Source: a virus (taxonomy: Duplodnaviria; Caudoviricetes). From it: a stretch of 64,000 bases of DNA. The stretch spans positions 1 through 64,000 of IMG/VR virus record IMGVR_UViG_3300026270_000004, one strand, 5' to 3'. Below are positions 1 to 64,000 of this stretch, piece after piece. The position numbers and the translations under genes were made by a program. Positions within the stretch are counted from its first letter, which is position 1. Each line of letters opens with the position of its first letter. The notes beneath the pieces were generated by a model. That model saw only the letters and a list, made by a program, of their open reading frames with translations, was not told where the DNA came from and made no database searches.

Positions 1-395
1 TGCTCAAGAATCTGAAGACCATCGTCTTGATTCTTTGCCATGATTGCCAATTCAAAATTCAAATTATATGGTATTGGCATAAAACTTTTAAACTCTTTAC
101 CATCAGCTTGTGTATTCCTGATGTATTGAGTAGGAGATACCTTACGAGTTGCATCGTAATTAAACCCTTGTATCTCAAAGGATATCCTAGGAAGGGTGAT
201 CTGAGTAGTAGTCTTATTAAGACCTACTTGATTTAACCTTTGTAAGAATTTCTGACGAGGACCATATGCCAGAGGTACTTTCATCACCTCTGTCTTCCCC
301 GAAGCCACACGACGCAATTCAATATTATTGAACAGTGTACCAAATCCGACTACTGTCTTCTTGATAATTTCGTGATATGAATACGTGCCTAACAT
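1..395 (-). CDS. gp15: Tail sheath stabilizer / tail completion protein gp15 (partial, continues past the window start)
   Basis: Not in the ORF track. Manual translation from the ATG at 395 (TAATG overlap with the gp14 stop) gives MLGTYSYHEIIKKTVVGFGTLFNNIELRR...KVPLAYGPRQKFL...TLPRISFEI...YDATRK...PIPYNLNFEL...DDGLQILEQ, which are typical T4-like gp15 motifs. Synteny gp13-gp14-gp15 agrees. Confidence 0.92.
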   Translation of the reverse strand, partial: MLGTYSYHEIIKKTVVGFGTLFNNIELRRVASGKTEVMKVPLAYGPRQKFLQRLNQVGLNKTTTQITLPRISFEIQGFNYDATRKVSPTQYIRNTQADGKEFKSFMPIPYNLNFELAIMAKNQDDGLQILE

Positions 396-1270
396 TAGAT
401 ACTACTTCCTTTATTTCCAAACTCACCAAAGGGGTTAGTCTCGGTGAAATCAACAATTGCATCTGCCTGAGTTTCAACAGCCCAGTTAGATTGAGACGCA
501 TCATTAGTATTATTTAGTGTATTATATGTAGCACTTGTCCACGCAGCACTAGATGTGTTACCTGTAAGTGTCTCAGGTATACTAAAGATACCAGACCTAT
601 TATACACCACCAACTGACGTGTGGCACTATTCCATGACTTAACTGTAGCAGTTACATTAGAGTTACCACCTGTAACAATCTCCTCAGCAGCGAAGTCTCC
701 ACTACCACCCTCTGCAACGTTAATACTTATTGCATTGGCATAGTTGACCTCAATTGCATCAACCTCTGTGATTCCTGTATCGATGTCCTCGTCGCTGTAC
801 TGGAAGAGCTCACAGCGTAGTCCCCACGTATAGATTTTACCCAACGTGAAAAATGGTACTTCATATTCGACAAACTGGATCTCAAAGATCTTATTTGCCA
901 TAGGGAAGTATACGAGATCGCCTTCATTTGGTCTACCCTCCACGATTAGTGTTGCATTATCATCAACTGCCTCAGTGAAACGAGTCCTTGATATAACAAA
1001 GGTAACTTGATCTGCTATCTGAACACCAAACTTGGTGAACATGTCACCATCTCCTCTGAATCCTGAGTTGTCTTCGATAAAAGCTTCTATTTCATACGCA
1101 CCCTCAAACTTAGACATTGTGTCTTCCCCGAAGACAGTATCCTCTTTGACTAGCGTCCTAGGAATGTAGTATACATTCTTACCGAACATCTTAATCTGCT
1201 CATTAACAAGACTCTGTGTTAGGTCTTGCTCTCCTGTAGTGCCTTGAGAGAAATAAGTGTTGGTAGCCAT
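395..1270 (-). CDS. gp14: Neck protein gp14
   Basis: N-terminal EQDL..SLVNEQIKMFG..VYYIPR, FTKFG and RPNEGDLVYFP...FEIQFVE motifs, plus C-terminal DFTETNPFGE. Located after gp13. Confidence 0.93.
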   Translation of the reverse strand: MATNTYFSQGTTGEQDLTQSLVNEQIKMFGKNVYYIPRTLVKEDTVFGEDTMSKFEGAYEIEAFIEDNSGFRGDGDMFTKFGVQIADQVTFVISRTRFTEAVDDNATLIVEGRPNEGDLVYFPMANKIFEIQFVEYEVPFFTLGKIYTWGLRCELFQYSDEDIDTGITEVDAIEVNYANAISINVAEGGSGDFAAEEIVTGGNSNVTATVKSWNSATRQLVVYNRSGIFSIPETLTGNTSSAAWTSATYNTLNNTNDASQSNWAVETQADAIVDFTETNPFGEFGNKGSSI

Positions 1271-1271
1271 A

Positions 1272-2078
1272 CTATCCTATCATGTCTAGTGGTGGAGTTT
1301 CCCATTCTGTACGTAGTTGCTCGTCAAGTTTCTGGAGCTCATCTACAGCATCATTGTATATCATCTCTCCATTTAACGTGACACCACCTGGCATCTGAAC
1401 GTTTTGGAATTTAGTCATATTCTGACCCCACTGCTTCTTAATCTTAGCAGCAGTGTAATCCTTGACCCACATGTTGTCATAGATCTCTGTCCATGTAGTA
1501 GGATCTAATGCTCTCCATGCTTTGATAAGAAGATACTGATCGATAACAACATCAGTTGTCCAATCCATATCAAGATATAATCTATCCTGTGTAGCAATAT
1601 AACGAGTAGGTTTCAAACCTTCTAGAAGGAAATCAATTGTACCCAAATGCTGCTGAATCATATAGTAATGGTAGAACTGTGTAGATGTAAAATCATACAA
1701 GTCATTCAAACGCATTTGATATCTAATATCAAACATGTTTGCAGTACCCTTATCAGTGAAAGAGAATAATCCTTCAACAGATAATATATGTTGAGGTATC
1801 TCTATGTAAGCATTCCTTTCCTTCCACTCTGAATTACCAGCAGATGATGTAGTTAAAGTGTCATTAGCAGTAGCAGCTCTATCAATATCTGCTTGAGTTA
1901 TCTTATGCTTTAGATAGACTCTCTCAGCACCATCATAATGGAACTGTTGAAACTTCTGAATAGTATAATCAATAGCATCATCGCATTGATCATCAGAGAC
2001 GTTGATCTCTAGTACAGGTTTACCTAACCTGCGTAAAGCATATTCTTTTAATTCAGATTTGGAGGTAGGTTTTGCCAT
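1272..2078 (-). CDS. gp13: Neck protein gp13
   Basis: LKEYALRRLGKPVLEINV..DQ.DDAID, and WVKDY..AKIKKQWGQNMTKF..VQMPGGVTLNG motifs. Confidence 0.95.
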   Translation of the reverse strand: MAKPTSKSELKEYALRRLGKPVLEINVSDDQCDDAIDYTIQKFQQFHYDGAERVYLKHKITQADIDRAATANDTLTTSSAGNSEWKERNAYIEIPQHILSVEGLFSFTDKGTANMFDIRYQMRLNDLYDFTSTQFYHYYMIQQHLGTIDFLLEGLKPTRYIATQDRLYLDMDWTTDVVIDQYLLIKAWRALDPTTWTEIYDNMWVKDYTAAKIKKQWGQNMTKFQNVQMPGGVTLNGEMIYNDAVDELQKLDEQLRTEWETPPLDMIG

Positions 2079-2082
2079 TTAC

Positions 2083-5000
2083 TTATAGAGCAGCGATTCT
2101 GAGTTTAAATGCAGCGAAGTCTGCGGACGCAGCAACCTCAGCTTTGAGTTGTGTTAATGTAATTGTCTCTGCCTGTAATGCAGAGTCTGCCTTAGCACCT
2201 TGTGCAGCAGTAGCAAAGTCACCAGTGGCAGCCGCAGCAGCAGTGCCTAGTGTTGGTTTGTTGGTTAGGTCATCATAATCATTGCTAGTAGCAACAGCAC
2301 CAAGGTCGCCTGGTTGTGTAGCAGAAGCAGCAAGAGCACCCTGTGCAGCAGTAGCGAAGTCACCAGTTGCAGCAACAGCAGCAGTGCCAAGTCCAAGAGT
2401 GGTTCTGGCAGCAGCAGCGTCTGCGTCATCAACTAATGTTAAACCAAATGTGCTGATAGCAGAAGCATCAAGTTTTCCAGTGATACCTGCTACCACACGA
2501 GCATCAGCACGTGCGTTTGTATAGTATAGATTTGTGCCTTCTGTTAGGTCACTTGTAGATGCAGCAGCGATTCTAGCGTCTGCTCTAGCATCTGTATAGT
2601 AAAGATTAGATCCTTCAGTAAGGTCTCCAGTATCAGCAGCAGCGATTCTAGCGTCTGCTCTAGCATCTGTGTAATAAAGGTTAGATCCTTCAGCAACATC
2701 ATCAGTATCATGGTTAGATAGAGATGCAATAGTAGTAGGTGTAGTGTATGAGATAACACCAGTGCTACTGTTATATGCTAGTGATCCACTTACAGAGATG
2801 TGTCCTCTAGTGCGAGCAGCAGTTGTAAATAGATTTGTGGATCCCTCTGTGATGTTATCAGTGTTGATATCAGACTGAGTAACAGAAAGTGTTCCACCCG
2901 AATGTGAAATACCTGTGCCATATGTAAAGTGGGTGCGTGTCCTAGCAGCAGTTGTAAAGAGATTTGTTGATCCCTCAGTTATGTTATCAGAGTTAACATC
3001 TGCTTGAGTGACAGATAATGTATATGTATTAGCACCATCATCATACACCTTAGTAACACCAGTACCAGCGATGATAACAGCATTCAATCTGTCATCTACT
3101 CTCTCATCTGTATAGTATAGATTGCTTCCCTCTGCTACATCACCAGTATCATGGTTAGATAGAGATGCAATAGTTGTTGGAGTGGTGTAAGAAATAACAC
3201 CAGTAGAAGCATTATATGCTAGTGATCCAGATACAGAGATATGTCCACGAGTCCTTGCAGCAGTTGTGAAGAGGTTGGTTGATCCTTCAGTTACGTTGTC
3301 AGTGTCAATGTCTGCCTGAGTAACAGAAAGTTCTCCACCACCCGATAACTCAACACCGTTACCATACGTGAAGTGAGTTCTCGTTCTAGCTGCAGTGGTG
3401 AAGAGGTTAGTAGATCCTTCAGTGAAATTGTCAGTATTTAGATCTGACTGAGTTGCACTCAAGGTTAGCATGTTACCTGCGTCGTCGTAGGTAGCAGTAA
3501 TACCTGTGCCACCATTAATTAAATTGGCGACTCTATCGTCTACACGCTCTTCAGTATAATAAAGATTTGTACTACCTTCTGCTAATGCATCAGTAGTGTG
3601 GTTTGCAATACTACCAACCTGTGACTGGAAGAATGTAATGTTACCAGTGATATTCAAGTTACCTTGAATCTCGAAGTCAGTTGTTGACTTGAAGTTAGTA
3701 ACAGTAAGTCTGTTTTCAAATGGGTTGTATTGTAAATTCTGTGAGTCTGTCCTGATTTCAGTGTTACCAGATGTGGTAGAAACGAAAGTAGGATAGTAAG
3801 TTAGGTTAGAAGATGCTGTCTCAGTAACGTCAATTAGAGATGCAGTATCAGCATTACCTGTTAGGTCACCAGTTACATTACCAGTAATCTGTCCTGTTGA
3901 AACCAGTGTGCCACCGATAGTTGCATTGTTTGTAACTCCAAGAGTGCCAAGAGTTGCAGTACCAGTTATCTCAGCATTACCAGATGTTGAGTGTAAGGTA
4001 ATCTTGTCAGTGCTAGATCCATTCTGTAACTTAAGTGTCTTAGATCCACCACGTAATACAACACTGTCTTTTAATAGTGAAGTAGAGTTAACAGTAAGTG
4101 TGCCATCTAGTTGCTGATTACCATCAACGTTAAGGTTAGAATCAAAGTCTACATCTTGTGTTACCTGTAAGGTATCATCGATGATTGTGCGTCCAGCAAC
4201 ATCTAAAGTACCATCTATAGTGGTGTTACCAGTAGCACCAGCAACAATAAACTTGCTAGTGTTAACGATAATAGATCCAGTGATATTAGCGTTAGACGAT
4301 AGGTTAAGCGTATTAACATCAGCAGTTGATAGAGTTGTTGTACCTGTTACTCCCAGTGTTCCTCCAATGAGAGTGTTACCAGATGAACCTACAACTGATA
4401 GTGTAGGAGCATTGTTTGGACCCATATAGAAGTCTTCACCGAAGAAGACATCCTTAGAAATTATTGCACCACCTGTTACGTTGAATGCAGCAGTGTCAAT
4501 TAGGTTAGCAGGATTAGTAGCATTAGTAACGGAGGTAACACCAGTGATACCAACAGTGTTAGTAACATTAGTAGCTCCATTAACATCCAGTGTTCCTTGA
4601 ATATCTGTGTTACCAGTTGCCGACTGGACTGTAAACTTATCTGTGCCATCATCTAATTGTATTGCAAATTCTTTATTGTTAGCATTCAGTACAACGTTGT
4701 CTTGGAATGTAGCAACACCATCTACATTCAATGTAGAATCTAGGTCTGTTGCCTGTGTGACATTCAGAGTATCATCAACAGTTGTAGCACCCTCTATGTT
4801 TACAGTGCCTTGTATATCTGTGTTACCGTTATCAGTATCAACTTCAAACTTAGTTAGACCAGCAGCATTCTGAATAACAACTAACTTATTATCTGCCTTG
4901 ACTGTTAAACCATCTGTAATAGTGGTTAAGTTATCTACGTCAAGAGTACCATTGATAGTAAGGTTATCATCTACGACTGTCTCACCAGTAGAGGAGTCGA

Positions 5001-8000
5001 GAGTTAAGTTACCTGATGAAGTATCAATTTCAGATGCACCTGCTACACCGATACGGATGTTATCAGCAGTAATATCAGTAGATGTGATTGCATGATTGAA
5101 TGCAACTGTACCAACAAACTCATGAGCATCAGTATTAGCATTACCAATTGTGGTATTACCATTTACATCTAAGGTGCCAGTGACTGTGACATTATCATCG
5201 ATTTGAGTCTCTCCAGTTGCGGAGTCAAGGATGAGGTTGTTTCCAGTAGTTGTGCTAATTTCAGAATCAGAGTCCACCCCAATAGTAATAGCATCAGCTG
5301 TGATATTGGTGGAAGTAATTGCTTGGTTGAATTGAACTGTACCTGTAACAGTATGACTGTCCCCAGAAGCATTACCGATAGTAGCATTACCGTCAACGGT
5401 AAGGGTGCCATCAATCTGGGTATTGCCATCAACATTAAGGTTGCTATCAACATCTAAATTATCTGTTACATTAACGGTGCCACCTGCTGAATCTAAAATT
5501 AGATTTCCAGAGGTTGTATCAATCTCAGTTGCACCAGATACACCAATCTGGATATTGTCAGCAGTAATATCTGTGGAAGTTATTGCTTGGTTAAACTGGA
5601 CAACACCAGTTACAGTGTGAGAATCACCTGATGCATTACCAATAGTGGTGTTACCATCAACTGTTAGAGTTCCTTCAATATTAGTATTACCACTTGAAGC
5701 GAAGACTTTAAACTTAGGTGTTGTATTATTTCTAACTGCAAAGTCTGCATCAATAGCAGTTACACCATCAATAGCAACACTACCATCAATAACAACATTA
5801 CCTGCTACGTCTAGATTCTCTCCGACGAATAGACTTAATCCAATACCAGCACCACCACCAACTGTTAAGGTACCTGTACCTGGGTTAGAAGAATTGGTAG
5901 TATCAAACAGTGCTAAACTACCAGCATCAACTCCTGATCTTGTGCCAGAGAATGACTCTGAAGAATTGGTTGCACCATGATAGAAAGCATATCTTGAAGC
6001 AGAGTTATCCCATCCAAAGAATCCAATTCTTGCAGCATTATCATAGTATCTAAATTCAATACCACGATCCTTAGCATCGTTACTACCTGGAGCAGTGTCC
6101 CCGCCCAATGTGAATACTGGATCATCTACTGTAACTACAGTACTATTAACTGTGGTTGTCGTACCATTAACTGTGAGGTTACCTTCGACTAATGCATTGC
6201 TATTAACCGTTAGGTTTCCATCTACAGTGACGTTATCGGTAAACTGTGATACTGCATTAACTGTTAATACATCAGTGTTTGCATTACCTACAGTTGTTAA
6301 ACTACCAGTTATATTAACTTCTCTATTAAATGTTGCGTCACCGTGGACAACGATAGCACCATCAGTAGCATTACCCTGACCTGCACGTCCTATAGTTGTG
6401 AATCCAGACTCACCTAAGATAGAAAACTCTACGTTATCATTAGTGCCAACCTTACCAACATAGAAGTCATCTCCTACATGTAAGTCTTGGACAATACCTA
6501 CACCACCTGCAACTCTTAACTGAGCATCAGCATCATTAGCAAACTCTGCATTATGTGCTGTGCCACCACCTAAGTAGGTGCGATACAATACATCTAAGTT
6601 ATTAAGTAGAGAAGGACGTGTGCGAGCAGTGCCAGCATCCTTAACTACAAGACGATTAGAGACATATAAATCTTCTCCTACCCTTGCATCCTTATCTACG
6701 TTAAGACCACCGTCTATATCTACTGCACCTTCTCCAGTCTTGGTGATAGCATCATCAGCAGTAGTATCAACTGCAATATTAGTTGTGGTTTCAAATGTAG
6801 CAAGACCAAGGTTATTTAATGTGCCTTCAATATCTGTATTACCAGATGCACTTGCAACTTTAAATGTCTGGACTGATCCATTAGTGATAGTAAAGAACTT
6901 AGAGTTAGTATCTAAGGTTATATCATTATGGAATACTGCATCATCATCTACATCCAAAGTTGAATTGAATGTAACAGCAGCATCTACATCTAATGTGCTA
7001 TTGAATGTTACTCCACCGTCTACATCAAGAGTACCATCTGTATGTGTGTTACCGTTGTCAGTATCTACATCAAATACACTGGTACCAGCATCAGTTTGTA
7101 TATCAAATTTCTTATTGTCTGCTCTGATAATAAGGTTATCTGTGATCTCAGTTTCTAACTGAATATCAACTGTACCTTGTATGACTGTGTTACCTGTGTC
7201 AGTATCTACAGTAAACTTATCTACACCAGCAGCAGTCTGAATCTTAAAGTCTTCGTTATCTGACTTGATTAATACTGTGTCATTAATCTCAGTCTGACCT
7301 GCGATGGTTACTTCACCACCTATATGTGCATTCTCAGAGAGACCTAATCCCCCTGTGACCACCAACGTACCAGTCGTCGTCGAGGTCGATCCTGTGTTGG
7401 TTGTGAGACGGAGGTTACCAGCAATGAGAGGAGCGTCTGTACCAGTAAAAACTTCATTCGTGTTAGTGGCATTGTAGAGGAACCTAATCCCACCAGTGCC
7501 AGCCCATATGTTAGAGTCTGCGTAATCCTCATCCCACCCGAAGAACCCGAGTCTTGCTTGCGTATCATAATATTTGAATTCTATACCACGATCTTTGTTA
7601 TCGTCTGCTACAGGAGCAGTGTCTCCACCTAGGGTGAAGATAGGATCATCAATGGTAACAACAGTAGAATTTACCGTGGTCGTTGTACCATCTACCTGTA
7701 AGTCTCCACGAATCTGTACTAGACCTGTGACATCATCGTCATCATTAGGGTCTAATATCATAGTGGCATTGGTTGTAGACAGGACGTTATCCTGTAACCA
7801 ATAGTCTTCAATGTGTACTCTATTTGCTACGTTAGTAGCAGAGATAGTAATATCATTATCAGAAGTGATACTTAAAGTTGCTTCACCAGCACCACTATTA
7901 GTAGACGCAATACCTAAATTTCTATTGTGACTAGTGTTTTGGGTAAGATTGAAATTAAGATGCCCACTACCAGTCTTATCAATTGTCTGAGTGATATCAC

Positions 8001-9807
8001 CATCTAAAGTAATATCAGGATGACTGAAGTATGATCTTACATTAACATCAAATTCACCTGCACCACCATCAGTAATATTAATACTACTACCTTGTCCTGT
8101 ATGGTGATGACACCAATACCAAAGTTGGTTAGGTGCTTCATCTTGCACTAAGAATTCTACTATTCTATTTGTAGCACCAGAAAACTGAGCAGTATACTCT
8201 GCCATAGTTTTCTCAACACCATCCAAGAAGTAGTGAATCCCTGGCATATAGTGAGCACCACCAGGAATTAAGTCTCCATCTTCTGTGAGACTAAACATTA
8301 ATGGGTGAGGGTTACCTCCACCATAGGTAGCATTTGAAGAATCATTCTGATTGAATATGTATTTTATTCCTCTCTTAAGATTCATCACAGGTGTTTCTAC
8401 ACCGTCAATATAGAATACACCAGTTGACTGTCCATTAACACTGTCTACACCTACTGTAACTGCTATGTTAGTAACTGCCTGTATAGCACCAGAACTACCA
8501 TTACCTTGGTTATTAGCACCAACTAATAGATTACCAGTTGTGTCGTTTACCTTTGTATAGTTAAGGTAATTAAATCCTCTATAACCAGTAGTTGCTGTCA
8601 ACTCCTGATCTAATTCAAAGTCTTCTTTGGTGTTACCATCTGCAAAGGAGACACGGTTGTTTTGTAGTTGAAGATTATCTACACCTCTCTGTGCGATACT
8701 AACAAAACCACCTTCTATATTATTTCCGTTATCCCATAGAGTTACATCAAAGTCTTCTTGGTCAAAAGATGCAATACCCTTTTGAGGTGCTAATGCACTA
8801 CCAAGATATCTCCACCCATTAGTATCAGAAGAATCTGCATGGGTGGGCTCCCCGCCACCAGCCGATACGTCGGCAATTGCTTCATAAAGTTTATCCGTTG
8901 AGTTCTTTACTTTGTCGTATCTACTATATGCAGTAGCATTATCAAATACTGGATCAAGACTACCTTGCTTTGCTGTAGCAATAGCAGAAGTCTGAGCATA
9001 TGTCAGACGACCATATCTATCTACTGTAAAGTTTGTAGTGTTGACTGTCTCATCACCTGTCGTTGCAGATAAAAGAGGTGTGTCTAAGTTACCTACAGGG
9101 TTGTAAGTACCAACAACAACTGTTGTATCAGCGAGGTCAATGAATGGGTTGTTAGTCTGACCTGTGCCATTTTGCACAAGGACACGACCAGATCCACCAG
9201 TAATACTTCTACTAACAATGGTACCTTCTGACTGTCTAGACAGAATACCAAAGGTAGTCATGTTTGCCAACGCAGTTAGATCACTGTCTAATGGTTGTGC
9301 GTCAGTAATTCCATATGCTGACAAACTAGTTGGGTTATCAGCATCAACAATACGACCACGAGAGTCGATAGTTACCTGACTGTATGTACCTTGAGCACCT
9401 AGATCATTAGAATCATAATGAGGAAGAGTTGGAACATAATTCAACTCAGCAGTGATAGTTAGGTTCGAGGATCCATCGAACGTACCACTACCCGACATAT
9501 CACCACCAAGAGCGATATTTCGAGCGTTTGCTAATCTAGTTGCAGTAGCAGAGTTACCAACAAGTGAGGCAGTAATGGCACCTGCTTCAAAGTTACCGTC
9601 GGCATCTCTCTTAACTAGGGTGTTTGCAGTATTAGATTCAGTTTCGATTGGTCTCTCATATTTAAGAGAGTTCCAAGCGGTCACACCATCTCCTACTTTC
9701 AGTCGAGAGGTATCGATTTCGATACCCAACTCACCTTGAGCTAAGATTGGGTTGACGTTAGCCCACTGCTGTGCACCATCACGTCTTAGTTGTATTCTAT
9801 TTGCCAT
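2083..9807 (-). CDS. Long tail/collar fiber protein (2574 aa) with Mtd-N-like N-terminus, CBM-like and cupredoxin-like inserts and multiple repeat blocks
   Basis: The N-terminus RIQLRRD..QQW...NPILAQGELGIE.DT.RLKVGDG.TAWNSL is typical of phage fiber anchors. Long GNTxIxGTLxV beta repeats and EGSNLYYT repeats. Located immediately upstream of gp13. Confidence 0.85.
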   Translation of the reverse strand: MANRIQLRRDGAQQWANVNPILAQGELGIEIDTSRLKVGDGVTAWNSLKYERPIETESNTANTLVKRDADGNFEAGAITASLVGNSATATRLANARNIALGGDMSGSGTFDGSSNLTITAELNYVPTLPHYDSNDLGAQGTYSQVTIDSRGRIVDADNPTSLSAYGITDAQPLDSDLTALANMTTFGILSRQSEGTIVSRSITGGSGRVLVQNGTGQTNNPFIDLADTTVVVGTYNPVGNLDTPLLSATTGDETVNTTNFTVDRYGRLTYAQTSAIATAKQGSLDPVFDNATAYSRYDKVKNSTDKLYEAIADVSAGGGEPTHADSSDTNGWRYLGSALAPQKGIASFDQEDFDVTLWDNGNNIEGGFVSIAQRGVDNLQLQNNRVSFADGNTKEDFELDQELTATTGYRGFNYLNYTKVNDTTGNLLVGANNQGNGSSGAIQAVTNIAVTVGVDSVNGQSTGVFYIDGVETPVMNLKRGIKYIFNQNDSSNATYGGGNPHPLMFSLTEDGDLIPGGAHYMPGIHYFLDGVEKTMAEYTAQFSGATNRIVEFLVQDEAPNQLWYWCHHHTGQGSSINITDGGAGEFDVNVRSYFSHPDITLDGDITQTIDKTGSGHLNFNLTQNTSHNRNLGIASTNSGAGEATLSITSDNDITISATNVANRVHIEDYWLQDNVLSTTNATMILDPNDDDDVTGLVQIRGDLQVDGTTTTVNSTVVTIDDPIFTLGGDTAPVADDNKDRGIEFKYYDTQARLGFFGWDEDYADSNIWAGTGGIRFLYNATNTNEVFTGTDAPLIAGNLRLTTNTGSTSTTTGTLVVTGGLGLSENAHIGGEVTIAGQTEINDTVLIKSDNEDFKIQTAAGVDKFTVDTDTGNTVIQGTVDIQLETEITDNLIIRADNKKFDIQTDAGTSVFDVDTDNGNTHTDGTLDVDGGVTFNSTLDVDAAVTFNSTLDVDDDAVFHNDITLDTNSKFFTITNGSVQTFKVASASGNTDIEGTLNNLGLATFETTTNIAVDTTADDAITKTGEGAVDIDGGLNVDKDARVGEDLYVSNRLVVKDAGTARTRPSLLNNLDVLYRTYLGGGTAHNAEFANDADAQLRVAGGVGIVQDLHVGDDFYVGKVGTNDNVEFSILGESGFTTIGRAGQGNATDGAIVVHGDATFNREVNITGSLTTVGNANTDVLTVNAVSQFTDNVTVDGNLTVNSNALVEGNLTVNGTTTTVNSTVVTVDDPVFTLGGDTAPGSNDAKDRGIEFRYYDNAARIGFFGWDNSASRYAFYHGATNSSESFSGTRSGVDAGSLALFDTTNSSNPGTGTLTVGGGAGIGLSLFVGENLDVAGNVVIDGSVAIDGVTAIDADFAVRNNTTPKFKVFASSGNTNIEGTLTVDGNTTIGNASGDSHTVTGVVQFNQAITSTDITADNIQIGVSGATEIDTTSGNLILDSAGGTVNVTDNLDVDSNLNVDGNTQIDGTLTVDGNATIGNASGDSHTVTGTVQFNQAITSTNITADAITIGVDSDSEISTTTGNNLILDSATGETQIDDNVTVTGTLDVNGNTTIGNANTDAHEFVGTVAFNHAITSTDITADNIRIGVAGASEIDTSSGNLTLDSSTGETVVDDNLTINGTLDVDNLTTITDGLTVKADNKLVVIQNAAGLTKFEVDTDNGNTDIQGTVNIEGATTVDDTLNVTQATDLDSTLNVDGVATFQDNVVLNANNKEFAIQLDDGTDKFTVQSATGNTDIQGTLDVNGATNVTNTVGITGVTSVTNATNPANLIDTAAFNVTGGAIISKDVFFGEDFYMGPNNAPTLSVVGSSGNTLIGGTLGVTGTTTLSTADVNTLNLSSNANITGSIIVNTSKFIVAGATGNTTIDGTLDVAGRTIIDDTLQVTQDVDFDSNLNVDGNQQLDGTLTVNSTSLLKDSVVLRGGSKTLKLQNGSSTDKITLHSTSGNAEITGTATLGTLGVTNNATIGGTLVSTGQITGNVTGDLTGNADTASLIDVTETASSNLTYYPTFVSTTSGNTEIRTDSQNLQYNPFENRLTVTNFKSTTDFEIQGNLNITGNITFFQSQVGSIANHTTDALAEGSTNLYYTEERVDDRVANLINGGTGITATYDDAGNMLTLSATQSDLNTDNFTEGSTNLFTTAARTRTHFTYGNGVELSGGGELSVTQADIDTDNVTEGSTNLFTTAARTRGHISVSGSLAYNASTGVISYTTPTTIASLSNHDTGDVAEGSNLYYTDERVDDRLNAVIIAGTGVTKVYDDGANTYTLSVTQADVNSDNITEGSTNLFTTAARTRTHFTYGTGISHSGGTLSVTQSDINTDNITEGSTNLFTTAARTRGHISVSGSLAYNSSTGVISYTTPTTIASLSNHDTDDVAEGSNLYYTDARADARIAAADTGDLTEGSNLYYTDARADARIAAASTSDLTEGTNLYYTNARADARVVAGITGKLDASAISTFGLTLVDDADAAAARTTLGLGTAAVAATGDFATAAQGALAASATQPGDLGAVATSNDYDDLTNKPTLGTAAAAATGDFATAAQGAKADSALQAETITLTQLKAEVAASADFAAFKLRIAAL
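2500..3603 (-). repeat. Coding repeats in the fiber C-terminal part: a 147-aa (441-nt) super-repeat twice, plus 25-aa D.AEGSNLYYTDARADARIAAA repeats
   Basis: agtatcatggttagatagagatgcaatagt occurs at 2704 and 3145 (441 nt apart). gcagcgattctagcgtctgctctagcatctgt repeats with a 75-nt period at about 2564 and 2639. Confidence 0.9.
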
Positions 9808-9848
9808 TTACTTAAAGGATCCTAGCACTGCATACAGTCTTACTGGTT

Positions 9849-9855
9849 TATTTAT
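9849..9855 (-). promoter_or_regulatory. T4-type late promoter ATAAATA upstream of the fiber gene
   Basis: tatttat on the + strand, about 40 nt upstream of the fiber start codon. Matches the T4-like late consensus (T)ATAAATA. Confidence 0.65.
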
Positions 9856-10073
9856 GCGTCCGCAGGTGCTGTCTCTTCTTGAACCTCCTCTGGGGGAGTA
9901 GGATTAAGATACTCTAATGTCTCAATGGCACCGAGTAATTTGAGAGCAGTCTGCTCATTATCTTTGATCTTCTTAGCAAGAGACTGATTCTCGTTAATAA
10001 GATCTGAATAACGCTGTTTAAATTCTGCTGTTAATTCTTCTGGGGTTTTCTGTTCTGTCACATCAACTGGCAT
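9852..10073 (-). CDS. Small coiled-coil hypothetical protein (possible fiber assembly helper)
   Basis: 73 aa with a heptad-like LINENQSLAKKIKDNEQTALKLLGAIETLEYL segment. Lies between virion genes. Confidence 0.7.
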   Translation of the reverse strand: MPVDVTEQKTPEELTAEFKQRYSDLINENQSLAKKIKDNEQTALKLLGAIETLEYLNPTPPEEVQEETAPADA

Positions 10074-10332
10074 TTTTCTTCTCCACTAATTGTAAAAGCA
10101 TGTTTTTCATGTCACTTATATCTGATTTTAATGCATCAACGTCAGTTTGTAAAGCATTGAATTGCTCTTCTTTTTTATGACGCTTGTTATATGATGCCAT
10201 GTATTGATCATACTGTGATTTGTTACAATTCACAACTGCATTGGATGCAGGATCTCTATACCATCCTTCCCTGTTGTCCACAGGGATGAGGTCAGGTTTG
10301 AAAACCTGGATATGGTCTTCGTTTTCTTGCAT
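10063..10332 (-). CDS. Conserved T4-like cyanophage hypothetical protein
   Basis: YRDPASNAVVN motif followed by a C-terminal coiled coil (LKSDISDMKNMLLQL). The ATG at 10332 is preferred over the TTG at 10341. Confidence 0.75.
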   Translation of the reverse strand: MQENEDHIQVFKPDLIPVDNREGWYRDPASNAVVNCNKSQYDQYMASYNKRHKKEEQFNALQTDVDALKSDISDMKNMLLQLVEKKNAS

Positions 10333-10334
10333 AC

Positions 10335-10363
10335 TTGACAAAGGAATAATAATTAATTATACT
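10335..10363 (+). promoter_or_regulatory. sigma70-like (early-type) promoter in antisense orientation to the late operon
   Basis: TTGACA (10335-10340), 17-nt spacer, TATACT (10358-10363), in the short intergenic gap. Confidence 0.65.
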
Positions 10364-10391
10364 CAACCATGTAAGGGTTGGGATCAATACT

Positions 10392-13300
10392 CTATGTAGC
10401 TAACGCTATAGCACGTAGATCTGCGATTAAAGGAACTCGTGCCTGATTTCTAGATCGCATAACGATCTTAATCTGGAAAGCATTAAAACTTAACCCACGG
10501 ACTTCATAAGGATAGTCCTTCCAAAGATATTCATCTGTTGGAGTGGTATCATAATCAACAGCATTGGCACTTTGTAATGGATCGCCAACATAAGTCCAAC
10601 CGATAGTAGCAGGATCTGTGTTGTCTCCAGTCTTAAATGCCTTATAGTATAATCTAATCTCTGTAGAAGGATGTCTAGTAGTCTGGAAATCTATCTTCAG
10701 AGATCTAGCCTCAGAACCGAGGCGAGCGAGACGTGTGATATACACAGCATCATTCTGATCACCTTGAGGTAATGTAGATACGTCTTGTGTTGTATCTATA
10801 TTATTTTGCTGACCGTATGGTTCAGGACCGCCAGGCCAGTAGTTGATTCTATTTGAGGTAGTAATCAATGAGAGTCTATCTAAGTCTACACAAGGAGATA
10901 GAGTCTCTCTTTCTGTTGTTAGGGTAAGTGCCATATTAAATGACTTGTTACCATCTAACTTGTTTTGCTCATTTATCTTAGAGCAAACCATTTGAGGTTG
11001 CTCGAATTGATTGAGTTGATTCAATACAACATCAAGATATTGACCACTGTTAATGAATGAGTTTTGGTCAACAACAGTTGATCCATTACCGATTGATGTA
11101 GCAGTAGTAGTATTAACACGAGCAGTAATACCTGTCTCTGGTAATACCATCGTTGAGACAGTAGGTGTTAGAGATTCAAACTGGACGTTCTGAGATGCCC
11201 AGACATCTGATCCTCCACCACGAATACCATTAGTTGCCACATGATCTATGTGTAACATGTAGGTATCTAACCAAGGACATGATATTGAAGTATGGACTTT
11301 ATTCAACTCAATGAGAGGAATACCGTCTAGGTTGTAACATTGAACTATAGATCCAGATCCATGCTCAACGTCAGCAGTGCTACTAGCACCACGTCCACTT
11401 GTTGCAACTGTGATAGATTTACCATCAGATGCAATGGCAGAATATTGTATAATTTCATCGTCGATCTTAAGGTATCCTGGATTCAAGTTACTGATACCAG
11501 ATCCACCAATGATTGAATGGAATTGACTTGCATCAGATAACTGAATAGTAGTAGCACCAGCAGCAAGAGAAGTTGTAAGTGTTGTATCTGGTACTTCAGA
11601 TATAATACCCATTACCTCTACGTTGTTAGTCCTTTGATGCATACCGTGGTTTCTGTGGTATACCAAGACTTCCTTATCATCCGCAGGGAATGATGGTGAA
11701 GAAGTTGGGTATGCGACATATGAGTCACCACTATATGTGGCACTACTTAATGTAGCACTTGTACCTCCAGCTTCAGATATAGTGTCACTTAAATCAAACT
11801 GCTTAGAAACATAGTTTGCATAGACTGTGATAGCAGATGCTGTGCCTCCACCAGGAAGTGTAGCACCGACAGCATAGTATGCTGTAACTGTAGCATTTGC
11901 TGAAGAAGTTGATCCACTAATTGCATCACCTTCTTGGAAAACACCATTGTATATTGCTGATAATTCAAAGACTACAACTGACTGAGATGATCTTAATCCT
12001 TGGAATGGATCGTTGTTAGCATCTAAGAAACCTGCTGCAAACGTACCATCTATATCCGTGATTGTAATCTTCTCAGGATCTGATACTCCATCAAACTCTT
12101 TAATAGTTGCAGATGCACCAGATGGTTGCTGAACTATTCTCGCACCAATAGTGAAGTTATAGTTAACACCACTCGGTAAAGATAGTTGTTGTGTAGGTTT
12201 CAGTGTCAGTATTGGATTCTCTATGAGATTCTTAGTACCACCATTACCACGTCCTAACTCAGCATTGTTAAGCATTGCAGTACCCTGCATGCTAGTGAAG
12301 TTAGCACGATAGACAGTAAACTTCATGTCCTCATACTGGTCTGCTGTCCATGTAGATGCGTTTTGTGATTTGAATAACACACCTGCATAGGGTTGCTCAG
12401 ATATAGTCCTTGTTCCTGTGACATCTATATCACCCATTCGTGATATCCATACTGTATACTCGTTAGAGTCAGACAGTAACACGAAACAGTATTCAATAGA
12501 TTGCTTAATGTATACAGGAGATCTAAATGTAAATCTTGATGGGATAGCAGCGTTGTCAGATAATTCAACTTGTGCTGGGTTGATGGTTACATCAGAGAAT
12601 GGAAGAATATCCTTAGTAGGATAACCATTTTCCATTGTCCTTATCTGCATAGAGATAGGGATGTTAGCATCCTTAGTCTTGAAGAAGATATCAACACCAG
12701 TTAAGAATACACCACCTTCCTCATCACATATGAATGATTGAGCAAGAGGGTCATACCAACCAATCTGTCTAGTCTCAGTCCTTGTTGTAGTAACTGTCCT
12801 AGTATCAGAAACTGTGTCTCTAACTAACTCAGCATTTCTTACAGCAAGAATAGTTTCTCTAACTGTCTTCAATTGACCTGCTGCTGTGTAAGTAGTTTCA
12901 GCAGATGAATCTACACTACTTCCACCCTTAGCATTGGTACTTGATGTAGTAAATCTAAATGTCCTAGTACCAGTTGCCCAACGTGGGTTGGAATCATTAC
13001 CTGGGTTAGGAATAAAGAATGTTCCTTTTAGACTACCAACGTTATCAGTTAATAGACGACGATCTTTAACAACTGCACGTGCACCAGAAGTCTGGCCAAT
13101 TAACACCTCACCGACGTTAATATTACCGTAGAAGTTAGGGTTAACACTCTCTGATAGAGAAGCAGTATCAACGTTAATGAATGGAGTTTGAGATGCGTAA
13201 GACTCTGCTAAAGCAGTAGTTCCAGTAGCATATGGGTCGGTTGTATACCCCTCATTAGCAGGAGCAACCTTCAAACGACATCCTGAAATCTGTCCTACAA

Positions 13301-16300
13301 CTGTCTCTCCAACAACGAAAGGTGTCTCGTTAGTGTTAGGATCAGCAGTAGATGACTTAACTATCTCAATAACTTTAGGTACGATGTAAGTAGATACATT
13401 CACACCATCGAAGAAAGCATAGACTCTTGTGCGAGGCTTCATTCTCTCAACGTTGAATGCAACGTTACGAGATCTAATCCAAGGAATCGCTGTCTCAGAT
13501 AAGGTAAAGTCACCTAAAGATTTTCTATCAATCTTGGGTACAACTTTAGTCCTGATACCTTGTCTTGCTTGGTTGTTAACAACCCTCCAAGTTCTTCTTT
13601 CGTGGACAAACAGTGCCTGTCTTCCTTGACCGTGACCCAATCTACCGAGTCTACGACCACCTGCACTGAATGATCCTGATCTATTTCTAAACTGTGATGT
13701 TGAAATTAGTGATTCACCTGTCCAGTTAGTCTTCCATGATCCCCACTGAATAGGAGCAAATCCATCTCCATCAACCTGCATATCTCTTGATACAGCAGAG
13801 AAGTCTCCTTCTACATTCTCCACCCTAGCTGGCATACGCTTAGTATCCACCCAGTCATCAGATGCAGGAGTTAAGTCAACACGTCCAATGAATGTGAAAA
13901 CGTTGAATGGGTTTACATTCTCTGTCCTAGAAGCATATGGTTGTGTAATGATTGCATGGTCTTCCCAAGGTAGGAGTGCCATGTTACCAGGAGTCTTAAC
14001 AATATTGCTAGAAGCAGAAGTGTTTAACTGAAGAGGTACGTTAGTTGTGAAGTGAGATGGTCTTAGATGACCTTCCTTAAAGTCAAGAGAGCACTTGTAG
14101 TCAACGTTAAGTACGTCACCAACATTATGATCAGTGAAGTCATCAACAACGTAACCATTCTTAAGTCTGTCAAATCCGTTGTCATCATATGTCTTAGTGT
14201 TTTCTGCTTGGACTTCAAGTAGAGATAGAGAAGTATAGTATTCTACATGCTCTAGTCTTGTCTCAAGATCACCAATATCTTTCATCGTATAACGACGAAT
14301 GATCTCAGGGTTAATAATGATATCTCTTTCTACATCATAAACATATGGACGGTACTCGAGTTGTGCTAATAACATAGCATTATCGATCTCGTCAGGTGGT
14401 GGAAGATCCTCAGATGATACACCGTTGGTTATCTTAAGTTGATTATCATGTGTTAGATATAACTTATCTGCACGTGGGAGATAGTATGAATAGTCCATAC
14501 GAATCTCTGTATTAACCTTCGGTATATCGAAGATAGTAGATCCACCTGCACCACCAGAGGTATCAAATGTCCTTGCAGCAAAGTCTAATGAAGCACATTC
14601 TACTAAGAATGGGTTAGATACTGTACCATCTCTAGATGCTAACTCACCTACACCTGGACGGAAATCAACTTGGTCTCTTATAAAGTTAATAGATCCATCT
14701 AGTTTATAAGTTGGAATCTCTGAATAGTTGATACCAGTATATGACTGAGATGAGAAGTAATCTCCAGATGATTCATGTACGAAGTAGTCAAATATAATTA
14801 ATAGTTTTCTAATTGGAGGTGTATACTGTGGGTATCTTGTGATCTTAGATACGTCATAGAAGTGTGCTTTCTGCCCTGCTTCTAATGTATACTGAGTGGT
14901 TACAACCTTACTACCTCTAGTTACAGATCCATCTGCGTCATCGATGATAGCAGATAATGGGTTACCATCGTCATCTTGGCCATCAATAGTCTCACCAGCA
15001 GCAAATGGAATCTCATTCAACTGCACAACATACAATCTCAATGTTGAGTTGATGAATTGAATTACCCTACCACGTGCTCCAGAAGTCTTACCAATAACAA
15101 CAGATCCGTTATCAAAGAAGGTAGATTCTGTTAGTACTAGGTATGGTGGAGTGGCATCACTATCATTCTCAGACTCATATACAGCATGTATATTGTATAC
15201 ATCATTCAATGCGAATGAGATCTCTTCATCCTCAATACGTGTGCCATACAAGTTACCATAGGCAAGACCGTATTTTGGTTGGTCATTATTAATTCTTGTG
15301 CGAAGGACATTAAGACATCTCATCTTAGCAGCAGTCTTAATCTTCTTCGATACAATATTCTTAGATATCAATGCTGTTAACTTAACTGTGTTAACATTTG
15401 CTAGACCATCAATAGTAACTGACTGTCTGTCAGCACCAAAGGTAACTGTTAATGTACCTGCTTCATTGAGTGCATCAATGTTAAGGTTATCACCAACACC
15501 CCATGCAGATCCTGATTCAGCAATGATAGTTAAGATATAGTTTTCATCATCTAGTGTTGCAAACTGCTCTGATTCAGGTAGTGAAACAGTAACACCACCA
15601 GAAACAACAGTCTTATTATTAAATGTCCTGTATACAAAGAATGATTCGTCAGCGATTGACTTCATAGATGTCCTAGGACAGTCAATTGATAATTCACCAT
15701 TCTGATAATCCTTCTGGAAGATGAAAGGACGCATTCTAGCCAGTGTGTTTACCTCACCGTCGGCATTTCCACTACCCTTCTTAAGTCCTGTCTCTACTAG
15801 TGCATGCTGTGTAAGGTAGTCAAAGATATACGACGACTGACCTGATGCAGCATTTTGTGCTGTAGTATTAATAGCAGTAGGATCTACTCTCATAATTCTA
15901 AGAGTATTCTCACCTTCGTCTGAAGTATTAGTTGATGTTACTACTTCACCTGGACGTAGGTCTTCTGCAAACTTAGTTCTAAATCCTTCTAATCTACCGT
16001 TAGTAGTGCTGTCAATAGTAACAGTTGCACCTTCAATGACTCTTACATCATTGAGCATCCAGTTACAACCAAATACTACAGTACCTGATCCAGCAGAGTT
16101 TTGTCTACCAAGACACTTTCTAGTATCAGTTAGGTTATATGTGTGTGCTGCCTCTAGTGTACCAACAACTCGGCCATCACGCTCGATAACCTCGCCATTT
16201 ATGAAGGCACCTGAGACTTGCTCAAGCATACAGTCTACTGAACCTGGTGAAGATCCTTCATCACCAACGTAACCTCTTGCTCTAGAAGTCCTTCCTACTA

Positions 16301-17756
16301 ACACATCACCAACTGCTACAGAGTTATTACCTGCTGCAAAGTTGATGGCAGTAAACATAGTGGGATCCATTATCCATAGTTCCCATACTCCTGTTACAGA
16401 AGATTCCTGAAGTTGGACAGTACGTGCTCTACCAATCTTTCTACCAGTAACAGTATTAGTGGTATTTAAAGTCCAGTCATCGTACAACTCAAGTGTTTGA
16501 TATGCTTGTGATACACCTTCACCAGTCAGCTCGGGCCATCCATATACATCGTAGACTTTTACCATCTGTCCTAGACGGAATGCTAAGATGGCGTTATTTA
16601 CTGATGCAAAGTCTCTTGGTTTAGGAGCATCCACATACTGTGGTACTAAAAACTCAGTCCTATAACCCTTAACATATGCTCTACCTGGGCTAATCTCGTA
16701 GGTTACTAGATCATCTGATGCTAGGTTACCTGACTGTGTTGTGTCTCCTACTCTATAAACACCATTATTAAATCCGTCATCAAGAGTCTCTCTTGCTTTA
16801 ACGGTAAAGGTGTCAATTACATAGTCTCCACTCTCTTCAAAGGTTCTTCTTGCAAGAGATCTTTCAAGTTCTGAATATGCTGTGTGAGTAACAAATTGCT
16901 CAACCTTTGAGTTGTTAATACGCAGTAATTCAATGAAGTTTTTATCTGTCTCGTCTGCGATTGGTTTCTTAGTGAGAGAAGTTTTAATTCTAAATCTGTG
17001 ACCACCTGGAGCAGAATAGTTTGATGTGCCAGCTGCGTTGTCATTAAGAGACGGATCGTCTTCTGGCGTAACAATTGACTCTGATACTTCCAATCCAACT
17101 CTATATGAGGGGTTGTTAGAATACTGGTCAAGTATGAGATATGATGATGGAACATCTACAAAGTGTCCTCTGATGAAGTATACACCTGCATTAATATATG
17201 CAGTAGAAGCAACTGCTGTTGCGTTTGTTGGAAGTAACTGAGCAAATGGAGATCCAACCTCAATCAATGTTGTACCGAAGGTGATTTCATTTTCGGCCAA
17301 TAACTGCTCGTTGGGTTGAAAAGTCTTGATACCAGTGCCACTTACAGTATCACCTGATTCAACATACTTAACGTACAGTGTAATATACCCTCTACTACTC
17401 TCAGTAGATGGGATTGAATATAGTACTTTTGCTTTAATACCTGTTGTAATACCCTCGATAATTTGTCCATTTATCTGGGTACGATATGTCTCAACGTCTA
17501 CTCCTAAGAAAGACTGTTGGACGACGACTGCTTGAACCTGTAGGTCATAACCAACCTGACCAGGTATGACCATAGCACCTTCTCTAAAGAAGTGCTGACC
17601 AATCGACTCCATTTGATTCTGGAGAATCGACTGCATAGTCGTGAGTTCTCTTGCCTGAATGGGATATCCTGGTCTGAAAAGGACTCTGTAAAAGTTTTTA
17701 TCCTTATCGAAATCGTCAAAATAAGGACTAATATTTAGATTAGTATTCTGTGGCAT
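10392..17756 (-). CDS. Large virion structural protein, VrlC-like / DUF4815 family (2454 aa)
   Basis: N-terminus NLNISPYFDDFD..KNFYRVLFRPG.PIQARELT..QSILQ.Q, plus DPLAQSF, DRLKNG.VVDDF and LFKSQNASTWT motifs characteristic of this cyanophage family. Confidence 0.85.
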   Translation of the reverse strand: MPQNTNLNISPYFDDFDKDKNFYRVLFRPGYPIQARELTTMQSILQNQMESIGQHFFREGAMVIPGQVGYDLQVQAVVVQQSFLGVDVETYRTQINGQIIEGITTGIKAKVLYSIPSTESSRGYITLYVKYVESGDTVSGTGIKTFQPNEQLLAENEITFGTTLIEVGSPFAQLLPTNATAVASTAYINAGVYFIRGHFVDVPSSYLILDQYSNNPSYRVGLEVSESIVTPEDDPSLNDNAAGTSNYSAPGGHRFRIKTSLTKKPIADETDKNFIELLRINNSKVEQFVTHTAYSELERSLARRTFEESGDYVIDTFTVKARETLDDGFNNGVYRVGDTTQSGNLASDDLVTYEISPGRAYVKGYRTEFLVPQYVDAPKPRDFASVNNAILAFRLGQMVKVYDVYGWPELTGEGVSQAYQTLELYDDWTLNTTNTVTGRKIGRARTVQLQESSVTGVWELWIMDPTMFTAINFAAGNNSVAVGDVLVGRTSRARGYVGDEGSSPGSVDCMLEQVSGAFINGEVIERDGRVVGTLEAAHTYNLTDTRKCLGRQNSAGSGTVVFGCNWMLNDVRVIEGATVTIDSTTNGRLEGFRTKFAEDLRPGEVVTSTNTSDEGENTLRIMRVDPTAINTTAQNAASGQSSYIFDYLTQHALVETGLKKGSGNADGEVNTLARMRPFIFQKDYQNGELSIDCPRTSMKSIADESFFVYRTFNNKTVVSGGVTVSLPESEQFATLDDENYILTIIAESGSAWGVGDNLNIDALNEAGTLTVTFGADRQSVTIDGLANVNTVKLTALISKNIVSKKIKTAAKMRCLNVLRTRINNDQPKYGLAYGNLYGTRIEDEEISFALNDVYNIHAVYESENDSDATPPYLVLTESTFFDNGSVVIGKTSGARGRVIQFINSTLRLYVVQLNEIPFAAGETIDGQDDDGNPLSAIIDDADGSVTRGSKVVTTQYTLEAGQKAHFYDVSKITRYPQYTPPIRKLLIIFDYFVHESSGDYFSSQSYTGINYSEIPTYKLDGSINFIRDQVDFRPGVGELASRDGTVSNPFLVECASLDFAARTFDTSGGAGGSTIFDIPKVNTEIRMDYSYYLPRADKLYLTHDNQLKITNGVSSEDLPPPDEIDNAMLLAQLEYRPYVYDVERDIIINPEIIRRYTMKDIGDLETRLEHVEYYTSLSLLEVQAENTKTYDDNGFDRLKNGYVVDDFTDHNVGDVLNVDYKCSLDFKEGHLRPSHFTTNVPLQLNTSASSNIVKTPGNMALLPWEDHAIITQPYASRTENVNPFNVFTFIGRVDLTPASDDWVDTKRMPARVENVEGDFSAVSRDMQVDGDGFAPIQWGSWKTNWTGESLISTSQFRNRSGSFSAGGRRLGRLGHGQGRQALFVHERRTWRVVNNQARQGIRTKVVPKIDRKSLGDFTLSETAIPWIRSRNVAFNVERMKPRTRVYAFFDGVNVSTYIVPKVIEIVKSSTADPNTNETPFVVGETVVGQISGCRLKVAPANEGYTTDPYATGTTALAESYASQTPFINVDTASLSESVNPNFYGNINVGEVLIGQTSGARAVVKDRRLLTDNVGSLKGTFFIPNPGNDSNPRWATGTRTFRFTTSSTNAKGGSSVDSSAETTYTAAGQLKTVRETILAVRNAELVRDTVSDTRTVTTTRTETRQIGWYDPLAQSFICDEEGGVFLTGVDIFFKTKDANIPISMQIRTMENGYPTKDILPFSDVTINPAQVELSDNAAIPSRFTFRSPVYIKQSIEYCFVLLSDSNEYTVWISRMGDIDVTGTRTISEQPYAGVLFKSQNASTWTADQYEDMKFTVYRANFTSMQGTAMLNNAELGRGNGGTKNLIENPILTLKPTQQLSLPSGVNYNFTIGARIVQQPSGASATIKEFDGVSDPEKITITDIDGTFAAGFLDANNDPFQGLRSSQSVVVFELSAIYNGVFQEGDAISGSTSSANATVTAYYAVGATLPGGGTASAITVYANYVSKQFDLSDTISEAGGTSATLSSATYSGDSYVAYPTSSPSFPADDKEVLVYHRNHGMHQRTNNVEVMGIISEVPDTTLTTSLAAGATTIQLSDASQFHSIIGGSGISNLNPGYLKIDDEIIQYSAIASDGKSITVATSGRGASSTADVEHGSGSIVQCYNLDGIPLIELNKVHTSISCPWLDTYMLHIDHVATNGIRGGGSDVWASQNVQFESLTPTVSTMVLPETGITARVNTTTATSIGNGSTVVDQNSFINSGQYLDVVLNQLNQFEQPQMVCSKINEQNKLDGNKSFNMALTLTTERETLSPCVDLDRLSLITTSNRINYWPGGPEPYGQQNNIDTTQDVSTLPQGDQNDAVYITRLARLGSEARSLKIDFQTTRHPSTEIRLYYKAFKTGDNTDPATIGWTYVGDPLQSANAVDYDTTPTDEYLWKDYPYEVRGLSFNAFQIKIVMRSRNQARVPLIADLRAIALAT

Positions 17757-17760
17757 TGAA

Positions 17761-19296
17761 TTAGAACTCGATTACGATTTTGATATCCTCTATCTGGTCA
17801 CCAGCACGAGTGATTGCTCCCCTGTTATCTATGTAGATAACGTCACCTGAGTTAGGATCTACTTCTGCTTTTGCATAACCATTGGTGAAAGCCATACCTA
17901 GATCATATTCTGCGTTGTTTATAACCCTCGTAGAGGATCCTGAAACAATCGGGAAGTTGATGTCTGGGTCAGCAGATGCACCAGAGGTTGCACCTACGAT
18001 GGGGTTACCACCTTCAAACTCGATTAGGTTACCAGTAAATTCAGGGAAGATACCGTCAACTCTATTCTGATAATATTTAAGTACCTTAGTGGTACTGTTC
18101 CATGATATAACACGTCCTCTTGCTGTTACCTGCTGTCCACCAACAGTACGAGATTGTGTGATAATCTCATCTGTCTGGAAGTTACCAGTAAACGTAGGTG
18201 CGAAGATAGACGCTTTTGTTGCACTCAATGTTAAATCTGAGGTTAACTCTTGAGTACCAAACTTGTTAGGATTAATTACCAAACCAATACGACGGTAGTC
18301 GTTATCAGTTGGGAAGTCACCAGATCCTTCATCATAGGTGAACTTTGTGTTGATCATCACACGGAAACCACCCAACTCAGTTGCTGGTGATGCACCATGT
18401 CCCATCGATGGAGGTATTACAACTTCAACGCTACCACCAGTACCTGTTCCAGCACCAATACCGTTGACTTCATCGATGATTACTTTACCAAAGGTGTATC
18501 CAGATCCACCAGATGTCACAGTAGCAGAAGCAATTCTACCACCATCAACAACAAGTGATACCCTACCACCTACACCGTCTCCTTTAATGGGGACGTTTTC
18601 GTATGTACCGTTGTTGTAACCACTACCAGATGATCCAATGATAATAGTATCAATCTCTCCACCAATAGCATCTGCCACAACAGCAGTATCTTCAAGCACA
18701 GGCATGTACTCGTTGGAGAAGAATTTTAGGACTTGACCAACAGGGATCGTGTACATATACTTCCAACGGTAGCCATCAGCAGTCGTGATAATAGATGTTG
18801 ATGTCCCTGTGGGCTCAACAGTAGAAGGTTTACCGTTAGGATCAGAAGGAGATGTCCCGTTGTAAATGCATTTATAAGTCTGATACGACGAGTTAACAAC
18901 GTAGAAATCTGCGTCGTAAAGTTTAGTCGCACCCGATGATGCAGTTTTAGTCGAGGAGTAATCATGGCGATACATATCATAAACATAACCCAATCCACCA
19001 GTGGTTTGCTCTGGGGGAATCCAGTCGGTACGCCTGATAACCTGAACGGTGTCATTTGCTAACACTCTCTTCAGGGAGATCATGTCCGAATAGTCATCCG
19101 CAAATTCTTGGAATGAATCTACTGGGTCTGGAGGTGCATTCTCATTATCCCAAGGTTGGGGTCTGCCTATGAACACATAAAGACGATCTCTAGCACTACC
19201 TGCCAACAGGTCAGACTGCGTAGGATCTGGTCCTTCAAGTGCTTTCCTAAACCTTTCGGCAGTAAAGATTCTAAATTGGTCGGTAAGTAACGCCAT
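17761..19296 (-). CDS. gp8: Baseplate wedge subunit gp8
   Basis: LYVFIGRPQPW, YDMYRHDYS, FYVVNSSYQTYKC, DGYRWKYMYTIP and C-terminal SGDVIYIDNR..ITR..DQ.EDIKIVIEF. Confidence 0.93.
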   Translation of the reverse strand: MALLTDQFRIFTAERFRKALEGPDPTQSDLLAGSARDRLYVFIGRPQPWDNENAPPDPVDSFQEFADDYSDMISLKRVLANDTVQVIRRTDWIPPEQTTGGLGYVYDMYRHDYSSTKTASSGATKLYDADFYVVNSSYQTYKCIYNGTSPSDPNGKPSTVEPTGTSTSIITTADGYRWKYMYTIPVGQVLKFFSNEYMPVLEDTAVVADAIGGEIDTIIIGSSGSGYNNGTYENVPIKGDGVGGRVSLVVDGGRIASATVTSGGSGYTFGKVIIDEVNGIGAGTGTGGSVEVVIPPSMGHGASPATELGGFRVMINTKFTYDEGSGDFPTDNDYRRIGLVINPNKFGTQELTSDLTLSATKASIFAPTFTGNFQTDEIITQSRTVGGQQVTARGRVISWNSTTKVLKYYQNRVDGIFPEFTGNLIEFEGGNPIVGATSGASADPDINFPIVSGSSTRVINNAEYDLGMAFTNGYAKAEVDPNSGDVIYIDNRGAITRAGDQIEDIKIVIEF

Positions 19297-19317
19297 TGTT
19301 AACGATTGCCTTCTTTT

Positions 19318-19324
19318 TATTTAT
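19318..19324 (-). promoter_or_regulatory. Late promoter ATAAATA upstream of gp8
   Basis: tatttat on the + strand in the intergenic gap, about 22 nt upstream of the ATG. Confidence 0.65.
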
Positions 19325-19329
19325 GTGGG

Positions 19330-21210
19330 TTATTCATCCTCATTTCGCACGGCTGATGTATATTCAACTGAATATATCTTAGCAGTCGCACCAGAGGTGT
19401 TTCCTTGTAATGTTTCACCCACAGTCCAAAGGTAAGTTGTACCGTTTGGAGAAACAAGATCTTTGATGGTTAATGTGTGCAAGTCTTCATTGGTACCTAT
19501 CACAGGACCTGCGGTGATACCAGTAGAATGAGCAGTCATACCTGAAGTCTGACCTTGCACTTGCTCGGATGATGTGAATGTATTACTATTAATATATTCA
19601 ACAATTAGAGTTGCAGTAGATGTATGAGTATCTCCATCACCTAAAGCACCAGCAGACTGAATAGTTGCAACTAGAGACTGTGGATTACCATCATATATCT
19701 GATCACCTGCTTGGAATAGAGTAGTATTCTGTCCACCAAGTGTCTCCTCTATACCATATTTAGACGAGGCAATGCCACCATCTAAACATATTTGGTTTTC
19801 AAACTCAGTACCAGTATTAACCAAGTCGATAATTCCATCACCAACACCATCTAATTCATCATCATCTTCAAACTTTCTGTTAAGAATAAGACTAAGAGGA
19901 GTAGTGAATGCAACGATATCATTACCTTCAAACTCTATTAATGTATGAGGTGCGATACCAGTACCTGATGCTCCAGCAGTACCAGCAACAAATGCTATAA
20001 TCTTAGACTTCTCATTAGATCTACCACCATCAATAAACGCTAGTTCATCAACCTCAAAGGTTAAGTATAGTGCTCTTTCAGCAGGATCCCAGTCATATAC
20101 TATAGCAACTCGGTTATTAGATGATTCAATAACCCTTCTAACCTTGTCAGTTACTTGGAAACTATATGCAGTTAGTCCTGTATTTGGATCATCCTGTAGG
20201 TTATCTAAGATAACTTTCTGGTCAAAACGGAAGTTAACACCTCTATCAACACCAGTAAATGAATCATAATCATCACCAAGTGATATAGCAGTTTTACCTG
20301 TATACCTTACAATCTCTCTACCTATCAATAACTTACCTGAACCTGGATAAGGATCAGTAGTCTGCACATTTATAGTACCTGTGCTAGATGAAACATTGGA
20401 TGTTAGTCCAGTTATATCATATACAGTAGAGTTTAGAGACTGCCTATTTCTTGCTTCTCTAATAAGGTTAGTATCTCTAGTAAAGATAATCTCTGGAGGA
20501 GTGGTATATCCACCTCCACCTGTCAATAGATCTATACTGGTAATCTTACCAAGATTAATGAATGCTTCAGCAGTAGCACCAGATCCACCACCTTTAATAA
20601 TCTGTATAAGAGGAGGTGTCTCAAAGAATTCACCTTGATTGGTTAGAGTAATCTTTGAAACTTCACCAAACTGGTTAACATTAGCAACACCAGTAGCACC
20701 TTGGCCACCACCACCGCTAATGATGATATTTACGTCTTCCTCTGTATAGTTTCTACCTTGCTCTTGAATAGCAAGAGAAGTAATCAAACCTGTTACTGGA
20801 ACTAACTCAGATCCAGATCCACCACCTCCAAGTACTTGAGCAGTGGCATCAAAATAGGTATCACCAGGTGTGGTCATCTGGATGAAATCTATACCACCAT
20901 CATCTTTAAGGAAGATCTTACCAGCAGCAGATCCATCAGAACCATCATCTTCTATCTTAAGACGTAATGGGTCATATCCTTCACCTGGATCTAATACTTC
21001 TACAGCAGTCAATTCACCTAACTCACCTTCAATGACTGCTCTTAATACTGCGTCTCTTATAGGAGTACCACAATTCTCAACCCTTAGTCTTGGTGGATCA
21101 TTAGGATCATATCCACTTCCCTTCGCTTGCACATAAACATCCCTTACCCCAAATATACTATTGAATATTGGGATAATTTGAGCACCGCTACCTGGGACTG
21201 TTCTTGACAT
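19330..21210 (-). CDS. Virion structural protein with G.GY..P beta repeats (626 aa)
   Basis: GSGY/GEGY/GGGGSGA repeats, an IGREIVRY...FTGVDRG module and GETLQG.TSGATA repeats shared with gp7 and the VrlC-like protein. Confidence 0.75.
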   Translation of the reverse strand: MSRTVPGSGAQIIPIFNSIFGVRDVYVQAKGSGYDPNDPPRLRVENCGTPIRDAVLRAVIEGELGELTAVEVLDPGEGYDPLRLKIEDDGSDGSAAGKIFLKDDGGIDFIQMTTPGDTYFDATAQVLGGGGSGSELVPVTGLITSLAIQEQGRNYTEEDVNIIISGGGGQGATGVANVNQFGEVSKITLTNQGEFFETPPLIQIIKGGGSGATAEAFINLGKITSIDLLTGGGGYTTPPEIIFTRDTNLIREARNRQSLNSTVYDITGLTSNVSSSTGTINVQTTDPYPGSGKLLIGREIVRYTGKTAISLGDDYDSFTGVDRGVNFRFDQKVILDNLQDDPNTGLTAYSFQVTDKVRRVIESSNNRVAIVYDWDPAERALYLTFEVDELAFIDGGRSNEKSKIIAFVAGTAGASGTGIAPHTLIEFEGNDIVAFTTPLSLILNRKFEDDDELDGVGDGIIDLVNTGTEFENQICLDGGIASSKYGIEETLGGQNTTLFQAGDQIYDGNPQSLVATIQSAGALGDGDTHTSTATLIVEYINSNTFTSSEQVQGQTSGMTAHSTGITAGPVIGTNEDLHTLTIKDLVSPNGTTYLWTVGETLQGNTSGATAKIYSVEYTSAVRNEDE

Positions 21211-21211
21211 A

Positions 21212-22693
21212 CTAGACTACCGTTAAGTTTCCTACCATTGCTGGATGCATTGTGCACTGATAAACATATGTTGTACCAGGTGCGAGATCCATTGGGACTG
21301 TCCAATACTGGACTCCTTCTTGGTCTCCTGTTACTCCTTCAGTCACTGCTGTACCACCTGCTGTCTGTCTGAGAGCAAGAGGGTGTGCTGCTGTTGTAGT
21401 ATTATTCAACCTGTATGTGAATCCTCTATAGACATATATTGTTGGGTTGTCTGTAGAAGGATCGACACCACCACCTGCTACTCTGTAGATGCTACTGCTA
21501 GGTCCAGTGAAATTAAATCCTATAGTAGGTGATACTGTGGCATCCCAAGAGGTACCATTGTAAATAAGGTTTCTATTCTCCTGTGCTGTATTACCTAGGT
21601 AAACATCTGCGTTAACCGTTACTGTGTTTGAAGTTACAGCAGTTGTTACACCCTGGCCACCAGCGATGTTAAGAGAAGAAGTTGCGAGGGCAGCAGTTGT
21701 GGTACCATTGTCTCCTGTGACTGTCCTATACGTTACTTGCTCTACGTTAGGCGAGTCATTTGTAATTGTGAGATTATCTCCATTGACAGCAGTACTAATA
21801 CCAGTCCCACCGAGAATGTTAATAGTAGCAGTTGTGCTACTGGCGGTTTTGTTTCCTGAGTCACTTCCTATTACTCCATAAGCATTCTGGTTTGCATCTC
21901 CCAATGCACCAGACATATTAATTGTTAAGGTGTCTCCTGCGATTGCAGTCGTGATATTAGTGCCGCCCGCAACTGTAAGGACATCAGTAGGAGCACTAGC
22001 AGTAGTACTGCCAGTGTCAGCAGCGATTCCTTCAAATAGATTTTGAGTGGTGCCACCACCTCCTCCACCTGAAGAATCATCGTTTGCAGGCTCCCATGCA
22101 CTGTTTGAAGCATTCCACTTAATAACTTGACCATCACTAGGACCTCCTCCCACTGTCATATCTACGTCACCAAGATCACCAAGACTGTGATCCTCACCTA
22201 TAATCTTCTTCCAACCACTACTAGTAGCATATCTCGCTGCTCCATCACCAGATACATATGCAAACATACCGTGATGAGTAACAGCATCAGGGAGATCACC
22301 AGTTGTAGGGAAGTGATTACTATATTTTAATTTACCATCAGCACCATCAATGTATGTTAAAGCAGATCCTGTGCCACCAGCCCAGAGATGAATGTCTCCA
22401 CTGCCATTTGGTTGGACTACTATATCACCATTGTTTACTGATACAATTTTATGACCACCAACGTCCACATCTTCTGTAAACTTATTAAATGACCCCTCAG
22501 CAAACTGAGCACCATTCCATTTAAGTAATTGGTCTTGTGAAGGAGTGCCTACATTAATCTGTAGATTGGTATCGTTACCGAGATTGGTATACAACTCATC
22601 GATGACGCTATTCAATTTGATAGCACCATCTCTCAGACTGTCACCAGTCCCATCGTTTGCCGACGATCCAATATTGAGGGTTTGCTTTGCCAT
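21212..22693 (-). CDS. gp9/gp10-like baseplate-to-fiber connector with C-terminal cupredoxin-like domain
   Basis: The N-terminus KQTLNIGSSANDGTGDSLRDGAIKLN is the T4 gp9/gp10 N-terminal motif. The C-terminus has HP...YVYQCTMHPAMVG. Confidence 0.78.
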   Translation of the reverse strand: MAKQTLNIGSSANDGTGDSLRDGAIKLNSVIDELYTNLGNDTNLQINVGTPSQDQLLKWNGAQFAEGSFNKFTEDVDVGGHKIVSVNNGDIVVQPNGSGDIHLWAGGTGSALTYIDGADGKLKYSNHFPTTGDLPDAVTHHGMFAYVSGDGAARYATSSGWKKIIGEDHSLGDLGDVDMTVGGGPSDGQVIKWNASNSAWEPANDDSSGGGGGGTTQNLFEGIAADTGSTTASAPTDVLTVAGGTNITTAIAGDTLTINMSGALGDANQNAYGVIGSDSGNKTASSTTATINILGGTGISTAVNGDNLTITNDSPNVEQVTYRTVTGDNGTTTAALATSSLNIAGGQGVTTAVTSNTVTVNADVYLGNTAQENRNLIYNGTSWDATVSPTIGFNFTGPSSSIYRVAGGGVDPSTDNPTIYVYRGFTYRLNNTTTAAHPLALRQTAGGTAVTEGVTGDQEGVQYWTVPMDLAPGTTYVYQCTMHPAMVGNLTVV

Positions 22694-22713
22694 GATAGTA
22701 GTCTTTACAGTGT

Positions 22714-22720
22714 TATTTAG
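22714..22720 (-). promoter_or_regulatory. Late promoter variant CTAAATA
   Basis: tatttag on the + strand about 20 nt upstream of the gp9-like start. The same variant occurs at 24321 and 55544. Confidence 0.5.
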
Positions 22721-24309
22721 GTGCCATCGTAAGTTTGTAATGTAGAGTCGAGAGTAGATGAGGTGCTATCGAATCTATTATTTGTGCTTCCACCGTCTCC
22801 TTGACCAGCAACTGTCAATGTTACTGCGTTAGAATCTAGTGGTGAGTTACCTGCTGCTACAGGTGCACCCACAGGTCCAGCGATCCTACAACGGAATTTG
22901 TAACCAGTCATATATGAGAGTGCAGTAACTGAGTATGTGTCAGTTGTTGCACCAGTTATAGCAGCGAATGCGAATCCACCATCAGTAGATCTATACCACT
23001 GATATGCCACAGGTCCGTCTTCTGGTAATACCTCTTTCTGAACTGTGAATGTAGCAGTCTGACCAGCATTCACTGTTGCATTCTGTGGTTGTAAGGTAAA
23101 TGTTAGGGTTGGTACCACTCCACCGCCACCAGCACCACCGCCACCAGCAGGAGGAGCCTCAACAGTGAACGTGGTGTCTATAGTTTCTCTAGTCTTTAAT
23201 CCAATAATGAATGGAAACTTAGTAAGATCTGTGTTAGTTTCATCTACTGTCAGGAAATATGCATATGTGCCATCCTGATACTCAGGTGTAATAGCAAATC
23301 TACCATTATGAAGGTCTAGATCACCAGTCCCTTCGACATATTCATAGTCCTCCATAAGAGTACCAGCTGGAGGATTATCACTTGTGTTACCATAATCAGG
23401 TCTTCCTGCTGCTTCTGTGTCTTTTACAGCATAACCTGTCCTCATTGTCCTAGTACCACTCAAATTATCGAATGGTACGTCATATCCATAAGGTCCATAG
23501 ATGGGAAATCCATCAAATGCTATACCAATTATCTTAGAATGACCGTCTGGGTGACGAATATTGTCTCCATTATACTGAGTACCACCATAATAATCGTTAT
23601 ATGATGCCATAGATGACCCTGCTTTCCAACAATCTAGGAAATGTGGGTCATGATAGTGGTAAATTCCACTCTGTTCTGGGTGTCCACCACAATTATCCTC
23701 TCCAGAGTTAACAAAAGTCAGATCACCAGCAGCAACCCAACTAAAACCTGATGGTGGATTGAGTCCAGCACCAGCAGAAGGGTTAAAAATAGCAACTCCA
23801 TTACCAGAAATGCCAATTTGACCTAGAGGAGTGTCACCTCTTCCATTTCTTTGGTCAAAATACTCCATTGTACCGCTAACAGGAGTAATTGCTTGGTCTG
23901 CTACAATGAAATCTAGTGTAGTATCAGTAGATAACCAACATTCACCATCAATTGAAGTAAATGTTGTGCTTCTAAAGATGAATTTTTGCTTTAATCCATC
24001 ACTAAAAACAACCATTATCTCATCACTATCCCTAATGTTAGGGGTTGGACCAGTAAAAAGAGTTAAGTCGTTTGCTGAGATTGTTGCTCTTCTAACAAAT
24101 CCGTCATGCGTATATCCATTATTATCAAATGTGCGAGCAATTCCAAATGTTCCTCCACGGTATAGGAAATCATGATCCCAGTCCTTCTCCTGAATAGTAT
24201 TAGGGTTATTATCGTTAGGAAACGCACCAGGAACCACAGGAGCAGGGAGGGCATCCGATGCTACTGTGATTATATTGGTTGCGTTATTATAGGAAGCGGT
24301 TGCTGCCAT
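22717..24309 (-). CDS. YHYH-domain protein with C-terminal Ig-like domain (530 aa)
   Basis: GIYHYHDP, HSKIIGIAFDGFPIYGPYG and GDLDLHNGR...GTYAYF motifs. The C-terminal QPQNATVNAGQTATFTV...YQWYRS...YKFRC is Ig-like. Confidence 0.85.
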   Translation of the reverse strand: MAATASYNNATNIITVASDALPAPVVPGAFPNDNNPNTIQEKDWDHDFLYRGGTFGIARTFDNNGYTHDGFVRRATISANDLTLFTGPTPNIRDSDEIMVVFSDGLKQKFIFRSTTFTSIDGECWLSTDTTLDFIVADQAITPVSGTMEYFDQRNGRGDTPLGQIGISGNGVAIFNPSAGAGLNPPSGFSWVAAGDLTFVNSGEDNCGGHPEQSGIYHYHDPHFLDCWKAGSSMASYNDYYGGTQYNGDNIRHPDGHSKIIGIAFDGFPIYGPYGYDVPFDNLSGTRTMRTGYAVKDTEAAGRPDYGNTSDNPPAGTLMEDYEYVEGTGDLDLHNGRFAITPEYQDGTYAYFLTVDETNTDLTKFPFIIGLKTRETIDTTFTVEAPPAGGGGAGGGGVVPTLTFTLQPQNATVNAGQTATFTVQKEVLPEDGPVAYQWYRSTDGGFAFAAITGATTDTYSVTALSYMTGYKFRCRIAGPVGAPVAAGNSPLDSNAVTLTVAGQGDGGSTNNRFDSTSSTLDSTLQTYDGT

Positions 24310-24320
24310 CGTTTTACTTT

Positions 24321-24327
24321 TATTTAG
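24321..24327 (-). promoter_or_regulatory. Late promoter variant CTAAATA
   Basis: tatttag overlapping the gp7 stop, upstream of the YHYH gene. Confidence 0.45.
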
Positions 24328-27300
24328 ATGTCGTCAAAGATCAGATCAGGTGTAAATCCTGTGATTACAGTAGCACCTGTCTGGACGCTAAGGATAGCGG
24401 ATAGTGAGTAAACTGGAGTTGCACCAGCAGCAGTGATTGCGACTCTGTATTCGTCACCATCGTCTGCCTGTTGTGCTGGATTTGTGTTGTATGTTGCTTG
24501 GTTAGCACCAATGATGTTGCTCCAAGTCTGTGTGCCATACTCCTTCTTCTGCCACTGATAATTCATTGTCTGACTGTTAGTTACAGTAGAGACAACTGTG
24601 AATGCAGCAGTCTGACCTTGGTTAACAGTTACGTTAACTGGGTCTGTAGTGATTGCGATTGTGCCAGGAGTAATTCCTCCACCGCCACCAGCTTCACCAC
24701 TAGGACCTTCGCCAGCGAGTACGTCAAATCCACCGTTAATTGGACCACCGACAGGAGGTGTAAAGTCATCTGGGACTACGTTATCGATTGCGACAGCAGG
24801 TGCAGCATAACCAACACCAGATGTCTTAACGTCAATACGTGTGATACCCATCAATGCTTTTAACTTACCATCAAATCCAGAGGATGAAATAACATCCACG
24901 TTAGGACGGTCAGTGTAACCATCACCAGGATTGGTTAGTACTGCGTTAGTGATTTGACCAGAGGTAATCTCTGAGATAGCATCAGCATTTCTACCCTTAA
25001 CTGATCCAGTATATTCAAATGTGATCAGTGAGTTGGAAGATTCAATTAGAGCAACTTCTCTTGAGAATTCCTCACCTTCGATGTCTAGTTTGTCACCAGC
25101 TTCGATTGGTGGGACAACAGTTGCTGCGATAACGTCTGCGTCAGATCCAATGTATGAGAAACCAACGAAGGTTGATCCCGCACGTGGGACTTCAGCGAAG
25201 ATGATACGTGAACCAACGATCTCGTATGCGACTCCAGGTTCCTGAATGATACCGTTAAGTGAAACGATAATGTTATTCTCAGGACGTATAGTGTTAGAAG
25301 AAACACCTTCAGTTAGTGTCAAGGAGTAGAATAGTCCACCACGCTTGAGGTTGAAGGAAGATCTCAATGAGTCAAACTCGAAGGAGATATCATCTAACTG
25401 ACGTAACTTACCAACGTAGTATCCGATGAATTCAGATCCAATTTCAGGTGGCTCAGCGAATTGTATCTTGTCAGAGAATGCAACGTAAGAAGCATTACCA
25501 CCAGGAGGTTGTAAGATACCATTAACGAATGCGAGTAAGTGACCAGCAGGATCTGGGAAGTATGCCTCACCGTTAGAAACGGTTAAGTCAAATATTGTTT
25601 GCTCACCATCAAATCCTCTGAAGAAACGATCAACTCTACCTTCAAGTGTGCGAGCAGAAGAAATACCTGCACCCCAACCGAAGTCAGACTTGAGTGACAT
25701 ATTATCAAGGAATGTGCCACTAGCAGATTGTACCCAGATGGTAGCAGTAATACCTGCTTGCTCTATAGCAACTACCTGTGCGTAAGATTGATAGTCAGTA
25801 GCAGTGTAACTAGCAACACCAGCATATATGGTTGGGAAGTTAGATCCCAATTCTATCTTACCGATATTGTTACCAGCTTGTGTTAGATCAGTTAGAGGAG
25901 CACCAAGACCCACGTTATTAATATTAGCAATCCAGAGTTTGTGGATTCCATTATCAGGGTCATTAACATACTTGGTTACTACAGCAGTGAATCCAGGATT
26001 CTTCTGGACTGTACCTTGTAGGAGTGAAACTTCATCACCAACATTAAATGTATCTGAGATACCAGTGTCAATGATTGCCACACCTAGATTTAATTCTAAG
26101 GTTTGGACACCATGTATCCACTGATTAAGTTGAAGTTGTGTACCACTAATACCCTTAATGTCTAAGATGTAATCAGTAACACTACCGTAGATAATATCAC
26201 CAGGTGTCCATGGTTCCTCAAGTGTTTCTACATCAATTGCGATTCTACCACCTTCATTGCTTACCAAGGATCCAGACTTACTTGTGTAGTTGTCCATGAA
26301 TCCTTCAATAGATCCAACTTTACTGAAGAACCAATCACCTGTAGCGAATGCTCCTTTCTTAACGTTGATTAAGAATCTATCAGATGGAGCACCAACTGTA
26401 TGAACTGCACCACTATCAACACCCTCTAAGATATCACCGTCTGATATAGTACCAGCGATAGTATGGAGTTTAATGAATGATGTGCCATTCTCAGAATTAG
26501 GTTTCAACATCTGTAATACAGATCCATTATTAGAAGTACTATTCTGGACTTGTGCTGACTCTCCATTTATAAACTGATCGTATGTACCTGGAGTTGTCTG
26601 TGCAGCAACTGTTGGGAAGTGAGTAAAGAGTTTATAAATTAAACCTTCGTTTGCATTGATAGTGCCGATCTCAGCGTAAGCATTTGATGTGCTACCAAAC
26701 ACAACATCAGCAGCATTGAATCCACCTTGTATTGGACATTCTGAAGGATCAGATGGGAATGTAGCAGCAACCCTAGGTACTCCAGATCTTCTTGTGACTG
26801 CCATTATCTGAGATCCAGCATTAGACTTATCAACTTGTAGAAGTCTGAATCTACCATCATGAATATAAGAAGCACCAATCTCAAACCAGTCAGCAGTACC
26901 AGTCAACACATAGAAGTATGGTTGCTTAGTAAGACCAGTTAGTGAATTCTCAGATGCTGGAATGTAAGTTAATACATCACCACGTCTGAAGTTATTAGGA
27001 CGCTCAATTCTAATTCTATACTCAGCACGATCATAACCTACGTTAATTTCTGGAGTTAGACTTACTAGATCAGGATCAGTATTATAATCAATACCCATCT
27101 CATAATTAGTAACTCTGTTTGTGCAATCTGTAGATGCTACAAATGTTACTCTTGCTTCAGTTGGGAATTGTGACATCTCCAAAGCATACTCAATTGGGTT
27201 GAGTGAAGAGTCAATCATAAACTCAGCAGCTTCTTGATTCCACTCAAGTTTTTGTGGAGACTCAATTGTATAAACATCATATGGACTCCATCCAGATTCA

Positions 27301-30300
27301 TTGAAGTCATACAATACACTCTTAGTATATTCACGAACTCTTGCAAGACAGAATAGGAGATGAGTCCTTGTTACATCCTGATATGCAATGAAGTTACCTT
27401 CACCATCAAACCAGTCTTGTGTCATTCTGAATGCACCAGCATTACCCTCAGTAACTAAGTCATATCTTATTGCTTTAACACAATCATTAGCAAAGTCAAT
27501 AGTTAAGTTAGTATTTGGATAGTTGATCTGAGTCTCAGCGAATGCTCTACCAGCAATTGCTTGCTTATTGAAGAGAATCATATTAGAAATTCTCTTACTG
27601 TTATTGGTTCCATTACCGAGTGCATCGGTAAACAATTCCATCAATGTATCAAGTGCTGATGTTACGTTATAGCAAGTACCTGACTGGAAGTCAGCATTGC
27701 TATTGTATGGGAATGTCTTGGTTACAGTAGACAAGAAATTAGTCTGGACATTTGCTGCCTTATCGATTGTCTCGATAAAGATATCAGCTAATGTGTTAAT
27801 AGCAGATGCAGTTTCTTGACATGTCTGATTCCATGAACCAGCATTACCTTGACCACCATTTACAGTGTCATAAGTAACAGTCTTATCTCTGATTACAACG
27901 TCAGGAGTATACTTGACGGGCCAAACGATTGGTAGTGTGTAAGATCTACCAGCAACATTATTAGGATTGCTAATAGCATCTGATACTAGTGCCATTAGAG
28001 TACCAATTTCACTCTCTACACCAGAACCTTCGTTACCTGTATAATCCTCTGAGACTCTACGTGCACGATAGTAATCTAAATCTGTCCTCAATGGATATGC
28101 ATAAGACAATACAGATTGGACAGGTAAGATCTTACCGTCAGCATAATCTGTCACACGAGGATATGTGTGGTTAGTAGCATTCTGGTCTTGACTACATGTG
28201 AATGTTAATCCATTAGTGTCAATCGTGATAGCATCATCTGTGCGTAATGAGTGATTAGCAACAGTCAATGTTAGTTGACCTGTAGTAGGCTCATAGTATG
28301 CATCTGTTGGTGTTAATGTTGTGCCATCGTTAGTATTAGTAATACAGTTAGATGCAGCAGATACGAAGTTATGCTTATAGTTACCACCCTGTATAATACA
28401 TCCTTTGTTTGCACTTACGAATGTATGCTGATATGTCTTACCAGCTGGTGATACACCTACGTTAATTCTTATCTTACCATCTTGTATTCTAATTCCTTTT
28501 TCAATACATGATTTGAATACATGATTTCCTAGGAATGTTGATGGGACACCTTTAAGTACTTGGACATCAAATTGAGTTGTAGTTACATTAGATACTGCCA
28601 ACCATTCATTACTTGCATGATCTGTAGGTCTTGGATATAGGTGAGTAGATCCATAAGCATCTAGATCACAATCAAATCCTAAAGCATAATCTTGGATGTA
28701 AATGTAATCATTTGCTTTCCATATACCATTAGTCTTAGCAGATACAAATGAGTGTTGATAATTACCACCACCTATAACAGCACCAGGTAATGCACTGACA
28801 AATGTATGATCGTATAGATCAGCAGTAGCAGCGATATTTACATCAACTGTAATCTTACCACTCTGTCTGTGTAAGGTGTTATTCTTAAAGTATTCAAATG
28901 TATGAGTGTGGTTACCACCAGCAGTGATAGCATTATTTGTAGCAGAAGCAAATCTGTGTGTATGGTTACCAGCAACAGTAGATCCTACATTAACAGTAAT
29001 TGTAGAATTCTTCTTCTCTAATCCATCAGTAACAGCACTTACGAATGTGTGTGCGTAATCACCATTACCTCTAATTGTTCCTCTGATAATTGCACCAGTT
29101 TCAATTCTCTCAATTTGATGAGTTGTAGTGTTAGAAGAAACACCAACATTAACTGTATATGTGTTTGCATCTACAACAGTAAGAGTTAACCAATCACCAG
29201 ATGCAGGGTCTTGTGCTCTAGGATAAGCATGCTCAGTTGCAAAACTATCTTCCTGACACTTGAATACAAAACTCTCATTAACTATCTGAATCTTGTCACC
29301 ATTTGAGAATGGGTGAGCACTGTGAGTAATTGTTAATACACCTGTTCCTGGGACATAAGATGCTGTTGATGGAGTGAATGCATTTTCAGATCTTACAAAT
29401 TGGTGAAGTGTTGTGTTACTTGATTTACCAACATGGACTGTGATTGTATCAGCAGTAGCAGCAAGAATAGGTACTGAAGTATTATAGAATGGGTCAGTAG
29501 ATCTTGGATAAGCATGCTCACTACCGAAGCTGTCAGCATTACACTTGAATACTAGTGACTCTTCCTCAATGTAAACTGCTTCATGTGCAAACTTAAGACC
29601 GTTAGTAACAGCACTTACGAATGTATGAGGTGAAGTAACAGACTGAGGAGCAGATGCTAATACCATTACATCGAATGTATCTTCAGTGATGTTGTATACC
29701 TCTAACCACCTATCACTTGGGTAATCAGTAGCACGTGGGTATGTATGGTTATCAGTAGGATTATCAGCATTAGCAATACCAACGTTAACTGTAATTGTAG
29801 TAGCAGTTGGATTCAACACTGCGAGTGCTGTGCCAGATGCAGGGTCAGTAGCACGTGGATATGGATGGTTACTTCCATTATTATCAGCATCACAAGTGAA
29901 GGTAACACCACCATTAGCAATGGTAACTGTATCAGCAGTTGTTAAACTATGTGATCCAATTTCCAATACCAACTCACCTGTATTAGGATTATAAGTTGTG
30001 CCAGCAGCAGCTGTGTATGTTGTAGTGCCATCGTTAATAGCATTGTTAGTGCCACTTACGAAACTGTGAGTACCAGTAGATGCAGAGCAGTTGAAGGTTA
30101 TAGAGTTATCGTCAAACTTAACTCTGTCTCCAATCTTCATTCCATGAGAAGGAACTGTTGCTGTTAATACACCAGTTGTAGGATTATAAGCAGCATCAGT
30201 AATTGTAGTTGCACCACCACCCTTGTAGTTGTGTGGTCCAATGGTGAGCACCATATCACCTGTAGTAGGTTCAAATGTTGCATCAGAAACTAGGTAGTTA

Positions 30301-33300
30301 GCACGAGGTGTTGATCCTACATTAACATCAAATGTGTTACCAGAAACATTAGAAACTTCTAACCATTTCTCTGAAGCATAATCTGTAGGTCTTGGATAAG
30401 AATGATTAGTTGCATTGTTATCCATTGCACAGGTCATTACTAGAGAATGATCAGCGATTCTAATATGGTCACCATTAGCAAATGGGTTGTTAGCAACTGT
30501 TAGTTGTAAGTTACCAGTAGTAGGATTGTATGTAGCACCAGTTGCTGAGTACTTAGCATGACCAACTGCCTTAATTTCGATAGCATGATCATGTGCTCTA
30601 TCTCTCTTCGCCTTAAGTCCGTTAGAAGCGAATGATTGGAAACTGTGTGTGAATGATCCACCAGATCTGATTGATCCTCTCTTAATAGCACCAGTCTTTG
30701 CTCTCTTAAATGTATGAGTAGATGTGTTAGTAGAAGGAATAGTATCTAATACTTGGACTCTAAATGTGTCAGTAGTTACGTTAGAAATTGTTAACCACTT
30801 ACCACTTGCAGGATCACTAGATCTTGGATAGTTGTGCTCAGTAGCATGATCATCCTTACCACATGTGAATACTAATGAGTTATCAGCAAACATGATTTGC
30901 TCACCATCACTCATTCCATGATTAGCAACAGTAACAGTCATAAGACCAGTACCACCACTATATGAAATTGCAGTTGGTGTTACACCGACGGCAGGTTTGA
31001 ATACGTGAGTTGTAGTGTTAGAAGATACACCAACGTTAACAGTAATGGTACTATCATCAACAGCAGTTACAGCAACAGCATCTTGATATGCTGGGTCGTC
31101 ACCAGATGCACCACTCTCTCCATTTGCACGAGGATAGAAGTGATCAGTCTGATAGTTATCTAATGCACAAGTAAAGCAGAATGCTTTATGGTTAATGTAT
31201 ACACTGTGAGCAGTTGTAATACCGTGGTCAGGACCAACAGTGATTACCATTACACCTGTATTAGGATTGTAATCTACATTCTGAGGATCGTAACTTACAA
31301 ACTCAGATTTACCAACGAAGATCTTGTATGTGTTAGCATCGATATACTCGATAGGCTTCCACTTACCACTAATAGGATCAGTAGATCTAGGATAAGTCTT
31401 GTTAGTGGTACTTCCGTCCATTGTGCAACGCAAGGTTATTGCATTGTCATCAATCTTAACAAGAGATCCTTCATCTAATCCATGAGCATTAGAAGTAATT
31501 GTTAAGTAACCTGTTACTCCATCAAATACAGCATTTGTAGGAGTGAAGTTATCGATTGTAGTCCTTGGATATGCATGAGTAGATCCATAGTTATCCTGAC
31601 TACATTCCATTGTGATACCACCGTCAGCAATCTGAATGCTCTGACCAACCTTAAGTGGGTGAGTGCCAATCTCAATCTCTAAATGTCCTGTTGTTGGCTC
31701 GTAAGATGCATCAACAGGTGTGTATTGGACAGCAGCAGTTGTGCCTACTTCAACATCAAAACCATCTGTAGATACGTTAGAAATTTGTACCCACTTACCA
31801 CTGATAGGATCTGTGCCTCTAGGATATGCATGACTGCTAGAATCATTATCCATATCACATGACATGGAGAATGCATAATCTTCAATCTTAATGTAGTCTC
31901 CATTTGAGAATCCATGCTTGGATACTGTTAGTGATAAAACACCAGTTGATGGTACGTAACTAGCAGCAGTTGGAGTATGTCTTGTAACACCGTCATCAAT
32001 AATTCTTAGAGACTCATTGTATGCAGGATCAGATGTTCTAGGATATGCATGGTTAGTAGAATTACCATCCTTAGAGCAAGTGAATGTTAAAGCATTCTCA
32101 GGAAGTTTGATACTGTCATTACCCTTCATTAGAGTAGCAACAGTTATACTTTGTGGTCTAGCAGATACGAATGTATGAGTTGTAGTATTAGAAGAAGGTA
32201 TGTTGAATAAGACTTGAATATCAAATGTATCCTTAGTTACATTCTTAACTATCATCCACTCATCACTATATGGATCTGATGCTCTAGGATATGCATGATT
32301 AGTTTGATTACTATCCTGTGTGCATGTGAATGTTACAAATCCATCATCCACCATAATTCTGCTGCCATTCTTAAGACCATGATTAGCAACAGTCAATGTC
32401 ATAATACCTGTAGAAGGAGTATATGCAGCATTGGTTGGTGTTAGTTTTGCAGGAGCAACAAACTTATGTTTGTAGTCACCACCAGAAGCAACAGTTGCTC
32501 TGGTAATAGCACCAGTAAGAGCACTTACAAATGTGTGAAGAGTCTGGTTAGTTGATGGGACGTTATCAAGTACCATGACATCGAATGTGTCATCAGTTAC
32601 GTTCTTAATAGGAATCCACTTATTGTTTACTGGGTCACTAGATCTAGGATAAGGATGGAGAGTTTGGTTAACATCTTGTAAGCATGTGAATACAAGTGAG
32701 TTAGTGCCAATCTTGATACTCTCATCTTCCATGAATCCATGATTAGGAATTGTGATGGTCATCCAACCTGTTGCTGGATTGTAATTAACAGCAGTTGGAG
32801 TATATGATTCACCAAGTGCATGGAAGGTGTGGTTATATGCACCACCTGCCTTCACACACATACCATTACCACTTACGAAACTGTGAGCAGTTGGATGAGT
32901 AATCTGACCATTACCAATATCTAATGTGATAGTACCAGTCTGTCTGTGTAATGAGTTATTTTCACAAGATACAAATGTATGATCGTAAACATCATTAACA
33001 CCAGATTTACCTACATGGACAGTGAAACTTGTGTTACTTGCATTAGAGATAGGTAACCACTTACCGAATGTAGGATCTGTCCTTCTAGGATATGTGTGGT
33101 TAGTAGCATTCTGATCCTTAGAGCAAGTGAATGTGATTGCATCCTCATCAAACATTACAAAGTCATTTGCTTTCCAAACAGCATCAGTTGCCACAGATTG
33201 AAGCACATGAGTTGTAGTGTTAGAGATAGCACCTTCACCGAAGAAGTTACCAACGTTAACATCAAATGAGTTACTACCAACATTAAATGCCTTCAACCAC

Positions 33301-36300
33301 TTACCACTAGCAGGGTCAGATGATCTTGGATATGCATGATCTGATGATTGACTATCTTCATCACAACGGAATGTAAATGCACCATCAGCAAGAAGAAGCA
33401 TATCACCATTCTTAACAGGATGACCATTAAGAGTGATTCTCATGGTACCTGTAGAAGGAGTGAATGTAGCACCACTAGGTGTCATCGTGCTATGGTTACC
33501 AAAGCTATTGCTCATGGTAACTTCCATAGTACCAGCAGTAGGATTGTAAGTTATATTTGTAGGACTATGTGAAGTCTTACCTACTTCATGGATAGGAATA
33601 TTTGTATCGAAGAAGTAATCCTTCTTATGAGTAATGCAGTTTGCATCAGCACTTACGAAAGCATGAATTGTAGTATTTGTTGAAGGTACTACATCTAATA
33701 CTTCTACGCTAAATGTATGAGAAGTGACATCATGAATCATTATCCACTTACCACTTACAGGGTCAGTAGATCTTGGATATGTGTGGTCGGTAGCATTGCC
33801 ATCCTTAGCACATGTGAATGTCAAGGAGTCGTCAGCAATCTTAATGTAAGTATGTGGAATGAATCCATGATTAGGAACAGTAAACTTAAGATGTCCTAAA
33901 TTAGGATCGTAAGATACATCAGTTGGTGTATGAGTTGTACCAGGTCTAGGATATGAATGGTTAGATGAATTTCCATCAGCACCACAAGTAAATGTTACTG
34001 CACCTTCGTCTAGTCTGATAGAATCTCCAGCATGACGTAGAGCACCAACAGTAGAAGTTGAGTAAGTATGATCGTAAACACCACCACTTACAATCTGTGC
34101 TCTAGTAATGCAGTTACCAACAGCACTAGAGAATAGATGAGTTGTTGTGTTACTCTGAGGAATAACTGTGTTAACTGTAACATCGAATGTGTCTTCAGTA
34201 ACACCATGTACTTTCAACCATGATCCAGAAGCAGGATCACCAGGACGAGGATAAGCATGAGTAGTCTGATGATCATCTAAAGCACATGTTAATACTATGC
34301 CATAATCATCGATCTTAATCATGTCACCATTTTCAAATTTATGACCAACGATTGTTATTGTCATAACACCTGTAGTAGGATTATGATTAACGTTTGTTGG
34401 AGTATATCCTGGGTTAGGAATGTAGGTATGGACACTCTGATCTGAGATCGCACCATCACCAACGTTAAGTGTTATAGTGCCATCTCTCTTAGTAATTCCA
34501 TTTGCAACAGCAGACGCAAATACGTGAGTTGTTGTGTTAGTGGAAGGAGCATATGATAATACTTGTACGTCAAATGTATTAGCAGTTAAATTAGATCCTA
34601 ATACAGGTTGCCATCTATTTGCATATGGGTCAGTTGCACGAGGATATGCATGATCACTACCTTGTCCATCTTGATCACAACGGAAGACTAATGAATTAAT
34701 AGCAAACTTAACATCATCACCTTCTTGCAATCCATGAGGATTAGCAGTAGTGATGGTCATTATACCTGTAGTTGGATTATATGATGTACCACCAGTAGCA
34801 GTCATTGGTGTGCCATCGTATAGCACTTCTATTGATGTGTTATAGAATGGGTCATTACCATTAGCACGTGGATAATAGTGGTAACTATTATTAGCATCTA
34901 AGAAACATGTGAAGTTAATAGACTCAGTTGCTAGTCTTACACTTTGTCCTCTTCTTAGATTGTGATCACCAATAGTAGCAACTAACTGACCGTTAGCAGG
35001 AGTAAATGTAGCAGCAGAAATTGTAAATGGTATTGTAGGTGTTCTACCAACATATAGATCGAATGAATCCTTAGAAACGTTTCTAACATCCATCCACTTA
35101 CCACTCATCGGATCTGTTGATCTAGGATAAGCATGAGTTGTTGCATGGTTATCTTGACTGCATGTGAATGTTACTCCACCGTCAGCAATCTTAACGTAAT
35201 CTCCTTCAGCAAAGTTGTGGTCAGCAACGGTCAATCTCATTAAACCAGTTTCACCGTTAAATTCACCACCAGTAATATTATGAATACTTTCTCTACGGAA
35301 GAAATGCTTTCTATCAAGTGTCATACTTAATAGACCATCAGCAGGAGTAAATGCAGCACCAGTAAGACCGTATGTTACTTGAGGTGTTGTACCAACATTA
35401 ACAGTTATAGAATCTGAAGTAACAGCAGTAATTGCTATTGGCTCATTATGTACTGGATCTTTAGGTCTTGGATATGAGTGCTTAGTAGCATGGTCATCCA
35501 TATCACAAGTAAATGTCAAGCTTCCTTGTGACAGTTTGATATGTGTTCCAACTGCTAAACTATGTGATCCAATTGTTAATGTAAGAGCACCAGTAGTGGA
35601 GTTGAATGTAGCAGCAGAAGGTGTAAATCCTTTGATTGGAGATGGACCAACATTAACAGTAAACCAACCATCTTCCTGATTAGACTCAATAACATCTAAC
35701 CACTTACGTGTAGCAGGATCAGAAGATCTAGGATACACATGATCACTATAATGGTTATCCATTGAGCAAGTAAATGTCATGGAATTTTCCATGATCTGAA
35801 TCTGCTCACCAGGGGCAATCTTATGTCCAGATACTGTTAGTTTTAAAATACCAGTATATGCATCATATTCAGCATAAGTTGCAACATGGGTAGAAGCACC
35901 AACGAAACGATGCTGACCGATCTCCATTTCTAAATGACCAGTATTCTGATCGTAAGTAGCATTAGAAACGTCATACTCAACTTTAGGAGTAGATCCAACG
36001 TTAACTGTAAATAGATCCTTACTCTCAACAGATTCAACTAATAACCACTGATCACCAGCTGGATCTTTTGGTCTTGGATATCCATGCTTAGTAGCATTAT
36101 TATCTTGAGCACATGTGAATATTAAAGATCCATTTTCAATTCTTATTTGATCACCAGTCTTAAATCCGTGGTCATCAATCTTAATTCTTAATACTCCACT
36201 ATCAGGATCGTATGATGAATCTTGTGCAGTATGAACTGAATGCGATGACATTCCATGATCAGGAATAGTCAATCTCATAATACCTGTATCAGGATTGTAA

Positions 36301-39300
36301 GTAGCATCAGTTGCCTTATGATCAGTACCGTATGTTTCTAATACTTCAATAGTAGTATTACCAGCAGGATCACCAGATCTAGGATAAGAATGAGTTGTAG
36401 CATTATTATCTTGATCACAAGTGAAGTTAATGGAGTTGGTCTTCAATCTAAGGAATGTACCCTCTGTATGATTGTGTGATCCAACATTCATTATTAAATC
36501 ACCAGTACTGGAATCATATGCAGCAGATGTGCAGTCATACTTGATAGTAGGAGCAGGACCAACATTAACTGTAAATGTATTAATGTTAGCAGGCTCACCA
36601 GCAGCAATACTGTCTCCACCTTGGATACCATATCCAGAGTAATCTGTTCCAGCAAATTGTCCAGGAGCAGAGTAAAGACCTGTATATCCACCACCTTGAG
36701 TTTCAGCAGATCCAACAGATACACCGTCAATCCATAACTCAACTCTACCTTTACCAGCACCTTGGTTACCACCAACGTTGATCTGCCATACTAATTCATG
36801 ATCTCCATCATCGAAGTAAGATGATAGGTTGCTGATCTGTAGATCAAGCATTGCTAATCCACTCTCAGTATGACTAGCACCACCAGAATATGAGTTAGCA
36901 CCATTACCAGCACGAAGTCTTAAATATGTGCCATTATCTCTAATACCTAACCATGAACCAGCACCAGTTCCACCTGCTTCCCAGATGGTGCCATCAATAG
37001 GACTAGATGCTAATTTAGCAATACAACGGAATACAGCATCTTCAGTAGTTACTATACCAGTGCCACTATCAGTTGTAGAAATCTTATCTTCACCAACCTT
37101 GAAGGATCTAGTAATAATATTATTATCTTCACCTTCTATTGGACCATCTTCATCAGAATTGAATAGTGAAGTTACAGGTCTTGGGACAGCATTATAGAAT
37201 CTTTGATCTACTTCCCAACCAGCATTATTACTGATTACCTGACCCTTCATTGCACGGATTGCAAATTCCTGTGCTTTATTAATAATCCAAAGAGATTCAG
37301 TAGGAGCGTTAGTAACGTGATCTAAGTTACCATTATAATTGGTATAAAACTCAGATGCATACTGAAGCATATTAGTACCACCATACTTGAGGTTGAATAT
37401 CATCGCTCTCAATATGTCAGTAACGTCATGCACACAGTTAACAGGACCGCCAGGAATTGCTAAGTTAGGGAATTGGACTAAACCAGCAGCAACTGCTTGC
37501 TCTGCAATGTATCTAATGTTTCCATCGATAGCATCACCACACTCAGCAAATAACTTATCTTTAGGATTCTGATTGTAACTTTCAACATTACTTGCTCCAT
37601 CACCTTGCTCCATATCATAATCTTTACCAAATGCATTACGCATTGTGCAAGTTAAGATATCTCTTAGAAGCTTAACTACAGTAATAGATGCTTCCCATTC
37701 AGTCTCAATATGCTTAAGTGAATTATTTTCTGTCTCAACATATAATGCAGCAGCATCCCATACTTTCTCATTACAGTCGAAACGTATGTCATGAACCATT
37801 GCTTCGATCATGTCTAAGACATCATCTTCACAGTTAACATGACCATCAGGAATCATTAGGTTTCCATACTTAGAAAGGTCATTCATTATGCTGACACATT
37901 CTTTAGCGATGACTGCTCTGTTATTCCAGATCATATCAGCAGCATCAAGATACCTATCATTGTTTGCTCTATTCTGGTTGTTAGGATATCCTTCAGTATC
38001 CTTAACGATTTCAGAATCTCTATATGCTGCCTTAGAAGTCCAGATAGGAGTGTAATATTCTTCATGTGCCCATGCAGCAGCATTTAGTGCATTACCATCG
38101 TTATCTAATAGTGCACCAGCAACTTCACCAGGAGACATTAGAAGGTTATTAATTGCCTTCATAGCAAGCATCTTAGTATAATCAAATGCATCATTCAATG
38201 CAGCAAGCTCATGCTCAACATGGAGGATATTCTTTTGATCATCAAGATACTTGTCAATAACAGCTTGAGTCTGGAATGTACCACCAGTAACTAAGTCAGC
38301 AATTACACCAGGAATAATGAAGTCCTTGATATCTCTCTCACAATATGGTTGACCATATCCAGGCATTTCAAGGAAGTCAAAGACAACACCATCAATAGTT
38401 TTCTGATACTTGTCTTGAATATATCCAGCAACTTCTTCTGCAATGTAATCTCTATTCTTCCAAAGTTGGAATCCACCTTCTCTGAATCTCTGATCATTAG
38501 GTGCAATAACCTTAAGAAGATCAGTCATCAAAGTATCAACTTCATCTTGAACTGCCTGTGAAGCAGGAGATGCAAAGTTGTTAGGTATTCTATATCTTGT
38601 AGTATATGTGCCTGTTAGAGTTGCACTAGTTGTAGTGATTATTTCCTTAGTAAGTTTTGCTACTTCATTCCAAACATATAGAGATTGTAGAATCTCTTCT
38701 CCAATGAAGTCTAACTTACCACCAACTGTTAGATAAGTCCTAGCAGTATAGATTGTATGATAGTTACCACCTTCTCTAAGGTCTTTAATTAGAGCACCAA
38801 GGATATAGTCCTTAGTATCTCTGATACATGTATCAGTACCACCATAACTGTTTTGAGCAGGGACATCACCACGAATGTTGAAGTCACTAAATGCTGCCTT
38901 CATTCGACCCACTGCTTCTTCAGCAATGTAAGCACCGTTAAGGTCGATGATATCAGCACAGTCTCTATATTCCTGACGACCTAAATCAACGTCCTCAGCA
39001 ATAATTGCTAATCCTTCATAATCGATTCTCTTAGAAGTTGTAGCAGATGATCTCTGACCACTATACTTAGCGTATACTTCCTCAGTAGACAATATAAATG
39101 GTGCTTCACCATCTAGACCAAATACGATATTAGGATTATTATAATCTACCTGAGTAGGTGCAGTGAATCCAGTTGTATAAGCACCGATACCCTTCCAGAT
39201 GCAAACGTTATCAACGTGTCCAGACCAATGAGTAGCACCGTTAAAGTCTTGACCAACGTAACATGCAGCATAGAGGTAATCGTTAGTATCAGCAACGTTT

Positions 39301-42300
39301 CCACCAAGTTGAGCACCGTTAATATACAACTGAGTAATTCCGTTGTTTCTGCTAACTGCAATATGATGCCATGTACCAGTTGTAGTAACTACGTTACCAC
39401 TGGTTAATAATTGAGTAGTGCCATTATAAACCTTAATTGCTTGTGCATCTTGGACAATTCTTAAACCTTGAGCAGCACTTAAACGACGGAAGTCAAATAG
39501 TGTTTGCAGGGTTGTATTTGTAGCAGAACGGAACCAACCTTCAATTGTGAAGTCTCCAGTTCCGAAAGCATAGTCATAAGAAGCAGGACTGCTTAATGCA
39601 CCATTAGTAGGAATATAGATGGATTTAGTACCACTTAATTCTGCTTTCTTAACAATTACACTTTGAGTGCAATTAGTGAAAGTTAGAGTAGAGTTAGTGA
39701 TATATTCACCTGCTTGGAATACTCCAGTCACAGGACCAGCAAACAACCACTTAAGACCAGAATTAACTCCAATTGCTTGGAATAGTGCTCCAGAAGTCAT
39801 ACCCTTGATCTGGTCACCCATTACGAATAAACCAGTTGACTTATCCTTATAACCGATCTTAGTTGTCCTGATAGTTTCATTTGCTTCAAATGTACCATCA
39901 GTAACAGCAAGAGCATTAACATTGGTTAAATTACCTGCTGTCATTGCAGTTGTAGCAATCGCTCTCAGAGTGTCAATATAAGACTTAACATTGGCACAAT
40001 TGTTGATATCTTGGTTATTACCAGATGCATAGTTAAGATCGTAGTTATTAGCAGGAGCAACACCACCAGTGTAAGTAGTAGGATCATTAAGGTTATATCC
40101 CTGTCCAGAGAGATCCTTCCAATACATTAGGTTATTAATCGCTCTATGCATGAATGTGCCAGCAGCAGTAAATGCATGAACTGCTTCTGCCTCTTCTCCA
40201 ACAATACCGTTAGTTAGAGGTGTGCCATCTTCATTAAAGAATTTTTTAGTAAATTCAACTGTATTGAAGTTACCACCTTGTCCAACATCATTAGCAATAG
40301 CATCAATCATGTATCCAAGGTCTCTTCTGCACTTCTCTTGGTGTGGTGAGTATGTGCCACCTGCTTCGACAGGAAGATCATTTAGACTTGCATTATTCAA
40401 TGCTTCATCGATAAACTGATGTAGAGTTGTAATTGCTGCTTGAACGTCTGAGCAATTGTCAGAATCAGTATTATCAGCATTAGATCCAGCAGTACCGTAA
40501 GGATTGCCAGGTGAAGGGTCAGCAGTGATTGTAAGGTCTTGATATGCAGTCCAAGAGTCACCAGAGTTAACAGCACTGATTGTTCCTGAATATCCGTTTG
40601 CAATCGCAACATTCATGCGATCTTTTGCTTTTTCGTAAGCATACTTGGTTTCTGCAACCTCAGCATTAACATAAGTGAATGTTCCGTTTTCGTCGAAGTA
40701 TTGTTGGACAAACTTACGAGCATAGCGGTTTCCACCAGCATAGATGTCTATAGAAATTGCATCGATGAAATATTCAAGATCTCGCTTACATTTCGCATCT
40801 GAAGGAATTGAAGAAGAAGGATATTGCGTTTTCATGTCATCAAACGCCATTCCAGCAATCATTGCCTTATTCTTCTGAATCATCCTGTAAGCGTCTTTAA
40901 ATCGACTCCAGTTGTTAGTAATAACGTCGGAGGGGAAATAGTAGTCTGGATAGTCAATTGCAATTGCTGCTTCTGCAAAATCGATGATTTCTTGCTTATT
41001 ATTAGAAATATTACGTCTTGCATCAAGGAATCTGTTTGCAGCGATTCCGTGGAAGGTAGAAATTGGATTTCCGTAAAATGCCTTCTTATTACGAATAACC
41101 ATTCCATCAGTAAGAGTACCACCACTTAATTGACTATAAGTGACCTCAGTAGTCCTAACTTGCTCAAAATTCAAGAAGTCAGCATTAATTCTATTCTCAG
41201 AGTTATAGAGCTCAGTAGGAGTGATAGAAGATTGTGAAATATCATCTAAGATGACATTGGGGTTAGTTAGTGAAACTAAACGCTCAAATAGTAATCCAAA
41301 GAATGTTGTTCCCTTGTTAATGATTAATTCATCAACAACTTCACCATTAATAGGATCTTGATAAGGAGCAATGTATGTAATCTGGCCTGCAATTCCTGAT
41401 GAGGCAGAATAAATGTACTCGTTAAGTTTAAAGTCAAAGATACCAGTCTCAAACCTAGGAGTACCTGAAGTCTTACTTACAACCACTCTATCAGTTACAT
41501 TACCCTGATTATCTACGTTAGTCTCTTCAATGTATGCAGTGTCACCATCAAGGTTGGTAAGTGATTCACCAAACTCAAATATGGTAGGAGTATTAAGAGG
41601 GGTAACTGACTCGATCAATGCAGCGAATAATTCACCTCTCTTGATTTGCTCATTAAGTTGGAATGTGCCACTTACGTTAATAACGTCAATGTGGTTAGTA
41701 CCTGAATCAATAACAGTACCAATGACATCTGATAGAGCACCTTGGACTTGTTGTCCTAATGTTGGGAAGATACCATAGTTAGATCCACCACCATCATTGT
41801 AAAGTGCAATTCTGTAAATGGTAGTAGGAGTAACAGATAGAGTCCTATAGTTAACCTTAGATGGTGGTTTAGGTGGCTCAGCAAATACTAAGTTACCACC
41901 AACGATCTGATAAGAAGTACCAGGTGACTGAATGATACCATTCAGAGTTATCATCAACTGGTCTTGCTTAACGATTACAGTTTCACCCTCAACAGTAATT
42001 GGGAATGACTTCTTAATACCATCAAACTGATCTTGGACGTTATCCATCTTCTTAACAATAGAAGTTAAGATTTCCTCAGAAGATGTTAGACGCTTCTTAC
42101 GGAAGAGAACCTCAGTATTGTTGTAGTCAGTATAGATTGGTTGAGCAGCACCGAATGATGTAATCTGGTTTACATTACTATAGTTGTTAATATTAACCTT
42201 CTTAGTAAACTCAGTACCAATACGTCTTCCAGATACGTCCTTACCACCAGTCAGTTGTAACTGACCAAACATATTGAAACCAGCAGGGTGGTTATTTTCT

Positions 42301-45300
42301 AATACCTGTGTCTTCCATTCTGTAATAGGAATCTCAGACTGGACAACATATGAGAAGTTCTGGTAGAAGAAACTATCTTGAATCTTCTGGACAATCTCAG
42401 ATGGTTTACCAACGTCATCAATAAATCGGCCTGGTGTCTTCGTTAGGGAGCCGATATTCAGCACACCACGTGCTATTGAGAAGTTATCGATAATACCAGA
42501 TGCTTTAGATATCTCACCTGTTACCTTCTCTCCTTCTGCCCAGTCACCAGTATAATCAACGATCTTAAGAATCTTAGGACCAATCTGCCAACCAGTGTTA
42601 GTAGAAACCTTACCTCTTGCAGTAGAAGTTTCAGTAGAAGATCCTTGGAATACTTCTTCTCCTTCTAAGAATCTTGAAGTCTCGATAACAGCAACTGCTT
42701 TACCACCGAATACTTCAGTTAGAAGTGTCTGTCTACCAGATCCTTGAGTTAGGAAGGTAATATAAGATCCACCTTGTGCAGCAGCTAAAGTAAGACCAAA
42801 TCTCAACTGGTCACTTTCCAAACCAGCTGCTTCACCAGCAATAGCATAGTAAGTCTGTCCTTCAACCAAACTGGTTAAACCTGCGGTAGATGGTTTTGGT
42901 AATTCACCTTCTGTGCTACCAATATCATCTGCTCTAAACTGGACTTCAGCACCAGTGGTAATACCATGTGGGAAGTTAAACTGTAGGTAGTTAAGGTCTA
43001 AGTTAACAACGTAGTTAAATTCTGATTTTAGAGTAACATCAGGTTCTGATGAGTACCCAGCACCACTGTTTTTAATGATAATTTCACTAAGACGATTATT
43101 CTTAACAATTGCTTCTGCATCAGCACCTGATCCACCACCACCTTCGATTACAACAGCAGGAGTAGAAGTATATCCAGAACCTGGGTCAGTTATCTTAATC
43201 TGACTTAGTATTGATGTATTGAAGAGTTGTAAGTTAACAGGGAAGGTAATCTCTGGTTTTAGAGTATAGTCATGTGAATAACCGAAACCAAATTCATTAT
43301 TCTTCAGTCTCTTAATCTTACCAATATTAGTACCTGTTAAGAATACAGATGCACCAGATCCTTCTTCAGGAATAACAACAGTTACAGATCCACCAGAACC
43401 TGCAAGAGTTGCTCCTAAGATACCAGGAATAGAATCTATGTCAATAGATGCAATAGTATAACCTTTACCTGGATCTGCTACAGCAACACCAGTAATAGTT
43501 CCTGATCCAACCTCAGCATCAAATTCAACAGTAACGGTTGCTTTACCACCTTCACCGTCTCCAGCTATAGGGACTTCATAGTATACACCAACAGCATATT
43601 CAGTACCTCCATCATTAACAACAACCTTCTCAACTTGTCTGAAGGATGCAATGTCACTAATGATAGGTAACTTCTGATAGAAACCACCAGCAGATACTAG
43701 TTTAATAGTATTGATCGGTCCAACTGCTCTTACAGAAGTAGTTGAATAGTATGAGTAGACATTATCAAATGGGTCAGTGCCTACCTCAGCATTTAATCTT
43801 TCAGGTTCCTTATCTAATCTGAATCTAAACTCAGTATCACTTAGTATCTCAGTTACCTTAAATGTACCTTGGAATGGTGTAGTAATAACATCAATGAATG
43901 AGTTATCACCAACTGGAGAATCAGCACCAGTCCTTGATGGATCAAAGTAGTAAGAGATGTTAGTTACATCACCCAATACAGAGAACTTAACGAATGGATA
44001 ATTATCTCCACCAAGAGGAATACCTGGTGTGCCAGATCTTGTAATATTATTAAATGAGTATTCTAGTTTATACTGGTTATCTTGTGAGAATGACAAGTAA
44101 TAACCGAAGTTAGATGTATCAGATAAGTCGAAGACATACTGATGATTTCTAGTAAACTCTAGAGTTGGGTGCTTCGCATAGATGTTAACATTATTAATAG
44201 CATTTGAATTAAATGCAGGGTCACTTACAGCAACATCTCTAATACCATATGTAAATTCTCTAGATCCAATTATCTGATCGATGAAGAATGATCCATTGAA
44301 TTGATCACCTTGGAATCCTTCAGTGAAGATAATATCTCCAGCATCGAATCCATGAGCATCATTAGATGTGCAATATACTAGATTTGTCCTTGTGCTATTA
44401 GTCCTAATAATATCCTTCTCAAGACGTGCAGTAACACGAATCTTCTTAACAGATGCAAATCCAGAAATAACTACACTCTTCTGATCATCTGCCTCAGTTA
44501 TATTACCAGCATTGATAGAAATAACGTCTTCTGGAATGTATAGTGAACCAGGTTGAATCTCTACAATCTGGACTGTATAATTGTTACCTAGGTCATATGG
44601 AAGAGTTCTAGCAAAATCACTAATTGGTGTTGAAGTAGATTCCCATGTCCATGTAACACCACCGTCAGTATCAGCACCAGTAGTATGTGTTGGAGGAGTT
44701 GTGCCTGATACACCAGCACCACCTGCACCTACAACATATACATTTAACTTATGCCATACTTTCTGTCCTACAACATATAGAATACCTGAATCCCACTCTG
44801 GCATATCAGAGTCAAGATACTGAGGCATTGGGTATGGATGCTGAGTTAGATCAACAGTAAACTTACCTGCATCATCTATAAATGCCCAGTTGATTACGCC
44901 ATCACTTTGGACACCACCAGTATGTACTGGAGGAATAGTACCAGTAGTACCTGTGCCTTGTGATTGGAAGATCTTTTTATCATAATACCTTCTTTCACCA
45001 GTGGTTACTGCTACACCTGCTGCCCAAGGTATCTCTGGTTCTTCAACATTAAAGTATGATCCAGAAATCTGGTTTACATCTCCAACATCAGTTTTAAAGA
45101 GATCAGTATTATTAAAGGTACCGTATATCTTACCAACCTGATACTTGTTACCCATTCCAGGGTTGAGTAAATCATACTCATTTGGACAACCAACAATAGT
45201 ACCATATGCACTAACAACTTGACCTGAGAGAGTATTAGTATACTGTTGAATTATAGAATTCTTTGTAAGTTTAACATCTTGGTTGAAAGTAAATTCAAGG

Positions 45301-48300
45301 ACGTTATCAACTTTCTGATACAATGCATCACGCATGTAGAACTTACTGATAACATCAGCAGTAATCTGAAGTCTCTTACCTAGAGGTGATGGAATAGTAG
45401 AAGTCTTAGTAGCATACTCTGTAAGAGCATTACTGAATGTATATGTGCCAGGATTCATTGTAGAAACGACCTGAGACATATCCAATATTTGTAGACCACC
45501 AGCACCAATTACCCAGTTGCTTAATGCAGCACCAGATACATCAGTCCAAATAGTAGGAGTCTCAATATCAGAGAATTCAATAGTAGTATATGCTGTTAAA
45601 CCAGTAAGAGTATATGCTGCTCTCTTATCATGCAATCTATCAAACTTGATTAGTGCAGAATCAGAGATTGATGTTGTAACAGGAATCTCAGCAGTTGGGA
45701 CAAGGTATGTTCCGTTATATGGAGCAGCATCATCAAAGACTAGATCATCAATCCAACCAATCAGTGAGTTAGCTGTATTAGGTCCACTATACTTACCAGC
45801 AATAGTAATATCTGCAATACTAATATCTGAAGTAGACTGATAGTTAACTACAAGGTTACCATTCAAGAATACCTCATACTGATACAATCCAAGAGATTCT
45901 TCTCTCTTCTGGAATGTTACATGCACCCAAGCAGCACCACCAAATGTAGTCCAATGAGTAGCAGTAGCAGAAGTTGCTACTTCTGTTGAGTTTACATATA
46001 GGACAACTTTCTCATAGTTACCACTAGTAGCATCACCATCTATTTCAACTTGAATAGAATCACCTGCAATAGGAGTTACATCAAATAATATGGGTTTGTT
46101 ATTACCTGCATGATGTGCAGTAGCAACTGACATCCATGCTCTTGCACTCCACTCTTTAGTAGTTAAATTCATGCCTGGGAATTTAACAGGAGATATTCCA
46201 CTCAACTTAAGTGAACCTGTTCCAAACTTCTGGATTGAAGTGTCGATGGAAACATTAGAAGGAGTATGTAATGCTGGAGTTACTAATTCTTGCTTTGTAG
46301 TATCTTCAACAGCGTTAGCAACGTTATTGAAACGATGTGATGCTAATTGATCAGGTTGTCTACGATCTACTGCAATAATACAGTCACCAGAACTATCTAC
46401 TGAATGTGACTTAGCTTGGAATCCAATACGGTCAGTATCATCAACCTTAGTCTCTTTAATAACTGTTCCATCATACTTAAGATAATGAATAACAGCATAT
46501 CTCTGATTCTCTGATTCTTGAACGTCAGATACAATTGTATAGTTGCCAAATACATCTACACTGATACCTGCATGTTGAATATTCTCAACCTCTCCAGAAA
46601 TATTAACTGTCTTACTCCAAGTCCACTGACTATTAGCAGTTGCTAATGGGAACTTATTAACCTGAATCTTCTCAAACTTCTGAGTAGCACCGTTATATAC
46701 ATCCCAGATACAGATTACATCATTGTAATCATCAATTGTGAATTCTGGGTTTCTTACATATCCACCAACTGTAGGAATCTGTCTGATATACTCAATCTCA
46801 AGGTTTGCACCGTCATAGAAGATTACACCGAAGATACAGTCATCATTTTGGTCATTAACACCAACAAAGAAGAATCTATCATCAGATATCCATTTGATCT
46901 GATTGATCATCTCAGAATCATTTGCAGATGCAATCTTTCTCTTCTCTACAAGGTCACCATCTAGATCACACTGAATGATCCACATATCGTTAGGATCAAT
47001 AGAGTTACTATCTGTATAACCTGCAATGTAAATTCTCTTCTCTTGATCAAGTGCAATACTTGTTACCCAATCCCTTCTAGAAAGACCTGAGATACCTGCA
47101 ATTGCCTTCTGCCACTGTAGAATACCATCAGGAGCATTAGCATTATTAAATCCAGACTTATACAGACCTAACCAAACATCAGGATTATACTGGTTATTGT
47201 TAGGATCATATGTCTGACCAACAACATAGATCTTATCATCTTCTTCAGATTCATCAATATACATCTTGATGAATTCTGCCTTCTTAACACCTGAATTAGT
47301 AGGTAGTAAGTTTCTCTCCCAAACCTTTTGGCCTAGGTCGTCAAACTTGGCAAGAAATGCTGCTTGATCACCATCTGTCTCAAGGACACTACCACAGATA
47401 TAAGTGTATCTGTCAGCAGTAGTCAATGTATGATGTATAGAGACTTGACCTGTTGCTTCCTTATACTCAGTGATCCAGTAACGAGTCTTCTTGTATTGCT
47501 GAGGATGAGATACCCTAATTTGAGGAGGATTGTCAGCATCATATCCATTACCAGAGTTAATGATATTGACAGTGTTAATCTGACCAGTACCTTCAAGGTT
47601 TAGAGATAACTCAGCATCTTTACCAGATGCAGTAATCAATTCAAATGTAGGTGGAATATCATTATTATATCCAGTACCAGCTTGGACTATATTAATTCTC
47701 TCAACACCAGCAACAACCTTAACTCTATAGGTCTTATTAGTGTTATCAATGACAGGACGTGAATTTACAATGATTTCATCCTGTTGACGTAACTCATGTC
47801 CAGCTTCAGTTACGATCTTACCGTATGGACGGTCACCAATGATCTCTTTCTGATAAGCAGTGATCCTTTGACCCTTAACAGAATCAATAATAGCAGATGC
47901 ACCAAATCCACCAGTACCTTCATTATCGAAGAATACAGTATCATTAACCTGATAAGAAACACCTGGGTTCTCAATAACGAATCCATCAATCTGAGCATTC
48001 TCAAATTGAGTAGTTGTCTCAACTTCAATATCAACTCTAGACTCTGGTGATACTCTTGGGAAGTAATCATAGATTTGTAGAGTTGCCTCTTCAGACATCT
48101 CTAGAATCTCTTGTTGCTCATTAGCATCAATCAAACCATCATTGTTAGAGTCTTGTATTTCAAAGATGATAGGATATCCTTCTTTCTCAGTAGTAAGGAC
48201 ATCTGCCTCTTGGTTTGGTTGACGATCAACATCAATATCAACATCAGTGTATGGATCTCTATAACGGACAACTCCATTAGGAATATTCTCTTGTGTTGCT

Positions 48301-51300
48301 GCCTGAGAGAAGTTCCAGTTATCTGGTAATGAGTTAAACTGAGGTCCAAGGATATATGGGAATTCAGCAATACCTGCATCACTAGCATCAATAGTTACAA
48401 AGTAAGCATAGACTCCTTCTGGGAAGTCAGGTGTCTTACAGAAACGACCATTATAGTTGTCTAGGTCACCAGACTGGAAGTCATAATAGTAGTCATCAAT
48501 AAATGTACCAGCATCATATGTTGCAATAGGAGGACCATCTACCCTAGAAGGGTTAGGATTAGTAGCAGCATCGAATACAACATTTTCCTTCAATTTAAAG
48601 GAAGTACGCATTCTTCTAATACCACTATTCTGATCAGTAGGATCAATATATCCATAAGGACCATATATTGGGTTACCATCAAATGCCCAACCAATAATAG
48701 GTGAGTGCTCAAAGTTAGCAGCAACTTCTTGGAATTGCTGAGTAACAGGGTTTAGGAATACGTTATCACCAACAACATATCTTAATTCTTTAGGATCTGA
48801 TAGGTGAGCATATTCACCACCAAACTGGTTGTTATATCCAGTAAATACATAACCTCTTGCAAAGTCATAATTGTCTACTAATTCATATTGAAGGTTTTTA
48901 TTCCACTGATAGACTGTAGGTTGGAATGACGCTAATTGACCCACTGCTTCGAGTCTGACAGTCGTTAAACCTTGTGTATACCCAATACCCTTGTTGATAA
49001 TAGTTACACCTAAAACACGACCTTTATCTTCTCCAATTGTGCCGATAGTTGCTTTAGCAATAGCACCAAATCCATCACCATTAATAATGATGTTAGGAGC
49101 AGTTGTATAGGATTCACCAGAGTTAATAATAGCGATAGATACGATTCTGCCATTAATAACGATTGGTTGTGCTAGAGCACCTTCACCAGAGTTAACCTTA
49201 ACAGAAGGAAGTGAAGTATATCCACTACCAAAGTTAGTGATGTTTACACTGGAAATTGGACCTCTAACGTTAGCAGTTGCAGTAGCACCAGTACCACCGC
49301 CACCTGTGATAGAAACTAGGGGTTGTGTAGTATAATTCGTTCCTGGTTGCTCAACTAGAATTCTTGTTACTCTACCACCAGTAATAACTGCTTGTGCAGT
49401 AGCACCTGATCCACCACCCCCAACAATCGATACAAGAGGTGATTCTGTGTAACCAGTACCTTCAGTAACCATATCGAAGGAGGTTAGACTACCATTAACG
49501 ACAACCTCTGCTTCAGCACCAGTACCACCGCCACCAGTGATCTCTACGTTGGGTTTAGCACCAGCATCGTATGATTCACCAACATTGGTAACTGCGATGC
49601 TAGTAAGAGGTCCATACTGGATAAATTCTCTAGATTTGTAAGACCAGATAGAAACACCGTTTACCCAAGCACCAATTGGTGTTCCTGGGTCAATTGTCTT
49701 TCTTTCGGAAATAGTTTGGACTAATCTTGGAAATCTAAGTAATTTTCTTTGGTTTCCTGGAATTAGAGCAGATCCTGTAAATGGACCTATTTTGTAGTTA
49801 GGAAGTCCAGATGCAGCGACATAAACGTAATCATCGTTGAAAAACGAGTTTTGGATGTTTGTAGTAAACTCAGATACAACAGAATTGATAGAAGCGATAT
49901 CTGACTTACCTCTATTCAAGTCAACCGATAAAAGGATGTTTCCTTGAGGTAAAATCTCAGTAGGAACGTTTATCTGATATGAGAAGGTAAATTGGTCAAT
50001 TCTTGATGTTACAGTGAATGTACCGTTGTAAACAACTGGGTTTGCACCATATATCGTAACTTGGTCAGAAACTAGCAAACCATGAGGGTTACCGCAAACT
50101 ACAGTCGCAGTCTGGTTATTAACACCACCAGGAGTGATGCTATCAACTTGAATCAGTTTCTTAACGTTATATAACCAAGATTGGAGTCTTAACTCCTCAG
50201 CAGTCGATCCAAGGTTTGCAACCTTCAGTTTATCACCACCAAGGTAGTAACTACCAGTATCGTTTAGTACTGTGGTACCTGCTTCAGCAATACCAAGAAT
50301 CCTTAACTTACATTCCTGTGCAGTGCCTCTGTTGACATAAACGAAGATATCGGACTGAATTATAGTACCAGGATCCCAATCTTCGACAATTCCATTCTTA
50401 GACCTAGTACACTCGATGAACTGGTTAAGGGACTTCTCCTTATACTGGACTTGCTCTACATCATTGATTCTGATAGTACCATTTCTCTCGGGCCATCCAA
50501 TTGTACTGTCAACCGTAATTATCTGCCCAGTAGTGGTTAAAGGCTCAACTAGACGAGTCTTATAAGGAATAATGAAGTTACCAACTAAGGTTTCCTCAGA
50601 TATTGCCAATTCATAGATTGTGTCAGTACCTTCAATGATAGTAATGACGTTTTCGATCAATGCAGACGCAGCAGTAACACTAGTGTCTACTTCATCAGCA
50701 TATTGGTTAACTTCAGAGTCAATTAGGTTTGAAGGGTCACCTTCAAGCAATTCTGCTCTTAGAATGGTGTCTACAACCCAAGTTGCATGAGATGGACTTA
50801 TAATTTCATCTTTAGGGTAGTAAAGATCAACATCTTCACCAAATAGGATTTTAAAGAGATATTGGGTTGCTAACTTCGTACCTTTTGAGATATAGAAGTC
50901 ATTAATGTTTTTAATAACCTGAACTGGGTTAACTTTACCAAAATCGATATCTAAGGTTGGAAGATACTGTCTTCTAAACTTATCAAAGACTTCTTTAATG
51001 AATAAAGAGTCAAGGTTGGTAACATGAGCACCAGCAACGTGATTTGACTGTCTTAATGCTGCTTCTCCTGCATATATCTCATTATGGAGGTTATCATACC
51101 CTACAGCACCAGAAACGCCTCTGGAGCATCCTAGGAAGGCACTAGAGGCATATCCTGATCCATATTCCAGTATATCGAATCCTGTAACCTGATCAAACCC
51201 AACATCCACAGATGCCCTTGCTGCTTTTGGTTCAGCAATGTAAATCTTGGGTGGAAACTCTGTAGAGTAACCAGATCCAAAATTAGTGATATTAATATCT

Positions 51301-53006
51301 GTTATTTCACCGTTAAAGATGGTTGCTTCTGCTAAAGCACCAGTACCACCTATAGGTTCTCCATATCCGTCTTTTCTATCATCTACGATATAAACTGAAG
51401 GTGCATCGGTATAACCCATACCACCAGTCAACATTTCAATATTTGTGACTGATCCAGATGCTACAGTAACGTCTAATACCTGAGCACCGATAGGATTGAC
51501 AATTGCCACTCTAGGAGGTGTTGTATACCCTCTACCACGGTTGGTGATCTGTACTTCGTATACTTGACCATCCTGGTTGATTTTTGATATAGCAGAAGCA
51601 TTGATTCCACCGATAGGGGCAGGATCAATGTAAACTACAGGTGCATTACTATAACCACTACCCATTGTATCAACGGTAATGGTTCCTATGTTAATTCTAC
51701 CTTCACCATCAATAGTAGGAGGTGAAATGGTTGCTCCACCTGGATTCTTGAAAGATATAGCAGGAATGAAGTCATATCCACTACCACTGTTAGTAATAGT
51801 GACAGAATCGACCATTCCAGTCTCATCATTAACTGTGAGACTCAATTGAGCAGGTGTACCGTTAGGATTGGTGGGTGCAACAACAACAGGGATTGGTGGG
51901 TTGTATGAAGAGTATCCTTGACCACCATCAATCAAATTGATGTCTTTAATACCAGCAATTAGGGATTTGGCAGTTGCATCCGATCCTGAATTACTTGTAA
52001 TAGCAACTTTAGGTGCAAAATCAAGTCTATACTTAGATCCACCAGTTTTAGGAATTAAACTGGTTATTGTGCCATTATCATCAACCTTAGCAATTGCTGA
52101 GGCTCCTGAACCATAAGCAGGAGGAGTATATTCGACAGACCTAATATGAATAGCATCAGCAGCTCCAATTTCATTTTTGAAAACAACTTTATCTTCAAAA
52201 ACGGTGAAATCGGTGTAAGGTTCTTGTAAACGACCATTTTTATTAATTACGAGTCCAATTTCGGAAGTTGGAGTATAAGATTGGTTATTAATTCTTAAAG
52301 GATAGAATTTAGTGCCTTGCCACTCTGTATAAGGAATAGAATCACAAGTTTTGATCGGTTGATCCGAATATCCGACCAAATAAGTTACAGAAGTGAATTC
52401 TGAGTCATCAGATCCAATTTGATCTCTAGGTGCTTCTGCAAAACGTAAATTAAGACCTTCAACGTAGTAATCTACGTTTGGTACCATCATTGTGTTGTAA
52501 GCAGTCACAATTAAGTGCTCTGCTGAAGGAGGAGCGACTGGAGTACCTAAAAAGCTTAATGGGAAGATGGTTTCAGTGCCATCAAACAATGTAAAGGGAT
52601 TTTCTAGTTGTTGCTTCTTCTTATTAAACTGTGGATACGAAATACCTGGAGTAATGATAACATCAGGACCACGAGTGACCCTTTCGTAGTAAATTACTTC
52701 ATTATCAATCATTATGGAGCCATTTTGCTCCTGGAATCCATCGATGCCCTCAATTTCGATCTTCTCATCGTACAGACCGATATCCTTCAGCAACTTCGTT
52801 GCAGAGTCGAGTTGATCTGAGGTGTAACTGTCTAAATCGAGATATCTCAATAAGTTATTGAGAATATCGTAAGGTCTACCTGTTTTCTCTTGAGACTTAT
52901 AGTATTCAAACAAGAAGTTGACTAATTGTCTATCTTCTTGGCGAATAAACTCAGGTAACTGATTTTCGACCCGATCAGAGACGTTGATATTCTTTAAATG
53001 AGGCAT
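24324..53006 (-). CDS. gp7: Giant baseplate wedge initiator gp7-like protein (9560 aa). Mosaic of G.GY repeats, split YHYH domain, beta-propeller, three LamG-like domains, two CBM-like domains, seven phycobiliprotein-like helical domains, 27 nested Cys/His modules and a C-terminal Ig-like domain
   Basis: N-terminus VENQLPEFI..E..LVNFL.EYY, IKNINDFYISKGT...YLFKILFG and KIQDSFFYQNFSYVVQS...W...HPAGF motifs of cyanophage gp7. Lies directly downstream of gp6. A single open frame of 28.7 kb. Confidence 0.88.
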   Translation of the reverse strand: MPHLKNINVSDRVENQLPEFIRQEDRQLVNFLFEYYKSQEKTGRPYDILNNLLRYLDLDSYTSDQLDSATKLLKDIGLYDEKIEIEGIDGFQEQNGSIMIDNEVIYYERVTRGPDVIITPGISYPQFNKKKQQLENPFTLFDGTETIFPLSFLGTPVAPPSAEHLIVTAYNTMMVPNVDYYVEGLNLRFAEAPRDQIGSDDSEFTSVTYLVGYSDQPIKTCDSIPYTEWQGTKFYPLRINNQSYTPTSEIGLVINKNGRLQEPYTDFTVFEDKVVFKNEIGAADAIHIRSVEYTPPAYGSGASAIAKVDDNGTITSLIPKTGGSKYRLDFAPKVAITSNSGSDATAKSLIAGIKDINLIDGGQGYSSYNPPIPVVVAPTNPNGTPAQLSLTVNDETGMVDSVTITNSGSGYDFIPAISFKNPGGATISPPTIDGEGRINIGTITVDTMGSGYSNAPVVYIDPAPIGGINASAISKINQDGQVYEVQITNRGRGYTTPPRVAIVNPIGAQVLDVTVASGSVTNIEMLTGGMGYTDAPSVYIVDDRKDGYGEPIGGTGALAEATIFNGEITDINITNFGSGYSTEFPPKIYIAEPKAARASVDVGFDQVTGFDILEYGSGYASSAFLGCSRGVSGAVGYDNLHNEIYAGEAALRQSNHVAGAHVTNLDSLFIKEVFDKFRRQYLPTLDIDFGKVNPVQVIKNINDFYISKGTKLATQYLFKILFGEDVDLYYPKDEIISPSHATWVVDTILRAELLEGDPSNLIDSEVNQYADEVDTSVTAASALIENVITIIEGTDTIYELAISEETLVGNFIIPYKTRLVEPLTTTGQIITVDSTIGWPERNGTIRINDVEQVQYKEKSLNQFIECTRSKNGIVEDWDPGTIIQSDIFVYVNRGTAQECKLRILGIAEAGTTVLNDTGSYYLGGDKLKVANLGSTAEELRLQSWLYNVKKLIQVDSITPGGVNNQTATVVCGNPHGLLVSDQVTIYGANPVVYNGTFTVTSRIDQFTFSYQINVPTEILPQGNILLSVDLNRGKSDIASINSVVSEFTTNIQNSFFNDDYVYVAASGLPNYKIGPFTGSALIPGNQRKLLRFPRLVQTISERKTIDPGTPIGAWVNGVSIWSYKSREFIQYGPLTSIAVTNVGESYDAGAKPNVEITGGGGTGAEAEVVVNGSLTSFDMVTEGTGYTESPLVSIVGGGGSGATAQAVITGGRVTRILVEQPGTNYTTQPLVSITGGGGTGATATANVRGPISSVNITNFGSGYTSLPSVKVNSGEGALAQPIVINGRIVSIAIINSGESYTTAPNIIINGDGFGAIAKATIGTIGEDKGRVLGVTIINKGIGYTQGLTTVRLEAVGQLASFQPTVYQWNKNLQYELVDNYDFARGYVFTGYNNQFGGEYAHLSDPKELRYVVGDNVFLNPVTQQFQEVAANFEHSPIIGWAFDGNPIYGPYGYIDPTDQNSGIRRMRTSFKLKENVVFDAATNPNPSRVDGPPIATYDAGTFIDDYYYDFQSGDLDNYNGRFCKTPDFPEGVYAYFVTIDASDAGIAEFPYILGPQFNSLPDNWNFSQAATQENIPNGVVRYRDPYTDVDIDVDRQPNQEADVLTTEKEGYPIIFEIQDSNNDGLIDANEQQEILEMSEEATLQIYDYFPRVSPESRVDIEVETTTQFENAQIDGFVIENPGVSYQVNDTVFFDNEGTGGFGASAIIDSVKGQRITAYQKEIIGDRPYGKIVTEAGHELRQQDEIIVNSRPVIDNTNKTYRVKVVAGVERINIVQAGTGYNNDIPPTFELITASGKDAELSLNLEGTGQINTVNIINSGNGYDADNPPQIRVSHPQQYKKTRYWITEYKEATGQVSIHHTLTTADRYTYICGSVLETDGDQAAFLAKFDDLGQKVWERNLLPTNSGVKKAEFIKMYIDESEEDDKIYVVGQTYDPNNNQYNPDVWLGLYKSGFNNANAPDGILQWQKAIAGISGLSRRDWVTSIALDQEKRIYIAGYTDSNSIDPNDMWIIQCDLDGDLVEKRKIASANDSEMINQIKWISDDRFFFVGVNDQNDDCIFGVIFYDGANLEIEYIRQIPTVGGYVRNPEFTIDDYNDVICIWDVYNGATQKFEKIQVNKFPLATANSQWTWSKTVNISGEVENIQHAGISVDVFGNYTIVSDVQESENQRYAVIHYLKYDGTVIKETKVDDTDRIGFQAKSHSVDSSGDCIIAVDRRQPDQLASHRFNNVANAVEDTTKQELVTPALHTPSNVSIDTSIQKFGTGSLKLSGISPVKFPGMNLTTKEWSARAWMSVATAHHAGNNKPILFDVTPIAGDSIQVEIDGDATSGNYEKVVLYVNSTEVATSATATHWTTFGGAAWVHVTFQKREESLGLYQYEVFLNGNLVVNYQSTSDISIADITIAGKYSGPNTANSLIGWIDDLVFDDAAPYNGTYLVPTAEIPVTTSISDSALIKFDRLHDKRAAYTLTGLTAYTTIEFSDIETPTIWTDVSGAALSNWVIGAGGLQILDMSQVVSTMNPGTYTFSNALTEYATKTSTIPSPLGKRLQITADVISKFYMRDALYQKVDNVLEFTFNQDVKLTKNSIIQQYTNTLSGQVVSAYGTIVGCPNEYDLLNPGMGNKYQVGKIYGTFNNTDLFKTDVGDVNQISGSYFNVEEPEIPWAAGVAVTTGERRYYDKKIFQSQGTGTTGTIPPVHTGGVQSDGVINWAFIDDAGKFTVDLTQHPYPMPQYLDSDMPEWDSGILYVVGQKVWHKLNVYVVGAGGAGVSGTTPPTHTTGADTDGGVTWTWESTSTPISDFARTLPYDLGNNYTVQIVEIQPGSLYIPEDVISINAGNITEADDQKSVVISGFASVKKIRVTARLEKDIIRTNSTRTNLVYCTSNDAHGFDAGDIIFTEGFQGDQFNGSFFIDQIIGSREFTYGIRDVAVSDPAFNSNAINNVNIYAKHPTLEFTRNHQYVFDLSDTSNFGYYLSFSQDNQYKLEYSFNNITRSGTPGIPLGGDNYPFVKFSVLGDVTNISYYFDPSRTGADSPVGDNSFIDVITTPFQGTFKVTEILSDTEFRFRLDKEPERLNAEVGTDPFDNVYSYYSTTSVRAVGPINTIKLVSAGGFYQKLPIISDIASFRQVEKVVVNDGGTEYAVGVYYEVPIAGDGEGGKATVTVEFDAEVGSGTITGVAVADPGKGYTIASIDIDSIPGILGATLAGSGGSVTVVIPEEGSGASVFLTGTNIGKIKRLKNNEFGFGYSHDYTLKPEITFPVNLQLFNTSILSQIKITDPGSGYTSTPAVVIEGGGGSGADAEAIVKNNRLSEIIIKNSGAGYSSEPDVTLKSEFNYVVNLDLNYLQFNFPHGITTGAEVQFRADDIGSTEGELPKPSTAGLTSLVEGQTYYAIAGEAAGLESDQLRFGLTLAAAQGGSYITFLTQGSGRQTLLTEVFGGKAVAVIETSRFLEGEEVFQGSSTETSTARGKVSTNTGWQIGPKILKIVDYTGDWAEGEKVTGEISKASGIIDNFSIARGVLNIGSLTKTPGRFIDDVGKPSEIVQKIQDSFFYQNFSYVVQSEIPITEWKTQVLENNHPAGFNMFGQLQLTGGKDVSGRRIGTEFTKKVNINNYSNVNQITSFGAAQPIYTDYNNTEVLFRKKRLTSSEEILTSIVKKMDNVQDQFDGIKKSFPITVEGETVIVKQDQLMITLNGIIQSPGTSYQIVGGNLVFAEPPKPPSKVNYRTLSVTPTTIYRIALYNDGGGSNYGIFPTLGQQVQGALSDVIGTVIDSGTNHIDVINVSGTFQLNEQIKRGELFAALIESVTPLNTPTIFEFGESLTNLDGDTAYIEETNVDNQGNVTDRVVVSKTSGTPRFETGIFDFKLNEYIYSASSGIAGQITYIAPYQDPINGEVVDELIINKGTTFFGLLFERLVSLTNPNVILDDISQSSITPTELYNSENRINADFLNFEQVRTTEVTYSQLSGGTLTDGMVIRNKKAFYGNPISTFHGIAANRFLDARRNISNNKQEIIDFAEAAIAIDYPDYYFPSDVITNNWSRFKDAYRMIQKNKAMIAGMAFDDMKTQYPSSSIPSDAKCKRDLEYFIDAISIDIYAGGNRYARKFVQQYFDENGTFTYVNAEVAETKYAYEKAKDRMNVAIANGYSGTISAVNSGDSWTAYQDLTITADPSPGNPYGTAGSNADNTDSDNCSDVQAAITTLHQFIDEALNNASLNDLPVEAGGTYSPHQEKCRRDLGYMIDAIANDVGQGGNFNTVEFTKKFFNEDGTPLTNGIVGEEAEAVHAFTAAGTFMHRAINNLMYWKDLSGQGYNLNDPTTYTGGVAPANNYDLNYASGNNQDINNCANVKSYIDTLRAIATTAMTAGNLTNVNALAVTDGTFEANETIRTTKIGYKDKSTGLFVMGDQIKGMTSGALFQAIGVNSGLKWLFAGPVTGVFQAGEYITNSTLTFTNCTQSVIVKKAELSGTKSIYIPTNGALSSPASYDYAFGTGDFTIEGWFRSATNTTLQTLFDFRRLSAAQGLRIVQDAQAIKVYNGTTQLLTSGNVVTTTGTWHHIAVSRNNGITQLYINGAQLGGNVADTNDYLYAACYVGQDFNGATHWSGHVDNVCIWKGIGAYTTGFTAPTQVDYNNPNIVFGLDGEAPFILSTEEVYAKYSGQRSSATTSKRIDYEGLAIIAEDVDLGRQEYRDCADIIDLNGAYIAEEAVGRMKAAFSDFNIRGDVPAQNSYGGTDTCIRDTKDYILGALIKDLREGGNYHTIYTARTYLTVGGKLDFIGEEILQSLYVWNEVAKLTKEIITTTSATLTGTYTTRYRIPNNFASPASQAVQDEVDTLMTDLLKVIAPNDQRFREGGFQLWKNRDYIAEEVAGYIQDKYQKTIDGVVFDFLEMPGYGQPYCERDIKDFIIPGVIADLVTGGTFQTQAVIDKYLDDQKNILHVEHELAALNDAFDYTKMLAMKAINNLLMSPGEVAGALLDNDGNALNAAAWAHEEYYTPIWTSKAAYRDSEIVKDTEGYPNNQNRANNDRYLDAADMIWNNRAVIAKECVSIMNDLSKYGNLMIPDGHVNCEDDVLDMIEAMVHDIRFDCNEKVWDAAALYVETENNSLKHIETEWEASITVVKLLRDILTCTMRNAFGKDYDMEQGDGASNVESYNQNPKDKLFAECGDAIDGNIRYIAEQAVAAGLVQFPNLAIPGGPVNCVHDVTDILRAMIFNLKYGGTNMLQYASEFYTNYNGNLDHVTNAPTESLWIINKAQEFAIRAMKGQVISNNAGWEVDQRFYNAVPRPVTSLFNSDEDGPIEGEDNNIITRSFKVGEDKISTTDSGTGIVTTEDAVFRCIAKLASSPIDGTIWEAGGTGAGSWLGIRDNGTYLRLRAGNGANSYSGGASHTESGLAMLDLQISNLSSYFDDGDHELVWQINVGGNQGAGKGRVELWIDGVSVGSAETQGGGYTGLYSAPGQFAGTDYSGYGIQGGDSIAAGEPANINTFTVNVGPAPTIKYDCTSAAYDSSTGDLIMNVGSHNHTEGTFLRLKTNSINFTCDQDNNATTHSYPRSGDPAGNTTIEVLETYGTDHKATDATYNPDTGIMRLTIPDHGMSSHSVHTAQDSSYDPDSGVLRIKIDDHGFKTGDQIRIENGSLIFTCAQDNNATKHGYPRPKDPAGDQWLLVESVESKDLFTVNVGSTPKVEYDVSNATYDQNTGHLEMEIGQHRFVGASTHVATYAEYDAYTGILKLTVSGHKIAPGEQIQIMENSMTFTCSMDNHYSDHVYPRSSDPATRKWLDVIESNQEDGWFTVNVGPSPIKGFTPSAATFNSTTGALTLTIGSHSLAVGTHIKLSQGSLTFTCDMDDHATKHSYPRPKDPVHNEPIAITAVTSDSITVNVGTTPQVTYGLTGAAFTPADGLLSMTLDRKHFFRRESIHNITGGEFNGETGLMRLTVADHNFAEGDYVKIADGGVTFTCSQDNHATTHAYPRSTDPMSGKWMDVRNVSKDSFDLYVGRTPTIPFTISAATFTPANGQLVATIGDHNLRRGQSVRLATESINFTCFLDANNSYHYYPRANGNDPFYNTSIEVLYDGTPMTATGGTSYNPTTGIMTITTANPHGLQEGDDVKFAINSLVFRCDQDGQGSDHAYPRATDPYANRWQPVLGSNLTANTFDVQVLSYAPSTNTTTHVFASAVANGITKRDGTITLNVGDGAISDQSVHTYIPNPGYTPTNVNHNPTTGVMTITIVGHKFENGDMIKIDDYGIVLTCALDDHQTTHAYPRPGDPASGSWLKVHGVTEDTFDVTVNTVIPQSNTTTHLFSSAVGNCITRAQIVSGGVYDHTYSTSTVGALRHAGDSIRLDEGAVTFTCGADGNSSNHSYPRPGTTHTPTDVSYDPNLGHLKFTVPNHGFIPHTYIKIADDSLTFTCAKDGNATDHTYPRSTDPVSGKWIMIHDVTSHTFSVEVLDVVPSTNTTIHAFVSADANCITHKKDYFFDTNIPIHEVGKTSHSPTNITYNPTAGTMEVTMSNSFGNHSTMTPSGATFTPSTGTMRITLNGHPVKNGDMLLLADGAFTFRCDEDSQSSDHAYPRSSDPASGKWLKAFNVGSNSFDVNVGNFFGEGAISNTTTHVLQSVATDAVWKANDFVMFDEDAITFTCSKDQNATNHTYPRRTDPTFGKWLPISNASNTSFTVHVGKSGVNDVYDHTFVSCENNSLHRQTGTITLDIGNGQITHPTAHSFVSGNGMCVKAGGAYNHTFHALGESYTPTAVNYNPATGWMTITIPNHGFMEDESIKIGTNSLVFTCLQDVNQTLHPYPRSSDPVNNKWIPIKNVTDDTFDVMVLDNVPSTNQTLHTFVSALTGAITRATVASGGDYKHKFVAPAKLTPTNAAYTPSTGIMTLTVANHGLKNGSRIMVDDGFVTFTCTQDSNQTNHAYPRASDPYSDEWMIVKNVTKDTFDIQVLFNIPSSNTTTHTFVSARPQSITVATLMKGNDSIKLPENALTFTCSKDGNSTNHAYPRTSDPAYNESLRIIDDGVTRHTPTAASYVPSTGVLSLTVSKHGFSNGDYIKIEDYAFSMSCDMDNDSSSHAYPRGTDPISGKWVQISNVSTDGFDVEVGTTAAVQYTPVDASYEPTTGHLEIEIGTHPLKVGQSIQIADGGITMECSQDNYGSTHAYPRTTIDNFTPTNAVFDGVTGYLTITSNAHGLDEGSLVKIDDNAITLRCTMDGSTTNKTYPRSTDPISGKWKPIEYIDANTYKIFVGKSEFVSYDPQNVDYNPNTGVMVITVGPDHGITTAHSVYINHKAFCFTCALDNYQTDHFYPRANGESGASGDDPAYQDAVAVTAVDDSTITVNVGVSSNTTTHVFKPAVGVTPTAISYSGGTGLMTVTVANHGMSDGEQIMFADNSLVFTCGKDDHATEHNYPRSSDPASGKWLTISNVTTDTFRVQVLDTIPSTNTSTHTFKRAKTGAIKRGSIRSGGSFTHSFQSFASNGLKAKRDRAHDHAIEIKAVGHAKYSATGATYNPTTGNLQLTVANNPFANGDHIRIADHSLVMTCAMDNNATNHSYPRPTDYASEKWLEVSNVSGNTFDVNVGSTPRANYLVSDATFEPTTGDMVLTIGPHNYKGGGATTITDAAYNPTTGVLTATVPSHGMKIGDRVKFDDNSITFNCSASTGTHSFVSGTNNAINDGTTTYTAAAGTTYNPNTGELVLEIGSHSLTTADTVTIANGGVTFTCDADNNGSNHPYPRATDPASGTALAVLNPTATTITVNVGIANADNPTDNHTYPRATDYPSDRWLEVYNITEDTFDVMVLASAPQSVTSPHTFVSAVTNGLKFAHEAVYIEEESLVFKCNADSFGSEHAYPRSTDPFYNTSVPILAATADTITVHVGKSSNTTLHQFVRSENAFTPSTASYVPGTGVLTITHSAHPFSNGDKIQIVNESFVFKCQEDSFATEHAYPRAQDPASGDWLTLTVVDANTYTVNVGVSSNTTTHQIERIETGAIIRGTIRGNGDYAHTFVSAVTDGLEKKNSTITVNVGSTVAGNHTHRFASATNNAITAGGNHTHTFEYFKNNTLHRQSGKITVDVNIAATADLYDHTFVSALPGAVIGGGNYQHSFVSAKTNGIWKANDYIYIQDYALGFDCDLDAYGSTHLYPRPTDHASNEWLAVSNVTTTQFDVQVLKGVPSTFLGNHVFKSCIEKGIRIQDGKIRINVGVSPAGKTYQHTFVSANKGCIIQGGNYKHNFVSAASNCITNTNDGTTLTPTDAYYEPTTGQLTLTVANHSLRTDDAITIDTNGLTFTCSQDQNATNHTYPRVTDYADGKILPVQSVLSYAYPLRTDLDYYRARRVSEDYTGNEGSGVESEIGTLMALVSDAISNPNNVAGRSYTLPIVWPVKYTPDVVIRDKTVTYDTVNGGQGNAGSWNQTCQETASAINTLADIFIETIDKAANVQTNFLSTVTKTFPYNSNADFQSGTCYNVTSALDTLMELFTDALGNGTNNSKRISNMILFNKQAIAGRAFAETQINYPNTNLTIDFANDCVKAIRYDLVTEGNAGAFRMTQDWFDGEGNFIAYQDVTRTHLLFCLARVREYTKSVLYDFNESGWSPYDVYTIESPQKLEWNQEAAEFMIDSSLNPIEYALEMSQFPTEARVTFVASTDCTNRVTNYEMGIDYNTDPDLVSLTPEINVGYDRAEYRIRIERPNNFRRGDVLTYIPASENSLTGLTKQPYFYVLTGTADWFEIGASYIHDGRFRLLQVDKSNAGSQIMAVTRRSGVPRVAATFPSDPSECPIQGGFNAADVVFGSTSNAYAEIGTINANEGLIYKLFTHFPTVAAQTTPGTYDQFINGESAQVQNSTSNNGSVLQMLKPNSENGTSFIKLHTIAGTISDGDILEGVDSGAVHTVGAPSDRFLINVKKGAFATGDWFFSKVGSIEGFMDNYTSKSGSLVSNEGGRIAIDVETLEEPWTPGDIIYGSVTDYILDIKGISGTQLQLNQWIHGVQTLELNLGVAIIDTGISDTFNVGDEVSLLQGTVQKNPGFTAVVTKYVNDPDNGIHKLWIANINNVGLGAPLTDLTQAGNNIGKIELGSNFPTIYAGVASYTATDYQSYAQVVAIEQAGITATIWVQSASGTFLDNMSLKSDFGWGAGISSARTLEGRVDRFFRGFDGEQTIFDLTVSNGEAYFPDPAGHLLAFVNGILQPPGGNASYVAFSDKIQFAEPPEIGSEFIGYYVGKLRQLDDISFEFDSLRSSFNLKRGGLFYSLTLTEGVSSNTIRPENNIIVSLNGIIQEPGVAYEIVGSRIIFAEVPRAGSTFVGFSYIGSDADVIAATVVPPIEAGDKLDIEGEEFSREVALIESSNSLITFEYTGSVKGRNADAISEITSGQITNAVLTNPGDGYTDRPNVDVISSSGFDGKLKALMGITRIDVKTSGVGYAAPAVAIDNVVPDDFTPPVGGPINGGFDVLAGEGPSGEAGGGGGITPGTIAITTDPVNVTVNQGQTAAFTVVSTVTNSQTMNYQWQKKEYGTQTWSNIIGANQATYNTNPAQQADDGDEYRVAITAAGATPVYSLSAILSVQTGATVITGFTPDLIFDDI
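28110..36581 (-). repeat. 27 copies of a ~105-aa module (YxPxTGxLxLT..H / FTCxxD....HxYPRxxDP / FxVxVG / HxFVS), arranged nested rather than tandem
   Basis: 27 xYPR motifs counted in residues about 5476-8299 (2824 aa, about 105 aa each). The sub-segments close in last-in-first-out order. Confidence 0.92.
37180..41040 (-). repeat. Helical phycobiliprotein-like repeats P1-P6 within gp7 (interrupted by a LamG-like domain at about 39120-39650)
   Basis: Repeated RFxDA..I..N...IA..A...P....C(K/R/I/E)RD..Y.I.A...D...GGN pattern. Cys codons at about 40788, 40329, 38826, 38340, 37830 and 37434. Confidence 0.75.
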
Positions 53007-53011
53007 CTATC

Positions 53012-55108
53012 TTAGAAACAGGATTCGCTAACTGGATACTCGAAAGTATCACTTGGGTAATCGATAATATTTATCCCACTTGTGTCACCGTAATTATAAC
53101 CATTAAAGTTATTAGGATCGAAGGTGGGGATTGACACATCGTTGATTGTGTAGTCAATTGGATTGACTTGGGGGTTAAAGATCGTAGGATCTACTCCTGG
53201 TGGGATTGCAATTGATCCACCAGCAGGTAATACTTGAATTGGCAGTCTAGTAGTGCCATCTGGGGTGCCCTGAATCGCTACAGGACCAACACAGACTTGA
53301 CCACTGCCATAATCGACGCTGCCTACTGAAGGATTGAGGGTTAACTCAGTCTCATCTCTCACGGTAACCAGAATTAGGTTTCCACGACCATCATCTCTTA
53401 TGTTGACTGGTACCAAGACTTGATTAGCGGTACTTGTGCTAATTCCAGGTGTTGAAACCTGTGCAGACGTAGATCCGTCGCTCAAAGTAAGATTTACAAG
53501 ATCTTCTGTATATCCAGTGGCATAAAATGTCCCAGATTTGACTACAGAGAAAGAAGGCTTACATTTTCCACCTTCTCCATCGCCATCATCGTCTGGAGTG
53601 CCAGCTAACCCAGTTGGATCATAAAGTGGGTTACCAAAATCTAAACATTGTGTGAAAACTTGCCCAAAAGCAAATTTATCAAGATTTTGACCCAAAGTCA
53701 TTTGAGTTACGTTACCAGAAATGGCATTATCGGCATTATCGATCATTGCACCGAATTTAGATCCGTCTAAACGGTTTCCAAACCTATTTGTGGCACCATT
53801 TTTGTTAAATGCGTCAATTCCTTGTAAAATCTTAGTTCCAAGTTGAGATCCAGTCAAACTAGTGTCATTTCCGTTGTAATAAACGTAAGATTTGGGAATA
53901 ACATAGAAAATAGTTGGGTCAATGATGACTGGCTCGATAGATGCGACAGAATACTTCGCTAAATCCTTCTTAATCTTTGCTTTTGTCGTTTCATTGAGCT
54001 TAGTTCCTGTTTTTGGTCTAATTGCAACGTAAACTTTTCCATAAATCGGTGGATTTAACTTCTCACCACCAAATGCAGTCACTGATGCTGCTTGAGGGTA
54101 GATTTCAGAGACAATATGCTCAAAATCATTCTCTGTAACTGCCCTATTCTGGGTTGCATACGCTCTAGGTGCTCTAAACTTGACTGAAAGTGATGTTTCA
54201 CGATCTTCACCGTCTTGAGCAGCGTCTTTAGTGGTCAAACTAATGGAATTTGGGTTAACTACACGATTATCGGAGTCAATTACGTTACCAATGAAGTTAA
54301 AACCCTTCGCACCGTTTGCTTCTACCCCATCTGTAGAGATATATGTGATAGTAATGTATTCTCCATCGATTAATTTACGTCCAATTGACCCATCTCCGAA
54401 AACAAGACGGTATCTCATGTCATCAGTCTCTTCCAAATAGTAAATTCTGGAAGTTCCGTCAGAATTTGTGACATTTGCTGCTGGACTATAGGTATCTGTC
54501 TCTGAAGATTGCTCAGTTGGAGAAATATCTACTGTCAAAAGACCTGTATCTACCTTTTCATCAGGAATGACGTACTCTTGACGCTTTGTATAGTCAACTG
54601 TATAGTTATAACTGAGTAAATTACCCTGATATACCATTACATTATCAAAAGTTGCTAATCCTGTGCCACTATCTACAGGCACTTGGATGTCTTGAGTCAA
54701 TGCAAAGGTATAAGAATCAAAATCATTGTCTGCAACAAAGACATCACCCTTCTTTAGGGTGGCAAATTCAGGATAACTAGTCCCACTTAGTCCAACACTA
54801 GTCTGTGCAAGGAGTTTCACGCATGCTCTAGGTGCTTTAATTGACCTAGGAGTGTAATTTAACTGCTTTGCGATCCTTACAATGTTGTCTCTGACCGTTG
54901 CAGTCTCTAAAAATGCTTCGTTTAACGCCATGTTAGCGTTAAATGCTGTGTAATATGTGTTATACGCAAGAATATCGATCAAATATGATGCAGAACTTCC
55001 CTCAAAATCGTAATCAGTAAACTCTTTTCTAGTTCTGAGGTACGATCTAATCGATTCTTTGATCTCAAAGAAGTCTAACGACGTTAATTGCGATGGTATG
55101 GCTGCCAT
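53012..55108 (-). CDS. gp6: Baseplate wedge subunit gp6
   Basis: LDFFEIKESIRSYL...FTDYDFEGS...LIDILAYNTYY.AFNANM..NE.FL.TAT.RDN, FGDG.IG and APRAYATQNRAVT..D motifs. Confidence 0.95.
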   Translation of the reverse strand: MAAIPSQLTSLDFFEIKESIRSYLRTRKEFTDYDFEGSSASYLIDILAYNTYYTAFNANMALNEAFLETATVRDNIVRIAKQLNYTPRSIKAPRACVKLLAQTSVGLSGTSYPEFATLKKGDVFVADNDFDSYTFALTQDIQVPVDSGTGLATFDNVMVYQGNLLSYNYTVDYTKRQEYVIPDEKVDTGLLTVDISPTEQSSETDTYSPAANVTNSDGTSRIYYLEETDDMRYRLVFGDGSIGRKLIDGEYITITYISTDGVEANGAKGFNFIGNVIDSDNRVVNPNSISLTTKDAAQDGEDRETSLSVKFRAPRAYATQNRAVTENDFEHIVSEIYPQAASVTAFGGEKLNPPIYGKVYVAIRPKTGTKLNETTKAKIKKDLAKYSVASIEPVIIDPTIFYVIPKSYVYYNGNDTSLTGSQLGTKILQGIDAFNKNGATNRFGNRLDGSKFGAMIDNADNAISGNVTQMTLGQNLDKFAFGQVFTQCLDFGNPLYDPTGLAGTPDDDGDGEGGKCKPSFSVVKSGTFYATGYTEDLVNLTLSDGSTSAQVSTPGISTSTANQVLVPVNIRDDGRGNLILVTVRDETELTLNPSVGSVDYGSGQVCVGPVAIQGTPDGTTRLPIQVLPAGGSIAIPPGVDPTIFNPQVNPIDYTINDVSIPTFDPNNFNGYNYGDTSGINIIDYPSDTFEYPVSESCF

Positions 55109-55109
55109 T

Positions 55110-55523
55110 TTATGCCTTTTCTAGTAGAAAATCAATATTTTGCACTTGTTGCTGACCAACAATAGTGTAATCTATCGAAATGTGGACTGAATTTATATTG
55201 GATTCATCACGAAGTCCGACTCCAGTGCACCTGACACGTGGCTCTAGTCGTTTAATCACGTTAAATATTTCACTTTTTATGGTATCGACTGCGAATGGAT
55301 CCCATGGTTCAAACAAAAGCATCTTAACTCTTGACCCAATCGAAGGTTGAAAAGGTCTTTCACCGAACATAGTTAAGATGAGGTTACGAACAGACTGCTT
55401 TATAGCATTCTCATTCTTAACCACACCGAAATCTCCAGTATTAGGGTTTGCTTTAAAGGAAATTGCTAAGTCCTTAAACCCTCTACTGACATATTTTTCT
55501 GATCTGAACCTATAAGCAGGCAT
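55110..55523 (-). CDS. gp25: Baseplate wedge subunit gp25
   Basis: FKDL..SF..NP...D....NENAIKQSVRNLILT..GERPFQP.IGS...LFEP...EPRV. Confidence 0.95.
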   Translation of the reverse strand: MPAYRFRSEKYVSRGFKDLAISFKANPNTGDFGVVKNENAIKQSVRNLILTMFGERPFQPSIGSRVKMLLFEPWDPFAVDTIKSEIFNVIKRLEPRVRCTGVGLRDESNINSVHISIDYTIVGQQQVQNIDFLLEKA

Positions 55524-55562
55524 TCTTGTCTACCTTTTCAAGATATTTAGCGTTATATCTTT

Positions 55563-55570
55563 TATTTATA
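55563..55570 (-). promoter_or_regulatory. Perfect T4 late promoter TATAAATA upstream of gp25 (second site CTAAATA at 55544-55550)
   Basis: tatttata on the + strand in the intergenic region. Confidence 0.75.
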
Positions 55571-55581
55571 GGGTTTCCCGA

Positions 55582-55719
55582 CTATTTTCCTTGACCCCTA
55601 TATCTCTTCTTTGCAACATTACGTGAAGTTGCACTTAATTTTGTGTTTTTTGATGCTCCTTGTCTGGTTTTCTTGGGTTGAGGTGAAATATAACCACCTG
55701 TTGTTCCGTAAAGTGCCAT
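55582..55719 (-). CDS. Small basic conserved cyanophage protein (45 aa)
   Basis: MALYGTTGGYISPQPKKTRQGASKNTKLSATSRNVAKKRYRGQGK. The ATG at 55719 avoids overlap with the PAAR gene. Confidence 0.75.
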   Translation of the reverse strand: MALYGTTGGYISPQPKKTRQGASKNTKLSATSRNVAKKRYRGQGK

Positions 55720-55735
55720 TTTATTGAATAAACTA

Positions 55736-56269
55736 CTATGATGATAGCACAGTTGCATGCCCCCAGGCAACCACAGATGAACAAGGGTAACTAAATCCTG
55801 AAAAACCAACACCTAGAGGGTCTAGGATACGAGCAATTGGTAATTTCAAAGCAAATACTGTAACAGTCGTTGCCATAACAATCCTAGTATGTCCTACACC
55901 ACCTCCATCTTCGATTGTAAGGGTGCTACAAGGGATCGGAGTGGGGGTTGGACACATTGCTTTACCACAAGGACACATATAAACAACAATATTAGTACAT
56001 ACCGCTATATGTGGAGTGAAGGTATCTCCCAAAAGCATGATGGGAATACGGTTTACTAGCACAGTTGCCCTATATGGGGTAACAGGGAATATAGGAATTA
56101 GGGGTTGAGGGGGCCACCAACACGTATATTCCTTAATGACTATGCTGTAGGGGATTGGAGGGGTGCCACACGCTTGTACAGAGTGGATAGTGGACGGTAT
56201 ACACAGTCCATGACCACTACAAGGTAGTCCGTTTAGAGATGATACTGGTAATAGTGCTCCAAATGCCAT
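55736..56269 (-). CDS. PAAR-like spike tip protein (gp5.4-like) with Cys-rich insertions
   Basis: CSGHG, TVLVNRIPIM..GD.FTPH, H...TVF...PIARILDP and C.S.VAWGH.TV follow the PAAR pattern. Upstream of gp25 as in T4-like phages. Confidence 0.75.
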   Translation of the reverse strand: MAFGALLPVSSLNGLPCSGHGLCIPSTIHSVQACGTPPIPYSIVIKEYTCWWPPQPLIPIFPVTPYRATVLVNRIPIMLLGDTFTPHIAVCTNIVVYMCPCGKAMCPTPTPIPCSTLTIEDGGGVGHTRIVMATTVTVFALKLPIARILDPLGVGFSGFSYPCSSVVAWGHATVLSS

Positions 56270-59200
56270 TATAACCTCTTAGGGAAAATTATATCGTTAA
56301 GTCCTTCACCATCCTTCCATGCATCCTCTTCATTACATTCATCGAAGAATGGGTTACCATAATTCCTCAGTGCTCTTCCTAGTGCTATAACTCCACCAGA
56401 GAGATAATTCCTAACTGCCATGATACCATTATAAGATCCCATATTCATTCTGGCATTTGCACCAGAACCAGTTATACGTTGAGGATTAATAGCAATAGAA
56501 GCATCCATACATTTATCTAGTGCTAGACAGGGGTTGTTATGTAATGCAGTAACATCACAATATGTCGTACCTGATTGACCATTACCATTAGCATCATATG
56601 CACTATACACAGTGAGAGGTCCATCAGATGCATTCACGCCCCGCACATATGTATCCCAACATTCATTGGGTGGTACACCGTTGGTACAACTTGCCACGGT
56701 TAACGCAGTATAATCCACCGCATGCGGTGTACCTGCTGGATCCCCAGCAGTAGGATGCCCTAACCATGTCTGCACTGCTGCACTACTACTGATATTCTGA
56801 CCTGCCCACATCTGTAACTGTTCCAGCTCTGTAAAGTTGGATCTATTGTAGTCGTAGGTATTCTCATCTAACCCGACGGGAACAAAGACCATGTTACCAG
56901 GATCTTGAGGATCTCTGTAACACCTACCATCTATACTACTCCTCTTACATTTCCAAGTCTTCTCACCAGCATTAGTAGTTATAGGTCTCTTCTCCATTAA
57001 GTAGGGAGTTGGCATATTCTTAAGGAAGTCCATAAATGCTGGTCCCTGACTACCACCAACATATCCCTCTATCTCCATAGACACACGGAATGTTGCTTCC
57101 TTCTCCTTAGAAGCACAATACTTATAGGGTAACCATCCGAATGCTTTACGCTCCCCTTCCTCGTTAGTGTCTAAGTATGCACAAGGCATATCAAACCACC
57201 GTGTAATATTATACAGTTTTGGTTGTATCATCTCTATACACTGCTTCTTACCAAAAGGACCATATAGGTGCGACATGTCAGAAGCAAGGGTATCTGCTGC
57301 AGCTACACCCTCTATTGCGTACCCTAGTGCACCATCTTGGAATTCAGTTACACCAGCATCATTAGCAGTAACGTATTCTAAATTCTCAGCATCTGGCATA
57401 CCTGCACTCATGTTAGCATTACCGTTGATCTCAGCACACTCTGCTGGTAGATTAAAGCAGAGTTTAGTTATATCATCATCTATACCATCACCTGCTGCCC
57501 TTATGTAACTATCTGGGACTGTTACAGAAACCTGAGTAGCATTGTTAGAAGGCATGTCAGATGAGTGCTTCATAGACTCCTTGACTATATCCCTAGTCAT
57601 AGGATCCATACTAGAGGACAGAGGTTGCAGAGCGTAGTCATCTAGAGTTGCTTCATCTCTTACACCATACACTACATCCTTCTTCTCAAAGGTGTGATCC
57701 CATGCCTTATCCATCTGCATTGCGGTTTCTTCCATCTCCTTACCGCCAGCTTGGAAGTTACCGTCCTTATCACGCACACCCTCATACTCTATTATCTCAG
57801 GATCTACTACATGCACTATCACAGTATTTGCCTGACTGTAACCCGCACCAGGATCTACGATACGCACTGCTCTGATAATACCCTGATCATCTAACTGCGA
57901 TATCTCCACCTCTGCTCTCTTCAGTCTGTATACATCCTTATTCTTATCCTCTGCATCTACTGCCTCTACGGAGGACTGCCACACTCTTGTATGTGACTTC
58001 ATGTCCTGTGTAGATAAAGACTGGTCTTCCTTATCGGGGTCTGCCATTGCTTTCTCCGCATCAGGATCCATTCCTAACTTATCTGCCATGAAGTCTGCAC
58101 TATCATTAGGGGAGAAGTCATCCAATCCTTGCGGATCCATCACCTGTATAGTCGGGTTTACGTACCCTCTACCACCGTTGATGATGATAATATCCTTAAT
58201 CTCTCCGTCATCTCCTACGACTGCCTCTATCTTTGCCTCATCCATAGTGCGTCGTGGTATGAGTGCTTTAGGATCTATCTCTACTTTCCAGTAAGATATC
58301 TTTTTAGGGAATTCATATGTCCCGCAGAATGCGGATTTATTAGGTATTCCGTAACCAGCAAGCACTTCTACCTGACCACCATCCGAGGAAGTGAAGTTTT
58401 GTTGATAAGAAAAGGTATTTTTCGTTGCACTAGACGGATTATCCCACGTCAATTCCATTATTCCACACTTAAGCTCATCACCAAAGTAATAAACAGACAC
58501 TATATCCCAACCGTTAATCTTCTCACCCGCACCATAGTCACCAGTCCTTGTGAGATAACGGAAGAATATAATAGGAGTATCCGTATCTATAGTCCAGAAT
58601 GATTCCTCTACACCAACACTACTAGCATCATGAATGGATAGATTAGTCTTAGTGGTAGTCCATACATCTGAATTGATCTCATAGAAGTGACTGTGGTAAG
58701 TCCATACAGGAGCACAGTGAGGACATCCTTCAGGGTCAGTAGTATTAGGACAACACTGAGCATTACTCAGGATATACTGTGAGGAGAATATAGGACCATT
58801 CCAAGGGAATGTAGTATCATACAGATAGAATACAAACTGAGAGTCATACATGTCCTCGAATCCAAGGAAGCGAGGTACAGCACCCTTTACAGCACCACTC
58901 AGACCATATGACCACTCGAATAGTGCTTCGTTATCTTCTATGTCTACGTTACCAGGCCATCCCCAACCATTAACATTAGGTGGACCTTCTACATTAGCAC
59001 CACTAGAGTCACGCATCTGACGATACATGAATTCAGACCATCCACCACCACTTTCATCATAGTCTAATTGGTCTCCATGAGAGTAGTCATACCAACCACT
59101 CTTGTTAATAGTCTGTCCAGTAGGTCCAATCTTACCAATATCAAGGATGAGATCAGTTGGACTATCCAAAGCACGATTCTTAAATCCCCATCCTATGATA

Positions 59201-59961
59201 CCCAAGTATTGATACTGCTTTCCAAATGCTTCTGCTGGTGGAATAGGACTATTATCTGCTAGGTTTACTTCTTGAGAAGGATCTATACAATAGAAATGAT
59301 CAGGGTCTGGATGCAAATACTCATAGATGGGTGCTGGAGTCTCACCAGCAGAGCAATATGCCTGTGCATCTGCCTCTGTAGCAAAGACATACCCTAGAGT
59401 ATCTACTTCCTTATATAAGTTTCTACCACAACCTACCCCATTTAATCCTGTAGGGACGTTTGTACCAGCACAGAGTTGTGTATCATCGGGCCAATACGAA
59501 TAAAATGCTTTAAGGGGTATACTATTAGGTACCTGTGCGATCATTATGTAGAAGACAGGTTTACCACTTCTAGGCTCTGGGTTATATCCTTTTGCTGCTC
59601 TACTCCATGATTCATTCTCACAACCGAAGTCTCTCCTCATTAACTGAGGATCACGACTATACTTGTGATCATCCTTTGCTGCTCTATAAAACCTGTATAT
59701 ACCTACTCTTTCGTTTCCACTATTATTAACATTAGTTGGCTCTTCATCACCGATATAGTGTACTACGTCCTTTCCCATAGGGAGACTACCAGGACCACCA
59801 TCCTCAAAGGTAATAGCGTACGACATGCCACTACCTACACCTGGATAATCAGATGAAGTTCTATAATTACCGCTACTAGGTCTTTTAAAGTCCTGATTGA
59901 AACCGCCACCCTTTATAGGATTAGGAAAGCTCCTACCAGTTTCCTGAATATAGGCTGGCAT
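56269..59961 (-). CDS. Large Cys/Trp-rich putative virion protein (1230 aa) with DUF5648-like N-terminal repeats
   Basis: IYRFY...DDHKYS and PIYEY...DHFYC...E....YQYLGIIGW repeats, and G.GY..P repeats. Its stop overlaps the PAAR start codon. Confidence 0.65.
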   Translation of the reverse strand: MPAYIQETGRSFPNPIKGGGFNQDFKRPSSGNYRTSSDYPGVGSGMSYAITFEDGGPGSLPMGKDVVHYIGDEEPTNVNNSGNERVGIYRFYRAAKDDHKYSRDPQLMRRDFGCENESWSRAAKGYNPEPRSGKPVFYIMIAQVPNSIPLKAFYSYWPDDTQLCAGTNVPTGLNGVGCGRNLYKEVDTLGYVFATEADAQAYCSAGETPAPIYEYLHPDPDHFYCIDPSQEVNLADNSPIPPAEAFGKQYQYLGIIGWGFKNRALDSPTDLILDIGKIGPTGQTINKSGWYDYSHGDQLDYDESGGGWSEFMYRQMRDSSGANVEGPPNVNGWGWPGNVDIEDNEALFEWSYGLSGAVKGAVPRFLGFEDMYDSQFVFYLYDTTFPWNGPIFSSQYILSNAQCCPNTTDPEGCPHCAPVWTYHSHFYEINSDVWTTTKTNLSIHDASSVGVEESFWTIDTDTPIIFFRYLTRTGDYGAGEKINGWDIVSVYYFGDELKCGIMELTWDNPSSATKNTFSYQQNFTSSDGGQVEVLAGYGIPNKSAFCGTYEFPKKISYWKVEIDPKALIPRRTMDEAKIEAVVGDDGEIKDIIIINGGRGYVNPTIQVMDPQGLDDFSPNDSADFMADKLGMDPDAEKAMADPDKEDQSLSTQDMKSHTRVWQSSVEAVDAEDKNKDVYRLKRAEVEISQLDDQGIIRAVRIVDPGAGYSQANTVIVHVVDPEIIEYEGVRDKDGNFQAGGKEMEETAMQMDKAWDHTFEKKDVVYGVRDEATLDDYALQPLSSSMDPMTRDIVKESMKHSSDMPSNNATQVSVTVPDSYIRAAGDGIDDDITKLCFNLPAECAEINGNANMSAGMPDAENLEYVTANDAGVTEFQDGALGYAIEGVAAADTLASDMSHLYGPFGKKQCIEMIQPKLYNITRWFDMPCAYLDTNEEGERKAFGWLPYKYCASKEKEATFRVSMEIEGYVGGSQGPAFMDFLKNMPTPYLMEKRPITTNAGEKTWKCKRSSIDGRCYRDPQDPGNMVFVPVGLDENTYDYNRSNFTELEQLQMWAGQNISSSAAVQTWLGHPTAGDPAGTPHAVDYTALTVASCTNGVPPNECWDTYVRGVNASDGPLTVYSAYDANGNGQSGTTYCDVTALHNNPCLALDKCMDASIAINPQRITGSGANARMNMGSYNGIMAVRNYLSGGVIALGRALRNYGNPFFDECNEEDAWKDGEGLNDIIFPKRL

Positions 59962-60230
59962 TACTCACTTAATTTTTCTTCTATCTTATTTAGTCTATTC
60001 TCTAGATGGTTGACACTAGCAAACAAAGTATCCATTAACTCCTTCATATTCAAGTAGGTTGGACTACCTGGAGGTTTATACTTCATCATATCAGCACCTG
60101 GGGGAGGGATTTTTTGTAATCCCCCTTCTACATGCTCTAATCTTTTGGTAAGGTTAGTAATTGCCTCGCTAATTTTTTGAAATGTCCAAGCAAAGAATTC
60201 CTCATCACTATTAAACTTTGGAGTTTCCAC
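59961..60230 (-). CDS. Hypothetical coiled-coil protein
   Basis: 89 aa, GTG start, YKPPGS..YLNMKELMD.LF..VNHLE.RL. Its stop overlaps the next gene's ATG. Confidence 0.7.
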   Translation of the reverse strand: METPKFNSDEEFFAWTFQKISEAITNLTKRLEHVEGGLQKIPPPGADMMKYKPPGSPTYLNMKELMDTLFASVNHLENRLNKIEEKLSE

Positions 60231-60321
60231 GACGATTTTTTCGGATTTTTTTAACGCTAATTTTTTATGAGTGAGATAATGTTACAAATAACAAGTATCG
60301 TCAAACATATCTGATTATACC

Positions 60322-60483
60322 TCATTCCTCTACCTTATGCAAGATGACACTACCGTCGGTCTCTTCTTCATACTCAAGGACTGTGCCAATATCCCATCCA
60401 CATTCTCTCATGACATCATCAGGGATGTGTATATAATTCTCCCCATAGTCATCTTCCTCTATTCTTAATACGAATCGTTTCAT
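60322..60483 (-). CDS. AbrB/MazE-like swapped-hairpin small protein
   Basis: MKRFVLRIEEDDYGENYIHIPDDVMRECGWDIGTVLEYEEETDGSVILHK fits the I.IP..V....GW..G..L pattern. ATG at 60483 preferred. Confidence 0.65.
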   Translation of the reverse strand: MKRFVLRIEEDDYGENYIHIPDDVMRECGWDIGTVLEYEEETDGSVILHKVEE

Positions 60484-60508
60484 GTCATATGTAACTTGTA
60501 TATCTGCT

Positions 60509-61069
60509 TTATGTAGCATTTTCCCTCACTATACCTACACAGACTTTTCTGTAATGCTCATCTAGTCTCACAATCTCCGAGTCTTGCTTCCATAACTGGT
60601 GAAGCATCCACCCATCACCTAGGTAAATCGCTCCATGATTGGGAGACCTTCCAGTCTTATCTGCATACCCACCACCGAGTGCTTCTGTGTATATCTTAAA
60701 CAAGAGTAGGTCGCTCTTCTGTAAGATAGACATATCCCAGTCTTCACCCCACTCTGGTTTACTTATCCAAAGACCATCTTCCTCTGCGACTGCTTCATCG
60801 GTGAATGATGTATATAACCCTCCAAAGTCCTTCAGAGACCTTCCAAGGCGACTCTGGACGTATTGCTGTATGATTCTATAGCAACCTGGATATCTTCTAC
60901 CAACCCAAGGGAGACCTATGAGGTCTTTGTATTCTTCTTCTAATTTCTCTTGGGCGATCTCCGAGGGACTCTGATTAAACTCTGACACTGAAAAACCTAT
61001 GGGGGAATTTTTTATATTGGGAAATTTTTTTATATTGCTCTCGATCCTATACTTTTGTAGGTTACACAA
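60509..61069 (-). CDS. NlpC/P60-family cysteine peptidase (lambda tail assembly K C-terminal-like); true start probably the GTG at about 60988
   Basis: LIGLPW....PGCY, DLLLF and PNHGAIYLGDGWMLHQ give a Cys-His-His catalytic pattern. Confidence 0.75.
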   Translation of the reverse strand: MCNLQKYRIESNIKKFPNIKNSPIGFSVSEFNQSPSEIAQEKLEEEYKDLIGLPWVGRRYPGCYRIIQQYVQSRLGRSLKDFGGLYTSFTDEAVAEEDGLWISKPEWGEDWDMSILQKSDLLLFKIYTEALGGGYADKTGRSPNHGAIYLGDGWMLHQLWKQDSEIVRLDEHYRKVCVGIVRENAT

Positions 61070-61129
61070 ACTCGAAAACTTTATAAGTGTTTATATAATA
61101 TTTTGTACATGCATATATGCATATGCTCA

Positions 61130-61303
61130 TTAACACATAGTGGGTATACAGTTAGTGTTAATTAGTGTGTGTACTTACCTGGTGCTAATTGTTAATTAGT
61201 CCACACACAGTTCTTATTAATTAGTGGTGTTAGTAGTTTGTGTTAATTAGTGGGGTGTTTTATCCCCTTATGTGTTAAGAACTGTGTGTGGACTATGTGT
61301 TAA
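61130..61303. repeat. Non-coding palindromic element: 20-bp perfect inverted repeat, 12-bp outer inverted repeat and four TTAATTAGT copies
   Basis: tagtccacacacagttctta (61197-61216) pairs with taagaactgtgtgtggacta (61276-61295). ttaacacatagt (61130-61141) pairs with actatgtgttaa (61292-61303). Confidence 0.88.
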
Positions 61304-61473
61304 CTATCGCTGCTAAATTGCGTTGCATCAAGTAATGCTAACTTCTCAGATTTGAATGGTCCGTTCTTACTATTACCAGGATAATCGTATGCCCAATAGT
61401 ACTTTTTACGTGCTTCCCATAGTTTAACATTAACAGGGGGATTTGTTTGAATTGTTGTTACTTTAGTGGACAT
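61300..61473 (-). CDS. Small hypothetical protein (57 aa)
   Basis: MSTKVTTIQTNPPVNVKLWEARKKYYWAYDYPGNSKNGPFKSEKLALLDA..., with a GPF.S...A motif common in small phage proteins. Confidence 0.65.
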   Translation of the reverse strand: MSTKVTTIQTNPPVNVKLWEARKKYYWAYDYPGNSKNGPFKSEKLALLDATQFSSDS

Positions 61474-61509
61474 AATAAGGGGATGATTGTTGTTAGCGGG
61501 GAGGGGCAA

Positions 61510-61662
61510 TTAAGGGCGGAATTGTTTATACTTTTCCACATACTCTGTGGAATTCTTTACATCTTCTCGCTTGTACTTTGGTTTGGATTGTTTACTCTTT
61601 GGACGCTCACTTTTCGCCTTATGTGATGAATAAGGGTCATTGCGTTTGTATGTCCTACCCAT
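61510..61662 (-). CDS. Small basic protein (50 aa) missed by the ORF track
   Basis: MGRTYKRNDPYSSHKAKSERPKSKQSKPKYKREDVKNSTEYVEKYKQFRP, directly downstream of a perfect sigma70 promoter. Confidence 0.7.
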   Translation of the reverse strand: MGRTYKRNDPYSSHKAKSERPKSKQSKPKYKREDVKNSTEYVEKYKQFRP

Positions 61663-61684
61663 TGGTAATTGTGCTTACATTGTT

Positions 61685-61713
61685 ATTATATAGCAAGATC
61701 AAAGTGGTGTCAA
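61685..61713 (-). promoter_or_regulatory. Perfect sigma70 consensus early promoter
   Basis: Minus-strand TTGACA (61713-61708), 17-nt spacer, TATAAT (61690-61685). Confidence 0.85.
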
Positions 61714-61750
61714 TAGTTTATAGCAGATTGTGGCAATTCTTAGCACATTG

Positions 61751-61779
61751 TTGACAAAAAAATCTCGCTATGTTACGCT
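61751..61779 (+). promoter_or_regulatory. Divergent sigma70-like promoter facing antisense into the early genes
   Basis: TTGACA (61751-61756), 17-nt spacer, TACGCT (61774-61779), preceded by TG as an extended -10. Confidence 0.5.
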
Positions 61780-61862
61780 CTAAGATAACAATTAGTGTGC
61801 CTATTTATGGGGGTTTAAATAACACTAACCTATGTTTAATTAACCATTTAAAATATACACCA

Positions 61863-61895
61863 TTTTCCACAAGTATGTCCGCTAACTGTGGAAAA
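61863..61895. promoter_or_regulatory. Inverted pair of DnaA-box-like 9-mers
   Basis: TTTTCCACA (61863-61871), 15-nt spacer, TGTGGAAAA (61887-61895). Another TTTTCCACA at 61532-61540. Confidence 0.5.
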
Positions 61896-61923
61896 CTCTT
61901 TGTTAATTGTGTTTGTATTGTTA

Positions 61924-62286
61924 TCATCTAATGTATAAGTATCCTCCACTTGAATCACATTTAGAAAGGCAATCTTGGGCATTAATTAACAAATTAAACC
62001 TAGGAATAGGGGCAGGTTTATTCCAACTAGCAGGTTTAAATACATCCCCTGTTATTCTATCAACAAAGCAATGTACACTATTGTCAGTAATAACTTTCCA
62101 ATACTTATTACCCTTCTTATATGATACATTGATAGATAAATCTTCCCATCTTCGTTTATGATCTTCTTTGATACATTCAATGAGTTTATTAACATTTTTC
62201 TCTATTACTTTGGCATCATAAGCAAAGTCTTTTCTTACGTGATGCTCTTTGAATGCTGATACTTTGTCTTGATGATTTTGGGTCAT
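61924..62286 (-). CDS. Conserved phage hypothetical early protein (120 aa)
   Basis: G.KY.KV....SVHCFVD..TG.VFKPASW.KPA...RFNL...GGYLY motif seen in many phage early proteins. Confidence 0.75.
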   Translation of the reverse strand: MTQNHQDKVSAFKEHHVRKDFAYDAKVIEKNVNKLIECIKEDHKRRWEDLSINVSYKKGNKYWKVITDNSVHCFVDRITGDVFKPASWNKPAPIPRFNLLINAQDCLSKCDSSGGYLYIR

Positions 62287-62307
62287 TGTTGTTAATTAGT
62301 GAAAGAA

Positions 62308-62445
62308 TTAATAATCGTTAAGTATATTTACCTTGCGTATTCTTGGGGGATTGTATACACTTTGCTTGGGTGGAGATGTTACTTTCATGTAAATCTTTAG
62401 CAATGTGTTACTATTAACTGTGCAAGTTTGGGGAATTGTTAACAT
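62308..62445 (-). CDS. Small hypothetical protein (45 aa) missed by the ORF track
   Basis: MLTIPQTCTVNSNTLLKIYMKVTSPPKQSVYNPPRIRKVNILNDY fills the gap between neighbouring genes and starts 1 nt after the upstream stop. Confidence 0.55.
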   Translation of the reverse strand: MLTIPQTCTVNSNTLLKIYMKVTSPPKQSVYNPPRIRKVNILNDY

Positions 62446-62446
62446 T

Positions 62447-62686
62447 TTAGGGATTAATTGCGAAGTCATTTAATGATAGTGATCCAGCATGATTAACCTT
62501 ATTAATTATACACGCATGATGAATATTAAGCAATTCAGATAGATTAACTCCCTCTAAATCTGTCCACTCTGATACATAATCAACTTGATCAAAATCACCT
62601 GTATTATCAACACATAAGGGGCATGATTTGAAATCATTGTTATCATCTATCCAGAAAATACGTCCAAAAAAGTTAGATTTAAACAT
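62447..62686 (-). CDS. Hypothetical early protein (79 aa)
   Basis: MFKSNFFGRIFWIDD...SCPL..D.TGDF...DYVSEW. Member of the tightly packed minus-strand cluster. Confidence 0.7.
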   Translation of the reverse strand: MFKSNFFGRIFWIDDNNDFKSCPLCVDNTGDFDQVDYVSEWTDLEGVNLSELLNIHHACIINKVNHAGSLSLNDFAINP

Positions 62687-62700
62687 TGTAATTTGTCCTC

Positions 62701-62931
62701 CTATCTGAAATTTAGTGATTTAATTCCGTCATCAGTTTCTGTTACTTTAGAGACCTGATCAGGGAAATTAACGTTTAACATTTCCTGGTAATGTTTAATT
62801 GTTGATGTATCCATATCTTGAGTAAATCCAAATACAATCATATCAAGAATTCCATCATGTTTGCTTGCTATGTTATACAAATCAGTTTGAAGAGTTGTTA
62901 ACTGTGTGTTGGGAAGATTTTTGTTTAGCAT
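62701..62931 (-). CDS. Hypothetical early protein (76 aa)
   Basis: ORF preceded by the CTAATTAAC leader shared with neighbouring genes. Confidence 0.6.
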   Translation of the reverse strand: MLNKNLPNTQLTTLQTDLYNIASKHDGILDMIVFGFTQDMDTSTIKHYQEMLNVNFPDQVSKVTETDDGIKSLNFR

Positions 62932-62968
62932 GTTAATTAGGATTGAAGAATAAGTGGACTAAATGTAA

Positions 62969-63223
62969 TTAATTAAGGACAAAATCGAAGTCCTGTATTA
63001 AAATATCTCTTACTCTCTCTCTGTCTAGACTGTCACCACCGCCCCATGTATAAAAAGATCCTGCGGATGCGGTTTGCAATTTAGCATTATAAACCTTAAT
63101 TGCCTGATAGATTTCATTTTTAGTGACCATTCTATTATCTTTAACTAGTGGATAAAGGACATCTTTAGGGCATCCATAGAATGAGAAGATGTAATCAATG
63201 AAATCTTTAAGGACTGGATTCAT
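62969..63223 (-). CDS. Hypothetical early protein (84 aa)
   Basis: FIDYIFSFYG...LYP and WGGGDSLDRERVRDIL motifs typical of small cyanophage proteins. Confidence 0.7.
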   Translation of the reverse strand: MNPVLKDFIDYIFSFYGCPKDVLYPLVKDNRMVTKNEIYQAIKVYNAKLQTASAGSFYTWGGGDSLDRERVRDILIQDFDFVLN

Positions 63224-63262
63224 AATAGTTTAATTGCTTTGTTATATTAATATTATAATGGA

Positions 63263-63649
63263 TTAATACCTATCTGGTATGCGTGAGTAGTCACTAATAC
63301 TAGTGTCACACAAGCGGTTGACAATTTCATCTTCATTCCTATATGCTTCTAGTTTGTCTTTAATTACTTGATATTCATGACAATATTCACGATCTAATCT
63401 ATCATCAATTAGATCTATAATTGTATCCCATTCATTATCATTTAGTCTAGGCAATTTGTTTGTATTGTTAACAACTACCTTTGCATCTAATTCACTATTA
63501 GTTGCGTTACTTCTAGCATTTTGATGATAGATAGGACGAGGTTTTAACTGTGCCACGTTGTTAGTCTCCTGTTGATAATTGTTTGTTAATGTAATGTGAT
63601 CTGGTGTAATTATGACTTCCATACTATTACTTAGCACACCCATCTTCAT
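63263..63649 (-). CDS. Hypothetical early protein (up to 128 aa; start uncertain)
   Basis: Open frame within the cluster. The ATG at MEVII may be the real start. Confidence 0.6.
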   Translation of the reverse strand: MKMGVLSNSMEVIITPDHITLTNNYQQETNNVAQLKPRPIYHQNARSNATNSELDAKVVVNNTNKLPRLNDNEWDTIIDLIDDRLDREYCHEYQVIKDKLEAYRNEDEIVNRLCDTSISDYSRIPDRY

Positions 63650-63815
63650 CTAATTCTTTAACATCATTAATGTCCCATTCGCTTACCCACTCATCAATTA
63701 CATCAAATTTGTTTATATTTTGATGTGCTAATTCTCTTGCTTCGTTCTCATTTTCCGCATCAACTTCGATGGTGAAATAGTTAATCTCCGCACATTCAAT
63801 TAGAAATGATTTCAT
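63627..63815 (-). CDS. Small acidic protein, DpnD/PcfM-like motif
   Basis: IEVDAENENEARELA motif. Overlaps both neighbours. Confidence 0.6.
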   Translation of the reverse strand: MKSFLIECAEINYFTIEVDAENENEARELAHQNINKFDVIDEWVSEWDINDVKELDEDGCAK

Positions 63816-64000
63816 AATGCCACCTCATAACATAGACCTTCTGCAATGAAATAATCGCATAATTGTTGATACTGATTTAATTCATTATAAAGATCACAAT
63901 CTATCAAGAATTGTGCCATCTCTATTTGTAAATCAGGTGGTAAAATACCACTATCGTAAGCATCTAATTGTAATGCTAATTTCTTTGGAATTGTTGTCAT
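63812..64000 (-). CDS. Hypothetical early protein (62 aa)
   Basis: AYDSG.L......MAQFLID...Y...C..FI.EGLC. ATG at the window edge. Confidence 0.6.
   Translation of the reverse strand: MTTIPKKLALQLDAYDSGILPPDLQIEMAQFLIDCDLYNELNQYQQLCDYFIAEGLCYEVAL

Follow-up and report, generated by a model that had tools for sequence, protein, structure and literature searches.

As a rule, domain insertion in proteins goes no further than a single level. A 2026 survey of 2.7 million domains cites as its most complex example the Si3 region of cyanobacterial RpoC2, in which eight domains are arranged in a six-level recursion (PMC13114784), and the crystal structure of TelSi3 shows that SBHM-2 to SBHM-5 include elements from distant regions (PMC10895346). 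Small barrels inserted within another domain are also familiar from the endosialidase barrel, the CUS-3 I-domain, and the E1 FCCH. Unlike the arrangement described here, each of these barrels entered its host only once, the host domain is unrelated to it, and there is no recursion.

Here, we analyzed a nest of one small module in a 64,000-nucleotide stretch of viral DNA (the window; positions 1 to 64,000 of IMG/VR record IMGVR_UViG_3300026270_000004). Like the Si3 of RNAP beta', it consists of one small beta domain inserted recursively into itself, with discontinuous domains and hosts that carry several inserts. It differs from Si3 in the following respects: (i) the nest holds 27 copies over 11 levels, whereas Si3 holds 8 over 6; (ii) two copies in the nest are circular permutants; (iii) its host is, by inference, a virion baseplate protein, while Si3 lies in an enzyme trigger loop; and (iv) phages related to the one carrying the nest have different trees. 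Recursive self-insertion is not new in kind, having already been published for RpoC2 Si3, and the claim of a sequence-only reading of the window that nesting of this depth was undescribed held only for the depth itself, 11 levels being nearly twice the deepest published case found (six). The literature search returned no paper on a nested arrangement in any gp7 and none on recursive self-insertion in a virion.

The host gene and its genomic setting

The nest lies within a single uninterrupted open reading frame (ORF) of 9,560 amino acids (nt 24324-53006, minus strand) at the position of the baseplate wedge gene gp7. This ORF is directly downstream of the gp25-like and gp6-like genes of the wedge cluster, as expected of a gp7-like gene. 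The gp6-like gene immediately before it (nt 53012-55108) is 62% identical to gp6 of P-TIM40, the surrounding gene order is that of P-TIM40, and gp9-like and wedge PHROGs follow downstream. The N-terminal 1,333 aa of the product match baseplate-wedge phrog_2885 (E 1.5e-161) and phrog_708 (E 4e-40), and also virion protein phrog_701; Pfam PF23786 reached only 16 bits against a 27-bit cut-off. In its position after gp6 and the annotation of its orthologs, and less decisively in its wedge PHROG matches, the gene resembles the T4 baseplate wedge protein gp7 and the cyanomyovirus "gp7 baseplate wedge initiator". The gp7 of T4 has about 1,000 aa, far fewer than the 9,560 found here, while the P-TIM40 ortholog PTIM40_99 has 7,351 aa and P-SSM4 gp7 has 7,312 aa; the same module occurs in the giant gp7 of P-SSM4 (PSSM4_080), S-SSM7, and P-SSM2. 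That the product is a baseplate protein of a marine T4-like cyanophage is inferred from synteny and PHROG matches, without imaging or virion data.

A balanced nest of 27 modules

The whole nest spans nt 28098-36581 (aa 5476-8303 of the ORF; this and every module and piece below are on the minus strand) and contains 27 copies of a module of ~105 aa with segments a, b1, b2, c, d, and e, of which 9 are contiguous, 16 split, and 2 circularly permuted. Motif regular expressions fixed before any model training recovered, within aa 5400-8400, 27 a-hairpins (after one false match was dropped and one miss added) and the Cys motif, the H-x-Y-P-R motif, and the c strand 27 times each, with almost none in the remaining ~6,700 aa of the ORF. 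Segment HMMs likewise gave 27 matches each within the nest and none at or above 0 bits elsewhere in the ORF. An automated stack parse of the 135 tokens closed all 27 modules, leaving none open, at a depth of 11, whereas shuffling the 50 runs 200,000 times never produced a complete parse, and the best shuffle still left six modules open. The resulting piece table tiles aa 5476-8303 exactly once, with no segment left over or missing. The nested, last-in-first-out topology is thus exact and far beyond chance, and it has the form P0(M1(M2(M3(M4(M5(M6(M7(M8(M9(M10,M11)),M12,M13(M14)),M15),M16),M17(M18(M19(M20(M21)),M22(M23(M24(P25),M26))))))))). Domains of one fold lie in the loops of their paralogs, the hosts are discontinuous, and hosts that are themselves inserts extend well beyond two levels, as recursive insertion demands.

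The sequence-only reading had proposed 27 nested copies in perfect balance, with nothing left over and a depth of 11, and all of this held. Its tree is identical to ours under the d|e reading, its nine intact copies were confirmed, and its other 18 copies resolve into 16 split modules and two circular permutants (P0 and P25, its D0 and D25); the end of the region, placed at 28110, was corrected to 28098. Its five insertions between d and e held only in part, their sole basis being the four-residue strands QIVS, TVAS, TLMK, SIRS, and TIRG, which follow M11, M15, M16, M21, and M26. In all five cases, the preceding module has no e strand directly after d, and the only one of the five that the AF2 model covers is predicted as a beta strand (model residues 434-436). 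It remains possible to read these five cases as tandem siblings in one shared loop.

Under the d|e reading, the nest can be followed from the outside inward, with bit scores referring to an HMM built from the nine intact copies only. The outermost module, P0 (28098-36581), is a circular permutant of order c-[tree]-d-e-a-b1-b2, with c at 36549-36581, d and e at 28329-28397, and a, b1, and b2 at 28098-28328; once rebuilt, it scores 105 bits over HMM positions 6-110. It encloses M1 (28398-36548), split b2|c into 36324-36548 and 28398-28487 (73.5 bits), whose pieces are separated by 2,612 aa, followed by M2 (28488-36323), split a|b1 into 36237-36323 and 28488-28718 (103 bits), and M3 (28719-36236), split c|d into 35988-36236 and 28719-28772 (102 bits). 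The first branch point is M4 (28773-35987), in three pieces (a at 35892-35987, b1 and b2 at 31986-32135, and c, d, and e at 28773-28868; 74 bits). Together with M7 and M18, it is one of the hubs with two to three occupied loops each.

The first main branch begins with M5 (32457-35891), split c|d into 35637-35891 and 32457-32486 (86 bits), and M6 (32817-35636), also split c|d, into 35385-35636 and 32817-32852 (98 bits). The hub M7 (32853-35384) is divided into four pieces, namely a (35283-35384), b1 (33945-34031), b2 (33579-33620), and c, d, and e (32853-32939), and scores 55 bits when rebuilt. Its subtree contains M8 (34032-35282; split c|d into 35028-35282 and 34032-34088; 107 bits), M9 (34422-35027; split b2|c by M10 into 34812-35027 and 34422-34484), the intact leaf M10 at depth 11 (34485-34811; 150 bits), the intact M11 (34089-34421), the intact M12 in the b1|b2 loop of M7 (33621-33944; 163 bits), M13 (32940-33578; split a|b1 by M14 into 33501-33578 and 32940-33173; 96 bits), and the intact M14 (33174-33500; 150 bits). 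Two further intact modules, M15 (32487-32816; 172 bits) and M16 (32136-32456; 169 bits), complete this branch.

The second main branch is rooted in M17 (28869-31985), split c|d into 31734-31985 and 28869-28922 (117 bits), and passes through M18 (28923-31733), in three pieces (a and b1 at 31551-31733, b2 at 30561-30608, and c, d, and e at 28923-29012; 90 bits). From there arise M19 (30609-31550; split c|d into 31308-31550 and 30609-30665; 99 bits) with the intact M20 (30990-31307; 127 bits) and M21 (30666-30989; 172 bits), and M22 (29013-30560; split c|d into 30297-30560 and 29013-29072; 112 bits). Within M22 lie M23 (29397-30296), split a|b1 by M24 into 30210-30296 and 29397-29585, M24 (29586-30209), which P25 splits immediately past the conserved Cys into 30081-30209 and 29586-29768, and the intact M26 (29073-29396; 156 bits). 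At depth 11, P25 (29769-30080) is a circular permutant of order d-e-a-b1-b2-c; it scores 93 bits in canonical order and, besides P0, is the sole element of the parse that does not start with a. For M1-M6, M17, M18, and M22, the assignment of distant pieces to one another is an inference drawn from the non-crossing parse.

After rebuilding in silico, each of the 18 split or permuted modules aligns with the intact-copy HMM from end to end and scores 55-117 bits, as compared with 127-172 bits for the intact copies. The rebuilt modules are 92-114 aa long and share a mean identity of 37.5% with intact copies, as against 43.9% among the intact copies themselves. The d-strand His, the Cys, and the YPR motif are each kept in 27 of 27 modules, so every piece retains its motif residues. 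Values of dN/dS are 0.24-0.32 in split and intact modules alike (0.33-0.40 for orphan pieces of up to 35 aa), and split and intact modules are therefore under equal purifying constraint.

Predicted closure of the barrels and rival explanations

When M11 was folded alone, AF2 predicted a compact eight-stranded beta-barrel (pLDDT 91.9, pTM 0.85), and the insertion sites that were mapped onto it, namely a|b1, b1|b2, b2|c, c|d, and the one after the Cys, lie between its predicted strands. The 851-aa M7 subtree was modeled with a mean pLDDT of 77, its orphan pieces being about as confident as the intact barrels and showing the correct strand pattern; M12 (model residues 484-591) is its best-matched barrel. 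Five single-barrel PDB chains align to M8 across model residues 35/36 to 455-458 (6tek_B, for instance, over 77 residues at rmsd 3.0 and Z 6.1), and the single-barrel chain 2eqn aligns to M7 over residues 1 to 850 (69 residues, rmsd 3.1, Z 5.1). Across M8 and M7, such chains align over 61-77 residues at rmsd 2.7-3.4, with matching values on the isolated module. The model thus supports reassembly of the parsed partners in M8 (two pieces) and M7 (four pieces over 850 residues) only; this predicted closure was inferred indirectly from alignment ranges without coordinates, and it concerns just two of the 18 modules that are split or permuted.

The best structural neighbors of the module are the endosialidase beta-barrel (4hiz, 1v0e), the P22/CUS-3 coat I-domain (6mnt), and the E1 FCCH (4p22, 2v31), with Z 5.2-8.4 over 77-83 residues at 10-19% identity. 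Individual matches include 9mc4_A (Z 8.4, 77 residues, rmsd 2.4) and the E1 FCCH chain 4p22_B (Z 7.6, 81 residues, rmsd 3.0). As these matches are middling (Z up to 8.4), we name a common barrel arrangement and not a family. The 50 best VIA matches to the module include no RNAP chain, which does not exclude the SBHM/HABAS family, and a PDB sequence search with the module gave no match except a weak one to iota-carbonic anhydrase. The module did not reach the Pfam gathering score for E1 FCCH (PF16190), with 21.4 bits against a 29.5-bit cut-off and no stretch passing alone. In one ESM Atlas neighbor cluster, PF16190 is found in 28% of members.

The outcomes that would have refuted the nested reading were rebuilt modules that do not align like intact ones, predicted structures that do not pair the parsed partners, and ortholog indels that ignore subtree boundaries. 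All three results favored nesting: alignment held end to end, pairing held for M8 and M7 only, and the ortholog indels (P25, M24+P25, and M10) fall at subtree boundaries.

Three other explanations deserve weighing. The barrels could be completed with partners that are exchanged, or supplied in trans by a neighboring gp7 (3D domain swapping), which would yield a cross-linked mesh instead of a tree. In T4, gp7 is present in multiple copies per baseplate, and by analogy this may also apply to cyanophage gp7. Closing pieces of one type (eight "d e" and five "c d e") resemble one another as paralogs and are in principle interchangeable, the last seven closings alone allowing 3! x 4! = 144 assignments, and a partner-concordance test had no power to separate true from permuted partners. 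However, any non-crossing pairing would be extremely improbable unless the order reflects a real insertion history, some orthologs carry M9, M23, and M24 uninterrupted, in just the form that the parse assigns to them, and in the AF2 model M8 and M7 are completed in cis by their parsed pieces; we consider swapping very unlikely.

It seems even less probable that only the nine contiguous copies are real and the orphan pieces are decayed remnants now serving as linkers. The lower scores of rebuilt modules (55-117 versus 127-172 bits) and the slightly higher dN/dS of orphan pieces would fit this view, although the gap in bits is partly due to training the HMM on intact copies. Against it, motif residues persist in every piece, no segment is left over or missing, purifying selection is the same on split and intact modules, and the orphan pieces have high pLDDT and the right strand pattern, with VIA alignments spanning the split modules. 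An assembly or frame artifact, conceivable in repetitive protein-coding DNA, is all but ruled out, as the same order recurs in more than 10 independent contigs and the ORF is uninterrupted; moreover, the paralogous modules are at most 54% identical in protein sequence, which leaves no long DNA repeats that an assembly could collapse.

Proposed architecture and evolution of the tree

The best explanation, and a likely one, is that 27 paralogous beta-barrels, their fold being in part a model prediction, are joined by recursive domain insertion and not in tandem. Each inserted barrel would enter and exit via one loop of its host, using five or six loops (beta2-beta3, after the beta4 Cys, after YPR, before c, the long c-d loop, and probably d-e), and the host barrel would be complete only once the chain returns. 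Tolerance of insertion may be attributed to the adjoining ends of the barrel, which would also explain the two circular permutants. From the topology, we infer a single-chain tree with a stalk (P0-M1-M2-M3-M4), main branches starting at M5 and M17, and hubs at M7 and M18. Folding would proceed from the inside out, leaf barrels closing as they are made and the outermost waiting for up to ~2,700 residues. Both this delay and the branched, dendritic baseplate structure had been suggested by the sequence-only reading and are kept as inferences, the location resting on synteny and PHROGs only.

Less certain is the function: the tree may be a rigid and branched structure appended to the outside of the baseplate wedge, one that carries or spaces the lectin-like, Ig-like, and other modules of gp7 toward the host surface, for which there are no binding data. 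The conserved His/Cys/His/His set may form a stabilizing metal site in each barrel. A bolder and unlikely reading is that of a dendritic scaffold in which every barrel is metal-locked through the a-hairpin His, the b1 Cys and His, and the d His, and in which gain or loss of whole leaf barrels is a standing means for cyanomyoviruses to retune baseplate reach and geometry, and thereby host range. On that reading, the ligands of an outer barrel would be contributed by segments separated by as many as 2,700 residues, and, if it were true, gp7 would be a natural system for deferred, inside-out folding of very long chains.

The nest implies that one small fold can host its own copies in five or six loops, tolerate circular permutation, and close even when thousands of residues are synthesized between its parts. 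Protein designers may find in it a natural guide to loops that permit insertion, it poses a demanding test for co-translational folding and for structure prediction, and it points to an undescribed route by which a large phage appendage could be built from one chain.

More than 10 independent contigs from IMG/VR and metagenomes share the module order at 73-91% identity, and in at least five independent lineages of contigs the 27-module layout persists down to 73-77% identity, a single 8-aa insert being the only indel that reaches 8 aa. Where orthologs differ, whole modules are affected: two (L008 and L009) lack P25 (105 aa) and have a contiguous M24, another (L011) lacks the 211-aa unit M24+P25 and has a contiguous M23, and L011 and L030 lack M10 (a unit of 107-109 aa) and have a contiguous M9. 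These whole-module indels fit the origin by repeated in-frame insertion that had been suggested earlier; a midpoint-rooted ortholog tree, however, suggests that the three observed differences are precise losses, not gains. Other gp7-like proteins parse perfectly into different trees, with 5 modules in P-TIM40, 11 in L022, and 16 at depth 8 in L012/L036. Change in the tree probably takes place at its leaves, where whole barrels are gained or lost. The module is present in 327 cyanophage records, and its occurrence in the long-known isolates P-SSM2, P-SSM4, and S-SSM7 means that the idea can be tested on phages already cultured.

Parse of the nested modules

Regular expressions written before any model training matched the a-hairpin, the Cys motif, the H-x-Y-P-R motif, and the c strand 27 times each within the nest (28098-36581, minus strand), with almost no matches in the other 6,700 aa of the giant ORF. 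The nine contiguous copies were then used to train an HMM, which matched 35 stretches, many of them over only part of the model; each gap between these matches was a short piece of c, d/e, or b2. Segment HMMs each gave 27 matches in the region and none of ≥0 bits outside it. When a stack machine was run left to right over the 135 tokens, 27 modules were closed, none remained open, and the maximum depth was 11; when the 50 runs were shuffled 200,000 times, complete closure was never reached, the best shuffle leaving six modules open. The piece table covers aa 5476-8303 exactly once, and the rebuilt modules are 92-114 aa long. We regard both the grammar and this tiling as shown. The only two modules that do not begin with segment a are circular permutants, namely P0 (c-[everything]-d-e-a-b1-b2) and P25 (d-e-a-b1-b2-c), the latter sitting in M24 immediately after the conserved Cys. 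The e-to-a join reads N-D-G-T-T in both.

The sequence-only reading had described a nest of 27 mutually inserted copies; that observation is confirmed, and the evidence supports its interpretation, subject to the caveats below. Its counts of occupied sites held for a-b1 (five), after the Cys (one), b1-b2 (two), b2-c (five), and c-d (eight). It had also placed five insertions between d and e, and these copies (M11, M15, M16, M21, and M26) can be read in two ways: as insertions between d and e of the preceding module or, alternatively, as tandem siblings sharing one loop. Each of the five copies is trailed by a 4-residue strand-like peptide, and in no case does the preceding module carry an e strand after its d; only one of the five peptides falls within an AlphaFold2 model, where it is a beta strand. 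We consider the d-e reading likely, and, once it is adopted, the parsed tree is identical to that of the sequence-only reading.

Junction style follows insertion state. Uninterrupted c-d junctions pair a c strand ending in V-x-V-L with a d strand beginning S-N-T-T-T-H; junctions that hold an insert have V-N-V-G at the end of c and G-G-x-Y-x-H at the start of d.

Split copies and the predicted barrel fold

All 18 split or permuted modules were rebuilt in silico, and each gave a single end-to-end match (55-117 bits) to the HMM made from the nine intact copies only, evidence that the interrupted copies are real domains. Measured against four ortholog lineages, dN/dS was 0.24-0.32 for split and 0.25-0.31 for intact modules, and 0.33-0.40 for orphan pieces (short segments of split modules) of ≤35 aa. 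The fold itself is a model prediction: from a 68-row alignment of intact copies, AlphaFold2 returned a compact eight-strand barrel for M11 (pLDDT 91.9, pTM 0.85), and the a-b1, after-Cys, b1-b2, b2-c, and c-d insertion sites lie between strands of this barrel.

Whether parsed partners close on each other was addressed with an AlphaFold2 model of the M7 subtree (851 aa comprising eight modules, four of them split; 12-row ortholog alignment), in which the mean pLDDT was 77 and the confidence of orphan pieces was about that of intact barrels. Barrel closure was judged from the alignment ranges of an exhaustive structural search and not from inspected coordinates. Single-barrel PDB chains retrieved with the isolated module also match the intact M10, M12, and M14 in this model. 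Five such chains span model residues 35/36 to 455-458 (61-77 residues, rmsd 2.7-3.4), which corresponds exactly to M8 (38-118 plus 438-454), and one spans residues 1 to 850 (69 residues, rmsd 3.1), which is M7 in its four pieces. Pairing according to the parse is therefore predicted for two split modules, M8 and M7; for the outermost modules, it is inferred from the parse alone. A complex prediction pairing aa 5487-5561 with aa 8172-8207, the halves of M1, on the basis of ortholog alignments scored 0.31 against a mark of 0.32 and was not used as evidence. A Mantel test of a-hairpin versus d-strand similarity, intended as a partner check, had no power (split modules, r = 0.12, p = 0.21; positive control on intact modules, p = 0.05 only).

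No Pfam family exceeded its cut-off over the nest, a Foldseek search of the PDB with one module returned nothing at E ≤0.001, the 851-aa model gave only low-TM multi-domain matches to the PDB by Foldseek, and no PDB sequence matched the module profile convincingly. The nearest folds are the E1 FCCH domain (Z 7.6-8.4) and the phi92 endosialidase barrel (Z 7.5-7.8, identity up to 19%), together with phage tail and connector barrels, FNR-type FAD-binding barrels, and the CUS-3 coat I-domain. We attribute these Z values to a common small-barrel arrangement, not to family membership. Several of these structural neighbors are themselves insertion domains, which fits module ends lying close together, an adjacency that we have not seen in coordinates. 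Across 68 diverse intact copies, G18, H27, F44, C46, Y57-P58-R59, D62-P63, V83, and H95 are invariant or nearly so; the conserved His/Cys/His/His set may point to a metal site, whose geometry has not been seen.

The sole PDB profile match, iota-carbonic anhydrase 7c5x (33 bits overall), was treated as spurious, its i-Evalue being ≥2 per stretch. It consists of three weak repeated matches of module residues 12-56 to three repeats of the diatom enzyme; the repetition is unexplained and probably due to chance.

Whole-module differences among orthologs

Orthologs from IMG/VR and metagenome contigs were found at 73-91% identity. All 27 modules are kept in seven loci from at least five distinct contigs, with one 8-aa insert as the only indel of ≥8 aa. 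The sequence-only reading would have been contradicted by indels that ignore subtree boundaries, and those found are whole modules: 105 aa (P25) are missing from loci L008 and L009, where M24 is contiguous; 211 aa (M24 with P25) are missing from L011, where M23 is contiguous; and 107-109 aa (M10) are missing from L011 and L030, where M9 is contiguous. The conservation of the nest and these whole-module indels are shown.

The direction of change is less secure. A maximum likelihood tree of the 771 aa upstream grouped L009 with L011 (support 99/97), and the other members of the enclosing clade have all three variable modules. Under a midpoint root, the differences appear to be precise losses from the leaves inward; this root is not secured, no outgroup being alignable in the upstream region. 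Either polarity, gain or loss, is compatible with a model in which barrels are gained or lost only as complete units.

More distant gp7-like proteins have different, smaller trees that are also fully closed, with five modules in cyanophage P-TIM40, 16 modules at depth 8 in loci L012 and L036, and 11 modules in L022. The five-token automated parse fails on orthologs because, as identity falls, tokens escape the short HMMs for b2, c, and d. A three-token grammar is far less discriminating (17 of 2,000 shuffles equaled the window result) and was used only to show complete closure in several distant proteins. The module was found by tblastn in 327 cyanophage records, and it also matches cyanophage structural proteins modeled in BFVD (TM 0.83-0.92).

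The 8-aa insert is shared by all the more distant orthologs (L006, L009, L011, and L028; GNGGATAD in L028). Its position is aa 7837 (nt ~29495 of the window), in the region of the M23 b1-b2 loop, and no other small indel occurs across 2,900 aligned residues.

The giant gp7-position protein

The nest lies within a single uninterrupted ORF (24324-53006, minus strand, 9,560 aa). The upstream gene (53012-55108) encodes a gp6-type baseplate wedge subunit with 62% identity to its counterpart in P-TIM40 and 58-61% to those of P-RSM6, S-SZBM1, and S-WAM1. In P-TIM40, gp6 is followed by a 7,351-aa "putative structural protein," and the equivalent P-SSM4 gene (7,312 aa) carries the annotation gp7, baseplate wedge initiator. 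Because baseplate-wedge PHROGs also match the N-terminal 1,333 aa and the genes downstream match gp9-like and other wedge families, the product can be identified as the giant protein in the gp7 position of a T4-like marine cyanomyovirus. The flank had no megablast match among phage records.

Recursive self-insertion is a kind of architecture already known from Si3, an insertion in cyanobacterial RNA polymerase; in a 2026 survey covering 48,551 insertion events, Prochlorococcus RpoC2 Si3, with six levels and eight domains, was the example of greatest complexity (PMC13114784). The present nest shares that recursion but is much deeper and larger, is built from what appears to be a different domain, and sits in a predicted virion protein. 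No description of nested domains in phage gp7, or of such nesting in phages, was found in the literature searched. In the arrangement that we infer, a stalk (P0-M4) would bear two main branches with hubs at M7 (four pieces) and M18 (three pieces). Folding would proceed inside-out, completion of the outer barrels being deferred by up to 2,612 residues (M1) or 2,717 residues (P0), and the structure may have a structural or adhesive role at the baseplate periphery.

The nest could itself be an insert within larger domains. A ConA/LamG-like stretch (36582-37200, aa ~5290-5475) directly upstream continues without a break into P0 at its first c strand, and a second LamG_3 domain lies farther upstream (aa ~4480-4605; 59 bits, above the Pfam cut-off). 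The Cys-containing helical repeats flanking the nest (aa ~4000-5290 and 8304-8700) include a weak match to Phycobilisome (PF00502) at ~37360-37530 (aa ~5159-5215), below the cut-off at 21.0 versus 22.2 bits (E 3.6e-4). Two more giant structural ORFs lie downstream of the wedge genes (2083-9807, 2,574 aa; 10392-17756, 2,454 aa; phrog_697 and phrog_358); the barrel module is absent from both and, within the window, is confined to the 9,560-aa gene. The C-terminal ~100 aa of the giant ORF (24327-24700) form an Ig-like, Hoc-like domain matching phrog_4069 ("Hoc-like head decoration," E 3e-4) and also phrog_613.

Follow-up and report, generated by a model that had tools for sequence, protein, structure and literature searches.

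Probable branched nesting of domains within domains in the gp7-position baseplate protein of a T4-like marine cyanophage

Does a run of domain fragments encoded in one giant open reading frame (ORF) consist of domains placed in the loops of other domains, each host being finished only after its guest has ended, and how deep would such a nest go? The question is raised by the window, the whole 64,000-nucleotide stretch of IMG/VR record IMGVR_UViG_3300026270_000004 that was analysed here. An earlier note had proposed that three phycobiliprotein-like domains (P4, P5 and P6) begin in turn without their final helices, that a LamG-like domain follows and is interrupted by a tree of 27 small modules, and that the missing pieces return in reverse order, giving at least 15 levels. 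All motifs quoted in that note were found where it had placed them, on the minus strand and within a single ORF.

The setting of the ORF was established from its neighbours. The gp6 gene (window 53012-55108, Pfam Gp6-like) lies beside it, the giant ORF following directly downstream in the direction of transcription, and gp9/10-like and gp8 genes come after (Pfam matches in the neighbouring genes). A place beside gp6 in the baseplate wedge cluster is that of T4 gp7. Gene order is identical in S-WAM1, S-SZBM1 and P-TIM40, where the syntenic ORF is the "virion structural protein / baseplate wedge initiator", and the Pfam family PF23786 (Baseplate_wedge) scored 19.7 bits at aa 695-735, under its cut-off of 27. 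The product is a T4-like marine cyanophage baseplate protein in the gp7 position.

It is highly probable that window 27609-38495 is a continuous stretch in which domains lie within loops of other domains, with each host finished after its guest ends. The order of the nest would be P4 > P5 > P6 > LamG > D0 > ... > D10: P4, P5 and P6, of the globin-like phycobiliprotein fold, would hold a LamG-type jelly roll inside P6, the LamG unit would hold D0, a circularly permuted small beta-barrel, and D0 would hold 26 further barrel copies (D1-D26), in a branched arrangement of 11 barrel levels and about 15 levels in total. The features, in window coordinates, are as follows.

24324-53006, minus strand: whole giant ORF, 9,560 aa, uninterrupted, in the gp7 place within the baseplate cluster of a T4-like cyanophage
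37968-38495, minus strand: P4 body, aa 4838-5013, profile 2-113, without terminal helix, the "AAYRDSEIVKD" element already present
37566-37967, minus strand: P5 body, aa 5014-5147, profile 2-125, within P4 ahead of the P4 terminal helix
37194-37565, minus strand: P6 body, aa 5148-5271, profile 3-109, inserted in P5
36585-37193, minus strand: linker and LamG-like jelly roll to ...IAAGEPAN, aa 5272-5474, from the fold of the ortholog model and presence or absence in orthologs
36558-36584, minus strand: D0 strand c3 (INTFTVNVG), aa 5475-5483, the sole pre-tree piece of the outermost module
28392-36557, minus strand: modules D1-D26, aa 5484-8205, nested inside D0 by the token parse
28110-28391, minus strand: remainder of D0 (elements d, a, b, YPR, c2), aa 8206-8299, in circularly permuted order compared with the rest of the modules
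28053-28109, minus strand: LamG return (LSYAYPLR) and hairpin TDLDYY-RARRV, aa 8300-8318, common to LamG and P6
27966-28052, minus strand: tail t6 and helix h6 (SGVESEIGTLMALVSDAI), profile 136-166, closing P6
27735-27965, minus strand: tail t5, the "VVIRDKTVTYD" element and helix h5 (TCQETASAINTL...), profile 126-166, closing P5
27609-27734, minus strand: tail t4 and helix h4 (TCYNVTSALDTL...), profile 127-166, closing P4, paired by elimination

The helical domains were delineated with a profile of 166 states built from the intact P1. The matches on the bodies span aa 4840-4963 (P4), 5018-5144 (P5) and 5153-5260 (P6), and each body ends short, the C-terminal ~45 profile positions being absent, in agreement with the proposed loss of the final helices. 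Exactly three C-terminal pieces, again as proposed, were found downstream, 3,035 residues further on, and all cover the missing part of the profile: aa 8306-8347 (t6; profile 136-166, 8.6 bits, E 0.0018), aa 8348-8424 (t5; profile 126-166, 20.7 bits, E 3.5e-7) and aa 8425-8466 (t4; profile 127-166, 31.7 bits, E 1.4e-10). Splicing tails onto bodies, a check that the note had suggested, gave one full-length match each (profile 1-166), but the profile does not assign tails to bodies, t4 for example giving the top score with every body. The "RD" elements are distributed over the three tails as nesting predicts, and t6 is orthologous to the contiguous P6 C-terminus of S-WAM1. P2, which had been named as an intact reference, is itself split by P1 (a P2>P1 nest). 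In Pfam searches, PF00502 matched P1 at 22.3 bits against a gathering cut-off of 22.2, matched the P6 part alone of the P4-P6 stretch at 13.4 bits, below the cut-off, and gave no match in P2 or P3. The cysteine of the P1 motif AKCKRD aligns with Cys84 of C-phycocyanin alpha and would be the candidate residue for covalent bilin attachment; P4, P5 and P6 retain CERD, CEDD and CVHD, respectively.

The P6 loop was compared across 80 IMG/VR relatives, in which the insert measured 0-32 aa, ~215-230 aa (LamG alone), ~731 aa (LamG with five modules) or 2,724-3,282 aa (LamG with 24-27 modules); the junctions of this graded series could be read residue by residue. In the insert-free orthologs, comprising S-WAM1, S-SZBM1 and ~12 metagenomic contigs, P6 runs unbroken over its full length (profile 2-170 in S-WAM1 and S-SZBM1), and exactly two orphan C-terminal pieces come after it. 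The window protein can be aligned with S-WAM1 and S-SZBM1 before and after the 3,035-aa gap. LamG occurs alone and contiguous in ~30 orthologs, which answers the check that the note had suggested for loci lacking the tree. More than 20 independent metagenomic contigs carry the same ORF with the same architecture, and in a tree of flanking sequence the LamG-bearing loci form one clade and the big-tree loci one subclade. The Kyanoviridae giants at the gp7 position (S-WAM1 gp159, S-SZBM1 gp068 and P-TIM40 gp099) are orthologs 45-61% identical to the window protein over shared parts and have the same P2>P1 and P4>P5>P6 nests. Unlike the window, S-WAM1 and S-SZBM1 are without LamG and tree at the P6 site, while P-TIM40 has a few modules, at a different P6 loop and in another P domain. 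Closure is last-in-first-out in P-TIM40 and in two further architectures, one with an additional P domain (locus L074) and one in which 17 modules interrupt such an additional domain (locus L082), and bodies equal tails in number in every architecture examined. S-RIM2 and S-RIM12 hold the same domains in plain tandem, so that the nest is specific to the lineage of the window. In database records the annotation of the S-WAM1, S-SZBM1 and P-TIM40 orthologs goes no further than "virion structural protein" or "baseplate wedge initiator".

The three-dimensional evidence consists of predictions throughout. An AlphaFold2 model was calculated for a LamG-only ortholog ~60% identical to the window protein (pLDDT 83.1, pTM 0.76). 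In this model the P5 body with h5 (range 165..747) aligned with phycoerythrin beta (2vjh_B) at a Z of 16.4 and an rmsd of 2.0 Å over 140 of 177 residues (chain range 28..177), a globin-like fold including the C-terminal helix H, and the P6 body with h6 (range 268..678) aligned with an allophycocyanin-type phycobilisome core chain at a Z of 13.6; h4 was modelled as a helix with a pLDDT of 80-86. Closure in reverse order is thus backed by model alignment for P6-h6 and P5-h5, while P4 is paired with h4 by elimination and by the profile match rather than by a direct structural alignment. The LamG unit of the model gave a Foldseek probability of 1.00 to laminin alpha2 LG5, perlecan LG3, neurexin LNS and CBM40, with target-normalised TM-scores of 0.5-0.6, and VIA, which lists for each match only the residues at the two ends of the alignment, gave a Z of 11-12 over 147-168 aligned residues, as for a jelly-roll fold. 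Pfam returned no family for aa 5271-5480 even at E up to 10 (Laminin_G_3, PF13385, was not matched); a separate upstream LamG copy at aa 4480-4605 matched PF13385 with an E of 9.3e-17.

The window's own pre- and post-tree flanks were folded as two chains alongside three controls. The flank complex reached an ipSAE of 0.81 (runs 0.85, 0.81 and 0.73) versus 0.00 for the best of the three controls, passing a mark attained by 58 of 80 solved complexes and 2 of 110 mismatched pairs, counts which are rough because own alignments were used. Runs agreed in at least 53% of contacts, with a partner pLDDT of at least 67. The pass partly reflects the completion of known folds. The interface includes P4 body residues 3-7 and 60-116 and chain 2 residues 240-259 (h4), and D0 strand c3 contacts the QLTLTV strand of the D0 post-tree hairpin (pairs 1:642-643 with 2:40) at an expected error of 0.6 Å. 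The proposed order from P4 to D10 is supported jointly by the insert-free orthologs, the LamG-only orthologs, the ortholog model and the docking of the flanks.

The junction between LamG and the tree admits two arrangements. The tree enters ~8 residues ahead of the end of the LamG unit: LamG-only orthologs read GEPTA followed directly by AWAYTTSDLDYY, and the window reads GEPAN, the tree and then LSYAYPLRTDLDYY. AWAYTTS/SYAYPLR is limited to LamG-bearing loci, whereas TDLD[FY][FY] is also present in insert-free loci, the orthologs without LamG carrying TDLDFF. LamG and the D0 tree could accordingly be two guests in series in one P6 loop, which would place the tree where LamG meets P6 and remove one level, given that TDLDFF-...-YVVTAD in LamG-less orthologs makes the strand P6's by descent and that only ~8 LamG-specific residues (LSYAYPLR / AWAYTTS) follow the tree, forming isolated bridges only in the ortholog model. 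This arrangement is considered unlikely, as more than 30 LamG/CBM40 structures align up to ortholog-model residues 647-658 (LamG structures as a whole covering ~451..657), a stretch that includes the DLDYY and RRV strands, and the flank complex places LDYY beside the LamG strands ITRSF (aa 5298-5302) and VFRC (aa 5325-5328), contacts whose expected error (0.4-0.6 Å) is lower than that of any other pair. Because the alignments reach DLDYY/RRV and LDYY docks on LamG, the modelled LamG sandwich needs the post-tree strand, and LamG is predicted to be incomplete without it. Judged by its distribution in the sequences, TDLDYY is P6's own hairpin strand by descent, shared with the LamG sheet; that LamG is split is therefore true structurally and arguable by descent. 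The proposal that the tree interrupts LamG and that TDLDYY is its last strand accordingly stands on docking and fold alignment and gives way on ancestry.

Within the tree, five motif elements occur in exactly 27 copies each, and the 135 tokens parse last-in-first-out into 27 modules with a maximum depth of 11 and none left open, in line with the 27-module tree first proposed. The token patterns, above all that of d, were tuned on the window sequence and fail on orthologs. A shuffle test, run on a preceding token set with more noise (28 d tokens) rather than on the final 135 tokens, gave error-free parses for 0 of 20,000 randomised orders. D0 strand c3 is kept in all tree-bearing loci. The module was not recognised by Pfam. 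An AlphaFold2 model of aa 5905-6325 (D8 holding D9, D10 and D11; pLDDT 83.3, pTM 0.71) gave no clear match in Foldseek, and small-barrel matches to it delineated the split D8 (1..421), a compact D10 (160..270) and D11 (293..399), the matches to solved structures being middling (Z at most 7.4). A conserved Cys, His and His in each barrel may form a putative metal site stapling the closing strand to the split module.

The figure of 11 module levels follows from taking each H-x-F-x-S element (d) as the closing strand of its module. Were the GG-x-Y-x-H-x-F-x-S elements to belong instead to the immediately preceding sibling, the barrel nest would have 8 levels, and a four-element parse that ignores d is indeed also error-free at depth 8; the deferred d elements are, moreover, mostly of their own sequence type (GG-Y-H-F-S versus S-NTT-H-F-S). 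This shallower assignment is judged improbable in view of the exact agreement of 27 d elements with 27 modules, the complete closure of the five-element parse, and more than 20 small-barrel structures that span 1..421 or 2..421 of the D8 model with 65-80 aligned residues, against ~60 residues for alignments to the N-terminal part alone and D11 matches ending at 399-401. Depending on the assignment of two elements, total depth is 12 to 15, so that the "at least 15 levels" of the note becomes about 15 on the five-element parse and the upper end of a range.

The orphan helices and strands might alternatively complete domains in neighbouring copies of the protein by three-dimensional domain swapping: baseplate wedge proteins are present as several copies around a sixfold axis, the profile leaves tails unassigned, and the methods used do not separate intra- from inter-chain contacts. 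Such swapping is very improbable, since a single-chain ortholog model (pTM 0.76) closes P5, P6 and LamG within the chain, linkers are short and conserved in length, body and tail counts agree in every architecture, and last-in-first-out order is predicted by insertion within a chain and needless for swapping. That there is no nesting, the protein being either a row of linkers and truncated, degenerate repeats or an artefact of assembly, with a balance that arose by coincidence, is scarcely credible: Pfam is blind to the LamG-like domain and the module and repeats are common in giant phage proteins, but this reading is largely refuted by recurrence of the architecture on more than 20 independent contigs, significant C-terminal profile matches, the absence of error-free shuffles of the earlier token set, structural alignments, flank-complex controls at 0.00, and clean presence or absence at exact junctions in orthologs.

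Recursive insertion is thus seen as discontinuous hosts with complete guests between their segments, the guests also being hosts that close last-in-first-out. Si3 of cyanobacterial RNA polymerase serves as the example of complex nesting in a survey covering 2.7 million classified domains, with eight domains and six levels (PMC13114784). The window protein resembles Si3 of the beta' subunit (RpoC2), its nearest analogue in the literature, in that a small beta domain is repeatedly inserted into its own copies with last-in-first-out closure, and differs in having 27 module copies on 11 branched levels, in a nest that extends outward through LamG and three phycobiliprotein-fold domains, and in its host, which is a virion baseplate protein rather than an enzyme and in which one loop carries from 0 to 27 copies in different relatives. 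The 50 structural matches listed for the module were led by UBA1 FCCH, FAD-binding and EF-Tu domain-2 barrels (Z 5-7.4) and included no RNA polymerase chain, which would have borne on homology to the SBHM/HABAS hybrid motif. P5 and P6 superpose in the predicted model on phycobiliproteins (PF00502; phycoerythrin, phycocyanin, allophycocyanin), from which the window domains differ in being 14-20% identical, in belonging to a virion structural protein, in being nested or split by foreign domains and in bearing an extra Cys-initiated terminal helix motif (C..V.SAI.TL). The ligands of LamG/LNS/CBM40-type domains are carbohydrates or proteins at the cell surface. The window unit belongs by predicted fold with the LamG, LNS, CBM40 and pentraxin-type concanavalin-A-like jelly rolls; unlike known members, it is a guest in a helical domain, the host of an 8.5-kb tree, and takes one sheet strand from a hairpin of its host domain.

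Stepwise growth appears most likely, with the P nest present in all relatives, LamG gained in one clade, D0 with a few barrels in a subclade, and a total of 24-27 barrels reached in the clade to which the window belongs. Parent and child modules of the 27-module tree are no more alike than other pairs, so the mechanism of growth is not visible in the modules. A guest whose ends lie side by side would plug into a surface loop and leave the fold of its host unbroken, and evolution could add or delete whole subtrees while the portion of the protein that assembles into the baseplate stayed intact. The LamG unit and barrels likely form a compact, branched, surface-exposed bush at the baseplate periphery, with a putative function in contacting the host envelope, and its size and make-up likely vary with host range. 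At about 15 levels across three folds, the nest would be far deeper than the six levels of Si3, the deepest case found in the literature. We suggest, tentatively, that this nest (~15 levels, 31 domains, three folds) may exceed all others known for any protein in depth and branching and may exemplify a general plug-in rule of growth in cyanophage baseplate proteins. If this is true, gain and loss of whole receptor-contacting subtrees at a small number of permissive loops would tune host range while the assembly core remains untouched.

The domains treated here belong to one giant protein. Its closest database relatives are encoded after gp6 in S-WAM1, S-SZBM1 and P-TIM40, T4-like cyanophages of the Kyanoviridae, by giant genes annotated 'virion structural protein / baseplate wedge initiator'. 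Its own gene is flanked by a gp6-like gene on one side and, on the other, by YHYH, gp9/10-like and gp8-like genes in a row. The YHYH domain (PF14240) was detected twice, once within the giant protein (residues 1396-1541, E 9.2e-27) and once in the gene immediately downstream, and Pfam also detected a second LamG domain between the phycobiliprotein-fold helical domains P2 and P3, separate from the nested LamG-like domain. Residues were converted to window positions by taking 53006-3(i-1) as the highest coordinate of the codon of residue i.

24324-53006, minus strand: giant ORF, single uninterrupted frame, 9,560 residues
22717-24309, minus strand: next downstream gene, YHYH-bearing (PF14240, E 4.9e-34)
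39192-39569 (residues 4480-4605), minus strand: second LamG domain (Laminin_G_3, E 9.3e-17)

A profile of the helical domains was seeded with the intact P1 and iterated over four orthologous giants. The motifs quoted in the earlier note, which had worked from the sequence alone, were all found where it had placed them. It had described P4, P5 and P6 as lacking their final helix, and their profile matches do each end approximately 45 positions early; exactly three pieces, together spanning residues 8306-8466 downstream of the tree of 27 small beta-barrel modules, match solely the profile end missing from P4-P6. P2, which had been taken as an intact domain, is itself a split host, with the complete P1 lying between its two parts, and the same layout was seen in the profile matches of S-WAM1, S-SZBM1 and P-TIM40.

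40392-40907 (residues 4034-4205), minus strand: P1, complete helical domain
39942-41033 (residues 3992-4355), minus strand: P2 including P1, profile matches
Residues 3992-4028, minus strand: first helical hairpin of P2, profile 2-38, ahead of P1
Residues 4212-4355, minus strand: remainder of P2, profile 26-170, past P1
Residues 4840-4963, minus strand: P4 body (domain without its terminal helix), profile 2-113
Residues 5018-5144, minus strand: P5 body, profile 2-125
Residues 5153-5260, minus strand: P6 body, profile 3-109
Residues 8306-8347, minus strand: first tail past the tree, profile 136-166, 8.6 bits
Residues 8348-8424, minus strand: second tail past the tree, profile 126-166, 20.7 bits
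Residues 8425-8466, minus strand: third tail past the tree, profile 127-166, 31.7 bits

P1 scored 22.3 bits against the Pfam Phycobilisome family (gathering score 22.2), and a weak phmmer match (E 0.46) to C-phycocyanin alpha sets its AKCKRD cysteine opposite the bilin-site Cys84 (KAKCSRD) of that protein.

The tails t6, t5 and t4, carrying helices h6, h5 and h4, had been proposed to close P6, P5 and P4. In silico splicing of the orphan helices, the check suggested at the time, gave one full-length profile match for every body, but the spliced scores did not discriminate between pairings, t4 for instance scoring highest with every body. A short 'aYRDxtixxD' element precedes the last helix in each P domain; that of P4 stands before the start of P5, that of P5 (VVIRDKTVTYD) does not appear until after h6, and past h5 there is a lone helix, a placement which supports the proposed nesting order.

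Comparison with relatives bore on both the pairing and the insertion points. The S-WAM1 protein (6,737 residues) aligns to that of the window at residues 7-3801, 3888-5270 and 8302-9557, and the LamG-like domain and tree, 3,035 residues in all, are missing altogether from it and likewise from S-SZBM1. In these two phages P4 and P5 are cut short as in the window, and P6 is complete and unbroken (profile 2-170), with two and only two orphan C-terminal pieces after it; t6 is thereby tied to P6 by orthology. A single-sequence search returned close relatives only, all tree-bearing; tree-less ones were reached with an alignment query of IMG/VR, which yielded 80 loci at 44-96% identity. The length of the P6 loop between conserved anchors falls into classes of 0-32, ~215-230, ~731, ~2,085 and 2,724-3,282 residues, of which the second corresponds to the LamG-like domain alone and the third to LamG with five modules.

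The earlier note had expected LamG to be contiguous in tree-less orthologues, and in the LamG-only loci it is (...VPxGEPTAAWAYTTSDLDYYRARR). In the window the junction reads ...IAAGEPAN, the tree and then LSYAYPLRTDLDYYRARR, and in locus L038 ...GESTT, five modules and then STWAWPISGDLSYY; these three junctions put the entry point of the tree some eight residues short of the LamG unit's end. The strand PLRTDLDYY had been assigned to LamG as its last; structural alignments of LamG do include DLDYY, but TDLD[FY][FY] also occurs in LamG-less loci (NTDLDFFPYNQGGYVVTAD) and is therefore P6's own hairpin by descent, a host strand shared with its guest. A clean natural presence/absence pair was also observed, LamG being contiguous in L052 (...GETTTAWPYAITGNLEYY) and interrupted by five modules at precisely that junction in L038 and L044.

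All variant relatives close in last-in-first-out order, with as many tails as bodies. L074 has an additional complete P domain within P6, giving a four-level P nest, and in L082, L084 and L085, which are without LamG, an additional P domain is split by 17 barrel modules. P6 has a further insertion hot spot at profile position ~35, in the loop that leads into the Cys helix, and four relatives have it filled: by three barrel modules in P-TIM40 (L010; protein residues 5664-5981) and L055, by four or more in L071, and in L054 by ~100 residues that lack the YPR motif. In S-RIM2 and S-RIM12 these helical domains simply follow one another in tandem. In a midpoint-rooted tree of the flanking sequence all LamG-bearing loci form one clade and those with 24-27 modules one subclade; L052 and L038/L044 are near neighbours, and the tree-less L052 and L050/51 fall among tree-bearing loci, which implies loss or recombination. 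No sign was seen of an insert removed from the product or of an assembly artefact, the same ORF being present on many independent contigs, and no intein motifs were found.

For structure prediction, the LamG-only locus L039 was folded from P4 to h4 (798 residues, 26-sequence alignment), giving a mean pLDDT of 83.1 (80-95 in the three terminal helices) and a pTM of 0.76. VIA-align reports just the first and last aligned residue of one best alignment per chain. Phycoerythrin beta (2vjh_B) aligned with Z 16.4 and an rmsd of 2.0 Å over 140 residues, its range 28..177 covering model range 165..747, that is, the P5 body and h5 with P6 and LamG skipped; the phycobilisome core chain 8imi_H (Z 13.6) spanned 268..678, the P6 body and h6 with LamG skipped. 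The proposed closures are supported for P6, also by orthology of t6, and for P5; the P4-h4 pair follows by elimination only, because no row joined P4 to h4, the best alignments being to P5, P6 and LamG. More than 30 LamG, LNS and CBM40 structures aligned from ~451-459 to 647-658 (Z 11-12), ranges that include the DLDYY and RRV strands located past the tree insertion point, and Foldseek recognised a LamG fold (probability 1.00). Pfam, run on the whole protein and on pieces of it, assigned no family to the nested LamG-like stretch or to a compact module.

The window's own flanks were folded as two chains with a 13-row alignment each, the first (residues 4838-5487) holding the P4, P5 and P6 bodies, the N-terminal part of LamG and the c3 strand of barrel module D0, and the second (residues 8206-8466) the remaining D0, the LamG return and t6, t5 and t4. 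The complex reached an ipSAE of 0.81 (runs 0.85, 0.81 and 0.73) vs 0.00 for the highest-scoring of 3 controls; 58/80 solved complexes and 2/110 mismatched pairs attained that mark, figures that hold only roughly here because the author's own alignments were used. At least 53% of contacts agreed between runs, with partner pLDDT at least 67. The two-chain model supports docking of the flanks but falls short of showing it. Because the folds are already known, the model passes in part by completing them, and that is the very point in question. The surest predicted contacts were LDYY (8310-8313) with VFRC (5325-5328) and ITRSF (5298-5302) of LamG; V8318 with L5281, which may be read as a two-stranded stalk; and TV in the TFTVNVG strand of D0 with L8245 of its post-tree hairpin. 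Every P body and each of the three helices contributes to the interface, with homologous surfaces used on each body.

The tree was parsed from five elements: a, a Y..P.TG.L.LTV hairpin; b, ending ..F.C; y, H.YPR; c3,.F.V.VG; and d, H.F.S. Residues 5460-8310 contain exactly 27 copies of each, and a stack parser, in which each token either advances an open module or starts a new one, used all 135 tokens and left none open, giving 27 modules and a maximum depth of 11 and reproducing the earlier numbering. Twenty-five modules start with a, one with c3 (D0, residue 5478) and one with d (D25, residue 7647, directly past the Cys of D24). The d pattern was tuned on the window's own sequence, a crude version having produced 24 parse errors through false and missed tokens before correction to 27 tokens and a full parse. 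Shuffling, applied to an earlier, noisier token set with 28 d tokens and not to the final set of 135 tokens, gave 0/20,000 error-free parses, and a parse ignoring d is error-free too, with a depth of just 8. The tuned parser fails on 12 orthologues because it overlooks one to three tokens of each type; the five modules of L038 were assigned by eye. At least 15 levels had been claimed for the whole nest; 15 is attainable, but the total depth lies between 12 and 15, as set by two assignments.

28110-36584, minus strand: all 27 modules, conserved Cys/His elements

D8 with D9, D10 and D11 inside it (residues 5905-6325) was folded independently with 17 sequences (pLDDT 83.3, pTM 0.71). Small six-stranded barrels (UBA1 FCCH, FAD-binding domains, EF-Tu domain 2) matched with middling Z of 5-7.4, over 160..270 (D10), over 293..399 (D11) and, in >20 rows of 65-80 residues, over 1..421 or 2..421, which joins the N-terminal part of D8 to its far-downstream closing strand. 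Foldseek found no clear match to this model, every probability being <0.3, so the module is best described by a generic small-barrel resemblance and not by family. Parent-child identity (0.36 vs 0.39 for other pairs) gave no sign of recent host-to-guest copying, and pseudo-sequences of different modules share 62% identity at most; the modules are probably old. The Cys ending element b is kept, with C-x-x-D in most copies, as are H-x-YPR (K in one copy) and H-x-F/Y in the closing strand, the latter by construction of the d pattern. Together, these Cys and His residues could bind a metal and so pin the closing strand of a split module in place.

Sequence and comparison together demonstrate that the segments flanking each guest make up one fold, and prediction supports this; the earlier observation is confirmed, and its interpretation as nested insertion is supported with the corrections given. 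Guests would have adjacent termini and be seated in surface loops, three per barrel (between a and b, c2 and c3, and c3 and d), two in a P domain (position ~35 and the loop ahead of the last helix) and one in LamG. We infer that LamG and the bush of barrels would sit on the baseplate periphery, touching the host surface.

Domain insertion is common and deep recursion very rare. No description of nested domains in virion proteins of cyanophages or other phages turned up among the papers searched. Of the published systems found, the nearest is the Si3 region in beta' of cyanobacterial RNA polymerase, where eight hybrid-motif domains form a six-level nest, as against 12-15 levels here; a survey that covered 2.7 million classified domains uses it as its example of complex nesting (PMC13114784). 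A branched nest of this depth over three folds strains the notion of what one chain can fold, and the ready-made series of 0, 1, 6 or ~28 guest domains at one loop in relatives allows both chain folding and the DNA-level origin of insertions to be studied. For annotation, tools that expect contiguous domains miss or mis-split nested proteins. The finding points to baseplate proteins that vary their outer surface through gain and loss of whole subtrees, with possible consequences for the host range of marine cyanophages.

Follow-up and report, generated by a model that had tools for sequence, protein, structure and literature searches.

In phycobiliproteins (PBPs) the bilin is held by residues Cys84, Arg86 and Asp87, whereas T-type lyases act on beta-155 and not on Cys84. 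The core-membrane linker ApcE has its attachment Cys at another location, and its bilin is attached without a separate lyase, which provides a precedent for autocatalytic loading. Among phages, the T-type lyase PhiCpeT of P-HM1 reportedly (Gasper et al., JBC, 2017) binds phycoerythrobilin tightly and does not transfer it to the host beta subunit. PBP-type globins that bind bilins outside antennae, where they are able to serve in sensing, are represented by photocobilins and by the BBAGs of heterotrophic bacteria, and the study of the latter mentions phages for PcyA and PcyX only (PMC10151467). The roles of phage cpeT, pebS and pcyA have been described as unresolved (PMC3037559). Cyanomyoviruses whose adsorption depends on light do not need host photosynthesis for it, and either host receptors or phage tail fibres have been held responsible (PMC6628666). 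A literature search for PBP-like domains in cyanophage virion proteins found nothing relevant.

A giant baseplate-cluster protein with nested phycobiliprotein-derived domains

The window, that is, the whole stretch of 64,000 nucleotides analysed here, encodes a 9,560-aa protein on the minus strand (24324..53006; all coordinates below refer to this strand). All the motifs quoted in an earlier, sequence-only reading of the window fall in the single frame of this ORF, and the assignment to gp7 made there agrees with the position of the gene. The ORF follows gp5-like, PAAR, gp25 and gp6 genes in the baseplate cluster of a marine T4-like cyanophage, and it matches PHROG 701/18802/2885 ('virion structural protein / baseplate wedge'), its N-terminal third matching PHROG 2885 and 708 ('baseplate wedge subunit'). 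Its location after gp6 and its PHROG similarity, both shared with T4 gp7, place it among the gp7-type wedge proteins; in contrast to T4 gp7, however, it is about nine times longer and contains PBP-like domains. The PHROG families matched are annotated as virion structural, tail-fibre and baseplate families, and a sister genome (G001) encodes a 9,914-aa homologue. Beside the PBP-like domains lie modules of kinds that adhesive virion proteins typically contain (lectin-like, carbohydrate-binding-like and beta-barrel), among them a Laminin_G_3/concanavalin-like domain (PF13385, E 7e-16; residues 4480–4606, 39189..39569) between copies P1 and P3.

The PBP-like copies were delineated by their matches to an HMM (A3). 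P2 (residues 4031–4210, 40377..40916; HMM positions 1–158, E 2.6e-63) is a complete leaf domain, in line with its earlier description as uninterrupted at about 40380–40910. It runs through helix B, helix E with the motif CKRD (Cys4073), helices F and G, a long loop, Cys4185 and helix H. P2 interrupts P1. Helix B of P1 stands by itself (residues 3991–4026, 40929..41036; HMM 4–39, E 2.5e-6), aligned to residues 34–64 of C-phycocyanin alpha, and P1 continues after P2 with an E-F-G core bearing CRRD (Cys4226), then Cys4337 and helix H (residues 4216–4362, 39921..40361; HMM 33–158 without helix B, E 9.3e-39). P3 (residues 4678–4837, 38496..38975; HMM 4–154, E 4.3e-18) is again a complete domain with CIRD (Cys4727), in which the first residue of helix H is Ser instead of Cys. 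The next three copies consist of helix B and a core and lack a local helix H: P4 (residues 4838–5009, 37980..38495; HMM 3–127) with CERD (Cys4889), P5 (residues 5016–5126, 37629..37961; HMM 3–111) with CEDD (Cys5059), where Arg is replaced by Asp, and P6 (residues 5158–5262, 37221..37535; HMM 11–116) with CVHD (Cys5191), where it is replaced by His. Much further along the chain there are two orphan segments, each made up of a linker, a Cys and a helix H: one with Cys8396 (residues 8364–8418, 27753..27917; HMM 113–155, E 5e-6) and the other with Cys8445 (residues 8428–8470, 27597..27725; HMM 118–158, E 8.8e-6). They are followed by P7 (residues 8473–8541, 27384..27590; HMM 9–83, E 1.1e-8), a degenerate copy without the C-x-R-D triad. 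As had been noticed before, it lacks the Cys, and neither Arg nor Asp occupies the aligned positions; its own Cys comes seven residues further on.

Along the chain, isolated B helices precede a single complete domain, which is followed by cores that have no helix B. This order of elements means that the seven copies are nested, inserted into the B-E or G-H loops of one another. Simple tandem repeats in which the Cys-led helix serves as an alternative N-terminal helix are ruled out by the element order and the HMM segmentation. The balanced order further suggests that the helix H with Cys8396 closes P5 and that with Cys8445 closes P4, in both cases some 3,300 residues (approximately) beyond the body of the domain in the downstream direction. 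Thus, the seven helical repeats reported earlier do exist, but not as a plain series, and the four terminal helices with a leading Cys are really there, but as helices H, two of them remote from the copies to which they probably belong.

Homology to phycobiliproteins in sequence and fold

All seven copies represent a domain derived from the PBP family, and the resemblance first noticed from the sequence alone is real homology, far beyond chance. The PF00502 cut-off of 22.2 bits is exceeded both by the whole region (29.6 bits, E 8e-7) and by P2 alone (23.0 bits). With single copies as queries, five of the seven have no match and P6 reaches E 0.047. A six-frame search of the whole record with PF00502 gave no single stretch with E <= 1e-3, the signal being distributed over several copies. 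The same Pfam family is precomputed on many homologues, for example on the 'tail protein' of S-RIM32 and S-H9-2, and megablast of the region against phage records returned no match. When profiles of the copies were compared with 177,635 PDB sequences, PBPs were the only significant matches in three profile searches, and the E-value dropped with profile depth (1e-4, 9e-6 and 2.8e-7). The corresponding alignments bring Cys, Arg, Asp, the GG turn and the loop length into register with PBPs. Sequence identity to PBP beta subunits is 15–21%.

Each copy is built of helices B, E, F, G and H of the globin-like PBP fold, all of which are present in the AlphaFold model of P2 (pLDDT 86.9, pTM 0.86). In VIA comparisons, residues 1–176 of the model matched residues 26–184 of C-phycoerythrin beta (5aqd_M) with Z 15.8, an rmsd of 2.7 Å and 146 aligned residues. 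Only PBPs and ApcE were among the best eight matches, and no ordinary or sensor globin exceeded Z 10.8. The best matches in Foldseek, about 48 of them, were likewise all PBPs, and for the full domain they were beta subunits (E 3e-3 to 0.03). Since the match to the PBP fold is clear, the objection that the copies might lack a globin-like fold falls away.

From helix B onwards to its C-terminus, the phage domain is folded like PBP beta subunits (CpeB, CpcB and cryptophyte beta chains; PF00502), with the Cys-x-Arg-Asp of the Cys84 bilin site in register. Judging from the model, the phage domain would also have a long G-H loop ending in a Cys just before helix H, roughly where beta-155/165 lies. 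Unlike beta subunits, the phage domain is nested inside a virion protein and has no N-terminal X-Y hairpin, the element through which alpha and beta subunits pair: it begins at the equivalent of PBP residue 26–32, and no additional N-terminal helices were seen in 44 leaf domains. Because of the missing hairpin and the embedding in a virion protein, alpha/beta pairing or assembly of (alpha-beta)3 rings in the phycobilisome is not expected and seems unlikely. The second-best structural match to the P2 model is ApcE (4xxi_A; Z 14.0, rmsd 2.0 Å), whose bilin domain is also a PBP domain with a loop insertion in a large multidomain polypeptide. ApcE, however, is a cellular antenna protein with a single PBP domain, and its loop insert is not a PBP. 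Bilin domains of photocobilins (8j2w/8j2y) gave Z 10.0–10.3; in contrast to the phage domains, photocobilins and BBAGs are cellular, soluble, single-domain proteins and not parts of virions.

The two cysteine sites and the association with cpeT

The first Cys, Arg and Asp had been proposed to be the counterparts of Cys84, Arg86 and Asp87, and the profile-PDB alignments support this. The triad is full in P1–P4, reduced to Cys and Asp in P5 and P6 and missing from P7; two copies in L044 also lack it. In a set of 151 proteins clustered at 50% identity or less, 1,278 of the 1,385 copies (92%) have an exact C-x-R-D, with Cys conserved in 96%, Arg in 92% and Asp in 99%, which makes the triad the most conserved feature of the family. 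The overall Cys frequency is 0.7%, and 79% of copies have exactly one Cys.

The second Cys leads helix H in four of the seven copies in the window (residues 4185, 4337, 8396 and 8445) and occurs in about 15% of copies across the family. In the P2 model it is Cys157, which caps helix H (residues 158–177), and a gap-free extrapolation (model 176 = chain 184) would put it near residue 165 of C-phycoerythrin beta. As for the idea that this Cys corresponds to the T-type site of beta subunits, fold alignment would place it at about the beta-155/165 position, as a structural equivalence only; the C-terminal half by itself has no sequence similarity to PBPs. A profile of that half (A4) found no PBP among PDB sequences, only chance-level matches with E above 2.

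A tblastn search of 50,697 phage records gave matches in 327–390 records, all of cyanophages except for one Pelagibacter-phage record, which was matched by the whole 2,927-aa protein P0006. At 50% identity this large family falls into 1,219 clusters, and a single protein can hold as many as 35 copies. Two homologues labelled 'Candidatus Nanopelagicaceae' come from misbinned cyanophage contigs, 65% identical to S-RSM4, and do not point to a cellular homologue. As to adsorption (PMC6628666), P-HM2 and S-PM2, which need light, have the domain, and P-SSM2 and P-SSP7, which adsorb in the dark, do not.

The record of the source phage contains a compact CpeT-like gene (152 aa), a counterpart of PhiCpeT, so one of the genes that the sequence-only reading proposed to look for elsewhere in the genome is indeed there. 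Such a lyase is a candidate partner enzyme, distinct from the domain and linked to it by co-occurrence and synteny only. Across 26 genomes cpeT tracks the domain: 17 of them, the source phage included, have the domain together with CpeT (PF06206), seven have neither, and cpeT never occurs alone. In S-ShM2 the domain is present and Pfam does not detect CpeT. In S-PM2, Syn1 and four other genomes (G002, G003, G004 and G006) cpeT lies 1.2–2.8 kb upstream on the same strand. In a gp6 tree, however, these six genomes group in one clade and the four marine myoviruses with neither the domain nor cpeT in another, so the association amounts to only two or three independent events. Given this clade structure, the uncorrected Fisher test (p about 5e-5) is not strong evidence. 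The adjacency of cpeT could have been left behind by one transfer of a phycoerythrin gene cluster from a host. The suggested link to ho1, pebS and pcyA is not supported: the 101-kb record (56% complete) contains none of the three, and elsewhere ho1 and bilin reductase genes are found both together with the domain and in its absence, as in P-SSM2 and S-SSM7.

Pigment carrier or structural module?

We judge the chances that the phage domains covalently bind a bilin to be about even. In that case, while the particle is assembled in the infected cell, a bilin made by the host or the phage would be joined by a thioether to the first Cys of each intact copy, in a reaction that is spontaneous or catalysed by an S/U-type lyase of the host. 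Where a second Cys is present, the phage's compact CpeT-like T-type lyase would load it, and the baseplate or fibres of the released virion would bear a few dozen bilins. More speculatively, the bilin might act as a light sensor gating adsorption or, alternatively, as a covalent staple or protectant of the exposed helical bundle. The full scenario, in which bilins sit covalently on baseplate or fibres, the CpeT-like lyase loads the helix-H Cys and the chromophore is a photoreceptor that makes adsorption light-dependent, seems to us unlikely. Coloured cyanophage particles have not been reported to our knowledge, but the estimated 40–80 bilins or so per virion would hardly show in ordinary preparations. 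Several observations speak against bilin loading. T-type lyases target beta-155, while few copies have the second Cys and the C-terminal half does not resemble PBPs in sequence; in the window, Arg is lost in two copies and the whole triad in one; ho1 and bilin reductase genes do not track the domain, and S-ShM2 has no Pfam-detectable CpeT; and the co-occurrence with cpeT is clustered by phylogeny.

A pigment-free role we consider possible, if rather doubtful. The PBP-derived helical bundle would be a building block of long nested fibre or baseplate proteins, its Cys, Arg and Asp contributing to fold stability or to other chemistry, for example by forming a disulfide between domains or subunits or by binding a metal or some other ligand. 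The company of lectin-like, carbohydrate-binding-like and beta-barrel modules, the scaffold-like numbers of copies per protein and the persistence of triad-less copies (P7 and the two in L044) would fit such a role. It leaves unexplained, however, why more than 1,000 diverged copies conserve the three residues that contact the bilin above all other positions and why the domain is, among phage records, restricted to cyanophages and associated with cpeT, and a lone Cys per domain speaks against an intradomain disulfide.

That the domains act in the infected cell rather than on the particle, as a sponge for bilin or host lyases or by docking to the phycobilisome, is very improbable. They do derive from host antenna proteins, and manipulation of phycobilisomes by phages is known (viral NblA, PMC12695635). 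Yet the gene belongs to the baseplate cluster, with gp6 on one side and further wedge or structural genes on the other, its PHROG matches are to virion families, the X-Y hairpin required for pairing with PBP subunits is missing, and a decoy inside a 9,560-aa structural protein would be an unlikely design; nothing in our analysis points to the host-protein mimic that had been offered as an option. Chance similarity of an unrelated four- or five-helix bundle that happens to bear C-x-R-D could be read into the marginal single-copy scores, with five copies lacking a Pfam match of their own, the modest Foldseek E-values and the middling Z-scores common for helical bundles, but it is hardly credible given three independent profile searches that yield PBPs only and improve with depth, a motif, loop length and GG turn in register, and a Z-score far above that of other globins.

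If the full scenario were true, no earlier case would be known of a light sensor as part of a virus particle, and phage cpeT would have its substrate; a pigment-bearing or light-sensing virus particle would be unprecedented. Several questions become testable: why cpeT, its role termed 'unresolved' (PMC3037559), is present in most T4-like cyanophages without cpeESR or a known acceptor, which acceptor receives the bilin held by the phage lyase, and why adsorption of some cyanomyoviruses requires light without host photosynthesis (PMC6628666). Even without pigment, a host antenna protein used as a nested building block of giant virion proteins represents an unusual domain capture.

Phycobiliprotein-like repeats at the gp7 position

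The phycobiliprotein (PBP)-like region lies entirely within a single minus-strand ORF that spans 9,560 codons (24324–53006). On its 5′ side, this giant ORF is flanked by genes resembling a gp5-like hub protein, a PAAR protein, gp25 and gp6, and on its 3′ side by genes resembling more wedge and structural families. From the identities of these flanking genes, the giant ORF holds the gp7 position in a baseplate cluster of the T4 type. PHROG families for virion structural, baseplate wedge and tail-fibre proteins are matched along its entire length. The motifs that the sequence-only reading had listed as PBP-like were all found in frame where that reading had placed them, inside the giant ORF. Its N-terminal third also includes a YHYH domain (PF14240, E = 2.6e-27; 48384–48821, residues 1396–1541), and a 530-residue protein encoded downstream (22717–24309) shares PHROG families with it over a comparable stretch.

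The repeats are phycobiliprotein-like, as supported along three independent routes: Pfam, PDB profiles and structure models. Residues 3900–5300 match PF00502 (Phycobilisome protein) with 29.6 bits (E = 8e-7), and P2, the uninterrupted one of the seven copies P1–P7 (40377–40916), reaches 23.0 bits on its own; the curated threshold, 22.2 bits, is lower than either score. When profiles of repeat copies were searched against all PDB sequences, only PBPs were retrieved, with E-values of 1e-4, 9e-6 and 2.8e-7 for profiles of 7, 39 and 44 sequences, respectively. The last of these matched 175 PBP sequences at E ≤ 1. In the profile alignments, Cys, Arg and Asp of the repeats are in register with the C-phycocyanin alpha residues Cys84, Arg86 and Asp87, and their GGN turn is in register with AGG. 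AlphaFold confidently modeled both the core alone, with a pLDDT of 81.8, and the full domain, with a pLDDT of 86.9 and a pTM of 0.86. A Foldseek search, suggested earlier as a check for a PBP or globin fold, bore out the proposal: the best ~48 matches were exclusively PBPs and, for the full domain, exclusively beta subunits. According to VIA-align, the best match is C-phycoerythrin beta (5aqd_M; Z = 15.8, rmsd 2.7 Å over 146 residues, model residues 1–176 against chain residues 26–184), followed by ApcE (Z = 14.0) and allophycocyanins (Z = 13.8 and 13.2); ordinary and sensor globins had Z ≤ 10.8. Given homology and a structural match that starts at chain residue 26, the domain is therefore a PBP that lacks the X-Y hairpin at its N-terminus. 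Automated Pfam annotation has already marked PF00502 on homologues; in the literature searched outside subscription journals, we found no paper discussing the domain in these phage proteins.

Nested architecture

The copies were first read as plain tandem repeats, a reading dropped given that both the order of elements and HMM segmentation showed nests. In many proteins, helix B, the CxRD core (c) and the Cys-led helix H follow one another in a balanced order, for example B B B c H c H c H, and the HMM segmentation, which is independent of regular expressions, also recovered nesting. For S-PM2, it gave three B helices standing alone, then a single complete domain and, after it, three core+H units without helix B. 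In genome G005 the nest depth is six. Insertions fall in the B–E and G–H loops, and for this reason the "terminal helix starting with Cys" of the sequence-only reading was correct: it is helix H of nested domains.

In the giant ORF, HMM segmentation assigned residues 3991–4026 to helix B of P1, 4031–4210 to the complete P2 and 4216–4362 to the core and helix H of P1. Next come P3 (residues 4678–4837), which is complete and whose helix H opens with Ser, and P4, P5 and P6 (residues 4838–5262), all without helix H. Other modules fill the next ~3,100 residues, up to two orphan linker+H pieces (residues 8364–8418 and 8428–8470), which are followed by the degenerate P7 (residues 8473–8541). Judging by eye, a helix that resembles H but has no Cys, near residue 8335 and missed by the HMM, would close P6. 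The modules that separate P6 from the orphan H helices (28110–36581) form a long series of small units in which a Cys...H-x-YPR motif recurs; they match PHROG 1276 and 5342 and, weakly, the Pfam families E1_FCCH and Cthe_2159.

Conserved cysteines and distribution of the domain

Conservation was assessed in 1,385 copies from 151 proteins at pairwise identity ≤ 50%. The exact C-x-R-D motif is present in 1,278 copies. Because Cys, Arg and Asp are kept in 96%, 92% and 99% of copies, they are the best-conserved positions of the family. In PBPs, the bilin is bound and oriented by a triad of these same residues. Exactly one Cys is found in 79% of copies, which rules out a disulfide within the domain as a general explanation for the conserved Cys; the Cys content of whole proteins is 0.7%. 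In the window, the triad is full in P1–P4, lacks Arg in P5 and P6, and is missing altogether in P7.

A Cys-led helix occurs in ~15% of copies and in 60 of the 151 proteins; in the window, P1, P2, P4 and P5 have this second Cys. In the AlphaFold model it is Cys157, directly ahead of helix H (158–177), and by extrapolation it corresponds to about residue 165 of C-phycoerythrin beta, if helix H aligns gap-free to the C-terminus of that chain. This position is the T-type (CpeT) site, to which the second Cys would be equivalent as judged from structure and extrapolation. The C-terminal half alone, compared with PBPs by sequence, found no PBP.

Among the phage records searched, the domain is restricted to cyanomyoviruses. 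Searched with a profile, 1.84 billion representatives yielded 1,219 proteins, of which 330 reached E ≤ 1e-30; almost all of the 1,219 are thousands of residues long, with up to 35 copies each. By tblastn, three queries matched 327–390 of 50,697 phage records, all from Synechococcus or Prochlorococcus phages or marine viruses with the exception of one Pelagibacter phage record, matched by a whole 2,927-residue protein that has other modules too. Three homologs (P0074, P0179 and P0208) labelled 'Candidatus Nanopelagicaceae bacterium' (MAG) share 65% identity with the S-RSM4 tail-fibre protein; their contigs (2–8 kb) are probably cyanophage DNA binned into an actinobacterial MAG.

Association with cpeT and possible bilin loading

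Co-occurrence with ho1, pebS, pcyA and cpeT had been proposed as a check, and the association holds for cpeT but not for heme oxygenase and bilin reductases. The IMG/VR record containing the window (101,470 bases, estimated completeness 56%) has a compact 152-residue CpeT-like gene (98183–98641, minus strand; PF06206, 29.8 bits) ~45 kb from the giant ORF; neither heme oxygenase nor bilin reductase was found on this record. The complete sister genome encodes a 9,914-residue homolog of the giant ORF, ho1, two bilin reductases and a CpeT-like gene. Among 26 genomes, the domain and CpeT occur together in 17 and both are absent from seven (P-SSM2, S-SM2, S-SSM7, P-TIM68, S-CRM01, S-TIM5 and the podovirus P-SSP7), with no case of cpeT without the domain. 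The other two genomes are S-ShM2, which has the domain but gave no CpeT match with Pfam, and P-SSM7 (NC_015290), which has a weak CpeT-like frame (13428–13775; E = 1.6e-3 to the CpeT-like protein of the window phage) directly 5′ of the bilin reductase gene pcyA (13936–14535). Heme oxygenase and bilin reductases are both present in P-SSM2 and S-SSM7, which are without the domain. In S-PM2, Syn1 and four further genomes (G002, G003, G004 and G006), a cpeT that scores strongly is located 1.2–2.8 kb 5′ of a PBP-array gene on the same strand. This evidence is weakened by the gp6 tree: it groups the six genomes with adjacent cpeT into one clade (support 100/99) and the four marine myoviruses without domain and cpeT into another (100/98), so that the domain–cpeT pattern rests on two or three events.

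CpeT has two forms that follow phage clades (gp6 tree, 24 genomes): a full-length form with strong scores (E 1e-18 to 1e-40), located beside a fibre-type PBP-array gene, and a compact form with weak scores (E 1e-5 to 1e-11), located far from a giant gene of the gp7 type that has only a few PBP-like copies. G002 has two CpeT-like genes, one (2240–2668) just 5′ of a 3,662-residue PBP-array ORF and another (108907–109329) ~8.6 kb past the final PBP-like match in a 5,705-residue PBP-array ORF, whose end it may abut. Immediately ahead of the CpeT-like gene of the window phage, outside the window, a 222-residue ORF (98628–99296, minus strand; L001:1934–2602) looks by eye like a 2OG-Fe(II) oxygenase; in S-PM2, such an oxygenase sits between cpeT and the PBP-array gene. 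For S-PM2 (NC_006820, 14347–19174), RefSeq puts 16 tRNA features within a 3,779-residue CDS bearing a tRNA-style tag, which looks like an annotation coordinate error.

Reviews still rate the roles of cpeT, pebS and pcyA as unresolved (PMC3037559). With the bilin triad conserved and cpeT associated with the domain, we see about an even chance that the domains would be loaded with bilin inside the infected cell and then carried on the virus particle. Each particle would then be expected to bear roughly 40–80 bilins. The same fold might instead serve as a pigment-free scaffold, a possible reading on which we remain doubtful. That the domains act as an intracellular decoy is improbable. Chance resemblance is scarcely credible beside the agreement of Pfam, PDB profiles and structure models.

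If bilin-loaded domains are indeed borne on the particle, a sensory role would be a step further. Light is needed for adsorption by P-HM2 and S-PM2; P-SSM2 and P-SSP7 adsorb in the dark, P-SSM2 better in light (PMC6628666). We found the domain in P-HM2 and S-PM2, and it is absent from P-SSM2 and P-SSP7. Only these four phages suggest a sensory role for the domain.
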